64,000 bases of DNA from Takakia lepidozioides (lineage: Eukaryota; Plantae; Bryophyta), in the NCBI GenBank assembly GCA_030704615.1, contig CM060734.1:38006001-38070000 (forward strand), given 5' to 3'. The notes under the pieces were generated by a model. It saw nothing but the letters and a program-made list of their open reading frames with translations, had not been told where the DNA came from and did not search any database. Each line of letters opens with the position of its first letter. Position 1 is the first letter of the stretch. This document shows, one piece after another, positions 1 through 64,000 of the stretch. The position numbers were made by a program, and so were the translations under genes.

Positions 1-1477
1 ACTTTGAACTCCCAAATCCACTTGGTATCACATCGAGATTCATGGATAGGGTTGAAGTATAATGATCCAATGTCATGTTAGTATTCTCATTGTCAGGCAC
101 TGTGAAGTCATCGGATGCGAAGTTTGTTGCGTTAAGTGCAGAAAGGCATCCCTCTTCTTCATCAGTGAAGAGGGTCACCAGAAAATAAGAACAAGGGGAA
201 AGAGAGATCAGCCTCAGCAAGCCAGAGGGCCTCGCTAACGAATGATTGGAGTACAGACTCATATGGAAGTTGTAATGTCAACTACATATCGAGATGTCTT
301 CCTGCATATGGTGCTGACAAGCTTTGCTTTCCAACATGGAAAGGGGGATCAAGGAAGCATGGAAGTCCTGCTATTTACCCAGTTTTCTCATCTCACCCTA
401 CCATTGAAGAAGCCCAATCATACAATGAAACAAGAGAAGTGGACCCTGTAGAAGAATATGTTCGCAGTCATCAGAGCCGACAAGAACTACCTCAGGCCAG
501 GCACAGTTGAAACATTCCTTGGTGCTGGCAGTCAAATGGTCTGCCTTGCGTCTCTTGCAAAAAGTGCTCTGCCTCCAATGCAGCCATGCATCCTGCACAT
601 TCTCACATTTGCAGAGTGAGTGACAGTTCCTTTTTCTCCTCATTGCAGCTGTGAGCGAAAATCAAGCATTTCCATTAACTCTGCAGCCCTAACACATACA
701 GTTCCTATAACTGTCCAAATTAATCAGGAATTTTATGACCTCCAATTACAAGACTCCATTCGTCTCTTCCCATGATCTTTGGTCTATACATTGGTCTTTA
801 GTCCTGTCTATAGATTTGCAGAGGACATCAGTTGAATGAAATGGAAAGAGGGAGGACATACCAGTGCCAGCAGCAGTGATAGCTTGTCTGTAATTTTTAT
901 CTGGACATCAAACACACCCGGAACACGTGTCTGTGTGGTGCCGGGCATGGTTACCACGTAGCAGTCGAGAGCAGCTTGCTCGCCACATAGCCGCCTTCTG
1001 ATTGGCCCCGAGGAGGCCGGCTATGACCCGGTAGCTTGGCTCCGTATACATACGGAGCCCTACTCACAGGCCCTATTACTACTAACAGTAGCAGGGCTCC
1101 TAACCCAAGGATTTACAGTGTGAGCAGCAGCCGCACAGCATAACGGCGTCACCTTTCCAATTTGAGCTTCACTCCTGCTAGTCTAGTTGTCATTTCAGCA
1201 AATGTATGGAGGTCAAACCCCCTACAGTTAGAGAGGTAGAAATGGAATGGGATGATCCATTTTTAACGTCCACGGAAAGCTACGGAAGCTGGACGTTCTA
1301 ATTTCGGGGGCAGTGAATATCGTCGATTAGTAGAGAAGGGGCATATGTGAAAGCAACGAATTTGGATGGGCTGCTATCCGATAGGTAGCTGTAAAGCATT
1401 GTTACAGTATCATCATGTAAAGAAAGGCAGGAGTGTCCGGTGTGGGCAAGCTCCAGGCTGGCGCGGGCGTTCTGTAA

Positions 1478-1554
1478 GTAAAGCCCTCGCCCTTGGACTT
1501 TCCTGTGTCCCCAGGGCACGAAAATCCAGGAAAGTCCAAGGGCGAGGGCTTTAC
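1478..1554. repeat. Perfect 28-bp inverted repeat (hairpin)
   Basis: GTAAAGCCCTCGCCCTTGGACTTTCCTG (1478-1505) and its exact reverse complement (1527-1554), 21-nt loop. Confidence 0.95.
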
Positions 1555-2107
1555 CTTTCGTTGAAAACGAAGCTGCCCGTTTTCGAGATTGCCCGTTTCT
1601 CCTCTGCATTGCCACTAAGGTTTCATTGTCACGTCATTGTAGCTCGCTGCCCAAGTTTGAAAATCGTCTGCCCAATATTAAGAGTAATAAATCCATGCCA
1701 AGGGACAGATTCCATAATCTGGGATTACAGCCCCGGTCCCGGGGCAAAAATCACGTGCGAGGGAAAATTCCTGTCAGGGAAGCCCTAATTTTAACAAAGC
1801 CAAAAAATCTGAAGGTTTTTACGCTGTGATATAACGCACCCGGCCTGCTTACTCATTAGATTACGCCGTATAAGGCGACGCAAAATACACTAACGAAGCG
1901 TTTTTTACGTAGTCCTTGCGTAAACAATAACTAGCAGGTAACTTGATTGGGCATTCTGCCGGAGCGCGCCGGTCCTAGAAGCATCACACGCTTGCCTTAA
2001 ACTCGTTGATAAGCGTAGTCCTTGCGTAATAATCATAAGCAGCGGGTAATTTGGCTGGCTGTCTGCAGAAGCTCCGGCCAGCGGGCCCTATGGAATCACA
2101 CGTGTAG

Positions 2108-2442
2108 GGTAAGGCCCCTGCCCAATGCCCGAGGCTGGCAGCCCGCGGGCAGGGGCCTTACCGTGAGTGAAGCACCGGAAGAAAATTCGACATGTGTCCT
2201 TTCTTTATAGCTTGTTTTTACATTTGTGTAAGCACCCCCGCCACGCTGTATAGGGCGCTTACACCAATGAAGGCGCCTGCCAGGGCGTGCCCTTCACGTG
2301 AATAATAAGCGCCCTAAAGATACAAACTTTATTTACTATGGAATGGGCCCCCACACAAAGCCACATGCCATGGTGGGGAGCCGGAGGGCGCGCTGCCGCC
2401 GAAACCGCGCCGCCCAATGGCATGTGAGGGCCCATTCCATAG
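2108..2442. repeat. Cluster of GC-rich inverted repeats
   Basis: Arms 2108-2123/2147-2162 (GGTAAGGCCCCTGCCC), 2226-2237/2253-2264 (GTGTAAGC(A/G)CCC) and 2336-2350/2428-2442 (CTATGGAATGGGCCC). Confidence 0.85.
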
Positions 2443-2759
2443 CCGAAAAGAACTTTCAGCATTTTCCCTCAAAGGAAACTAGTGACTTAAACCTGTGAAG
2501 CTGTTACACGATCCTATAATCTACCCGCCAGGCTGGCCAGTGCATTCTAGCGTTCCCGTTCCCTGCGCGTTCTTCACGCATAGTAAGCCTCCTCGTGTCG
2601 GGGATTGGGGATAAGTGCAGAGGTGAGAGGTGACAACTATTAGAATGTCCACCTGGATCCTACTTGGCTACATGTTTGCTAAGCTACTGACGATTTTTTC
2701 ATAGCATGTATATATTGAACGGGTCACATATTTGGAAATGGGGGCAAAATAGGTGGTTC

Positions 2760-3165
2760 CATAGCCCCTGTATTGTTGAAAACTAGCTATGATGAAAACG
2801 CCTGATAGCATTTCAAAGCGCAATGGGAAGGCTGTCAGACGTAGACCACCAACAGTGGATCACGAATGCAAATGTGGGACAATTCATTTTATGAATGCCG
2901 AGGTGAGGACACATGTAGTAGTCCCTACACCAAGATACGGGAGAGTGTATACAGTGGTTTCAAGCAACTCCAGCCTTCAAAATTTCTACTACGTAGAAGT
3001 GGGAAATTATCCAGCCTGCACTTATCTTATACTTCACTTCCAACGTTGTCCATGGCTCTATGCAAGAAAGGCAAGTATATCCCTGCAAACAACTTTATTA
3101 TATTTTTATGAGAGTGATGTTCTGTGACTTCAAAAGGGACTACTGCATACATCAACCTTCAGCGA
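2760..3165 (+). pseudogene. C-terminal SWIM zinc-finger remnant of the GCM-MULE transposase family
   Basis: KRNGKAVR..DHECK..VPTPRYGRVYTV..YYVEVGNYPACT..GKYIP(CKQLYY) aligns by eye with KRDGKTVR..DHDCK..VPAPGYGRIYTV..YQVTVGNFPTCTC..GKWVP(CKHQYY) at 35.7-36.1 kb; frameshifted. Confidence 0.8.
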
Positions 3166-4715
3166 GATGTTGATGATACGCATACTACACCATCTGGAAC
3201 TTGATATGAAGACATGAGCTGGGGCTCACCTACCATCACGTTCTCTCGTTTCAATGAATGAATTTGTTCAGTCTCCGGTGGTTCAAAAGGACCATTTTTT
3301 TACTTTGATTTTGATTTGATTCTGCTTCTTTGATAAGATGCAGAACAAAACTTTGTATTCTATCTGCATGGATGTCTTTTTGGGCTCTTTCATTTTTCAT
3401 ACTTGGTGGTTAACTCGGGTCCTACTTCAACATGTGTTTCCAACTTGATTTTTGATTTCTTAACTTGACTTGTACTCTTTTGATATTTGCTTCATTGCCC
3501 ATTGTTCAATAGTCATTTTTGGCTTACTCGGATATAGGGTCGTTATACAGTCATCCACGGAAATACATCCCCTTTCTTAATTTTTCGAAGACCCATCCAG
3601 GCTTAGAATAATATATAATTGTTATTGTGGGCTCACGATTTCCCGCTCACCGCTCATGGCTTAGCCTCCCTGTGAGCACAACCTCACCGTAGGAATTATC
3701 TTTCAAAAAAAAAAGAAGATCCCATGGGCCACATCGCTTTGTAATGCACAAGAAATACATTTTCACACCCCAAATTTGACATACAAAGGACCCCAACCAA
3801 TTTTTGGGGGGATTGGGCTACAAATTCCTACATGCATAGGGTGAGTGCCCAGGAGTGTGAATATGTTGGGCATTCCTATAGGAAAAATAAAAAACCCTAT
3901 TAGACCTTGGTCAAAGTCTTTTTTGGGATAGAATTGGTGGCCAGTAAAAAAAAAACAACATTATCATTTTGTTATAATCTGCCAATTGCAACAGTGAAAC
4001 TCCGTGAAAATTCATGGGCAGATGGATGTAGTAGGTATGAACATTTCTATAAGGTCCATTTCTGTGGATGATTCAGGGCAGGAAGTTATGGCCTCATAAT
4101 TCCAACTATGTATGCTTTTTGGGCTGGCCTACCAATATGGTGGTCGCCCGGTTAAATATAGCGGAAAGTTCTTGCCCGAGGATTTTCCGCTGTTTAAGGG
4201 TGGGCCCGAGGGCGGGAGCCCCAGGCCATACCCGCAAACTGTTGGAAGTCTGAGGGCAAGAACTTCCAGCTGCATAAAAATTTGCTCACCTGGTCCACGC
4301 TCTGACTAGCTGGCTTCACATCAACCCTAGATGATATGTCATCCAAGGGACAAGATTCCGTTCCACTAATATCCCTATGGCACAAGGTCCCAAAATTGGA
4401 ACCACCGATTCCATGCTCCCGGGCCCAAAACGACGACTGGTTCCATGCCACTTGTGCCTCCTAGGGAGTTCTGCTTCAAAATGCCCTAAAAATTACAAAG
4501 GAAAATCTAGAGCAAGTTTTTACATCGGAGTGGAGAGGATTACCGAAATGAGCCCCACCACGAGGCGGTTGCGGAGTGGTGGGACGAGTGTAGATGCATT
4601 TTGTAGTCACCTCCAGGCCTATGCAGAAATGAAAAAAATAAATAAAATGTTCCTTACCAACTCTGCAATCCAAGTCCGGAAGTTTGGCAAGTCTGCATTT
4701 TTCTGGATTTGCGAG

Positions 4716-5304
4716 AAGTTCAAATTTCAGCGTCATGATGACTTTCTTCTGAAAGCCGATTTCACGTAATTTCTTCATTCGGTGATCATGATGAGTACTT
4801 TATTCTGCAACGGACTGCACACATGATACAGTCTGCCCTGGATAAATGTTAGGAAAAAAATAACATTTAGACAAGGTTAACACATTAACAGTTTATGAAG
4901 GGGTTAGTTGTAACACATTAACATTTACAAAATGTAACATTTAACAAATATGAAAATTATGAAGTAACACTTATGAAAAAAGTGGTAATATTCTATTATC
5001 TCTTTGTTAAAGTTCAAATTTCAGCGTCATGATGACTTTCTTCTGAAAGCCGATTTCACGTAATTTCTTCATTCGGTGATCATGATGAGTACTTTATTCT
5101 GCAACGGACTGCACACATGATACAGTCTGCCCTGGATAAATGTTAGGAAAAAAATAACATTTAGACAAGGTTAACACATTAACAGTTTATGAAGGGGTTA
5201 GTTGTAACACATTAAATTTACAAAATGTAACATTTAACAAATAATGAAAATTATGAAGTAACACTTATGAAAAAAGTGGTAATATTCTATTATCTCTTTG
5301 TTAA
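4716..5304. repeat. Tandem duplication, 2 x ~294 bp
   Basis: Unit starting AAGTTCAAATTTCAGCGTCATG at 4716 and 5010; I see only two 1-nt indels between the copies. Confidence 0.95.
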
Positions 5305-5550
5305 ATTGCACCTGGCTTCAGTTGCGAAGAAAGAGGAATGGGAAGCATGGAAGGAATCTACTGGGGGAATCGGTCGTGGACAGGGTGAATGGGAAAAGGT
5401 GGTTTGGTCTCAGAAAATGGTTCTGCATCAATACACAGGGGTTGCGAACAGAGGGCCAAAGTGTAAGTTATCAATCTATTGCATTCACCTCATATTGTGG
5501 TATATCTAAACTAGATCCCGGAGTTGATCGCTCTTTTGTTGGATGTGCAG

Positions 5551-6684
5551 ACATTGGCGTTTGAGGCATATTGCTTTGTGAAGAGAGGGTCTACGTTCAA
5601 ATTCCGCAACGAACGTCTTGTTGATGCCGTTGTGGACCCTGTTACCTACGATGTCCTCTACAACTATGTGCCCCACTCCAGTATGCAGAAGGACACAAAG
5701 ACAGGCAAACCGTGGCGGTACAGCCGGACCCGGAGCCCTGCTTTCAACCAAACCCTCATGGAGACGTGCTCGGATGTCCAAGGGCGGATTCTAGACCTCA
5801 CATGCGGCACGGGTAAGCCTTCACGTGCTCAGTTTGTCCCCTAGCCCGATTGCAATTGCATGCCGCAAGCTATTAACCGCCCGCTTTGTTCCTCAGGTGC
5901 TTCAATGTGGGCAGGGACGTTGTCCGACAGGCATGTGTTCGCCTTCGAGCTAGATACTGCCCTCCACAACTCGGAACTTGCAGCGGCTGAACGTCTGCCA
6001 AAAGAGGAAGAGGCATCCTCGAGGATGAGAAAATCCGAGAAGGAGCAGGGGGAGGAACAAGTTGGGATCGAGGCCGAGGAGCCCCCGGTGTACGAGTGAG
6101 TGGTCGCATTGTAAGTTGCCTCCAGATTTCGTGAGGCACCTCCCTTCGTTCTCTTATTTCATTGAAAACCCTTTCTGCTTCTGCTGGTATTAACATTCTT
6201 GAAGTGGATTTGTTCTTACTGTAGGATGCCAAGTACGGCAGGAAGGACGTCTACACCGGAGTTCATAGGCAGGAGGAACGTGCCTTTTTTTGTCAGGGGG
6301 GATTTCATGCCTAGTCCAGAAAGGGACTACATCCTTCCTACTTATGCTGCCCAGCTTGCTTCGGTGTCCATTAGGAGGTGTTCCAAACCTAGTCGTGTAC
6401 AGTAGATTTTAGACGAGGCAAGCCTCAAGAAAATGAAGATGAGGGAGGAGGCAACAGCTATTAGAGCCCGTCGGGCTCGTAGATTTGTCTTGGATTCTGC
6501 TGAGGAAAGTGGGGGAGAAGAGGCAGAAGATTCCCAGGAGGTGAGGTGGACAGTCCCCCAAAGAGAGGACGGCATTTTTGAGAGGCATACTGCAACTGAT
6601 GCATCACAGAGCTCGGAGGATGGGGGGGATGAGGGGGATGAGGAAGAAGGAGGGCCAAGTTCCTCGGAAGGTGTAGGAGAGTAG
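5551..6684 (+). pseudogene. 3' half of spliced beta-class DNA amino-methyltransferase-like gene (second copy of the MULE cargo gene)
   Basis: Exon 5551-5812 TLAFEAYCFVK..PWRYSRTRSPAFNQTLMETCSDVQGRILDLTCGTG, GT-AG intron 5813-5896, then GASMWAGTLSDRHVFAFELD; tail SPERDYILPTYAAQLA..RRFVLDSAEE. Homologous to 42021-42999 with the same intron positions; 5' part absent, in-frame stop at ~6403. Confidence 0.75.
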
Positions 6685-6839
6685 TTCCCATTCCTGCTAT
6701 GACAGTTAGGACACACTTGTATAGACGTGGCTTGCCACAAAATTTGCAATAAAATGTTGCATTTCATTGCTATGACGAGTCCACATGACCCTATTTCCGT
6801 GCCTCCTAACCCTATTTCCGTGGACACACAATGGCCCGC

Positions 6840-8061
6840 TCATGCTTTTTTTTTCCCGCTCATGCTCATGCTGCTCATGAAATAGCAGCCCCCATAGGGG
6901 GTGCAGGAGATGCCAGTGGTAAAAGGGCCAGTGGTACCAATACCACAGCAGGTGTCTGTGCAGGTAACTGACCCTGTTGCTACTACAGCCAAACCACAGC
7001 CTGAGGTATGGGGGGATGCTGCTTTTAACCCACCTAGGACTCCTGCTGCACGGGAGTACAGTCGGGCTATGATTCAACCAAATTCCCATTGTGCTGGATT
7101 TGGCTTGGAAGGAATTTAGTCCTCCGCAGTCGTTGGCACATTACTACCAGATCATGTGCATTTGGTTGCCAGTGGCAACTCGGACTAAGGTACTTCCAAA
7201 CAATCAACCCATTGAGGATCATCACTTTGCAAGGTACTGGTCTGAGGCAGGTACCATGCTGAAGGAATTAATTGCCTTCCAGGTTGTACATAGGTACATC
7301 TATACCAAGACCAAGGAGGTATCTAGTATTGTCATGGGTTGTGGATTATACTATGCTGCTTGTTTTATGGCACGTTATCACATTGAGCAGCAGAAGATGC
7401 AATCACGATTTCTGAGTTATTCCAGTGGGGATCATTGGGTCTTACCTTCAGTGCCACCTCATATGTACCTATATGATGCAAAAGTTATGATGCAGAAGGA
7501 TTCCCAACTTCGTTCATGGTTTAATTCGGCTTGGAACAATTTGACAACACAGAAATTTGGCCCTGAGGATATTTTCTTTAAGGGACATGAAGCCTGGAAA
7601 TACTTACACTGTTCCAAAGTCATTGGCACACCTCTCACCTATACGGATAAGGAGTTAAGGGCGTTCACTAATTTTACTTGCAAGCGCTTACAGCAAGTTG
7701 TACAGTTTAAACTTCCAGACATGGTGGGCCCACATTGTATGCCACGCAGGATCCACTTAAAGTTCGGCCATTAAAACACCTAAGGGGGGACAAGGATTCT
7801 GATACTACTGTTTCTTCAGAGGACTCTTTTGACATGGCAGAGGACTATGCACTTCAGATGGCAGAGAAGAAACGACGGGGATCTCATATGCCTGAGAGGT
7901 TACCTCGTTATCAGCCAAAGGAGGGTCAGACATTTCCAGGTAGTGTTCAATCATCTCCATCAGCCAGTGACAGGACTCGGGCTCGCACACGGAGTCCTTC
8001 ACGAGACTCTCACCGTCAGAAGGGTGCTCGCTCACAAAGGTTTGCTAATCCCAAACAGTAA
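6840..8061 (+). pseudogene. 3' accessory ORF (C-terminal part) of non-chromovirus Gypsy family A
   Basis: ORFs 6901-7119/7091-7774/7735-8061 lie directly before a PPT and LTR; PPQSL..W.EA..KELIA..IVMGC..Y..HWVLP resembles ORF 29475-30305. Confidence 0.7.
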
Positions 8062-8099
8062 ACCGTGAGGACACGGCTTTTTGAGAGGGGGAGGGGTAA

Positions 8100-8925
8100 T
8101 GTTAGAGGGCTGCTTGGGACTTAGACACTTTTATGGGTTCTGTGGGGTACCCTTAATTTTTGCGCAGATTGAGACCAACAGGAGCCTTAGGGGTGGCAGG
8201 AGCAGGCTTTAGAGGGGTTTCATAGCCCGACACAGCTTCGCACAGCCAGTCACAGCCCGACACAGCTTTACACAGCCAGTCACAGCTCGGCACAGCTTGA
8301 CACAGCCTATCACAGTACATGGGGAACAGTTATCATTGACAGGGAACGACTGTGTGGGAACGACATCTGCAGAGGGAACGTGTTACTTCAGGGGTGACGG
8401 TTATGTTAGTTAGGTGGTTAGAACAGCTTGCGGGTAGATTAGGCAGAGCGGCAACGGGAAGGGGATCACTTCTTGAGGAGGGCGACTTGTTCAGGGAGGA
8501 GGAAACGTAACAAAGAGCGGAAACAGTGAAGAGGAGATGATGACTTGAATGAGGCTTAGTTCATGCAAGCTGTAAAATTATACAGTAGGGTAGAATAGAG
8601 ACACCATGGCATAGGCATGATACATGATTAATCTTAATGCGATACTGAATTGATACAAACATATTGTGTAGAGAGACACGAGAGAAGCTGTGGAATGAAT
8701 GCATGATTAATGGAACTTAGTAGATACTGAAGCAATCTGATGCTTCAGTATACCCGGTAAGGTAAATTGATAACATGAAGGCAGGAGGGAATACAAATAG
8801 GAAGCACAACCATGATTCACTAGCTGCAGGTCATGACTGATTGTTCTGAGCGGGCTGAGTGCTTAGAGATATCCAACTCTTCTATCTTGGATGCAAAGGG
8901 ATGGGTGAGTAAAAGCCGCTCGACA
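8100..8925 (+). mobile_element. 3' LTR of Gypsy family A
   Basis: TGTTAGAGGG...GCCGCTCGACA, preceded by PPT GAGAGGGGGAGGGG (8083-8096); inverted homologue at 25426-26301; internal CACAGC repeats. Confidence 0.85.
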
Positions 8926-9881
8926 TGAGCAGGCAGAGATTGAAACCCTGCCTGCTAAGACCAAGCTGACTCTCCCAATAACCTTGTAAACATCTAGAAG
9001 AAACCACCATAAATCCAGCAACGACCTAACTTACATAATTCAACATGAAAACTTAGGGACGACTCTGATAACAGGGAAAAACAGGCTGAAATATGTTGAA
9101 GAAGGATCTTTCATCAGCAGTGCCATATTCTATCAATTGCACTATTGCCTTTGTTCTTTCCAGTTGACCATCTACCCACGCAGTGCAGCAAGCAAAAAGA
9201 GCTCTCAAATTGGGCCCACTAATCCATTGGCATCTGACTAACGCACAAAGTTCCAATTCTGAAAATTGCATCTTTTTCTCTTTGTAGTCCAACGGGCATT
9301 CACCTTTTTGTCTCTATTGTCCCACCATTAATTGGGGTTGGAAAAGTGTTCATTCCAACGCTTCTCTTCATCTCTGTTACCTATTTTTATTCTATCAAGG
9401 GAATTGTGCCTGTACCCCTGTTTACCAACTTTGAAAGTCTCGAGGCTGAGCCAAAAGCCCAGGCCCTCCTGAGGCCTAGTTTTTGGGCAAATCACACACA
9501 ACAGATTGATGCTTGTGTGAAGGGATTTCTAAAGGATATCTGGAAAATCCGGATTAATCCGGCCAGTCTTGATGAGCACAACTTGGTTGTCTGACCGTTT
9601 TAAGTAACAATACTGGCACTTGTCAGTGCGAACGTTCCTGTCTGCACCGAGAATACCGCTGGATCCACCCTCAGGAGAAACTGTCAGGAGATGTTATTTC
9701 GTCGCCGAATCGGCCATCATTGTCATACTTACTGGCTATGGAATCACACCTCCCACCTTCATGCATGTAGCTTGAAACAATACTTTCCACTTCAATGTGC
9801 GACTTCCAATCGTCGATGGACTCCACATGGTGCCTGTGAGCCTTGGTCTGTCGCTATACTGAACCTCGCACTTGCCAACTT

Positions 9882-10606
9882 TGTCGCGGCCCTTTGCCTT
9901 GAGGGCGGGGGGTCGGGACACATGAGGGGCTGCCCCTATGGTGGGGGCAGCAGCAGCAATAGGTATGGGGGGGCTGAAGCACCCTTGAGTGTCCAAGGCA
10001 CTCAAAGAGGCGGAGGCGCTCACTAGGTGGAGCCCTGCACACCGGGTTGCGGTGGGGGTGGCTCCACAAGGGGTGGTGGTAGCTTAGCGGGTCTTAGTGG
10101 GGGTGGCATAGAACTCACCATAGGGTGGAGACCTCGTGGTGGGAGTCGTGGGGAGTCTTGGGACTCATCACGGCCCAAGGGGGTCGTGGTGAGAGGGCCA
10201 AGACTCACCGCGACTCACCCCTGGGAGTCGAGGGTCTTCGTGGTGGTTCGCCATAAAATGGCATGGCTGGTTGTGAAACCCCCGCGGACAGCTACAGAAG
10301 TATATATAGGGAGTAGTAACCCCGAGAACGGTGCAAGCCCGTTGGTGACCAAAAACTAGTGAGTAAGCGTGCGAGCCGGAAAGCGACCAAAGAGTGGGGA
10401 GCTGTTCCGGACTGCCATCTACCAAAGGGAATTCCACTAGGCCCAAATAGGTGGAGGGTCTTTCGGGAGAGCGAAGGGGGACCGTTATGTCCCGGTGAGC
10501 AGCCGAAGCTCCAAGTTGGCCCGGCGGCCGGTTGGGAGTCAGGCGCGCGCATCAAAGCGAGTAACTATGACTTGAGGGGGAGCTTACCGAAGTGAGGTGC
10601 GCGACA
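9882..10606 (+). repeat. 5' LTR of chromovirus
   Basis: TGTCGCG...CGCGACA terminal inverted ends; TATA-like TATATATA near 10301. Confidence 0.97.
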
Positions 10607-10608
10607 CT

Positions 10609-10620
10609 TGGTATCAGAGC
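10609..10620 (+). promoter_or_regulatory. Primer binding site (tRNA-iMet)
   Basis: TGGTATCAGAGC, 2 nt after the 5' LTR end. Confidence 0.95.
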
Positions 10621-10661
10621 TTAGAGTTCAGTACGCGATCGTCCTTGGGATTGGCCTCATA

Positions 10662-13600
10662 ATGGGGTCGGGCAAGCCGAAGCGAAAGCGGAACGGCCCA
10701 AAAGATGATGATCCCGGTGAGCCCGATGGGGGCGACGTGTCACCGAGGCGGCCGTTTGAGGAAGCGATGAATGTTTCCGAAATGAGGCCGCTCAGGAGCG
10801 GGAGGAATCCGAGGAGTCGGAGCCCGAGGAATCCTTGAGAGCTCCGACAAACGAAGAGATGCCTCCCATGCCGGCAGCCTTTTGGGAAGGGTTGTTGGCG
10901 CAGTTTGGCGGGACGTTGAAAGACGTGTTGAAGGCGGCTAATGCCACTTCCACTAAGGCAAAGTTTAAGGTGAATGCCTAAGGAACCCGGCACCTTCGAG
11001 GGCGTTCAAAACCGGAAGGCACTCAACACCTGGCTCCTGGAGCTAGAGCAGTACTTCCGGGCGGCCAAGTTGAGTGACGAGGATCGGGTGGAAGTGGCTC
11101 CCACCTATTTGAGGGGCTATGCTCAACAATGGTGGCAGAAACGCCTTCACGACCGAGGCCCAAGCCCGGAAACCTTGAACTGGAGTGGGTTCAAGGAATT
11201 GATGAAGAGACAGTTTGTGCCCCTCAACGCATCCTGGCTTGCCCGGGACAAGATGAGGAATTTGAAGCAAACAGATGACATTCGGGGGTATGTCCAGGCT
11301 TTCAATGTGCTATTGCTCGAAGTCGCGGACATGGCAGAACCAGAAATGGTCTTCAACTTTGTGGCGGGACTGGCCCCATGGGCTAGGCGGAAGTTGGAGG
11401 AGAAGCCACCCAAGACTTTGAACGAGGCAATTGAGAGAGCTGAATGTTTCTCGGATGTCCCTAGGGGTGAGAGACAAGGCCGTACGGAGGTGAACCACAA
11501 GAAGACCCGGCGGGAAGGTGACTCCTCCCGACCGGAAAAGAAGTGGGATAGGCCACGCGGCGAAAATGGCACGTGGAAATCGAAGGGAGGGCCTTCACAC
11601 GTCAAGGCGACACCCGGTGCTTCGAAAGGAAAAGCGGGTGGAGCGGCTTATGGCGGACAGAAGGCGACCTTTGATGGAGTGTGTTTCAATTGCGGGGAGC
11701 CCGGGCACATGGCCAAGAAGTGCACGAAGCCCCGGCAATTGAACATGACTCGGGCGACCACGGAGCTGTCGGAAGATACCATCAGTCGCTTGGTGGAAGC
11801 GGTGGTCGCCAGGACTTGCAAGGTAGGCAACTATTCTTGTGAGTTGTATCAGGAAACTGGCGCCCTGCGTAAAGGGAGTCAGTTATTGTTCGTGGATGGG
11901 ATAATATCCGGAACTAACGTGTCGTTGTTGGTGGACACAGGAGCGTCGCACTCCTTCATGACGCCGGCGGCGGCGCGAAAGTTGGGACTCCCGACAAGTG
12001 ATGTGGGGGCCTCTATTGAGGTGCGCTCTGCCAAAGGAGAACCTCAGTTGGCGACAAGGTTGGCGTTTGATGTCCCTCTTCAACTGGGGAGTTGGGAGGG
12101 ACGTGAGAACTTCACTATCTGCCAGATCGATGGAGTGGATCTCATTTAGGGATGACCTTTTTGAGCAAATCCGGAGCGGTCATAGATGGCCGCAAGAGAG
12201 TAGTCACGCTGCCATGTGGGAATGGTGGCGAGGTTTTATGAGTGTCGGAAACGCCCAAATCCGTGGGAGGGCGAATAAACCTTCTGTCAGCAAAAGAGTG
12301 GGCCGTGGAAGAGGCACACGAGTCCCAGTTTTTGCTTTACATTAGAGAAGTGAAAGGAGAAGGCGATGGGGAGCCGAGCCCAGATTGGATCAAAGGGATT
12401 TTGGAGAAACACCAGGATGTGATGCCGGAGGATTTACCAAGCGGCTTGCCACCGCGAAGAGGAGTTGACCACAAGATTGAGGTGATACCGGGATCGGAAC
12501 CGCCTGCCAAGGCGCCCTACCGGTTGAGCCACAGAGAGTTGGTCGAGCTGAAGACTCAGCTCAAGGATCTAATGTCAAAGGGGTACATCCGGCCGAGTAA
12601 GTCACCTTACGGAGCCCCGGTGCTATTCGCAGACAAGAAGGATGGGACGCTGCGGATGTGTGTCGATTACAGGGCTTTGAATAAGGTGACTATCAAAAAC
12701 CGGTACCCTTTGCCAAGGATCGACGACCTCTTCGATCGGTTGGCAGGAGCGAAGTATTTCAGCCGGATCGACTTGCGCTCCGGCTATCACCAAATTCGGG
12801 TGGCGGAAGGAGATGAGGAGAAGACCGCGTGCAGGACAAGGTATGGTTCATATGAGTTCTTGGTGATGCCTTTTGGGCTCACCAATGCACCAGCAACATT
12901 TAGCACGCTGATGAACAGCCTTTTCCAGGAGTGGTTGGATGACTTTGTGATCGTGTACATCGACGACAACTTGGTGTACTCGAAAACAAAGGAGGAGCAC
13001 CTGGAGCACCTAAAAAGGGTGTTCCAAAAATTGCGGGAAGGGAAGCTGTATGCCAAAGCTTCAAAGTGCGAATTCGGGGTCACAAAAGTGGAGTTCCTGG
13101 GGCATGTGATTACACAGGATGGGATCAAAATGGATGACAGAAAGGTGAGGGTGATCTTAGACTGGGAGCCTCCGACTTCGGTCCCGGGAGTGCGATCCTT
13201 CCTAGGACTCGCCTCCTATTACCGGAAGTATGTGAGAAATTTCGCCAAGATCGCGGGGCCGCTGTCGGACCTTCTGTGTAAATCCAAAGTCTGGGTATGG
13301 AACACATTTTGTAGCCAAGCTTTTGCTGAATTGAAGCAGCGGATGACGGAAGCTCCAGTCTTGAAAATCCCGGAGTTCGATCGTCCGTTTGAGATTCATA
13401 CAGATGCATCGGACTTCGCGATTGGGGGTGTACTTATGCAAGATGGACGTCCAGTGGCTTACGAAAGTAAGAAACTGAATGAAGTGGAGCGACGGTGGCC
13501 GACGCACGAAAAAGAGATGAAGGCGGTGGTGCATTGCCTTGAGCTCTGGCGCCACTATGTTGGTTCCAACCCAGTGAAGGTGTTCACAGACAATGTCACG

Positions 13601-15222
13601 GTGAAGTATTTTGCCACGCAGCCCAAGTTGTCCCCAAAACAACTTAGGTGGCAAGATACTTTGGCAGTGTTCGACGTGGATATCCAGTACAAACCGGGAC
13701 GGGACAATGTGGTGGCCGATGCTTTAAGTAGAAAGCAGCAGCTCTTGTTGGTGTACAAGAGCGAGACGGCGCTCCAAAGGAAGATCCGGAAGGCTTGCCG
13801 GAAGGATGAGCTGGCAAAGTGCGTGATGCAGGACTTGAGAATGGGGGTTAAATCGCAGTTCCACTTGCAAAATGGACTGCTCCGGTATAAGCAAAAACGT
13901 CTCTATGTGCCAAAGGGAGGGATCAGAGATAGCCTCTTGAGAGAATGCCATGATAGCCCGCTTGCGGGCCACGGCGGAGCCAAGCGCACTGCGGCACTTT
14001 GAAGAAAGAGTATTTCTGGCCCAAACTGAGGGAGGAGGCAGAGGAGTATGTCAAGACATGCACCACATGCCAACAAAATCGGAGCGAGTACAAAAAGCAA
14101 GCGGGGCTGTTACAACCCTTGCCGATTCCAGAGGGGACTTGGGAAAGCGTCTCGATGGATTTCATGACTGCTATGCCGCTGTCAAAAGGATTCGATGCAA
14201 TCATGGTGGTGGTGGATAGGTTCAGTAAAATGGGTCATTTCATCCCCACCAAGGAGACGGCAACGGCACAGGAGACAGGGCGACTTTACTTCGCCCACGT
14301 CTTAAAGCATCATGGAGTTCCGAAGGATATTGTCTCGGATCGCGATCCAAAGTTCACGAGTAAATTTTGGAGGACACTTTGGAAGAAGATGGGGACGAGG
14401 CTGAAGATGAGCACCGCCTTCCGACCTACGACGGACGGCCAAACGGAAAGAGTGAATTCCGTAGTGAAGCAATTCTTGCGGAATTACGTGTCGGCAGACC
14501 AATCAGACTGGATGGAACACTTAGACGCGGCAGAGTTCTGTTATAATAACACAGAACACTCCGCAACGGGAGTCTCCCCTTTCGCATTGGTCTATGGAAA
14601 AGCACCTCTGGTGCCGACAAGTTGGGCCGCCCAGGACGTTGAGGAACCGGCAGTAGCAGCGGTACTGGAAGAACGCGAGCGTTTGTTGAAGCTCGCAAAG
14701 TACAACATTGCCAAAGCTAGGAAACGGTATGAAAGGCAGGCGAATCGGAAGCGGAGGGAAGTGAAGTTTGAGGCAGGCACAGAGGTCTGGTTGAACATCA
14801 AGAATTTCCGACTACCTCCGGAAGTGAGTCCGAAGTTCGTACCTCCGTATGCGGGTCCCTTTCGCATTCGGAAGGTTATGAATGAGGATGTGTATGAATT
14901 GGAGCTGCCGGCAAACAGCAAGGTGCACCCAGTATTCCATGTCTCCCTTTTGAAGCCTTACTTCAAAGATGAAGCACGTCCGAATCGGCATCAAGTGTTG
15001 CGTCCGCCACCTATGCTGTTGGATCATGAAAATGAACCTGAGTACGAGGTGGAGGCAATACTTAAGTCGAGGAGGTTCAAGAACCGAGAAACGGAGTATC
15101 TCGTCAAATGGAAGGGCTATCATCTTGTGGAAGCATCTTGGGTGCGTGCCTCAGAAATGGGAAACGCATCCGAGGCAGTTGCAGCGTTCGAAGGGCGACC
15201 TCAAAAGCAGAAGAAACGTTGA
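10662..15222 (+). pseudogene. gag-pol polyprotein of chromovirus (disrupted)
   Basis: Gag with CFNCGEPGHMAKKC knuckle, protease LVDTGA, RT YIDD, RNase H TDASD, integrase HHCC/DDE/GPF, chromodomain YEVEAIL..EYLVKWKGY..SW. Frameshifts near 10.77, 10.97, 12.145 and 14.0 kb; TGA at 12239-12241. Confidence 0.93.
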
Positions 15223-16129
15223 TGGGGACATCAACCTTGGAGCGTGGGGGAGGAAATGCATGCTTAGCCCGGTTTAGCTAGCTCAGGAATCCGATTGCAA
15301 AAACTTGTATTGTACAAAAATTTGTTATAAAGGAAATGGGTTCCAAATATTGTGCATCCTATTGTGTTTGGAATGGTGATGCATGGTGCGGTTGGCTAGT
15401 GTGTAGAATGCATGCTAGCTTACAAAAGTGGGAGAGGTAAATTGGGTTAATCGTGTGTTTGCGCAGTGCCGAAATCGGGTGACTCCCATCCAAGGGGCAA
15501 GGAAAACTTGCGCCTTATTTGGGAGTTCACGTGCTAGTGCGCACCTGGCGCGTGCGCGTACTATAACTGCGCTACCGAGGGGGTTGCCTTGTAGTGCGGG
15601 CTAACGCGGAAGCTACGTGCTTCCGTTCACGTACTATAATCGTGTAGCCTCGGGACGAAGTCGTAGTGCGGCTTCGGCGTGTTCCCGTACCTCAGGCCAG
15701 CATTCCAAGGCGGACCCAATTGTAGTGATTGGGGCGCACGGTTGGTTCAAGGTTATCTTCCTAGTCAAAGAGGGTTCCAGGTGAATCCTTGCTCAAGGTG
15801 ATGCCAAAAGCGGCATCATGAGCGATCGCAAGCAATGTTGTTGCAGTAAGGCGATTCGATCCTCGGGGAGGATCGTTCCTTGGCCTTGAAGTAGGCCAAG
15901 AAGAGTGCACTGGGAGGAGCTGGAGAGGCTCCACCCTTGGCCGGGACTTGGAGGAAGTCGGTCGAACTAGCTAGTGGAGAGTAGAGTCAAGTGTGGGGTT
16001 TGGTTCTTTGCCATGGGACGCCATGGTACGGAAACAAACTCCTTGATGTGGGACGCCACAACTTGGATGTTCGTTTCTACAAAATGGACAAGTTGATGAG
16101 GACATCGACTCCCTGTTGGTAGGGGTGTG

Positions 16130-16854
16130 TGTCGCGGCCCTTTGCCTTGAGGGCGGGGGGTCGGGACACATGAGGGGCTGCCCCTATGGTGGGGGCAGCA
16201 GCAGCAATAGGTATGGGGGGGCTGAAGCACCCTTGAGTGTCCAAGGCACTCAAAGAGGTGGAGGCGCTCACTAGGTGGAGCCCTGCACACCGGGTTGCGG
16301 TGGGGGTGGCTCCACAAGGGGTGGTGGTAGCTTAGCGGGTCTTAGTGGGGGTGGCATAGAACTCACCATAGGGTGGAGACCTCGTGGTGGGAGTCGTGGG
16401 GAGTCTTGGGACTCATCACGGCCCAAGGGGGTCGTGGTGAGAGGGCCAAGACTCACCGCGACTCACCCCTGGGAGTCGAGGGTCTTCGTGGTGGTTCGCC
16501 ATAAAATGGCATGGCTGGTTGTGAAACCCCCGCGGACAGCTACAGAAGTATATATAGGGAGTAGTAACCCCGAGAACGGTGCAAGCCCGTTGGTGACCAA
16601 AAACTAGTGAGTAAGCGTGCGAGCCGGAAAGCGACCAAAGAGTGGGGAGCTGTTCCGGACTGCCATCTACCAAAGGGAATTCCACTAGGCCCAAATAGGT
16701 GGAGGGTCTTTCAGGAGAGCAAAGGGGGACCATTATGTCCCGGTGAGCAGCCGAAGCTCCAAGTTGGCCCGGCGGCCGGTTGGGAGTCAGGCGCGCGCAT
16801 CAAAGCGAGTAACTATGACTTGAGGGGGAGCTTACCGAAGTGAGGTGCGCGACA
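16130..16854 (+). repeat. 3' LTR of chromovirus
   Basis: Near-identical to 9882-10606; followed by TSD AACTT. Confidence 0.97.
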
Positions 16855-16872
16855 AACTTCGTGCGGTGTTCG

Positions 16873-18290
16873 ATGGCTCCGAATTCCTACGCTATAGTTT
16901 GCTGTCCTCCACAACTTGGGAGAGCCTGGATCCCAAACGAGGGAGGACTTTGCAGAGTGACTGAAACTTACCTTTGTTCCAAATTCAAGCTCAAACCGGG
17001 CACAGTTTATTTGGAAGAAGAAAGGAAGGATGTTCCTGGACAGGTTGACGAGACCATTGTCGTGCTAGGTAACGACGGAGGTTGCGGAATCGAATGGCAC
17101 GTACCCCCATCAGACACCATCCTGTACCGAGCTGTGGGAATGCCCATTCCCTTTCCGAATCAGTCGCTGCCCACACCATCCACAAAGGAGTCCGGAAACC
17201 GACAGGCGGCCACTGCCAACAGAGAGGTATGCAACGATAATCATTCCCGACCTGGACCGTCAAGACCCTCCATAGCTTCTCGTGTGGACGTATTCGACAT
17301 TTCCGACGAGGAAGATGATTGCATTGAGGTCCCCATGTCATCCACACGGTCGTTCAAATCCGGCATGGACGTCTCTGTAGGTGCTACGCATGTGCCCACG
17401 AGCATAACTCCAACCCGGTCCATTGTGCAGCTCCTACGACAACATCACCTCGATGGTTCTCGCTCCGAGCTGGCTGCTCTCGACTATGCCAAATTCCCAG
17501 TCAGAAAGGTAACGTTTCTGCCTCCCGAAGTCGATGGCAATGTCATCTTCGAGTTTCCACCTGTTTCTTTGTCAAACAAAGCCTCCGGGATGTTAACAGA
17601 CATGGATCGAAAGCATGACGGACACCCCTGGTGTGTGACGAAGACTAGTAGCACGAAAATTGCTGATGGTGTTCGTGTACGATATGTCCTCTGTGCGGGG
17701 AAGCTGAGGTGCCTCAATCCCATCTGCTTCCACTTTCTCTCCAAAGGAGGGCGGAGAAACGAGACGGATTGGACTGGCACAACGCATCATCCATTCATTG
17801 TCTCCAGCCAAGCTCCTGCGGGTTCTTTCAAGTGTGCACATTGCAAAGAACCACCGACGTGCATGTCCATGTGCAGAGCCAAGCAATATTACGTAATCCA
17901 TTTGCTCCCGGACTTGACTAGAGCTTGCATACACGTTGGGGTCCACTGCCACCCCTTGGCAAGAGGCAACATGCGTGAGGCTGTATAGGAAGCACACGAC
18001 ATCATAAAAGAGGAGGTGAAATTGAGCCCCGGAGCCAGACCAAAGCAGATTCAGCTGAAGGCAGCCCACAAGATTGCTCTTGGCAAAATCATGTCTGAAG
18101 ATGGTTCCGACCGAGAGCCTTTGACCGAAGAGGAGATGCGTGACCTCTTGGAGTCCGTCTCGCACGTTTGTAGTCCGAATGTGCGGAATCACATCGTATC
18201 TTGCAAGCAGGAGTTCGGCAGGGGGTCGGACATGTACTCAATCCTGGAGGTGAAATGAATGGCTGGATATGACTACATCCAAGGTAGCAG
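16873..18290 (+). pseudogene. N-terminal half of GCM-like-domain MULE transposase (3'-truncated)
   Basis: DMDRKHDGHPWCVTKTS..CAGKLRCLNPIC..CAHC..TRACIHVGVHCHP..SPNVRN matches GMDKKHDGHPWCRTKTS..CVGHCKCVNISC..CRFC..TRACIHMGTHEHP..SPNIRN at 37.9-38.7 kb; stops at 17986 and 18256. Confidence 0.85.
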
Positions 18291-18999
18291 GTGCCAGCTG
18301 CCCCCTAAGCCAGGTTGGCACCAATTACAGACTAGGTTGCACACAAAAACATCAGAGGAGTGAACTTCGTTCCTTGACTCAACTGAGCATCACCAGTCGC
18401 AATCCATAGCAACAGCCCTTTCATAAGGAACAGAGACACGAGTCTCCAAAGAGCACATGAAACCACATGCAGGTGAAGGTGATCTGCCTACAATTTGCTT
18501 GTCACAGCTTTGCTGCAACAGACACAGCATACCCATTAGACGGAGCAGAAATGGTCATGTGCATTTCAGAGCTTTCCTGGAGAACTCGTCTGACCATCCT
18601 TCTGCTACAATTGTGCATGTTGTTTGTACTAGATTGTCGCAGAAGCTACCTGCAAGTGAACAGAGTGGCATTTAGCATTTGCAGCTGACCCCTACAACCT
18701 CGTAAGCATCTTGTCCAAAAAGCTGCTGTATTCGGTAAAGCCACGTTGCTAATGTGAACTGCCTCCACAGCTGAGCCTCTGTTGCCGTCTCAATGTCATC
18801 CCTCCACGCTCCCGGCATGCCCACCAAATGAAGACCTGGAAACAATATCGATCACCCGGCAACGTAACCCTGCAGCTTAAGCGACTGTCGACCATATAAC
18901 GGCTAGCCAGTCAACGCAACGAGCTCCGCCCTGCTCTGATCTGCCAAAGAATCTTCACCTATTCATCCTTTGCACTCCCAGGGTAAGACGAGACAAGCT

Positions 19000-19150
19000 A
19001 GTCCGTGGCCTGGGCTCCCTCCGCTTCAGGATTGTTGATCAAATGCAGCACCTTGGTTGTTGACCGGTCATATTCCCCGTGTCCTAGTTTGGACTCCAAG
19101 ACTGCAAGAGTGCAGGTATCAGCGTTCACAGCTTGCCAGCGCTGCTCCAT
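19000..19150 (-). pseudogene. Fragment resembling spindle checkpoint protein MAD1 (MAD2-binding region)
   Basis: Minus-strand translation LAVLESKLGHGEYDRSTTKVLHLINNPE resembles the LESKLGHGDY..TxVL segment I recall from plant MAD1; flanks degenerate. Confidence 0.55.
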
Positions 19151-19364
19151 GCTGCACGGTAGAGCTTATCTATAAGCTTACTGGGGAAACAATCATCCAG
19201 CTTCAAGGATCACGTATAGGTGCCAACTAGCATTTGCTGCTGCATTTTTAAGTCTCTCCTCGTGTACTCCAAAGCCTCTGGTGACTTGGTAGCTTTAGCG
19301 ACTGCAATAACAGTGGCGGCTCCGGCATCGTCATCCTCCAGGCGTTTCAGGGCACGCTGAATCT

Positions 19365-19832
19365 TGTGATCACATTCAATGATATGCTTCTCAAACTAAG
19401 CACTACTTACACACAGGTAATCTTGCAAGTGCTAACCCTCAACTCCTACCTTGCACTCACAGGTAAGAAATCATCTTTCTCGAGTGATAGAAAACCAACG
19501 AACACACTGTTTACACAAAACATGAAAACCAAACCATCACTCTTAGAAATAGTAGTCGAGCCAGGGGCACCCCAAGCTATGGGGACTCCACCCCACAACA
19601 ACCTGTACCCCTACATAAGCACACTCAAATCTAACCGCATGCAGGAGCTTGGTCGCGCAGGCTCAACTCGAGAAAGATGAGCCGCGCGACTGCCGCTCTC
19701 GTGAAGATAAGACGGACCAGGTGTCAAACTAAACTTGACACCTGATTTAACACTTGACCTAAATCCAAGTGTTAAATACAAATAACTAGTTTTATTCTAG
19801 CTGTTTTCACACTGTGCTTATGTAACTTGACA
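19365..19832 (-). repeat. LTR-like module related to the 5' end of the DNMT-Gypsy element
   Basis: Starts TGTCAAGTTA on the minus strand like 51092; shares GGCTCATCTTTCTCGAGTTGAGCCT and TATCACTCGAGAAAGATGA; no TSD seen. Confidence 0.65.
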
Positions 19833-21829
19833 AACAGTTTAATGCAGTCCCAGCCTTCATCCACCCATTGAAACAAGGTAAGAATATGAAAACACTCGTT
19901 CTCCTTCGAAGGGTCCAAGCCCAAAGCATGTGGCCCCCACTCTTTGTTAGGAGCACACATGAATCTTGACCTAAGTACAATGGTGTTAGGCTGTTTTGCA
20001 GCTGCACTGTTGGTATCATCGTAAAAGCCAGACCAGCCCACTCTACTTGCAAATACATGTGTTGTAAGAATGATATCCCCTGTTGTGGGTTTTGACCAAT
20101 CCACCAACGCTTCCAATCCAGAGATGCGAGTCCCCACGATGCTAGTAATATCTCCTACCAACTCCTTGTTAGTGTCAACATCACAAAAGCTTCCTCTTGC
20201 AGCCACGAGCTGCCTACTCCTTCTTGAGCGTCTGACATTGCTAAGTGCGAGAGGCGGAAGTGAAAGAGGCAGCAACATCAGGCAAATGGGTGAGGGAGAG
20301 TGCGACGAGGCAAGGGGGGATCTGAGGAAACTCAACGAGTTTGGGAGTGCTGAATTGCAGTGTCATGTGGGGAGAGTATGTGTTCGGTAAGGCTGGAGAA
20401 CATGACTTTTGGAGGGGGTAAGTCATGTGCTGCACGATTTCGGATGGGCACATGCATCTTGAGGAGCAAAGGGATACTGATTCCACCATCCGCTGAGGTG
20501 CGCATTGGTCCACATGTATGGACAACACATGCATGAAGTGGAGGCAATGTCTCTGATTGGCAGCCTCCACCCACATGACAGTAGGGCGGGAAAAAGTGGC
20601 GGGTGCTTTTGAGGGATGCGTCGTTTTGAATTGGCATTGCCACAGTCAGTATTCTCATTCTTGGTGGGATGTTTTGTTCACAAACGTGGTTGGAGAGGCA
20701 TTATATTTATTGCTATCTGAACCCACTGGAGTGGGGGCAACATAGCTGCATTTTATGATGGACAGAAAGCTTAGTCTTGACATTTTAGACATTTTGGGGT
20801 CCGAACGAACTTGTGTCCACGTTGTTCCCTGTAACATGACTGGCAGCTTTGTCCTTGCACCTATGCTCTGCAATCATATAAATAACAACATTCCATGGGC
20901 ATTGTATTCATGCCAGTTGTGCATGCTCCCTTTCATGTGGAAGACAAGTATGGGTGATCGTTCTTCAATACCTTATGTACTGGATGCCAGAGAGCATTGG
21001 AAAATGTCTTTGTACCCTTAATGCTAGTCCTTTGCTAAGGAAACAATACCAACTTCAAATGAAACAGTTGTACATGGCCAGCGACTCAAAGTAGGTATTC
21101 AACTACAGAGATGCATGTAAATGTGTTAATTTGGAATGCCATCTTCATTTGCAAATGCTTGCCTCATGATGGAGAAACTGAGTTTGAGCCCATGCATTTG
21201 AAGAAGGTCTCCTGATTCGAAAGGGCCTACTGAACTACAGTGACCCAAACCAAAGATCCAAACTCCCAGCAAGTTGAACTACATCCCAACTCACATGTAA
21301 GAGTTTAATGAGGCTACAAACCGAAAGAGAATGAGCCCTGTATCTGATGCTATTGTTATGATGGTCTCCAATACTAGAAAGTCGCCTCTTCGAGGCAACA
21401 ATACGCAGAGCTCGGTTTCAAACCCGCTGAGGCGGTTCAGAGTGTGTCCTAAACCCTAAACCTCAATGAAAAGCAACATACAAGTCCTCGTTGGCAGGCG
21501 GAAAAGATGCATTGGTCTTCCTCACCGTCTCAAGATTGATATTTTTTCCAAAATTATAGGAATAATCTTTCTTTTCTGTTTCCCATTGGTGACTAACTTC
21601 ATTCCTCCGCCGCCACATGTATTAGCCACAATATTTAAGATCCAAAGCACTGCACCACCCCCTCATAGTTCACCATCCCATTTCCATGCACACACAAATT
21701 TGAAAAGACGTGTTCAGTCGGAAGGGCTGCTTCAGATTATCCCTGCATAGACCAGCCTCATTTCCCATTAACTCAGCATACACCCCATGGAAATGACAGA
21801 CCTGAAGTTCAGAACCAGGAGAAAGACAT

Positions 21830-24315
21830 GATCCATGAGACCTCCATATGCTGACTTACCTGAAGTCCTTCAGCCGGTGTACAACCTCTTCTTGGTCCTG
21901 GAATCTTGGGGCACGGGTGGGTAATTTCCCGAGTAGCCATGCCTCTCCAAAAAGTCTTTGTAGCGTGCAAGTGACTTTCCATTCCCATCATCAACAACAG
22001 TCATAACTGGCTCCCCAGCAGGGTACTGAAGACCCTCCTCCATCATGGCAGTGAGGTCCAAAATCTTTCCTTTTGTAGCTCTCACCAAGGCAAGAAGGTG
22101 TTGCTGGAGAAATATGTTGTCATCCGTCAGTTCAAGAATAGTTTGTCACTCTGTGGAGATGAGGGCAGGTAGGCTGGGCAGTGGACTTCGACCAGCGGAT
22201 GTTCTCTGTGTCGCGACCCTTTGCCTTGAGGGCAGGGGGTCGGGATGCAGAGGGGCTGCCCCTGTGGTGGGGGCGGTGGCAACAATAGGTACGGGGGGCT
22301 GAAGCACCCTTGAGTGCCTAAGGCACTCAAGGAGGCGGATGCGCTAACTAGGTGGAGCCCCGCACACATGGTTGCGGTGGGGGTGACTCCACAAGGGGTG
22401 GTAGTAGCTTAGTGGGACTTAATGGGGGTGGCATAGGACTCACCATGGGGCGGAGACCTTGTGGTGGGAGTCGTGGGGAGTCTTGGGACTCATCACGGTC
22501 CAATGGGGCCGTGGTGGGTGGGCCAAGACTCACCACAACTCATCACTGGGAATCGAGGGTCTTCGTGGTGGTTCGCCATAAAAGGATGGTGTTGTTTGTG
22601 GAACCCCCGCGGACAGTCACAGAAGTATATATAGGGAGTAGTAACCCCGAGAACGGTGCAAGCCCGTTGGTGACCAAAAACTAGTGAGTAAGCGAGCGAG
22701 CCGGAAAGCGACCAAGGAGTGGGGAGCTATTCCGGACTGCCATCTACCAAAGGGAATTTCCACTAGGCCCAAATTGGTGGAGGGTCTTTCGGGGAAAGAA
22801 AGGGGGACCGTTATGTCCCGGTGAGCAGCCAAAGCTCCGAGTTGGCCCGGCGGCCAGGTTGGGAGTTAGGCGCGCGCATCAAAGTGAGTAATATGACTTG
22901 AAGGGGGAGCTTACCGAAGTGAGGTGTGCGACACTCTGAGCCATTGAAGGGGAGGTCAGACCTGGGGGAGTTTGTGAAGAGGATGGGATGGAAGAAGGGG
23001 AGTCATGACCAGTCATCAAGTTGTTCAGGCCACCTTTACATGTGCCCATGAGGGAACCGCAGAACTTTGCAATCAGCCCTCCTCCACTTGGGGGTGCAAC
23101 ATCTTCAGAACCTTCACCTGGTGTGCGCACATATTTCCTTTCTGGGCCCAATGACAATCACAACATGCCCATTTAGAATCCGGATTGTGGATAATATATG
23201 TCATACCCAAATGGTGGTGGCATTCAACTGTTGCAATGCCTCCGGGTGTATGAGGCAGATGCACATTGGCATCTGGAATGTCCTTAGCAAACAAGATTGA
23301 AGTGCAAACAAATCCCTCCTGCCGCTTGTTTCGGATGATCCCATATGCCTTTGCATGTGACATGTAATGGGTTAGCACATCACATGTCAGTTCAGAGATG
23401 AGCCAATCCACCCGCCTACTACCAAGGACGCTTTTGGTGCTCTTCAATTGCGCTTTCAGGTTCCCATGGCAGGCTTCTATGGCAGCATTAGTGTCTTGAG
23501 AGGCATGAGGTATATTGCGGGATCCTTTCATCCACATTTTGGCTTTGGAAGCCACTCTGTCTCCATGTAGGTGCAGAATTCTGTCTCAGAAAGGTACTTC
23601 TCCCACAGGTCCAGAATTTTGAATACGGCCCATGCTTCACCTGCATCCCCAAAGGTCTCCTTTCTTTCGTACATGATCTGTGCCAGGTCTTGTAAGATAG
23701 CCGCTCGCAATACTGGGTCTTTCACCTTTGCAACTGCATTCTTCTGCCAGGCTCGACGAACATGCCACAAGCACAAGAAAACAGCACAATCCCCCCAAAC
23801 AGATTTGTTCTCTTATCAGGTAGGTAAACTGAAATTCATGTGTAACCAAGACATCATGGTAGGCATATTGCGTGAGTTCATGGACGTACCTAATGGCAGC
23901 AATTTCAGCATCAGCGTCATCCACAATAAATGCATTGGGACGTCAGTCTACTTGCCGACTTGTCATTTGTTTGTTTAGTGCATCCATCCAAGGCGTCAGA
24001 TCGATGGTTTTGCACCTTGTAGTGATAGTGTAAGCCACTGGAATACCATTCAGCCAATCGTCGAATACCATCATGGTATATAACGGGTACTACAACAACA
24101 ATCATGTGTAACTGAAGTGACTTGAAAGGAAATGGTTGCAAAACAAAGTACTTCACACGAAGAACGTAATTTGTCATGCTTTCAAGAAATTCGGGTTAAC
24201 AATCTGACGAACCATTTGTTCCAAAGGTTGCATCACAAACAACTATGCGACGATGGCCGTGTTTGAGCATCTGCTTTCTCTGCCAATCAGTTTGTATGCC
24301 AAGCACAAATGGAAG
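21830..24315 (-). pseudogene. MULE transposase with SWIM finger (second lineage), spliced, interrupted by a solo LTR
   Basis: PFVLGIQTDWQ..DATFGTN..MVFDDWLNGIPVA..FIVDDADAEI..CLWHVRRAW..TNAAIEACH..RRVDWL..CDCHWAQKGNMCAHQVK: DDE, CxxH and SWIM motifs; 5'-truncated. Confidence 0.85.
22209..22933 (+). mobile_element. Solo LTR of the chromovirus family
   Basis: 725 bp, TG..CA, diverged homologue of 9882-10606; TSD CTCTG (22204-22208, 22934-22938). Confidence 0.95.
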
Positions 24316-24347
24316 GTCGAGTTTTCTGCCATTCAACGTCCAAGCAG

Positions 24348-25425
24348 GGTGATTAGAAGATACTACTTGCAGGTTACTGGTGGCCTACTTTGTTCAAGGA
24401 TGTACACAAATATTGCAAGAATTGTGTCAAAGGCTAGGACCATTGCAGAGATCTGGGAAGATGGCTTTGCATCCTACGATGTCTACTGAACCATTTCAGA
24501 AATGGGGACTAGACTTTGTTGGACCAATTAATCCACCAGCCAGAAATACATAGAACAAGTATATAATCACAGCCACTGATTATACTACAAAGTGGGTGGA
24601 AGCTAAAGCTCTGAGGGACAACACAACTAAGTCTACAGCAAGGTTCTTGTATGAGAAGATACTTACAAGATTTGGTTGTCCCCTGGAATTTATCAGTGAC
24701 CAGGGAAGTCACTTCATTACTGAGACCATAGAACGATTGATTAAAGAGTTCATGATTGTGCATAGGAAGAGTACAACCTATTACCCACAAGGTAATGGGC
24801 TGGCAGAGGCTACCAACAAAATACTATGTACTATCTTGGCTAAGATAGTCAATGCAAACAGAACTGATTGGGATACAAAGCTGCTGACAGCTTTGTGGTT
24901 ATACAGGACTTCATATAAAGTCACCACTAAGTATACACCATTCCAATTAGTTTATGATATGGAAGCTTTAATTCCAGTGGAATTCTTGTTACCTACCATG
25001 AGAACTGAATAGGGAAGGAGAATGGAATTGGAAGATTCAATTAAGGTCAGGAAACATGAATTATACCATGTGGAAGAAGTACGTGCTGATGCAGCGGATA
25101 ACATGACCAGAATTCAGATGAAGAGGAAGGATCAGTTTGATGAAGTAAATTAAGACTTTTAAGACGAGAGATTTGGTTATGTGGTTGCAGAAGAAGGGAA
25201 AGATTAAAGCTTCTAAGCTTAAATCACCATGGAAGGGACGTTATGTCATACAGAAGATGTATGATAATAACACCGTCATGTTACAAACCATTAACAAAGA
25301 AATGATGGGAAGAGTCAATGCAATAAATTGAAGGGATACAGTGGTATCCATGACAAACCATTACAGCACGATTTGCACGATGAAACACAAAAACAGTCAC
25401 GGACTGCGCCGGTATGGTTGCCAGA
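24348..25425 (+). pseudogene. Non-chromovirus Gypsy integrase fragment
   Basis: [49 protein letters not shown]; several stops. Confidence 0.9.
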
Positions 25426-26301
25426 TGTCGAGCGGCTTTTACTCACCCATCCCTTTGCTATCCGAGGCGAAAATTCCAAGATAGAAGAGTTGGATATCTC
25501 TAAACACTCAGCCCGCTCAGAACAATCAGTCATGACCTACAGCTAGTGAATCATGGTTGTGCTTCCTATTTGTATTTCTTCTTGCCTTCATGTTAGCCAA
25601 TTACCTTACTGTGTATACTGAAGCATCAGATTGCTTCAGTATCTATCAAGTTCCAATCAATCATTCATTCATTCCACAGCTTCACTCTTGTCTCTCTACA
25701 CAGTGTATTTGTATCGAGTTAGTATCAGATTATGATTTATCAGGTATCAGGCCAATGCCATGATGTCCCTAATGTACCCTATTGTATGTTTCTACAGCTT
25801 GCATGAATTAAGTCACAATCAAGTCATCATCTCCTCTTCACTGTTTCCGCTCTCCGTTTCGTCTCCTCTTCCCCTGACCAAGTCGCGCTCTCCAAGAAGT
25901 GATCCCCTTCCTGTTGCCGCCCTGCCTAATCTACCTGCAAGCTGTTCTAACCACCTAACTAACTAACTGTCACCCCTGAAGTAACACGTTCCCTCTGCAG
26001 ATGTTGTTCCCGCACAATCGTTCCATGTCAATGATAACCGTTCCCTATGTACGTTGTGACAGGCTGTGCCAAGCTGTGCCAAGCTGTGTCGGGCTGTGAC
26101 TGTGCCGAGCTGTGACTGACTGTGTCATGCTGTGTCGGGCTGTGATTGGCTGTGTAAAGCTTGTCTACCACCCCTAAAGCCTGCACCTGTCACCCCTAAG
26201 GCTTTTATTGGTCTCAGTCTATCATCCGTAAGTCTGTGCAAAAATTAAGGGTACCCCACAGAACCCGTAAAAGCGTCTAAGTCCCAAACAGCCCTCTAAC
26301 A
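25426..26301 (-). mobile_element. Single LTR of Gypsy family A, no TSD
   Basis: Reverse-complement homologue of 8100-8925; flanks CCAGA and AGATA differ. Confidence 0.85.
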
Positions 26302-27456
26302 AGATAACATGATACAGATTCAGGAACAACGAAGGAAAAGAATATCCGAAGGGAAAGAGAAATCTTTCTAGGACGGGGACATTGTTTTGTGGTTACCTAA
26401 AATCAAGAAGATCAAATTGGGCGGAAAATTGAAAATGCCATGGATGGGACCATTTCAAATCAAAAGGGTACATGACAATGGAACTATTGATTTGCAGACC
26501 TTGGAAGAAGAATTCGTGGGACGAATTAGTTAAAAGGCTACCAAGGAATACATGACAAAGCCCTTATACATGATTTATACGCCAACGAGGAAGATCAAAC
26601 TGAAGATGAGGAGCGCGAAACCACCAATGCCTACTACATTCATCACGACACGGTGAATCGGCATGTACTAAGACAGGTGGCAACACGAATTCAGGGCACC
26701 ACGACGGCTAGACCACCATTCATCTGGAGGACAACATTACCACCCCGTATACCGTATGGTGAACCGTGGCCAGCACAAATGCCCTACAGAACCATGAACG
26801 AATACGAAGCATCCAACGAGTCACTGCTTGTGTTAAACTCCGAGATGTACGCTCCAGATTACCCCACCGACCAAAGTAATCATACACCACTACCCTTCGA
26901 TCATAACACGGAGGCAGAACGACGGCGCAATCCAACGGATTGCCAAAAGACGGTGGATGATAAGGGCAAAGCTATTAAACCAAGCTGCAAGTACTGCGCC
27001 CACGCCGCCCATCTAAAAACAGACCACGTACCCAAGTGGATGAACACAGCTCAGAGGGATGAACATAAACTGACCGAAACTGGACAATCATCAACGACCA
27101 TCAGTTTTAACCAAAGCAAATCATGAAGAAAAAACCAACGGAAGAAAATCAAGCACGAAAGGGATGAAGTTTTCTCAAAACCGTTACCAGAGGCTAAATG
27201 CTTCTTGGTAAGCCTGGGCCCAGCAATTAAAGCTAACTGCACTTTAAACTCAGACAACCAGCAGGACATAATTACCTCCACAACAACCTCGAGAGAAGTT
27301 AGAGGAGAACCCCTACTTAAACCCAGAAGCGAACTCCTCACCTTCTCTTCCGCAAACTGGAAATTGCTCTATACACAACTTCCAGTGTGCTTCATACTCC
27401 TTGTGATACAGGAATTGGTGCTCCAATTCCTTACAGCAACCACAAGACTAAGAGAA

Positions 27457-30305
27457 ATGGCAGGCACCAAGCGGAAGGCACCAAGTTCTTATGCGCAAGT
27501 GAATCTCAAAATCAGCCCGGCGTTGCGGAAGATTGAGCAGGACACAGAGACACATGAGACGTTGGACAGTCTTGGCCTGCGATACTTCATCACCACGCTG
27601 GACTGGAACCTGAAGCACGACGAGCTGTGCAGGGAGTTCTTGGAGAATTACAACACCAGCACTCGGAGCACAAATGTCCATGACACACACATCATGCTGA
27701 CGGAGAAGTACTTGGCGGAAGTGTTTCACCTTCCCAGTCTGGATGTACCAGCGCACAACGGCAAACCTCCAAGGTTTGTACTTGCAGATTTGTATGAGAA
27801 TCTCAACCAAGCACATCAAGGCTACATATGTAGCCATAGCAAAAGCCCCGGCTTTAGGAAGATAGCCCCGGTACTTAGCACGTTGCTTTGCCTCAGGCAA
27901 AACCACAGCTACTGTACCAAGGAGCTAATCGATCAAGTGTTGATTTGCCTCAATGGGCAAATCATGAATTGGGCAAGCTTCTTATTGAAGAAGTTAACTC
28001 AAGAACTGACCCGGTTGACAAAGAAGAAGAAGGAAGCAACTGTTAATATGGCGACTCCCTTGTTACTCCAAATGATTCGACATACTGTACACCTAATGCC
28101 TGAAGAGCAAGCGACGTTGGGGATTATGCAACGGGTAGATACAATGGAGGAAGAAGGGAGTGAGACAGCAGCAGGACATGAAGAAGAAGAGGGCGGACTT
28201 GCAAAAAGAGCCCGGATCAACAAGCAACCACAAGTACAGCAGCAGAGGACATCATCAACTCGACGGCTGATTCCCCAGTGCACAGAGAAGGGGAGAATCA
28301 ACAGCCAGAAGGAGGAAACCAACCACAGACCAACGAAGCAACGCCCATGGAAATTAGCCATGGCAACACCGAAACCCAGCAAGCAACACACACAAAGGTC
28401 ACACAACCAGGAACACAGGAGGGAGACATAGTGGCACAACAACAGCAGATAGTGCAAGAGGCACCCAACCAGCAGCAACAGCAGATGGTGCAAGAGGCAC
28501 CAAATCAGCAGTAGCAAGACATAAATTCCAATTTAAAATTACTACTAGCACAACAAGTTCTGGATACAATAGCATGGAACACAGGGTTGGAGGAGACGCG
28601 ACAAAATGTCATTCTGCAGGCAATACAAGCATTGGGTCAACTAACAGCTTGTATGGACAAGGCTAAGGATTACATTAGCCCGGAAAAACATGAGCATGAT
28701 CTTAGACCACATCAAAGAGAAGAACCAGAGAGAATTGGCCACTGCAAGAACAGTATGTAACCTCAGTGGGAGCAGAAGTGGGAAAGACAGAGAGACGAAA
28801 CACGCCATGTCCAAGCTGACCTCGATGCAGAGCGAGAGAGATCTCGGAAAACAGAGACAGGGTTGGAAACACTCACAGCACAGGTGTAAACGTTAAAGCA
28901 GCAGGTGAAGACACTCAAGGGGCAGCTGAGGACTGCCAGAGATCAAGGAACCAAGTGGCTCAATAGCAACACTACACTGCTTAAGGAAAGGGAGAATGCT
29001 AAGAGCAGACTGTTTACCGCCACCACAGAAAGAGACATTGCCATGGGCAATGAACAAGAATGGAAGCAGCAGCTGGAGAAGCTGACACTGCAAGCAGCGT
29101 TGGATGCAGCGGACGCAGCCTTAGCCAAAGCCTGGTTGAATGAAGGGAGTGAATTGGAGATGAAGAAACTCAACAAGGCAATGGTGAGGCAGATGAAATG
29201 TCAGTTGGCGAAGTTGGTGACAGACATTCATGAGGAGTTCTTGCCACCAATTCCAGAACAAGAGGAGCTCATGGACGAAGAGGATCAAGAGGAACAAGAT
29301 CACGAACGAAATACACCAATACAATCAACAACAACAACACCAACACAAACACCACCAACAACACAACCACCACCAAGTCAACAGACACTGGTATAGGCCA
29401 CAGCGGGGCCATCCACTCAAGAGGTAAACCCTGTAACACTACCAAGTGTCCTGGTAGCATCAACTTCGGTAGCAGTGGATGATTTCCAAATCATGCCATG
29501 CAAGCAGGATTGGGAGTGGTTAAAGTATTCAGAGGAATACTTTAAAATGATGGTAGTACCAGCCCACCAAATCCCAGAAATACTGGAGAAGGTTTTCAAA
29601 ACCTTAACCCCCTGTAGATCATTGGGTCAATTGCATCTGCTCAATCAAACTCTTATTCCTCTGAGATATAGGATGAGGCCATTGGCTAAGGAGGAGACAG
29701 GGTCAGGGGCAGAATTGGTTGAATTTTGGCGCCAGGCTCCTCTGGAATACAAAGAGCTGGTAGCTTACATGTGGGCAGTGGGGCAATTGAAGATTAATCC
29801 TACCCCGGCAGTAACCATTGTGATGGGATGCCCAAGTTTTTATCTTGGCAGTTACTTGTACCGGATGTACGTGACAATGAGGGGAAGCTGGCAGCGCTAT
29901 GAGAGTATTGAAAAAGATACTCACTGGGAATTACCCAAATTCCAGCCACCAGAGAGAGTCACAGGCACTTCAGCATATATGAATAGGCCACTGTATGCTG
30001 AAGCATGGCGCCAGGCGAAGGACCATTTTTCACCATTGGTATTGGACAGAGACCACCCTTTCAGAGAAACAGGGGTCCACGCTGTTAACTGGTTAATGGG
30101 CAGCAGGGCGACAAAACACATTATACCCTGGACCAAGGAGGAGCTGCAAACATACCGCGAAACCTTGACCCACAAAATTGATATGGTACGTGGGTACGAG
30201 ATAGCAGAACACCCTGATGAAGAAAGCTGGCCTACTCACAAACCAGAGGAGCAACCAGACAGTGACGATAACAGGAACAAGAAGCTGCCACTACGACAAT
30301 CCTAG
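27457..30305 (+). pseudogene. Large sense-strand accessory ORF of family B (frameshifted)
   Basis: N-terminal ELCREFLENY..LT.KYLAEVFHLP..MNWASFLL domain like plant Gypsy extra ORFs, Q/E-rich linker, coiled coil, and a C-terminal domain shared with 7091-7774. Confidence 0.7.
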
Positions 30306-30425
30306 GACGCAATTCCTACCTCACAAACAGGCATGCCACCACCTTACATCCCCAAGAGATACAGCAAGCACAGGAATTGACGAAATTGTGCGGACACAGT
30401 TTCAAAAGAGGGGGGGGGGAATAAA

Positions 30426-31305
30426 TGATAACGGGTTATGCTACGAGGGACAGACAACGAGGGTCACAACGGGACATACCAGGTAGTGAGGGACGTACAC
30501 TACCTGGGCCACAGGCAGAGACGGCTAAGTACACGGTACTTAGCCAATGGTGGGACAAGGGTACATTACCACGAGAGCAGTAGTGAGTAGTGTAGTAACC
30601 GTGAGCCGTGAACCACGATATTACACGGCCACGTTAGCATCGGCTTAACCAGTATAGAGAGTAGTGAACCGTTTACCACTATGGCTCACGACCACTGCAA
30701 CGAGCCACTTTTTAGCAAACATTTTAGGTTGCGTAGGCAGTTAGGCAAACGGTCATTAACGACCACAGACTGTAACGGCTCTTTTGAGCATAGTATAAAC
30801 AGACTGCACGCAACTTAGAAGGTTTGTAGTGCGGAGTGTGTAGTGTGTAGTGTGTAGTATGAGTATCAGGGATCAGTGTGTACTTCTGTGATGATGTGAG
30901 GAGCTCTGAAGTAAAGCCATGCTATTCGAAGTATCTCTGTGTAGAGTGAATGTGAGATGGAGAGAATGTGCATTATGAGAGAACGTGATATGGTGAGAAT
31001 GTGTATCATCTCAGAATAGTTCTTGTTTTGTCTTGACTACCCTCTGTTGTATGAACCCAGAGGCCTCAGTCCTTTTGACTAAAATCTTTTATATTAAGAG
31101 ACTGTAGATTGGGCTTAATCAATATGATTAAGCAGCCTACAGGAATATGGTTTCATATGACGTTCATGGTTTAGCTATCCTTAGAATGATTACTTCGTAA
31201 TCGTTTCTGAAAGCATACCGTCGGACAACCTCTGTTGCATGTCTTAGGAAATGGGCAGTAGTGTCAATAGTCTGTTTTGTCTAAGTCATAAACCAGCGGT
31301 TAACA
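30426..31305 (+). repeat. 3' LTR of family B
   Basis: TG..CA ends; inverted homologue at 49421-50279. Confidence 0.85.
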
Positions 31306-31319
31306 CATGTGTCAATGCG

Positions 31320-33730
31320 AATTTTAGCTTTTCAAATCTAATTTCATAGGCTGGAGTCGAGGCCTCCCTCCAATCCATATAGGAGTAGAGTTCTTCATTA
31401 AATCAGTCATCGGGGCTACAATGCGAGAAAAATGATTTAACAAATTTTCGGCGCAGAAAGCTACCAAACCCAACAAAGCTTCTGATTTCGGTTGGGTTTG
31501 GGCCATTCAGCCACAGCCTATACCTTTCCTTGGGTCGATGGCCACCCCGTCCTTTGAGATATGAAATCCCAAATAACCCATGCGATCAATAAATAACTCA
31601 CATTTACTTTTCTTCGAGAACAAATGATTATGTCTTAAGATATCTAAGACCATTCACAAATGTTGTTCATGTTCTTCTTTTGTCTTGGAAAATATCAAGA
31701 TATCATCCATTACAACCTCCTGCTGCGAAGCTCCTCCTTGCTGGTGTTCACCGTCGATAACTCCAACTAGGCTAAGTCTGTAGAATCCATTCAGGTGGCG
31801 ATGTGAAGAAATATGTCAATCCTGCATTCCATAGTGGGATAGGAAACGTCAAGTCCGTGCAGACTTTTAGTACATACCAGTGCGGCATTGGACAAGTCTG
31901 TGCCGACTTCTCAACTGGAACTTGTGAAAAATAAAAAAAACTCATAACATTAAATACATACATATTAAACTTTCATTTGAAGATTACAAGCATCAAATGG
32001 GCCCCACAAGTTTGTGCCGACTTATGGGGCTCTTGGCTCCTCTTGGTATTCTTCTTGATGTTTAATGGTCCTCTTAAATTATTTCTCGAAATCTAGGGGG
32101 CAACTTAAAGTAAAGTATGATGCAACAGATAGTAAATGGATAGACATTTAATTTATTACTTCGGTTACTATGATTTTTGAGAAAGCTCATAATGTTTATA
32201 GCTTGAATGCTATTGATGCCCAATCTTTGGACGAATTTGTTTTGACCAAGTAATAATTATTTTTTATTGGAAAAAAATTATTATTTATTATTTATTATTT
32301 TAAATATAATGTGCCCAAAATTTGCTAGCAGCAGCAAACCCCCCTATAAAATACCATTTTTTGGCATGTGATACCTAAAAGATATAAGAGTGACCTCCCC
32401 GAGCCACACACTGTCTTAACCCACTATCTTTCTTTTCTATGAACAGGAGCACCCAAAGGCGACTTGATAGCACGAATATATCCTTTCTCAAGCAAGTCAC
32501 TCAATTGCTTTTCAAGTTCTTCGTTTTCTGCAATTGAATGTCGATAGGGTGCTCGTGCAAATGGTACTGTGTACATCTTGTATGACAATTGGTACGATAG
32601 AAACATGTCGTTGCATGGTTTTCACTCCGCCATTTGGTAGTAATATATGAGACGGTTGTACCTCCTCCTGAGACAACCCCAATTTGTCCGCGAAGGTTTT
32701 TGATAGCATGTTATGAGTGTTGTTAGTGTCAATCATCAACAGCGCTACCTATCCCATGACTCGAATAACATTGTGATTATAAGCCACTTTACCACCAATG
32801 ACTGCAGTTGAAACCCTCATGTTAGGACCTTTTCCAGTGGTAAGTCCTGAACAATTGCTGAGATCAGTAATAGTTATAGGTTCCACCGGTTCTTCCACTA
32901 GCAAAGCTGCAGTTTGTCAAAATTGGCGTTCAGGACAATCCACCATGCTGAAATGTTTATGATAGATAGAGCAAAGTCCCATTCTGAAATGTTATTCTTG
33001 TTCATTGGGACCGAGGCATTGTGGAATACCAACGTTTGTTCTCTGGCTTCCCTAATTATCATTCTTCTTGTAATGTTTGAATATCTTCCAATTTTCCTTC
33101 CTCGCTTGGATAATTTTGGGAGGGAACATCATCTTCTTTTTATTCTCCACAACACGCCATCCGTACACCATCCGTTGTGCCTTGACTTCATACTCAAAAT
33201 TACAAGCCAATCGATAGGCCTCAACCTCGGTACGGGGATTATGGGCCTTGACCTTGAACTTCAAAGAGTCATTTAAACCATCGATGAAGAAATCCACCTA
33301 TCAATCCCACTAAGAATCGGAAATAACTGGCATACGTTTCGAATTTAGTTTTGAACTCGACGACACTTGAACTTTCTTGTTTCAGGGTGAAGAGTTAAAC
33401 TCTCATTTTGTGAGCATAATCTCCAAGAAGATAATAGGCCAAAAACAATGAGCAAAACTCGTCCCAAGTCTCGATCGGGGACTTATCATGGCCACGGAGT
33501 TCATGCTTCTGACGGGACCACAGAGTTGTAAGGTTGCAGTTCTTATTTTAGCTTCTTCAGGGTAATCCTCTTCAAATAACTCCTCACGAGTATCTAGAAA
33601 TGATAGAATCTCCTCTGGTTTTACAGACGTCTTACCCAGAAACTCCGACAGCTTCACCATCCATTTGATTTCACAGGTCACATCTTTGTTTCTTTTTGTT
33701 TTGACCTCCAAGAAATTGGTGTCTCACTCG
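31320..33730 (-). pseudogene. Degenerate Ty3/Gypsy gag-protease-RT with an AT-rich insertion
   Basis: Gag FFIDGL, protease MIDTNNTHNM, RT ARAPYR..QLSDLLEKGYIR..SPLGAPV and MDDILIFSKTKEEHEQHL; insertion about 31720-32390. Confidence 0.8.
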
Positions 33731-33838
33731 GTTTGGCTTTGCGATTTTTCCAAAGACATTCCTCTAGTTTGTTTCATGAAAGACTATTCCTTCGCAGATA
33801 CTAATTTCGGAACTTCAAAACGAATGAGAGCACCTAGG

Positions 33839-34145
33839 ACTTCCATCTGTGCTTTGGAGAAATGTTGGCTTTCATAATTTTCCTTACGCTGAGAACTACG
33901 CAAGCCAGAGCGCTCCACAACGTCAGAACTACTACAAAAACTTCCATTTGTGCTTTGGAGAAATGTTGGCTTTCCTAATTTTCCTTATGTTGAGAACTAC
34001 GCAAGCCAGAGCGCTCTACAACGTCAGAACTACTGCAAGAACTTCCATCTGTGCTTTGGAGAAATGTTGGCTTTCCTAATTTTCCTTACGCTGAGAACTA
34101 CGCAAGCCAGAGCGCTCCACAACGTCAGAACTACTGCAAGAACTT
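33839..34145. repeat. Tandem repeat, 3 x 101 bp
   Basis: Unit TTCCAT(C/T)TGTGCTTTGGAGAAATG.. at 33841, 33942, 34043; contiguous, no spacers. Confidence 0.95.
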
Positions 34146-35644
34146 AACGAGATGAAAGCAAGCTACGATGGCTTAGAAAAGTCCACATGATGGCCTACAC
34201 AAGAAGTCCCAAGGTTTTTAACAATTTTGATTTAATGATTATGGAAAATTATAATCGCTAGATTCATCCATGTTGAAAGATATGAACCGTCTAAAGTTGG
34301 CAGTAACACACACTATGGCATTATTTCTATTTTTCCTAGTAACAGACATTATTTCAATTTTTATATTTTAGTTCATATTTTTTATATTTTCATTATATCG
34401 CATAGTGAGACTCAAGCTACTCTTCATCTATACGAAATGTACATTTTAGTGAAGCAAGTCCATTATTTTACTTTGTTTCCATGCATTCATGTACTTCCGC
34501 AAAATTCAATTTTTCGAGGCTCACAATAATATAGAAGTAAGAATATATATATATAAAAGTAAGAAATTTCAGTTTTTTTATGTTTTTAATAGGACTTTAA
34601 TATCTTTAAGAGTAGAGCAATACTGATATGAGTCCATTTTATCATATTTGTTTTCTATACTGAGTGCAAAAAGTCCATAACAACTTTCTTATGGACTGCG
34701 ACACTGTCATATACACTTTTCTAAAGTCCATTACTTCGACAAATCAACTTCATTTCTTGGTGAGAATTTAAAGATTAGAGTTTGTAGTAGTTGGAAACAT
34801 AAGAGTGTGTCGGGCATTTCATCATTGTAATAACATTTTGTCTCTAAGGTACAATTGAATCAAACTATGTCCTGTAAAACAAGTGTTGTGATACAAAAGT
34901 GTAGTCACCGTAGCCTGCTTTCACCCAATGGTAAATTACTCTCCGACCCAAAAGAAAGTTGGTTCATCAATCACGAACAAGGCTCCACCGCTTCATCGCT
35001 CAACCTAGCTTTGATACCATTACCGAGTACACCTTGTTACAGTTACGAAAAATTTCTAATCTGTGACAGATCGTTCGTGAATCCAAAGATTCCATATATA
35101 CAACAATTACCCTGTTGTTCTATTCACAAACACTTTCAACCTACACAGAGCTTGTTCTAGGTACAACTCCAAGACCACCCAACCACCTCGCCAAGCTCAT
35201 TCTCTATACATATCATTTCTCTTGACTTATCCTGCAGGTCATCCCCAGAAATCCAGCGTAGCTACGGCGTGAGCCCAGCCCCGTGAGTCTGGGAGCTGAG
35301 CTCACGTTGTAGCTGCAAAGCGTGAGCGGCACAAATCTGCTGGAGAAGCAGGTCCTATAGGCGAGGATTGCAGGAAGAGGGCTTATTACCGTGGACAAAA
35401 CAAAGGGGGCCACCATGCACCATGTCTGCAATGCCTGCACAAAAAGAGGAATATGAAAATATGAGAGATTTGAGCTCAGAATGATTGACACACTTTATTT
35501 CAATTCACAGATAGACGCTTACAATGAATGACATGTGCATTTGCCCTGGTTCCGTGAACGAAATGTATGTGTTTGTCCTAAATGCAAAGTCTTCACACGA
35601 CAACCTGGAAACCAGCATGGGAAGCGGGCATGGCTCGTATGTGT

Positions 35645-38600
35645 TCAAAGAGAATTTGGCAGAGCCCTACGTGAGGTGTCCCGCTGCAGAAGGGTGTTGA
35701 CTTCTCCGTAGCCTATTGTGGCTTGGTGAATGAATTGGTCTCTCTTACCGTCGCAACACATAATTACAAGGTATATGTAATATTGATGCTTGCAGGGACC
35801 CACTTCCCTCTCATGCCGAGAGCGCCCTCACGCATCGTTACAAAATCCGGACAAGTGCACGTAGGGAAATTCCCCACGGTAACCTGATATTCTTTGCCAT
35901 GAAGAACTGAGCCAATAGACAGCACTGTGTAAATCCGTCCATACCCCGGGGCAGGGACTTCGGTGATACGAGTCACCTGAGCCTGCAAAATTCTAGCCGA
36001 TTCCATCTTGCAGTCGTGATCTGCACTCGAAGCGACACTGCGCACGGTTTTTCCATCTCTTTTTGTTGGGTGGGAGTCGGCACCGGGTGGAAGCATTGCC
36101 GGAGCATGTGGCACATCTGTGCCGACAGTGCATGAGGGCACCACCCGGGACCGTGCAAGACAGAACCCTCCCTCCTCCAGCATGCTTATCTCGGTTGATG
36201 ACAACGACGTCCCAAGTTTCACAGGCCAAATTGTGGGGGGAGGGGGCTTCATTATCACCGAAGGACAAACTGTTCCCTTGACCCATCGTGCCATATCGTC
36301 TAGGCAGAACCAGAATTTGTGGTCCTTTGACTCCCCACTATGATAAGGTCGAAACAACCCTGTGAATGTTGGAGCTGGAGTCCCCCTGCAGCCTTTGCAT
36401 ATTTTTGATTTGCATTTCTTAAAAGAGGGGGTCCGAATTGCCATGCAAGCCACTCTAGATCATGGTGGGGTGCGTTCTATATGCCACTCACTGTCAATGC
36501 AATCAGATTCATGCACCATGGACGCCACCTCCTCCAATGGGATTCCTGCTGCTGTGCTTGCATGATCTGCACCTGCTCCACATGAGGAGGACCCACCTGG
36601 GAAGGGGCGGGCACACGACTTAGTCTGCACTAGAGACACCTTTGGTACAGAGAAATTGACCCTGTCCGGCCGATGGGAATCTCCATCCGACCCTGGAGGA
36701 GTGTTCAATTTCCTTTTGCATGATCCAAATCTTTCCTCGCCTTCCAAATGGGGGATTCTGGATTGCAAAGGGGAGCCTTCAGTGCACCTGTTCAGAGCTC
36801 TGGCCATCTTCGATGGGTCTCTGGACCTACTCGCAGCCCTTAGCATCAACAAAGTCGTATCAGGGCCCTTGCCTCCGCCCCGTCCCATCAGAAAATTGCG
36901 GTGCCTCATGGTTTGTTGTGTAAGTGCCCGCACCATGTCGTCAGCAGTGGCCACATACAAGTCACGTCCTGCTTTGGTAGACTGCTGCATCTAGGCGTTG
37001 TGAACAGTCTCCGCCAAATTACAGGATGGCATGTCGACCAAGTCCTCTAAGGACATGTCCTGCAGGAGGCATTGCATGCAAATGTGAGGAACAAAAAGAA
37101 ATGGAAGAGGTTCTGCAAGTAACAATCCAACAGCCCCAAACGAACAAGCACGATGCAAAGTGAAATTTGTGTTTCTGGGATTGAAGAGGCTTACCGTCGT
37201 CATGAAAGCTCCCCACTGTCTGTACCTGAAGTGCCAGAAAACCAACCTGTCCTCCAACTCCTTCAGGTGGATACCAGTAGCAGCACCAGAGGAGAACCAC
37301 CAAGCCCGGATTGCTTGGTAAGTGCTCTCAGCTTCTCCCATTGAGGTGGCATTTTTGTACTTGAGACGAGCCTCTGGTGCTCCAACTGAAGGTCAGGGCG
37401 AATGCAGCGCTTTGTATGACGTGCCAGAGATTGACTCCAATGGAAGAGGCATGTGCGCTCCCTATTTTCCATTGGGACCTTAGGATCCCCCGAACCAAAC
37501 ACGCGCCGCACTGCATTGAAATTTGCCTGTGCACTATCAGCCATGAAGCCCGCAAAATTTGTGTTCTGCATTCCATTGTGCTGCATGACGCCCAGGAGCA
37601 AATTCCACATGAGCATCTGGGATTCAATGTCCTCCGACTGCATATCACAAATTGCTATGGAGAGCACGCGCTGGTACGCTGGATCGTACACATGGCACGC
37701 CATGGTTGTCCAACCCTTCACCCGTTTGCAGTGATCAAACATTAACCAACATTTAGCCAAATCTCTTCCAGGTTGCATTCGGCGGACTATGCTCACACCA
37801 CTGCCTTTGCCCATTGTGGACATCTTGAACAAATACACCTTGGACGAGCCCTGGCCAGGGAAGATACTATTTTGAATGAATTCATAGCGATTCCTCTGTT
37901 TGAGATCCATAATGTTGTCCATGAATCCAACACTGTCTGTGCCCATTCTGAGTGCATTCACCTGGTTTCGAATATTGGGAGAGCTCAACACGGAGAAATG
38001 GTCCATCACTGCATCAAGCGAATCTGCATCCAACATTGGTTGTGTCGCATCCCCTTCACCCAGTATGTGTTTTTCTAGGAATGTCTTGCTAGCTGCAAGC
38101 GCTATAGCAGAAGGTGTTGCACAAGGGGCATTGTGGAACTCCTGCTTCAGCAGATTTCTAGCGATGTCCACGCTATCCCTGCAACTTCCTTTGGACACAG
38201 GATGCTCGTGTGTACCCATATGAATGCAGGCACGAGTCATTGTCTTGCATCGGTGTGCCACCTGGTGCATACGAGCGTGACACACATAAACATAGGACGG
38301 GGAAGTTTGCAGAACCTGCACACAAAAGTATTGGGTTTGGGAGGGGCAAGCCCTGGGGTGAAAGGATTCAGGGGCACACCTTCCCACTCACTTTTGTTTG
38401 GTTTAGCGCTGTTTCTCAGGTGAGGGCAAGAAATATTCACGCACTTGCAATGCCCAACGCAAACCGACCTTCGAAATTTCAATCCAATGTCGTTGTGGAT
38501 GTTCGATGTTTTTGTCCTGCACCAAGGGTGTCCGTCATGTTTCTTGTCCATGCCTTGCAGAAGCCCAGCTAGTCCACTGGAAGACGTGGGAGGGTTGATC

Positions 38601-39130
38601 TCAAACAAGATGTCCCCATCAAACTCTGCTGGCACGTATTGAACCTGCTGCACACGAAGGGACTCCCAATCAACAAAACACAGCTCGCTCTTGCACCCAG
38701 GCACCCCTGCGAGGGTTTTTAATTTCGGAATGACACTCGTTATCTCCTGCAATTCGTCATCATCGAGTCTGCACTGGCGGAGGAATCTCAGAAACATCCT
38801 CCGAGGACGAGCCTGAAAGAGTCAGGAATGTAGTGGATGTGTTCACCTCTTGTTTCACATGAACTTGTGCCATTTTGCTGCACGACCGATGCTGCAGTGC
38901 CAGGGGTAACTACTGATCCTGCTGATTGTCTTCTCTCTTTTCCAAGGACCCGGTATGTGCCTGGAAGGACTCTCCACTTCCTTCCACACTCGCCAACCAA
39001 TGGTTTCTCCAAATGCCGAGAATCCAAATTTCCATCCTCGTCATACACCTCTTTTTGAACAAGCAGAGAATCCAATTCCAGAGAGAACACTATAACCAGC
39101 TCATCCTCATGGGTTTGCAGTTGTTCATGA
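35645..39130 (-). pseudogene. MULE transposase: GCM-like zinc domain, DDE core, SWIM finger
   Basis: DGHPW..C.GHCKC..C..C..HMGTHEHP; WLMFDH..GFMADSAQA..CLFHW..(intron)..NLAETVHN; CTC..CKH. Stops at 36991 and 36460 plus frameshifts; start uncertain. Confidence 0.85.
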
Positions 39131-40309
39131 GGACTGTAGTGGCAGTCAGTGGAAGACTACCTGCATTGGAATGAAATCGAGCGAGTCTATCTCGCTCCCT
39201 GGACATGTTTTCCTACACTGACCCAACGTTGCGATTCACAACGGATCCCCGAACTGATAGCCCGTAATTCTCGAAAGGGGATCCACCCCAAACAAACTAA
39301 GGTGAATAAGGGTAGCACTGACCCAAAGACTGTGGGCAATGCATGGAAAGGATGTAGGAATGACATGCACCAAACTTCGCAGACAGCCACACTGAGAGAC
39401 ACCAACCAGAAAAACTGTTTTCAAAGACAAGAAGCCACAAGAAGCCGTGCTGTATTTGGATGAAAAACAAACCCTAAACATGACATGAACCATCCATTAT
39501 GGAAAGACGACAACAACCCTGGAGAGCAGTAAACGGGAAACCCCGAATCTAATGAGGTTGTGCTGTGCCAGAAGAGCACATCACAAACACTAACACTCCG
39601 GGAGACACCTCGCACGGATGTGTGCAACACATCACCATTGCCGACACAACCCTTTATACCGAATGACCCCATTGCGACGGTGACGGCGAAATGCAAACCG
39701 CAGGGTAGGTAGAACAACACACGTGGATGCATATGTGAAGCATAACAATTATTGCGAATCTGCAAGTACTGCTCAAAATTGAACTAGCATTAGATTTCTA
39801 CGGCACTTCCGAATTTGAAAGAATGCAAGAAGGCTGCCATGTATTGGCAGGCGGCGAAGTACATCTGACACATATCACAAGTACATGCAACGGATGTACT
39901 TTTTTTCTACCACTTTTTTTCTTGGATAATACAAAGACGCCGAAATGGATGAATTCCGTTCGCACACAATGATGACCCGCATCCAAATACGGTTAACAAT
40001 GTCCAATTTTTATTTTGGATACATGCCAAAGCAACCCTTGTTGCAAACGTCAACTGGAGAGCTCTAGAGGCAGCGTGGGGAGCCCTTGTTTCCACCGGAG
40101 GAGGAAGAGAAGGAAGTCGTTATACTTTACGAGCACTAGGAACAGGAATAGAGCCAGATATAGAATGAGGATGGAAAGAGTAGACGAAGAAGAAAAGGAG
40201 GAAGAAGAGGGCAAAGAGGAAAGTTTGGCGATGGAAGAGCAAGATTCTTGAAAAGAACAGCAGCCCGCCATACTTCCAAGAACATTCTTGCATTTGAATT
40301 GTTTTGCAG

Positions 40310-42999
40310 TTGGAGGAAAGGGCCCGGTCGGTTCTACATACTCAGCCGGCTGACTATGGCATCACCATGACAGCACCGAAGGTCTCCTTCCAAACATACA
40401 TGAGGAAATTGAGAGCCATAGTGTGGCAATCTTGTTTCTTCAGAGAGTTCAACAAGGAGGGTGGCATCAGTCGAACAAATGAGCTTGACCAGCAAGAGAA
40501 AGGAGAGGAAGCCTGGACGATGCTTTTACAGGTGCGAAATGGACTGTGCTTCTTTGTTTTGCAAATATCACTCTCCTCCATCCAACCTGTTTTGGGCTGG
40601 CTCATATGAGTTTGCGGTGCCGCACACTCATTTGTTCTATCCGTGTGTAGTAACACCAAGGTGCACACCCTGGGCCCTTCAGGCTATTTTGTATGCGGTG
40701 GTTGCACTGTATTGTGCCGCATACTGTTTTAGGGGGTCTTCTTGATGTGGTGGAAAAGCTGAGAGACAATAATTGCATTGCATAATGAGGCTGTCTCTGT
40801 TCCTGCAGGTACATAAAGTTTGTTCTCATGGAAGAGAACTGCTTGGACAAACATCCTGATTTCGTGGACGTTTGGCTTCTCCTTGCTGACAACCAGACCA
40901 TGTTTACTACTGGGATCTTGCATGACTGGGGCCCAGACCATCTTTATGCTTGTGGTTGGTATTTGGATTGCCCTCCTTCTGCGACCCCAGCTCAGGAGGT
41001 ATCTTTGAGGAGAGAGAATGAGCGTATAGCAGCCATCGTCGCAGCAGCCGACCTCGGCATTCATGATAGAAATTTGCGGACTCTTGCAGAGAAGGAGCCT
41101 CCCGTTCAGGATACCCCGGGTAGAGGTAGAAAGGAAAATGCAAAGGATGTTGCTAGTGGTGTGGGGAAAGGAAGGGGTAGGGGGAAGGGGGCACAAGGGC
41201 AGGTAGGTGGGCAGGGAAGTGTTGCAGATACTGGCCCTGTGGTGCATGTCCAGCAGACTCCACCGCATGGTAGGGGATCCGGGAGAAAGAACAAGGGGGT
41301 GGTTGATCCCAAAGACCCGTACCATGCAGTGGAGCATCCCACGAGGGTCATTCGCCCTACCAAGTTGGAGATGGCCAACGTCGGGTTCCTTGCCATGATG
41401 GAGTCCAAGAAATCTGATTATAAGGGCGAGCCATCACCAGTGTGGGAGAGGATTGTGGAGTTCCTCGGCACGGTGCGTGTTGTCTTTTGCTTCTTTTCTG
41501 TTGTGGGCATGGATCGTTTCAATCCTCTTGAGCATTCCATTGTATTCTTGTTTGCAGGCTAAAATGACCAAATCCTAGGTGAACGGGAATGAGAAGCCAT
41601 ATGCAACTAAAGTCATCATCTTGGACATCCCTGATGGGTTGCCAGTACCGGATGTCCCTCCATCAGGTGCTTGTCCAGGTTGGAATGCTTTTGATGAGCG
41701 CTACTGACGGTGGGTTTTCTCCTTTTGCAATTTCTTTCTGTCCGATGCAGGTGTTTTGGTGCTCATCCAGTCCATCGACCTTCGCTGTCGCCGTGCACTT
41801 GCTAGCTATTTGAAAGCCTCCGGTATGAGGGTCGTGAAGACATGGAATTGTGTGAACAACATGTACCTGACGAAGGGGGATCGTCCGGGAGAGATGGTAA
41901 ATTTGCCTTCTTGTTCCTCTTCTTGGTGGTTCTCGGATGGAGTTGCATAGGTCGCTCAAACTCATATGTAGGGGCCTGGTTTTGAAGCTTCTTAGTTCCT
42001 TGTGGATGTCATGTTCGCAGACTCTTTTGTTTGAAGCTGTTTGTCTCGTCCGAGTGCATCCACCTATGACTCCGGCCGTCATTAGGGAGTTCGCCATCAC
42101 TCATGGGGGCAAGTTCATAGACAAGAGGACAGATCCTCCCACGGATGACATGCACCACAACTACGTCGACAGCAACGTGTGCTTGCGAAGGGGGAATGGG
42201 GTTCCTTGGAGAGGGGCGAGGGAGAGGAGCCCAGCTTTCATTCAAACGATTGTGGAGTGCTGCATCTACACAGACGCCAGAGTTCTGGATTTGACAATGG
42301 GCACAGGTTCGTCTCTTCAACATTCACATTTCATGAGGTTTGTTTGAGCTTGCACTTTCAACACTTCCCACCGTTCCAAATGTGTCTTAAATGTCTGTTT
42401 CCTTTATTCTATTCCACTGCAGGTGCTTCGTACCACGCTTGCAAGGCCAGTGCGCGACATCTCTTTGGGATTGAAGGGGATGCCGAGATTTACAAAAACC
42501 TCCTGATGGGTTTGGATGGACACACTCTCAAGTCCTTCCGAAGCCCCTTCCCGGTGATATTGATACAGGGGAGACTTTCGACAAAGAGCTGGACTCCGAC
42601 TTTGCCTGTGAGTAAGTTCAACCTGTGGATGCTTGCATTGTTGTTTCAATATCCAGAATCACTGTTCTTAAGGCAAAGTGTACATGGGAGACATCCTCTT
42701 CATTGGACTTGTGCATTGCATCATTGTGTTCAAAATGGGTTTTTGTCGACTTGTGCAGGAGTCCGCGTGCTTCCACTAACCCTCCAGGGCTATCACACCT
42801 ATTTGGACTTCTTTCAAGTCCTCCTCGGTCTTATGTGCTACCTGTCTATGCGGAGGCACTCGCAGCAAGCATGTCCGTTCATGGCACTCGCAGTCCACCC
42901 ATCGACGGCCGTGGTAGAAGACGTGGTGTTGGGGCCAGAGTCTTTGTGGATGACATAGCACAGGAGGTCGAGACTGATTCTGATGACTATGACACTTGA
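40310..42999 (+). pseudogene. Spliced beta-class (N4C/N6A-type) DNA methyltransferase-like gene
   Basis: In order: G/R/K-rich linker, VIILDIPDG (41612-41638, motif IV position), WNAF, DGVLVL..KTWN, FEAVCLVR, RERSPAFIQTIVECC..RVLDLTMGTG|ASYHACKASARHLFGIEGD (motifs X, I, II). GT-AG introns; in-frame TAG near 41576; start uncertain. Confidence 0.75.
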
Positions 43000-45199
43000 T
43001 ATGAAGTTTTCTTTTGCTTTTATTCGGGGCCAATTTTGAAATGGGATGGTTGTGTGTCCTTATTGTCCCGTTTGCAATGTGTGCGTGGGATGCAAATTCA
43101 TGGGAACAAACTATCGTTGGAGATGGGGGTTGCATGGATTGCCCGGATTGTTCCTTCATTAGTGTTTTGCAGAGCTCACAGGCTTGTGTGCATTGCAAAA
43201 ACAAACAAACGACTTTGGTTCGGGTAGAGCATTCTCGCATCATTTGCTCGTTGGTCTCCAAACCATTCCTGCTATAAGAATGCTTGGTAAATCCATCACG
43301 TTGAAGTCCACGTGATCAAAAAACGTTCAGGCATTCTCGATTCTGGTGAGCATCCATGATGCTCCCGCACATACCTGGCATGTTCGCAAGGGTGGTGAGT
43401 AAGAAAAAATTTCGTACGGATCTGCTTTGGATGATGTCAATGTGCACCTGCTCACGACGTAGCCACATTCCAATGTAGGGGCTTGATATGTTGATAACGT
43501 CTAAATGGATGCAATGGATAAAAAGGATGGATACAATGGATGTAACACATCCAGTCTGCATTCCCTGGAAATGACTGATCAACCCGCGGTAATAGGTGAC
43601 ACTCGCAGAAATAGGCCCTGTATGCATGCTGACGTGGCGTGAGCCCGTGCTGGACTCACGGTTTCCTGGGCTCACAGGCTCACGGAATAGCACCCCCCCC
43701 AGAAATCCGTCCGTCATCCCTCCTCTCTGTCTCGCTGACCAATCTTCCCTTTCCTTCCTTGATCAAGTGATCTCGTCAACCAGTAACCAGCCACCTGAAC
43801 CTCGCAGTTGTTCTCTATGGCCGTCACATGGCACTGTAACAGGTGTCCCCACCTATCACTCAACCGGAGTCCCATGGCTTTTCACCCAGTCCCGTTCAAA
43901 TTAGTAAGAGTGCCATAACACCTTATGTGTGGGATCAAGGAGCTTTGCAAGCACGTCACATGCTTGATAAGAATGATGAGGATCACTTGATCATAGGTAC
44001 ACAACTGCGAAAGGATTGGTGGCTGATATTCATTCAGCAGTATGTACTCGACATATTCTCTAGGAATGACTAACTGTTTTGTCGCTTCAACTTTAATATG
44101 ATACGTGGTATTCATCAATATCTGGGGCATTTCACCCAAACGCATCACTTTGGCTTCGAAGCAGCTGCTCGGTACCGACATTTAGTCGATGTGGTTCGGT
44201 CATTTTCATCCTTACCTATTTATCGGCGGGGAGGTAATCAAAGAAAGGAGAAAAAAATATGGAAAAGCCCCCTCCAACCCTCGATCTATCATTCCATCAT
44301 TCCAACCTTTACTTCCTCCTTCCCCTCCTTGGACTCCCTATAGTATAGGCCTGAACCACTCCTGTGCCCATCAACAAGGTCAGTAAGGACGACAAAAAGG
44401 CTTAAAGGACTTGGGAGATAGAATCATAATTAGTGAATTTTTCTCTTAGTTATGTGAGGGACATTAATGGACGGAATCGCCCTCATCCATGGATTACGTA
44501 AATTGCCCGTAGCAAATATTGTAATCTTAGATTAAGCGTATGCTGAGTTCCCATACCGTAGGACAGCCAAATGCCTTCTGACACTATTTATTTACTCGAT
44601 GCTATGTCATACTCGCACTAATGCCTCTGAATGCGATCAGTGTACTCATATATTACTTCACTCGCATTAATGATGCTCGAAACAAGAATGAAGATCCAGT
44701 AGAGGTCGTTCCCATGCATGGATATCGTTTTTCAGTAAAGCCCCACGCACTAAAATCCCAATTGATGTTTTCAAAGGTTTTTTCAAGTGAGGTTGGGTAA
44801 CAAATGAGCATGCTTGCGTGAGCACAAATGAATATACCGCATATTCCTAAGATGCCTTTCAAATATTCTTCAACGAATCGAAAATTGAGAAACTAAAAAA
44901 TTTGCAAAACTATTTTTAACTACTCACATAGGTCCTCACAGCAACCCTTAAGAAACAAGTAACCCCCCTTACATGATAAACATGCTACCCTATAGGCATG
45001 GAATTTCCTCACGCCATGCTCACCCGATACTAGGCCCTTTCTGCAATAGACTTGAGAAAAGGCCGCTCGAACTCCAAGAAACTACTAGTTAATTTTAATT
45101 TCTCAGTGCAAAATTGAAAAGTAGATCAGATAGTTTATCATTCTGGTGGAATTGCACCCTGTAAATGCACCGTGCCTCAAAACATGCAACTCCTATGAT

Positions 45200-45500
45200 C
45201 GCGATTTAAAAACATACAACCCCCATGACCGTGGGTTGTGCTCACAGTGTGCTCACATTATACCAACCCCTTTTCAAAGTCATGCATAAGCAAGGCTAAC
45301 TGCTGCTTGCCTTGTGCAAAACTACATTCACAAAAGCAAATTGTCCACCTAGGATTATACAATTCTTGAGATAAACCCGTTTGCTCAGGCATGAATTTGG
45401 GAAGAGATTGGAGATTAAGTGCCAAGGCCTTCGCAATAATCTTGTAAGAAGAGTTAAGAGTTAAGAAGGGTGATCGGACAGTAGTGGGAGATGAGTTCAT
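45200..45500 (-). pseudogene. LINE (L1-like) reverse transcriptase fragment
   Basis: LNSSYKIIAKALA..PEQTG..DFEK motifs typical of the L1 ORF2 RT N-terminus; degenerate. Confidence 0.75.
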
Positions 45501-46188
45501 GATTTTCTTTTTTGAAGATTAAGGTTATGAAGAAATTGCAAAGGATAAATCAGCTTAAAGCTTAGAATAAAATTCAAGTATGAAATATCTGTAATTCATT
45601 GTTTTTGGAGGCTCCTGAATAGCAATCAGCCCTCACTTATGGTCGTATATTGACCATAGTTCGATTAAAAGAATATCCAACATGTTTGCAGTGAGGAAGA
45701 GAGAAGTGGGGCACTCTTGGAGCATTTCACTGTGAAGAGGGTTGCCATCTCTAATGCTAGAATGCAAAAGAAGAGCATGCTTTGTTTGCCGTTGCCGTCT
45801 CTATTAGTGACTTACTGTTTAGTAATTAACCGGTCATTGAGCAGATTTACCCTGAGATTAAGGGTGCCTTTCCTAATTTCAAACCCTAGAATAAAATCCA
45901 TTAAAGATATATAATAAAGAATATTACCTTAGGATAAAGTAATGATATGTTTGTTTTGCGAGGGTTGGGTATATGCACATACTTATTGAGGTTTAACGTC
46001 TGGGTATAATGGCGAAAAATGGGTATCCTGCCAACATTGCAGCTGACTCATTCTCCAGGTCGAAATCTGGCGATTTTTCGCCAGATAAATAAAACACTGA
46101 TAATACTGTCCCAAGATAAGCCAGGGATATAAGCTTAAACGTGAACTTAGCATACATTAGTTTAATGTGACAGGGAAGAGCTGGTGCT

Positions 46189-48150
46189 TCAGAGAAGAGG
46201 GGGCAGGATCACCCACCTTCGTGGGTACTTGATCCGACCGTCCATGCCATCAAATATCTGCCAAAGATCCACGGAGTAATAAAGTAAGACTATTTGAAGC
46301 TGCAAGAGTTGACAAATTTCAAAGGCAGCAAGAGTTGGTCTAGGAAAAGTATAAAGACAATCTATAGGAAGATACTAGGAACTAAACCCATCGTATCCGT
46401 ATCCACTTCACATATGGTTCTACCCAAAGACCCTCCGATCTCGGTAACAAGGAGTATGTTCCTTGGCTCACTGGCCCTGCCTACAGCTGGAACTACACGT
46501 AGGGCTTACATCCTATATCATGAAGTGTGTTACGATAACAGATTCTAGTCGTGCCATGAGGCTCTTTCAGGTAGAGCACTGAGAGGTGATTTTCATGCCT
46601 GATTTCGAAACGGAGCACGAGAGGAGATGGCGTTATAAATAATTTTCGAGCTGTAAATAATACAGAACTCGTCCATTCAACATTACCAAATACTGCATCG
46701 GCATGCATTGTGTATTCTTAGATATTAATGACAAGCAGGCCAAAAAGAGGTCAATGAACGAGGTGTGTAGATACCTTTTCTAAGCGTTTGTGCTTCTGAA
46801 GGGCCCAGAGAGTCATGACGTAAATTGACGCTGCGGCAAAGAGGTAACCTGTTAACGTCTGCGTGGCGAGGTTGAATCCAACCCACTGGTAGATCTCGGT
46901 TGTGTAGTTTGCACACGTCACATAGTTAAACAGGAAGCCTGATGGAATCTGGTAGCCTCCCTTTCCATCTGGTGGCCGCAAGTTCTTCAAGATGATGTGG
47001 CAGTAAAAGTTTGCAAGCTGGCTCACAATTGAGATTGCAAAACCCACATACATTTGCTTCTTGCCGACAGGGGTGTACAAAGGGTGGTTTACGAAGTAGG
47101 CTATACAGGCTCCATATCCCCAGTAATGGAAGCAGTTCCGGTACACATTGGCACGAGGAGAAGTTGCATGACTGAATCGATGGACAAAGAAGGTTTCGAA
47201 AATTCGTTTGGAGAAGTGAAAGCACCACGCATAGAGAGCATAAGTCTGGACAGGGTGAGTAATCTCGCGGGATGGGAGGCCAAAGAATGTATAAATCTCG
47301 GGGTAGTAATAGAAGATGGGGTACAATAGAAGTGGACCAACATATTCAAGGTAAAAAAGGGTGCTGTATGCCACTTGAGGTCCCAAGTCTTTGAAGACCA
47401 CCTGTGGGTTTGCATAGGTGAAACAGTCCTTCAGCTTCTTGTTGCCTTCCAGAACAGTAGGGCGCTTTTGGCTGGGATCGATCACAGGAAGAGTGAGCCG
47501 TTGTCGTTCTGGGTAGTACTTGTGATCTGTGATAAAAGCATCTTGCTTTTTAGCACCATATCTGCACTACTGTGTACAGTTTCTTGAATGAAACATGACT
47601 GAAACAACGAGAAGCCACAAATAGGAAAACTCAAGGTACCAAGGGACAAGGAAACAAAAAGCAGCCACTTAAAGCAGCCACTTAAAGCAGGCCCTTAAAG
47701 CAGCCACTTACTGCGCCTCTGAATGGCCTTCTTGAGATCAGACACTGTGCCCTGCAACTCATCAAAGCACAAAGTGTAATGTAAGAGAGAAGATTGTCTG
47801 GAGGAAACAAGATCTTTTTTTACCTAACCAGATCAGCCTCACATGTCAGTCTTTCATCTCCTTAAAGCCAAAGATAAAGTTAAGAACATGGTTTATCTAC
47901 AACCAAGAATCCTGAAACGTTCCTACAGCCTTACACGGCACATGTGTACGCTTCAGACCAGCTATCCTTGTCAAATTTATTCTGCAGCAAGGGCCCGTAG
48001 TTGTTAAGAAGGACTTTGGAAGGGAATAAATACCAAATTGACACCGTTCCCTTTCCTCCGTCCAACGTAAGGATTTTCGACCGCTTTCCCTTGGCGGGCG
48101 CATGTCTGCACTCGTCTTCTATATGCCGCTTCTGTTAAATAAATCATCAT
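46189..48150 (-). CDS. ECR: Very-long-chain trans-2,3-enoyl-CoA reductase (ECR/CER10/TSC13 family), 4 exons
   Basis: Exons 47751-47712 ([13 protein letters not shown]), 47526-46775 ([44 protein letters not shown]), 46257-46189 ([17 protein letters not shown]), GT-AG and in phase. First exon 48150-48034 is tentative. Confidence 0.92.
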
Positions 48151-49420
48151 CTCTCTCCGTCTCTCTCCTCAGAACGTCTCGTCTATGCCTCTCATACAAG
48201 TGAAAACTGAAGGGTCGTTCCTGTCACCCATTAGTCTTGCTCAGGGTGCAGGCTGACGCACCCACACCATTGCACCAGGTGCAATATTCATGACAGAAAT
48301 AACTCCTTATAAGAGTTGTATATAAATGCTGCAGCGGATCGAGTTCTCTCACCAAAGAGGAAAAGAGGAACGACTACGAGTCCCCTTGTTCACAAACGGA
48401 TTTGGTGCTCTAGACCACAAACAGTGGAATATCATCCTCCCATATCTTAATAGCCATCATATCAGGCGTCATTGCAAAGGGAGTGCGCACCGGATGCATG
48501 ACTAAATGCAGACATATGCATGTATGATTGTCGCAGTTTTGGAGATTAATTATATGGGAGTCCTGCCAAGTCGTCAACCTTCAGCCATCACTACTGCATC
48601 TCTCTGCATTTACAATCTGCCATACAAGAAACAGGACGTGGGAAGAACGCCCTTCCTGGCTGGCCGACATCCTCGAAAACACCCATAGGTCATTACAATG
48701 TGAAAAGAGCAGTGAGAAACTCCTTAAACCAAACGAGCAGAGCGAATAATGTAGGGAGAAGGGAGGCACACATCATCGGACACTTCAACACCGCCTTTGA
48801 TGATCTCCTTGCCATCGCGGCCCACCACTTGTATCCACCGGGCCCGCTCCGCTATCTTCATCGACAACCTTCGCACACACGGCTGCGGACACAAAAGATG
48901 ACAATGAACCACTCCAAACCCACCCGCAGCACGCTCACCAAACACCAATAACCCCCAGGAACACCTCCTAGAAACAGGCCACAAACACCAAAAAAGTTGA
49001 CGCCTAGGAGGAAGCGTAAATTGCGAACTAGGGCACTCGCCGCGTGGAAGGCGATTACCCACTTCATGGAGAGAGCACGACGGCACGTGGATGAAACTAG
49101 GATGGAAATGATCCCACATGCAATGATTAACAGGGAAGACAATCAATTCCTACGTCATATCTGCGCCAGAAGAGATCCTGGCCGTTGAAAACGTCAGATC
49201 CGTCCTCTCATACATTACCCCATAGAGGCCCACAAAATTTGTACCCCTGGCCCTGGCCACCTTTTTATTCATTACTAAAGCTTTGTTAAAATCAACAGAA
49301 CTTAACCGTTCCATCATGTTTTAAGCTATATCCGTTACCTCCACCTCAAATTTATGCTAATTTCCGCGTTGTTATCCCCATGTAATGATAGAGAGCTTGC
49401 GGGATATTATCGCGGGAGAG

Positions 49421-51091
49421 TGTTAACCACTTGTTTATGACTTAGACAAAATAGACTTTCAACTCTACAGCCCATTTCCCAAGACATGCAACAGAGGTTG
49501 TACGACGGTATGCCTTCTGAAACGATTACAGATTAATCGTTTGAAAGATAGCTAAACCCCGGTAGTCGGTAGTCGTATGAATCAACATCTCTGCAGGTTG
49601 CTTAATCCTATTAATTATGTCCAATCCGTAGTCTCATCAGCAAAAACGGTCTTAGCCGGAAAGGCTGGAGTCTCTTTGTTCATACAGTCATACAGTATTC
49701 AAAACAAACAAGATCTATTCTGCGATGATACACATTCTCACCATCTCACGTTCTCTCATAATGCACATTCTCTCCATCTCACACTCACTCTATTCACAGA
49801 GATACTTGGAATAGCATGGCTTTACTTCAGAGTTCATCTCATCATAACATAAGTACACATCGAATCACTCTGAGTCCACTGGATACACACTGATCACCGA
49901 TACCTTCTAAGTTGCTTGCAGCCCTTTTATACTATGCTCGAAAGAGCCGTTACAGCCTACAGTCATTACTGACCGTTGCCTAACTGCCTACGCAACCTAA
50001 AGGGTTTGCCAAAAAGTGGCTCGTGATATTGGTCGTGACTTGTGTACCATAGTGGTACACGGTCCACGGCCCTTCACTACTTCTTCTATTAGTAAAGCCT
50101 ATGCTACCATGGTCGTGTGATATCGTGGTTCACGGCCCATGGCTGCTACACTACCTACTACTGCTCCCGTGGTAGTGTACCCTTGTTCCGCCGTTTGCTA
50201 AGTGTCGCGCACTTAGCATTTCCTGCCCGTGACTCTCGCTGCCCGGCCCTCGTAGTTGTGTCATACTTAGCCGTTATCATTTATCCCCCCCCTCTCTTTT
50301 GAAATTGTGTCCGCACAATTTCGTCAGTTCAAGGGTTTGTTGTGTCTCTTGTACTTTAGCCACTCATAATCCTGCTTGTATGGCATGATTTGGAAATCAT
50401 CCACTGCTACTGAAGTTGATGCCACCAGAACACTTGGTAATGGTTTACCTCCTGAGTAGATGGCCCTGTTGTGGCCTATATCGGTGCCTGTTGACTTGGT
50501 GGTGGTTGTGTTGTTGGTGGTGTTGGTGTTGGTGTGATTGTATTGGTGCTTCTTGTTCATGGTCTTGCTCCTCTTGGTCGTCCTCATTCGTGAGCTCCTC
50601 TTGTTCTTGAATTGGTGGCAGGAATTCCTCGTGAATGTCTATCACCAATTTCGCCAACTGACACTTCATTTGTTTTATCATTGCCTTGTTGAGTTTCTTC
50701 ATTTCTAGTTCACTTCCTTCATTGCCAAGGCTGCGTCTGCTACATCCAGCCCTGCTTGCAATGTCAGCTTCTTTAGCTGCTGCTTCCATTCATGTTCGTT
50801 GTGTAATGCAATTTCTCTCTCTGTGTTAGCTGTGAATAGCCTACTTTCTGCATTTTCCCTTTCTCTCAACAGTACAGTATTGCATGAGAGCCACTTGGTT
50901 CCCTGTTCTTTGGCAGTCCTCAGCTGCCCCTTGAGTGTATCCACATGTCCATTAAGTGTCTGCACCTGTCCTGTGAGTGTTTTCACCTCTATCTCCGTTT
51001 TCCGAGATCGCTCTCTTTCTGCATCGAGGTCGGCTTGGACATTGCATGTTTCCCACCTCTGTTCCCACTCATCTCGGCGTTCTATTAAAGT
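49421..51091 (-). mobile_element. Family B Gypsy 3' end (LTR 49421-50279, PPT, internally deleted accessory ORF)
   Basis: Reverse-complement homologue of 28760-29530 and 30375-31305. Confidence 0.88.
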
Positions 51092-52879
51092 TGTCAAGTT
51101 ATTTTACCACTAGTGTGAAACTAGCTAGGAAATAGCTAGGAAATAGCTAGCTTTTACATATTGACATTTGGGATTGGCCCAAGTGTCAATCTAGGGGTCA
51201 AGGCAGATTTAGGCCCTGGAGTGGTTATCTTCACAGCAAGCGCGGGAGGCTCATCTTTCTCGAGTTGAGCCTCACCGCGCCTAGCTATGGAGCCGTAGTA
51301 TGGATTCCCCATGGCGTGGGGTGCACTTGGCTTGACTTGTATTTGAGTGATGAGGTTATATATGCATGAGTTTCTGCTTTAGCTTTGTGAGCTCGCATGA
51401 GCTTGCGCTTGTATTCTTCTTCTTTATCACTCGAGAAAGATGAGCTCGTATCTGTGAGTGCCAGATACGAGTTAGTTGTAGCACTTGTGGTTTTTGCTTG
51501 AGAATGATAGAAACCAGGTTGTTATACAAGGAGCACCGTGGAGCTCTTGGTTGTTAGAAGCGGAGGCGATGTGGGTTACGAGGTGGTAGACCTTGGCATT
51601 CGATCTTCAGCTTCAGAGATGAAAGCACCATGCTGCAGGTAATTCCAGAGCACCTTGATGGTTTCAAATTGTGTACATGCATGAGCAAGCACGATTGGGA
51701 AGAGGACCAGTCAAAAGCAGGTTATAGTGGCTTTGGTGGCAAAGCTAAGAACTGGACTTGGGAATGCGAGCTTTCATTGTGTGAAGGATTGCAAGACCAA
51801 GCGAAAGGGCTGATTTGGCTTGGGGCAATCAGTGCACTTTGTGGAGTATGTTGAGATTGGGTTTCAATCTCGAGCTTCAACATTGAGAGGGCTCTTGTCA
51901 TGGCAAGAGCAGGGTTGGAATAGGAGCTAAGAGGTGCGGCAAGGCCATGGAATGTGCACCTAGGGTTTCAGAGCTTGGAAAAAGAGCTCTTGCACCACAA
52001 GAGGAGTGTCTTGTGGCTGGAAATGTAAGCCTTAGGGTTTCAGGAGCTTGGCAAAGGCTGTGGAGTGCTTAGTCTTGTCTTAGAGAGCATGAAGGAGCCA
52101 AGGAGCCAAGATAGGGGGCTGATACCTCTTGTGTGAAGAGGTTGCATGTGTGGAGCATGTATTTAGCTCATTGAAGCTTCCATCTTCAAGCTTGGAGGGC
52201 AAGCAAGGAAGAGGGAAGGGCTGACTTCCCTTATGTGAGGGCAATGCATGTGTGGAGTATGCTTTCAGCCTGTTGAAGGCTTGTACTTTCAAGTTTGGGA
52301 GTGCAAGAAAGGAAGCAAAGGGGCTGATTCTCTTGTGGTGAGAGTGGGGCATGTGTGGAGCATGCCTTTAGTCCATTGGGCTTTTGTTTTCAAGCTTTAG
52401 AGAACTAGAAGAGAAGGTAAGGGGCTGATCTGCTCTTATGTGACAGTCCGACACTTGTAGAGCGTGTTCTGAGTTGGGGTTTCAATCTCAAGCCTAGATA
52501 GAGCGTGGCTCTTGAAGTGGCAGGTATAGGGGGCTGGAATAGGCTCTAAGACAGATGCTATGGCCAAGGAAAGCGCTTGAATGAGTGCTCACAAGGACTG
52601 GAAACCAGCAAGGCTTGGTTGTTTGCCATTGAGTTTAGTGACGTGTTTGGGGAGTCTAAGTGAGAAAGAAGGCTTGGTTTGTGGCAACCATTTTCCTCAT
52701 GGATTAGGGCTACTATTGGTGGTCTGTGGGAGCCGAAAGAGCAAGAATATCTTGTTGATTTCTTCACAGCCTCCATAGCTCGGTGCAAAGAAGCCTAGAG
52801 TCCAAGAGACACAAACCCTAGCTTGGCGTGGCTAAACCCCTTGGAGAAATGGCTAAACTGTCATGAGTGGCCATGGATG

Positions 52880-53330
52880 GGGCTGTGACGGGCTGTGACA
52901 GGCTGTGGCATGTGGCGGGCTGTGATAGGCTGTGCACTGTGGCCTATGGGGCTGTGAGGGGCTGTGATAGGCTGTGGCCTTTGGGGCTGTGACCCCTGTG
53001 ACCTGTGTAGGGCTGTGACAGGCTGTGCCCTGTGGCCTGTGGGGCTGTGACGGGCTGTGAGGGGCTGTGCCCTGTGGCCTATGGGGCTGTGAGGGGCTGT
53101 GATAGGCTGTGGCCTTTGGGGCTGTGACCCCTGTGACCTGTGTAGGGATGTGACAGGCTGTGATGGGCTATGAGGGGCTGTGACAGGCTGTACCCTGTAG
53201 CCTGTGGGGCTGTGATGGGCTGTGAGGGGCTGTGACAGGCTATGGCCTTTGGGGCTGTGACCCCTGTGACCTATGTAGGGCTGTGACAGGCTGTGGCATG
53301 TGTGGGGCTGTGACGGCTGTGACCAGTGAT
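52880..53330. repeat. Degenerate minisatellite of GGCTGTG(A)-based ~10-bp units
   Basis: Dozens of GGCTGTGA/GGCTGTGG units with higher-order blocks, upstream of gag. Confidence 0.9.
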
Positions 53331-54084
53331 CTGTGTGGGCCTGTGCTGGTTTGTGGTGGCCCGTGTTGATCTATGGACGGCCTGTGCTGACTCGTGGAGG
53401 CACTGGTGGACTGCCTAAGGACTGGCATGTCTTGAAGGCCGAATTTTGAAGCTCGTGGAGGGCGGTTTGAGGAGTCCCTTCATGATATTTCCATGGTCAT
53501 GCAAGTGAGGGAAGAGAGGAGAAAAAGAGTGTTGGGATGAGGGTATGCTGGGGTTAGGCATTGCTTTAGCTTCTCTTCCTCGTAGTTTTCCACCCTCTCA
53601 TTAGGCCAAGACCTTTCTATAGGTGGAGGCAAGAGTCAGTGCGGGTTTGGGCTGGGGTATCCTTGCAGGAGCAACACGGTGGAGTTGTTTTTGGTATGGG
53701 GGAGTTGTCGTTCTGATTTCTTGTGTTTGGATCCCCTCCATACTTGCATGCTTGACTGTGCGCCATGTTAGTTTTGTGTGGGCGCTTGTTTTTATAGGTG
53801 ATTGGTCCGGATTTGATCACCGGCCAGTCCTAGAGCATGTTGTCGATGGTGAGGCTGGGGTGATGACCAGTTATACCATCATTGTTTCTCCTGTGGTGAG
53901 GTTGGAGGTGATGACCAGCCAACCATATGAGTGCTTGCGGTGGATGCAGGTGCAGGTGTAGGCTATGTTAGGAACCTAGTATTCCAAACCATAAGCCGCA
54001 ACAGGTTCTCTACCCAGTTACCTTGTGGAGAGGGGGTTAGGGACATGTTCATGACCGGTTGAGTGACAGTTTGTCAACACGGAG

Positions 54085-56700
54085 GTGCCACTAGTTGCTG
54101 GGGACAGTGCCGGTTCGAGCACTAGCGATACTAGTGGGTACACGAGACGAGGTGTGCAGTTTAGGCCACCTTCACCTCCCGTGTCTTCTACGGAAGGTTC
54201 TGATTCGGATTGTGAATCAGGAGGACTCACACCGGCAGTGCAAGTTGTTTCCTTGCCATTGTTGTGGGACACAATGGAGGAGATCTATGGAGCTACCAAT
54301 GGGCCACAAAGGTACTCTGGGGCACTGGGCACCATCGACTTGGATGATTTTATCCAAGAGTTTGATAGTTGGTGTGATTTGCAGCAAATGCGCAATCTAC
54401 AACTATTTACGCCTTTCATGGCATGGAAGGGGCTGTTTCAACACCTTGAGGGGCCACCTATGGATGATTACCATGAGTTCAGGCAGAGGCATGAGGTTGA
54501 GATCGAGGAGTGGAGGATATACTGGTCACCCGACTATGTCTCCATCACTAGGGGCACTAGAGCCACGAGGGCAGTGGCTACACCTGCCGCTGCACCGGCA
54601 GCTTCAACAAGCAGCAGTGGGACTAGTGATACCGTAGCTACGACGTCCACCCAAGCTACTGCTGCACCAGCACCAGTGGCGGTGCCTGCCTTCAACCCTG
54701 TTGTGGAGTTCTTCGAAGAGTTAAGAGGGAACTACCAAGGGATGAGGACAGAGAAGTTGCGGAGCTTGCAAGAGTTCCAACGGAAGCCGACTGAGAGCTT
54801 GAGGGAGGCTTTCACTCGCATGAGGCGCTTGATAAATGTAACCCAAGGGGTTACGGAAGCTCAGGCAGTCCAATTCTGGTATGGGTATTGGACAAGGAGC
54901 TGAGGAGAAGGGTGCGGGATGCAACTCTCCTACAATCGGCCCAACCCACCTCAGCAAATGTGTTTTGCTGGCAGAGCGGATAGAGCTCAACATGGTGGAG
55001 GAACGAGTGGTCATGGTGGGATTTGCTAAGGAGACACCACGGGATAGTGGTGCTCCTAGCCAACCACTACCTCAACGTGTTCAAGGCAACAAGGGGGCTC
55101 AGGTGAAGCTCAGGGAAGGGCAGAGAGGACCTCAGATGCAGGGGTCTCTCCCTTCATTTGCAGGCCAACAACGGGCGGATGTGGTGTGTTGGACATGTGG
55201 AGGACCCCACGTCAAGAAGGATTGTCCAGAGGGAGGCAAAGGGCCGGCACATGCACAGCCTGCACAGTTGCAGTGTGGGCATTGTGGCAAGCACGGGCAT
55301 GGAGAGGCCCAATGTTATGGTTTGCATCCTGAGTTGCGCCCAGGCCAGTTCCAAGGGAACAATGGTGGCCGGGGGCGAGGGGGAGCAGCCTAGAGAGGAC
55401 GAGGTGGCTAGGCACGGGGTGTAGGCCAAGGGCAAGCTCAACATGGCCAAGGACGCGGAGGTCAGGGTGTTGACTAAGGCATGGCCAACCGGCTTCAGCA
55501 GCCAGAGCATAGGTTCGCTGCCATGGCTACAGCTCAGGTGGTACCAGCTCCAAGGCCGGATGGTCCACCTCCTGTTCCTGAGGGAGGAGATATGGGAGGC
55601 ATGGGATTCATGTGCGGAGCAGCACTACCACTAGTGCAGGTGGAGTCTGCTGCAGCCGTGACTCGATGAGCAGCACGAGTTCCTGAGCCACGAGGTGCAG
55701 AGGTGGAGTTGGATCCACAACGTGGGGAGGCAAGCCGTCAGGCTAGGCTCCCTCAGTCATTCACATTGGCGGAGACAGCGTCGACGCCATCCATGGCACC
55801 TAGTTCTCGCCCAACTGTTACCGAGGCGGAGTTTACTATGCCATTGGGGAGAGCTACACGGGTAGCACCACTACCTAGTGTTGCCAAGGCTACGGTAGCT
55901 AGTGTGCTGCTGGGAGCGCCACATCTGTGTGTCAGGCTCCATTGTTCTCGGCTACCATGATTGTAACGCCGGGGGTAAGACCAGCTGAGGTGTTCAGGCT
56001 GGCAGCTACACTCTGTGAGAGTGGGGAGGTTACTTCATCTTCTGCGGAGGTAGTGGGAGGTATAGTGCCGGAGGGATCCTCGGATTTGAGGGTCAAGACT
56101 GCCACGGCGGCGCCATGGCAAGCTGCAGCTGGCAGGTTGATGGAGCTGCCAGCTAGGCCAGCCATTGAGCGCGCCATGGTGACACGTGGAGTTGTCATGT
56201 TAGACAACCAGGATGACATTTTCTGTTTGAGTGGACCGGCAGGCAAGAGGTACCAGCCACTATGGGTCTTGTTGGACTCGGGAGCTCAGTCATTGATGCC
56301 GGGTAGAGCTGCTATTGCAGGCTTGGGCCTCACGGAGGCGGATATGGAGCCTTGTCCTTTCCAGATACAGACGTCTCTGGTAGGATCGGAGCAGGCTCGG
56401 AGCATGACACGGCGTGAGTTGGCTATCAGACTACAGTCGGATCACCCTACAGATGGCTCAGTGATGCGAGCCAAGGCCATTGTGACAGACGCGGTCTCGT
56501 ACGATGTCCTGGTTGGTGGGGCAGTGTTGTACCCCATGGGCTTCACCCTGGATTTTTGGGAGAAGTCAACTTCCTTAAGGCCTGGATGGCAGTCAGGGGA
56601 GGGCCAGCGTGTGCAGCTCCCTGTGACATTCATAGGAGGAGTTGCGGTTGCCCAGCGAGGCAGGATACCGACACTAGTAGCATTCACAGCTGCAGTGAAT
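54085..56700 (+). pseudogene. gag and aspartic protease of the DNMT-Gypsy
   Basis: YSG..DLDDFIQEF..FQRKPTESLRE; CWTCGGPHVKKDC; CGHCGKHGHGEAQC; VLLDSGAQ..YDVLVGG; frameshifts and stops. Confidence 0.85.
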
Positions 56701-56988
56701 TGACCCGGAGAGTTGCTTGAGGGCAACGCTCATTCAGAGGACGTGTCACCTCCGGGAGAGCAGGATGACATGCATGGTATGGCGGAGTTGCCTGCCATGA
56801 TTGCTCAGACTCCATTGTGAGGCACGAGTAAGGATTTGCAGCAGGTTGTTGATCGACGGGTGCAACAAGCCTGGGTAGAGGCTTTTGTATCATCAGGAGA
56901 GGATGAGAGTGCGGGGATTGCACCAGGACCACCTCAGTTGTCTCCATTGGATACCACACCTATTGTGTGGCAGTATCCGGATGAAGGC

Positions 56989-57935
56989 ATTTGTCTTCTG
57001 GACTTGTTTGGCGGGATCAGCACCGGATTGGCTGCTGTGTTACAGGTAGGTGTATGAGTTTGGCGTTACCTGTATGTGGAGAGGGATGAGACTGCACGAC
57101 ACGTTTCACTTTGTCATGTTGCTCAGTTGGTGCAGCAGTACTTTGAGTTGTTGCCAGTGTCTGCAGTTCGTGGATATCAGCAGGTCTTGCCAGCAGACAT
57201 TTCGTTGCTAGGGGCGCAGGATTTGGAGCGGGTTGGCTCCAATGATCTAGTAGTGGCAGGTTGGCCCTGCCAAGAGCATTCATCAGCCGGCATGGCAATG
57301 GATTGCGAGACTCGAGGTCGGGTCTGTTTTGGGAGATGGTGCGGGTTTTACGCCACTTGCAGCTTCATCAAGCTGTATCTCCAACATACATCTTGGAGAA
57401 TGTGCCACTGATGGGCGATTCTTGGGCCAGGGTGATGGTCAGTGTGCATCAAGTCCGGTCGTGGCTTGGGTCAGTAGTGTTGCTAGATGCAGCTATAGTG
57501 GGGTCACGGGCTCATCGTCCACGGCTATGGTGGACTAACTTGATGTCACCCGCACTGCTTAAGCGTGCATTTGATGGGGTGCAGCAGCCAGCACACCTCA
57601 CAGTGGATAGCATTTTGGACACAGGGAGGCAGTCTCAGCGTGTGAGACACGATGACCGTTCGCCTTTGGCAGTGGTCAACAAGATGGGTCAACCACGAGC
57701 AGCATTACCTACACTGCTCAGCTTCCCAGGATCGCATGCTTTCCGGGATAGTGGACCTGGCCTCTTGTGATGCTCAGATGCAGCAGTTAGTGGAGCCTAA
57801 TGCTGACGAGCGTGAGCGGGCAATGAATTTTACCACTAGTACCACGGCAGGGCCATCTCTTTCTGAGGCATCACGTCGTCAGGTATTGGGGCAAGCAATG
57901 GATCTCAATTGCTTGACCTGGATTATCAGCTTGGC
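56989..57935 (+). pseudogene. DNMT3-like C5-cytosine methyltransferase domain inside pol
   Basis: Motif I LDLFGG (57001), II VERD, IV GWPCQ (57259-57273), V SRSGLF, VI ENV (57396), VIII AHRPRLWWTN, IX ERERAMNF, X LGQAM; TGA at 57055 and two frameshifts. Confidence 0.92.
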
Positions 57936-58339
57936 TATGGCTGAGCAACGCAGAGTGCGGAGTACACTTCCCTCGATGGTCTCTCTGCCTACCGAGATGG
58001 TACAGGTAGTGAGTGGGGGCGAGCATGTGAGGACCACAGGGTGCAGGCATCCATGGCACACGTGGGAGGTGCTCGAGGTTCAGAGGGAGTTGGCAGCCAG
58101 GGCGACGGTGATGGATGAGATTGGGGATTTTTCTCGGGTTGAGGAAGTCCTCGAGGATGAGATGATGGGGCAGGATGAGGCCTTGTCATTGACTGAGCAG
58201 GCAGGGAGTACTGCTCAAGAGGTTGCAACATAGCAACCACTGGACGCGTCTTCTACATCTAAGCCCACTGGACTTAAGGTTGCAGTTACGGAGGACAATT
58301 GGGAGCCTGACATTGGACCCATTGTCACCGGAGGAGAGA

Positions 58340-59280
58340 GACGACGTATATGGCGGTTCCTAAGGGCTTACAGGAATTGCTTTGCCTTCGGCTTGAAGGA
58401 CTTGGGAGCACTGAAGGGTCAAGAGATTTGTATTGAGTTGGCCACTGATACGCCAATCTTTCGGAGACCCTATAGATACAGTGACATAGAGAGGTCTTTG
58501 ATTCAGATGAGGACTCAAGATCTCTGGGAGGCTGGTTTGGTGGAGCTCTCTGGTGGAGAGTATACTTCAGCCACAGTGATGCCAGCCAAGAAGGATGTCT
58601 ATGGCAATTGGACGGAGAGACGTATGTGCGGTGATTACCGGCCTGTAAATCGTCAGACCAAGTCCGATAAGTATGCCATGCCAACCACGGAGGAGATCTT
58701 TGATGCCATTGGGCATGCTAAGGTCTTTAGCACTTTGGATTTACGATCCGGATATCACTAGTTGCTGGTGATGGTGGAGCACTTCTCCAAGTGGATTGAG
58801 TTGGTTCCATTGCCTAACAATGCTAGTGAGGGGGCTGAATATGCATTCTTGGATCGTGTGCTTAGCCGATTCGGTGCTCTAGCTGAGGTACTCATGGACC
58901 AAGGGAGAGAGTTCTTGAAGGAGTTTCAGGCTTTGTGTGATAAAACCTTGATAGACCACCGCACCACTTCTCGGGATCATCTTGAGGCCGATGGCTTGGC
59001 AGAGAGAGTTGTTCAGACGGTGAAGAGGGGTTTGCGCAAGTACGGCTTGCAGAAGGGACACCTAGGAGATTGGGATCTTCAAGTACCTTGGTTAGTTATG
59101 GGCTACAGGTTCAGCAAGCAAGCATCACTTGCCTCCTTCTCACCATATTTCATTCTCTTTGGCCGAGAGCCGGATTTGCCTGCAGCCATTCGTAAGGACA
59201 CTGCTCAAGTCCTTAACCTTGACGATCTAGACGTGTGGGTACGTGCATGTGGTCAGCGTGCAGAGTTGTTCAAGAAAGTT
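58340..59280 (+). pseudogene. RT N-terminal half joined to integrase core
   Basis: RRPYR..RMCGDYRPVN..FSTLDLRSGYH* then VEHFSKW..DQGREF..ADGLAERVVQ; YxDD, RNase H and HHCC absent. Confidence 0.88.
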
Positions 59281-59460
59281 GGGTGTTGCTTCATTGGTCT
59301 GCGGCTGGTCCCCTCCTTCTAGCTGTTGATTCTCTCTTTCTCTGTGTAGTGTGGAATCAACGTGGAATCAGCCGTTGAGTTGAAAATGTTTTCTGCCATT
59401 GCACTCATGGTTGCTTCGTTGATCCGGGCTCTTTTTGCAAGTGCGCCCTCTTCTTCCAAT
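59281..59460 (-). mobile_element. Further fragment of the family B accessory ORF
   Basis: Reverse complement matches about 28180-28347 (CTTGCAAAAAGAGCCCGGATCAAC..). Confidence 0.8.
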
Positions 59461-61815
59461 TATTGTCTTTCTTCCTCTTGACCTGCTGCCGTCTCGCTTC
59501 TGTAGTGTGAATGCAGGGAGTAAAAATCTCAAGTTTGTGTTTGGCATCAGGTTTCGGCACTACTACAAAGGGAGTACCCTTCGTGCTAATGAAGGGGAGG
59601 AATTGACCATAACTTGAGGTAATTCCATGGAAGGACTATGCTATTTATCTGCCAAGAACAAAATATGGCTAAGTTATGACATGCACCTTTTTCATCCCTA
59701 GGATGAATGATTTTCATCCATGATGTTGAACCCTAGAAGCGGGATGTGAAATTCGAAGGGGAAGAGTGCGTGGATCTTTTCGCAGCTGCTGCAGTGGTGT
59801 TGGCAGCACAGGATATCTGAGAAGGTTCCACCTACGCAAAGGGTATCAGCTTGCTTTTAAGAGAAATGTTAAGAACTCCTGCTTGGCTTTCTGTGCAAGA
59901 AGAAGCGGTGCCGCCTTCTTCGTAAGCAATGATCAAACCTGAGGGATCGGGTTTGTGATAAGGGCGGTGCACCACTGCTGTCGCCATGGTATTTGTGAGC
60001 ACATTAATGAGGAGATGGAGTGGCTCAGCAGGTGTTGGGGGATGAGAAATGCAGGCTGGTGTGTATTATCGCCTCAGGTTGTCAGTGATCAAATCTTGTA
60101 GCTGCTGTCTGTTTTTGAGCTGTAGGACCAGATCACTTTGTAAGGGAATCAGCTTGCCTTAAAGAGTGACGTTGAGGGATCTGGCTTGGCTTTCTGTGCA
60201 AGAGGAAGCGGTGCCGCCTTCTGGTGTGTATGGCGCTTAAGCTATCTATAAATAAGTTATGTATCTGCTCTCTGTCTTAAGGGCTGTAGGACCAGATCAC
60301 CTCATAGGGAGGAAATGCACATGTAGAAGGATAGGGTAGAGGTTGGCAGGCACAAGGATGTGCCAGCAGCTGAAGCAGAGCCGTCATGCCTTAATGAGGA
60401 CTGGAATCACGATAAGAAGAAACGTCGGAGATGGCTGACGAGGGAGAGGATAAGGTGCCTTCTTGACAGGCAGACCCACCACTTCAAGGAGTATAAGACA
60501 GATAAGTTCGAGGAGTGTACCCCCCCCTTTTGGTTTTTGGTTGCTTAGAAATCGCTTTGTGAAGTTTGAACTGTCTCTTGTATGTAGTAAGAGACACTGA
60601 CATGTGAGGAAGAAAAAGAGCTTTGTAAATGGAATGAAGACACTGGACTTCAAACCAGGATGGGCTGGAGATGGATGCACCTGCTATTACATTGTACAGT
60701 AGGAAAATGAATGGAAACAGGGTAGACTCGTTGCTGGGACAGAATGGTTACTGTTGTTGTATTCTTGTTCCTTGTTTCAACGTCATGAGCTTGTACAAAC
60801 AATCTAGCCTGGGATGTTGACACATTGCAGCCAATGTGGAACTAGCTTAGTAGGTAGAGGAAACCAGAGAGGGTTAGATAGAACTGTTTGGAAACAACAA
60901 GAAGGGATGATGTGGATGGGGCAGAAAAACCAGCATCTGTTTGGGTTTGGATCTGATTCTCAGAGTGCTCTCAGCCCATGAACCACTGAGGTTCACAGCT
61001 GATGGGAAAAAGAGAGCTGTCAGGGTGTGTAAATTGAGACCTGTTGAAGGGTTGAGAGCTGTCTTGGGCAATGGTTATACCTGGGAAAAGTGGAGTGTGA
61101 AGCATCTGTCATTGGCAAGAGAGGGACTGATAAAAGGGCTGATTATATCTTGTGTGACCAAGGTTGATTTCAATGCTGGGTGCACTGGATGCTTGGCTGA
61201 ATGCGCATTGCATTGCATCATAGGCATGTTACAGTGGAAAGAGTGAGGAACCCACTTATCCTGAAAGAAAGAGAGAGGGAGAGAGAAAAGGACACAAGGG
61301 AGAGAGTTGACCAGCAAGAGGTTATGATGAGGAATGGATGATTGGGGAGGTAAGATAAAGAAAGCATGAACCCATGAAGGGCCAAACTGGTGGGCCTGCA
61401 AACTCATGGCAGATCTGCGTTGCCGCCTTCCAAATCGTGATCTTGTTACAAAGGGGATTCCACGTATTGTTGACCAAGAGAGCTGCCCACAAGGGCAGTG
61501 GTCATCACTGACGTAGGGCTGGTTGCATCACTGAAGACCGCATGGTAACATGGCTGGTGCAGTGTATCAGGGAAAGGATGTCGTGTAGAAGTAGAACCAC
61601 GGGTGAAAACAATACAGACTCCCCATCCATGTCTTCTCTTCCGCTGCGGCGTGGATGAGGATTGTGCGAACTCTGATCACGAAGGACCTGATGGAAACCC
61701 ACACCGAGTGACGATGGTTGGATCAGCTGGAATGAGAGCTCCTTTCCTTCCCTCCGATTGACCTAGGGAAGAGCACAACTAGACTTGCACAGAAGGGGAT
61801 TCACGCCCCTTCTTT

Positions 61816-61827
61816 TGGTATCAGAGC
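61816..61827 (+). promoter_or_regulatory. Primer binding site (tRNA-iMet)
   Basis: TGGTATCAGAGC upstream of a gag ORF; preceded by hairpin AGAAGGGG/CCCCTTCT rather than a CA LTR end. Confidence 0.8.
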
Positions 61828-61888
61828 CTTAGGATGTTAAATCTTGATTTCTACTAGCTAGGGATCTTGACTGGTATTGGATGGTTTG

Positions 61889-62200
61889 ATGGCAGGAAGA
61901 GACCACACACTGATTCCTGATGAACCAAGCATTGGAGATGTGCTGATTTGCTTCAGCAGACGCACACCAAATGCACACGCAGACCCTTGTTTGTACTTCT
62001 TCAACCCTGCTTGGAGAATAGCCAATGGTGATTTATGTCTTAGAGTGATTCATACTGGTGGAAGAACAACCATAGCACTTTGGATAAGAGAGTTAGGAAG
62101 GTGGGTGAAGATAAATACCATGGCACGAGAGGTGACATGGGGAGGTAGAGTAGAGATGTTGCGAAATGGACAGTGGGAGTGGTATAGAGGTCAACATTAA
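61889..62200 (+). CDS. Small ORF between PBS and gag, unknown function
   Basis: Uninterrupted 103-aa W/R/G-rich ORF filling most of the leader; no recognised motif. Confidence 0.35.
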   Translation: MAGRDHTLIPDEPSIGDVLICFSRRTPNAHADPCLYFFNPAWRIANGDLCLRVIHTGGRTTIALWIRELGRWVKINTMAREVTWGGRVEMLRNGQWEWYRGQH

Positions 62201-62271
62201 GGGAGTTGCGGAAAAATTAGAGTCAGAATTAGGTGTTGAAACAGTTTGAACTTTGATTAGAGAATAGAAGG

Positions 62272-64000
62272 ATGACCAGTCCAACCAGCATAGATGCGCC
62301 TTATCATGGTAGGAATAGTGAGGATGTAAATGACTGGCTGGAGAGAATTCAGATGGAGGCAGATGTCAGGGATTTGAATGAGGACAAGACTTTCAAGGTA
62401 GCAAGGCTCAACCTGAGAGCCAAGGCTGATGAATGGTACCGTAAACAAAACCCTAGACCAAACAACTGGGTGGACTTCAGGGCAGCAATTTCAGCCAAGT
62501 TTGGTATCGTTGACTTGGCAGAAATTAGGCTAAGAATGGATACCATTAAACAGGAGAGTAGACAAAGGGTTCAAACATACTTCGATAGGTTGAACCGGTT
62601 ATTTATAAGAAGTGGGGCGTCTGATTTGGAACAGAGACGTAGATTTGCAGCAGGTTTGAGACCAGAAATAGCAAGAGTAATGCTGGGCAGGCGCTTCCTT
62701 GATGTAGAGGAAGCACTTGACACAGCCATTGAGATTGAAAGGGGCCTGGGAAAGTTAGGGGAAATACCTCTAGAACCATTGGAAGGAGATGATACAGATG
62801 AGTCAGTTGTGTTTGTCAACCCTGTGGACAGAAGACTTGATCAGCTGAACACTACCCTACAGAAGTACTTTGATAGGGGACCAGTCATAGGAGAAAGCTC
62901 GGGATCTAGAACACCACCTCGTGTTCGCCTTTGTAATGTTTGTCACAAAGAAGGTCACATAGCTGCATATTGTCCTGAAGGAAGAACCCCAGCTAAGTGT
63001 GACAAATGTCACCGGTTCGGGCATTCCACGGAAATGTGTGGTGTGAGATGCAACTTTTGCAAGCTACTCGGGCATACGGAGAGTGAGTGCAGTAGAAAAC
63101 TCGACCAAACTATGATGGGAACTCCGGGAACTAACTTTGTAGACGTGTTCTATGATGATGAGGATGATGTACTCGCAGAGATGACAGATCTGATGTCACG
63201 AAATAGTATCAATGAAGTCAGACTTCCAAGGACACGCATACCTGTCCAGAGTCCGATTGTTGAACCTACAGGGTCACCAGAAAGGAATAGTGAGAGCAGT
63301 GAACAGCCAAGCAAGACCAAGAGTGAAATCTACCCAAAGAACAATTTCAAGAATGCTATAGAAGGAGGTACGAAATCCAGAATCTTGAACCACTTCTACA
63401 AAGGGAGAATATCGTTGTCGCCCATGGACCTGATCATGACTGTGCCCGGAGAGCTAGACAAATTGAAAGGGCTGGTCAAAGTGGTGGAAAGAGCAATGGT
63501 ACAACAAAGGGAGACAACTCACAGTGTAGAAGTTGTGAAGGATGTACCAAGGCCTTTGTACTCAGCACACGCTGAGCCCACGATCTCGTATGCTTATACT
63601 GGTAAGGTTAAAGCGCTTCATGTAATGATTACAATGGGAGATTACCAAGTATTAGGCCAGATTGACACTGGTGCCATGCTTTCTGTAATATCAGCTAGTA
63701 CAGTCAGGGATCTGGGTTTGATGGGATCTGTCATTACTAGTAAGGATGTGAATTACAGAGTAGCCTCAGGTGCTCTTGAGACTGCAATGGGCAGACTTGA
63801 GGACATCAAGGTCAAAGTAGGAGAACTAACCAATCGTTTGTCCTTTATGGTGGTGAACACGGATACATATCACATGCTGCTAGGATTGGACTTTCTCAAA
63901 AAGTTTGGCGCTGTAGTGGACACCGAAGCTGAAACAATTCGCGTACGCTATGGGCCAGGAAAGGATTTTGCTCACTTCCCTTTGCACACCATCAATTATA
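62272..64000 (+). CDS. Ty3/Gypsy gag-protease polyprotein, open to the window end
   Basis: No stop seen from ATG 62272: YHGRNSEDVNDWL gag, three CCHC knuckles, protease QIDTGA..MLLGLDFL. Confidence 0.9.
   Translation, partial: MTSPTSIDAPYHGRNSEDVNDWLERIQMEADVRDLNEDKTFKVARLNLRAKADEWYRKQNPRPNNWVDFRAAISAKFGIVDLAEIRLRMDTIKQESRQRVQTYFDRLNRLFIRSGASDLEQRRRFAAGLRPEIARVMLGRRFLDVEEALDTAIEIERGLGKLGEIPLEPLEGDDTDESVVFVNPVDRRLDQLNTTLQKYFDRGPVIGESSGSRTPPRVRLCNVCHKEGHIAAYCPEGRTPAKCDKCHRFGHSTEMCGVRCNFCKLLGHTESECSRKLDQTMMGTPGTNFVDVFYDDEDDVLAEMTDLMSRNSINEVRLPRTRIPVQSPIVEPTGSPERNSESSEQPSKTKSEIYPKNNFKNAIEGGTKSRILNHFYKGRISLSPMDLIMTVPGELDKLKGLVKVVERAMVQQRETTHSVEVVKDVPRPLYSAHAEPTISYAYTGKVKALHVMITMGDYQVLGQIDTGAMLSVISASTVRDLGLMGSVITSKDVNYRVASGALETAMGRLEDIKVKVGELTNRLSFMVVNTDTYHMLLGLDFLKKFGAVVDTEAETIRVRYGPGKDFAHFPLHTINY

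Follow-up and report, generated by a model that had tools for sequence, protein, structure and literature searches.

The closest described system is KnitGypsy-Dnmt3 of Klebsormidium nitens (de Mendoza et al. 2018, PMC5890265). The main text of that report also presents SymbioDIRS-Dnmt3 of Symbiodinium, which methylates CG de novo in yeast, and already proposes that a retrotransposon DNA methyltransferase (DNMT) methylates cDNA; KnitGypsy-Dnmt3 gave no methylation in yeast, a result that its authors call inconclusive. Since 2018 it has been a question why a cytosine methyltransferase is kept in retrotransposons. Neither Symbiodinium nor Klebsormidium is easy to work with, and the silence of the Gypsy enzyme in yeast, as the main text reports it, is part of why the question stayed unsettled. 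A DNMT3-type catalytic domain like that of the family studied here is also present in the host plant DNMT3 (PpDNMT3a/b; Yaari et al. 2019, PMC6453930) and in DRM2. However, host DNMT3 appears in the text of the latter report as a cellular gene with DUF3444, not in a retrotransposon, and DRM is permuted and lies outside retrotransposons.

In the 64,000-nucleotide stretch of DNA analysed here (the window), the original prediction had placed a Gypsy retrotransposon with a complete DNMT3-like domain between protease (PR) and reverse transcriptase (RT). The element was recovered on the forward strand with gag, protease, C5-methyltransferase, the N-terminal half of RT and the integrase core in this order; the DNMT does lie between protease and RT, and relatives carry it at the same site. 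The features are:

46207..48861, reverse strand: host very-long-chain enoyl-CoA reductase (ECR) gene, outside the element, used for host placement
51092..54273, forward strand: 5′ end and long 5′ leader, beginning TGTCA (compare TGTCATG at the start of repeat A in relatives); exact start putative
52116-52466 and 52873-53323, forward strand: two tandem-repeat tracts in the 5′ leader
54274..55390, forward strand: gag with two CCHC zinc knuckles (55187-55225 and 55274-55315), broken in frame
55918..56700, forward strand: spacer and aspartic protease (LLDSGA; DSG at 56275-56283)
56959..57933, forward strand: DNMT3-like C5 cytosine methyltransferase domain, motifs I-X in canonical order, broken
about 56998-57027, forward strand: methyltransferase motif I, LDLFGGISTG
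57079, forward strand: motif II, E
57268-57270, forward strand: Cys of motif IV, WPCQ
57396-57404, forward strand: motif VI, ENV
57507-57533, forward strand: motif VIII, RAHRPRLWW
57808-57831, forward strand: motif IX, ERERAMNF
57874-57900, forward strand: motif X, RRQVLGQAM
58231..58239, forward strand: conserved stop and 3′ context TAG CAA CCA between DNMT and RT, a predicted readthrough site
58300..58758, forward strand: N-terminal half of RT, 71% identical to Marchantia MARPO_0091s0058, ending at an internal deletion
58762..59279, forward strand: integrase core (PF00665, E 1.2e-9), cut off at 59279

The element had been taken to start at 54085, but it begins well upstream, near 51092. In run X3, the summed depth of contigs climbs from about 2,500 to >200,000 across 50671-51604, the 5′ boundary; one X5 contig piece begins at 51092; and the match to a flanking element stops at 51069 and resumes at 59280. 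The gag profile match was under the cut-off (PF03732, E 2.6e-4), zf-CCHC had an E of 0.044, and gag was 54% identical to the N-terminus of Marchantia Mp_8g17980. The protease (PF13650, E 0.074) aligns colinearly with its counterpart in relatives. The C-terminal half of RT, RNase H and the integrase N-terminus have been lost through an internal deletion of about 1.6 kb; in L006, L012, L015, L016 and L034 the points flanking it are separated by about 1,620 nt. X1 contigs have loose ends at 59279, and with its 3′ end the copy has lost the integrase C-terminus, the PHD finger and the 3′ repeats. The remaining order, gag-PR-(DNMT)-RT-IN with RNase H deleted, is that of Ty3/Gypsy proteins, and the full order of gag, PR, RT, RNase H and integrase is present in the related proteins P0189, P0346, P0347 and P0355.

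As predicted, the DNMT3-type motifs stand in canonical, non-permuted order, with motif V present between IV and VI, and the domain is intronless: relatives align colinearly across it and an intron is unnecessary. The domain is not complete. A TGA interrupts it at 57055, and its frame is broken near 57288-57291 and again at 57768, the second time with another TGA. Outside the domain there are stops at 55391, 55409, 55475, 55667, 56701 and 56818 and frame breaks near 54885, 54962 and 55917. The copy is dead. Its own methyltransferase pieces score weakly against PF00145 (E 0.006-0.014, under the curated cut-off). The resemblance to relatives is not due to chance: of 709 candidates, 28 matched a single 159-amino-acid piece at E<=1e-3, the best at 2e-64. 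Searched against the PDB, the family profile matched DNMT3A, DNMT3C and DNMT3B best, ahead of DRM2 and bacterial methyltransferases; DRM2 matched profile positions 4-133 only. The closest match to the predicted structure of P0126, a natural relative (mean pLDDT 59), was DNMT3A. The domain thus combines motifs I-X, catalytic Cys, ENV and RxR with a predicted DNMT3-like fold, as expected of the DNMT3 family. It is under purifying selection in the family: between subfamilies, over about 157 codons, dN was 0.24-0.29 with a saturated pS of 0.69-0.82, and RT in the same comparison had a dN of 0.16-0.24. For the window's own domain, dN relative to its relatives was 0.24-0.28, again with saturation at synonymous sites.

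The host was to be identified from the ECR gene, and an embryophyte had been suspected. The ECR tree makes it a moss, in a 12-row clade with Sphagnum, Physcomitrium and Ceratodon (support 98/81), and by this placement a charophyte host was rejected. The best named ECR matches were Sphagnum (77%), Physcomitrium (74%) and liverworts (69-72%), and the ECR exon joints are present in spliced ECR contigs of X5 and X6. X6 also held some element-like contigs; with a repeat so abundant, DNA carry-over could yield them.

The DNMT is a constant component of the family. The PR-DNMT order is common to the named relatives from Marchantia, Sphagnum fallax and Mesostigma, is found in Calypogeia by alignment, and recurs in Closterium and in Klebsormidium GAQ93235.1. 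PR, DNMT and RT are colinear in many proteins and in 29 of the 43 loci, which were retrieved via the DNMT so that sisters lacking it could not turn up among them. In chlorophytes, the DNMT lies between RNase H and integrase. In a DNMT tree of 172 rows (FastTree, midpoint root, no host DNMT3 outgroup), a branch with support 97 had the 36 PR-MT-RT rows, that of Klebsormidium among them, all on the same side. The window family lies there too, as does one K. nitens protein, P0256, whose PR-MTase order led us to take it for a KnitGypsy copy. GAQ93235.1, with PR and then the methyltransferase, is on the same side and is 30-55% identical to the window's pieces. In an RT tree of 62 rows (quick mode), a lone non-DNMT Gypsy element sat on a long branch among the rows with the methyltransferase before RT.

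These sequence comparisons place the family with the KnitGypsy-Dnmt3 clade as a variant. An extension of the system to land plants had been anticipated; what we found is the KnitGypsy-Dnmt3 clade, widespread in bryophytes, rather than a new system, and our literature searches found no report of a KnitGypsy-Dnmt3-type family in land plants. Like KnitGypsy-Dnmt3 as the main text describes it, the family has Gypsy domains, an intronless and non-permuted Dnmt3-like domain, purifying selection and DIRS-like repeats. Unlike it, the family has a moss host, and whereas the DNMT of KnitGypsy-Dnmt3 is placed by that text in the RT/RNase H ORF, here a conserved stop intervenes in the same frame; hence we call it a variant. 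The PHD finger, TG...CA ends and 4-bp target site duplications (TSD) of the window family go beyond what the main text says of KnitGypsy-Dnmt3, and its copy number looks far higher. The clade extends from Mesostigma to bryophytes, with a relative among chlorophytes. This spread casts doubt on an acquisition confined to the K. nitens lineage, at least as the main text presents it, and points to an old acquisition, or a transfer, within green plants rather than to a Klebsormidium oddity. No vascular-plant name appeared among the relatives in word-limited searches, with names looked up for 30 proteins, most of them nameless, and none of 41 pattern matches in viral_contigs was confirmed as a related locus. 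The family is very abundant: contig depth in run X3 was 47-91 over ECR versus 102,000-289,000 over the element coding region, a ratio that is not a copy number.

Intact paralogues with an unbroken PR-DNMT-RT frame had been proposed as a check. Close paralogues have no such frame, because a conserved stop separates DNMT from RT: every locus that spans the end of DNMT and the start of RT (29 of 29) has the stop and a CAA-C-like context, and three pairs of these loci look like duplicates. Together with the window, these loci have 20 TAG and 10 TAA. The stop is kept across three subfamilies despite differing linkers (303, 345 and 366 nt), and four Marchantia and two Calypogeia proteins end 78-81 amino acids past the DNMT; in this they resemble P0130, which terminates at the conserved stop. 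Marchantia gene models joining DNMT and RT (P0127, P0128 and P0137) have shortened linkers and were not counted against it. In other lineages DNMT runs into RT in one unbroken frame (P0148, P0189, P0346, P0347, P0355 and Closterium P0349), so the stop is not needed clade-wide.

The window's UAG-CAA-CCA is a TMV-type readthrough context, the consensus in the relevant part of Firth et al. (2011, PMC3159437) being UAG-CAR-YYA. Exact matches were found in the window, L018, L039 and L041; the commonest context, CAA-CCC (22 of 30), is not strict YYA. A literature search on CARYYA with retrotransposons found nothing, and the stem downstream of the stop is weak (z -0.45 to -2.72, window -0.62; compensatory change in 4 of 23 pairs). 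As in TMV and in MuLV gag-pol, in the account cited, an in-frame UAG lies upstream of the polymerase; unlike in these viruses, the stop follows PR and DNMT rather than Gag, and readthrough is predicted. The DNMT would therefore end the Gag-PR protein in the window's branch, not simply be a Pol domain, and occasional readthrough likely yields RT and integrase.

Full-length relatives have the repeat layout A-internal-B-A-B, with TG...CA ends and TSD of 4 bp, and nine loci have a PHD finger after the integrase. The layout is complete in L019 and L040, seen at the 3′ end in L034 and partly in L006; the window has the 5′ end only. TG...CA ends with a TSD were found in L019, L035, L040 and L016 (which starts TC), and the TSD was exact in three of the four relatives tested, with three of four positions matching in the fourth. 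The repeats are split and do not form two complete identical terminal LTRs, and five search patterns gave no tRNA primer-binding site (PBS) in four leaders; because of these two points the element is Gypsy by its proteins and non-canonical in its ends. SymbioDIRS-Dnmt3 likewise has a retrotransposon Dnmt3 domain, A-coding-B-A-B repeats and two domain orders, but it is described in the main text as a DIRS element with a tyrosine recombinase, whereas the window family combines an RT of Gypsy type with a DDE integrase and target duplications. Membership in the DIRS or tyrosine-recombinase class was ruled out by the rve integrase and the 4-bp TSD.

Such a layout would be expected if an internal CA-NN-TG of a two-LTR circle, and not the ends of linear cDNA, were the site at which the integrase cuts, a route to which we give an even chance. 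The internal A-B junction in relatives reads as two LTR ends joined, as in an end-to-end join of B-A LTRs, and a PPT-like tract precedes the first B. A-internal-B copies with a matching TSD (L016 and L035) are what a one-LTR circle would give, but L016 and L034 share a flank, so that collapse or recombination explains at least one. A symmetric two-LTR circle would also predict the mirror layout A-B-A-internal-B, which counts against the circle route, since the mirror form was found at 0 of 8 independent 5′ ends. This asymmetry, the PBS result and the identity of the layout with that of split-repeat DIRS elements in the main text of PMC5890265 speak for DIRS/PAT-like ends, in which the internal B-A junction is a template regenerating both termini and the integrase inserts a linear A-internal-B-A-B by its TG...CA ends; we regard this as plausible though not favoured, given the PPT-like tract, the LTR-like junction and the A-internal-B copies.

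Overall, we lean slightly towards reading the element as a dead member of an abundant family in moss that belongs to the KnitGypsy-Dnmt3 clade, has the order Gag-PR-DNMT-[stop]-RT-RH-IN-PHD and likely uses its packaged DNMT to methylate its own cDNA. Working copies would make Gag-PR-DNMT in bulk, probably with DNMT at Gag levels, and readthrough would supply RT and integrase. The protease would free the DNMT inside the particle, where it likely methylates the element's new cDNA; DNA would be the substrate, and CG the site by analogy with SymbioDIRS-Dnmt3. A copy marked in advance might pass as host DNA, or be protected before and during integration, and the PHD finger may guide targeting to chromatin.

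The DNMT might instead act in the nucleus, on host chromatin or integrated copies, through self-limiting silencing or by marking sites together with the PHD integrase. The co-occurrence of writer (DNMT) and reader-type (PHD) domains in both domain orders would suit this, and the main text of PMC5890265 raises a host-benefit, rate-limiting role. We think it unlikely, as the DNMT ends the Gag-PR frame here, pointing to packaging with the capsid, and in chlorophytes likewise belongs to a particle protein. Less likely again is a domain kept as a nucleic-acid-binding, RNA-modifying or structural module and not as an active DNA 5mC enzyme. Motif IV is EC instead of PC in 81 of 190 DNMT domains, and ENV/ENT is missing by simple pattern in 40 of 190; the negative yeast result for KnitGypsy-Dnmt3 would agree, but in that account human DNMT3B likewise failed in the same test. 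Bryophyte members keep the catalytic Cys, ENV and RxR, the dN is close to that of RT, and the predicted fold matches DNMT3A. That the DNMT is a separate TSD-bounded insertion or captured passenger of the window copy alone, for which retrieval by DNMT and one weak joint in X2 that skips 55716-57900 might be cited, is refuted for the family by the colinear loci and proteins, by sister contigs covering DNMT as they cover gag, PR and RT, by purifying selection, and by relatives, from Mesostigma and Klebsormidium to liverworts and mosses, that carry it at the same place.

In Marchantia polymorpha, close relatives of the element carry the annotation of hypothetical proteins (Mp_8g17980, Mp_4g09160, Mp_2g26090 and others). 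Genetics and methylation mutants exist for this liverwort, and the retrotransposon-DNMT question therefore becomes testable. More speculatively, and with doubt on our part, an ancient Gypsy clade of the green lineage, from chlorophytes to mosses and liverworts, might carry its own epigenetic writer and reader: the leaky bryophyte stop would bring DNMT3 into each particle in capsid-like amounts, and new copies would thereby arrive already methylated, PHD would steer the integrase, circular cDNA would be cut at an internal CA-NN-TG (non-standard for LTR elements), and, with copies in the thousands, the enzyme might also shape the moss methylome.

Element copies of the DNMT can inflate DNMT3 counts in bryophyte genomes, and the split ends are likely missed by standard LTR finders. 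The CpG observed/expected ratio was 0.51 in the element, near the 0.61 found in the ECR exon.

The feature is real: it is a dead copy, one of many, of a bryophyte variant of KnitGypsy-Dnmt3, a retrotransposon of Klebsormidium nitens. Three-frame translation of 53900-59700 on the plus strand gave gag with two CCHC knuckles, protease (PR; LLDSGA), a C5 methyltransferase (DNMT), the first half of reverse transcriptase (RT) and the integrase (IN) core. Every methyltransferase motif listed in the original prediction was found there in canonical order, and relatives aligned colinearly across the region without introns, in line with the intronless domain that it described. The window's own methyltransferase pieces had weak scores with Pfam PF00145. 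The unbroken piece 57291-57767 matched 28 relatives among 709 candidates (44-72% identity). A profile built from nine relatives (A1) matched 52 PDB sequences, with DNMT3A at the top (E 6e-16), followed by DNMT3C/3B, DRM and bacterial enzymes. DNMT3A was also the best structural match for a predicted model (pLDDT 59) of a natural relative, P0126.

The domain had been described as complete. It is interrupted by a stop at 57055, and its reading frame breaks near 57288 and near 57768. Upstream of it are six further stops and three further frame breaks, and about 1.6 kb is deleted between the N-terminal half of RT and the integrase core. Contigs of sister copies (sequencing runs X1-X4, one sample; best-supported rows) differed from the window copy at the 56701 stop and at all but one of the five frame breaks; they had loose ends at the 57768 break and extended past 59279. 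The breaks therefore look private to the window copy. The element is nested in another repeat:

near 51092, plus strand: 5′ end of the DNMT element
52873-53323: GCTGTG-rich tandem repeat with a 10-bp unit in the leader of the DNMT element; also at 8220-8315 and 26054-26161
49420-51069 and 59280-59456: repeat hosting the nested element; second copy at 28183-31306, opposite strand

The element is truncated at 59279, where the surrounding repeat picks up, itself short by about 400 bp relative to its second copy. The two copies, which share 75-80% identity, have coiled-coil ORFs, and Pfam gave no match for two of the ORFs in the second copy.

A stop codon between DNMT and RT is conserved. Both flanks were present in 29 of 43 related metagenome loci (apparent duplicates: L021/L022, L028/L029 and L039/L041). 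In all 29 and in the window, a TAG or TAA stop lay at the matching place, with CAA-C or a variant differing by one base directly after it, although the linkers of three subfamilies vary in length and sequence. The linker of the main locus group matches Sphagnum fallax protein P0147. The window context, UAG-CAA-CCA, conforms to the TMV readthrough consensus UAG-CAR-YYA (PMC3159437, in its available part); 22 of the 30 have CAA-CCC instead. Some liverwort proteins terminate 78-81 amino acids past DNMT, which suggests the same stop. Thus, the unbroken PR-DNMT-RT frame sought in the original prediction was interrupted in 29/29 loci and appeared in several more distant lineages, which lack the stop. 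Support for an RNA stem downstream was weak. Gag-PR-DNMT would be the main product, with RT, RNase H (RH), IN and a PHD finger made by predicted readthrough.

Most likely, DNMT would be packaged at capsid levels, be freed by the protease and methylate new double-stranded cDNA. In the parts of PMC5890265 available, SymbioDIRS-Dnmt3 of Symbiodinium provides a precedent, with CG methylation in yeast; KnitGypsy-Dnmt3 gave no methylation there, a result that its authors judged inconclusive.

The PHD finger lies downstream of integrase in nine loci. H3K4me3 readers are marked by a tryptophan that lies two positions ahead of the zinc-binding histidine. Because this tryptophan is missing, the finger may read unmodified H3.

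Full-length relatives L019 (9,320 bp) and L040 have end repeats A and B in the layout A-internal-B-A-B, like KnitGypsy-Dnmt3 according to the Fig. 4c legend of PMC5890265. The outer ends of relatives are TG...CA, and the four elements with both ends have 4-bp target duplications (AATC/AATC, TACA/TACA, TGTG/TGTG and AACA/AATA). The internal B-A junction is CA-NN-TG in L006 and L034, whereas L019 and L040 have CA-NN-TA there. Upstream of the first B there is a purine-rich tract, and the sequence at the A-B junction resembles two joined LTR ends. These ends would fit an LTR composed of B and A, with a two-LTR circle forming and then being cut at the internal site, a reading to which we give about an even chance. 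However, none of eight independent 5′ ends showed the mirror layout and a search for a primer site found none, both of which count against a circle; DIRS-like templating therefore stays a candidate, albeit a tentative one, with the purine-rich tract and the junction speaking for the circle.

A search of 1.84 billion representatives with the family profile gave 430 clusters at E<=1e-30 (best 150 of 430 listed). PR is followed by DNMT in relatives from Marchantia, Calypogeia, Sphagnum, Closterium, Mesostigma and Klebsormidium nitens. Two orders dominate the 226 proteins with a domain match: PR-DNMT-RT-RH-IN, with streptophytes as named members, and RT-RH-DNMT-IN-PHD, with the chlorophytes Chromochloris, Haematococcus and Scenedesmus. 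The latter lineage is large (P0170-P0178, P0186, P0246, P0365 and about 80 further proteins), and no mention of it was found in the available parts of the literature examined on retrotransposon DNMT3s.

In the DNMT tree, which kept 172 rows once 19 near-duplicates and spans <255 or >400 amino acids had been removed, the two orders split with support 97, and the RT tree placed the 46 rows with the methyltransferase after RH together on one side (support 98), both trees having no adequate outgroups. The window grouped with liverwort and moss rows in both (12 rows, support 100, for DNMT; six rows, 99, for RT). Between subfamilies, dN of DNMT was 0.24-0.29, close to RT, with synonymous sites saturated. 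Motif IV had EC in 81/190 and PC in 82/190 DNMT domains.

The species table in the available part of PMC5890265 had a Physcomitrella row and no Marchantia or Sphagnum match. PMC12344493, in the text available, places retrotransposon DNMT3s in "streptophytes and dinoflagellates", crediting the 2018 paper; one supplement searched gave no match, though bryophyte sequences may appear in the supplementary figures of that paper. No mention of the family was found in the available parts of PMC6453930 and PMC10952607, and no report of a DNMT-bearing Gypsy family in land plants in the openly accessible literature searched. The family can be put to the test, given that it occurs in Marchantia and has a conserved stop, a PHD finger and split ends.

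The remaining features of the window were as follows:

9882-16784, plus strand: young chromodomain Gypsy element with long gag and pol ORFs and no DNMT; LTRs 100% identical over 300-nt blocks
16819-17988 (plus), 23073-23585 (minus), 35764-38821 (minus) and 40789-42347 (plus): Cys/His-rich ORFs
19426-19833, minus strand: diverged stretch like the first 400 bp of the DNMT element (69-83%), without coding sequence
46207-48861, minus strand: intact host very-long-chain enoyl-CoA reductase (ECR) gene between transposon clusters, spliced in two other runs
61818-64000, plus strand: another Gypsy element, gag-protease frame open from 62257

The ECR gene, proposed earlier as a check on the host, indicated a moss. 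Its closest named matches were Sphagnum (77%) and Physcomitrium (74%), and in a 41-row tree it formed a branch of its own within a 12-row clade (support 98/81) that also includes Sphagnum, Physcomitrium and Ceratodon and excludes liverworts and vascular plants. The host is thus probably a moss distinct from these three. In run X3, summed depth was 47-91 for ECR versus 102,000-289,000 for the element's coding region. The family is thus very abundant, at roughly thousands of copies only at face value, depth being no copy number.

The stretch at 19426-19833 may be a solo repeat from a related family. The four Cys/His-rich ORF regions had no Pfam match at E<=0.01; they resemble parts of MULE/SWIM-type DNA transposons. 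The 61818-64000 element starts with TGGTATCAGAGC, presumably the primer site. A third, more diverged LTR copy of the chromodomain Gypsy element lies near 22207-22862.
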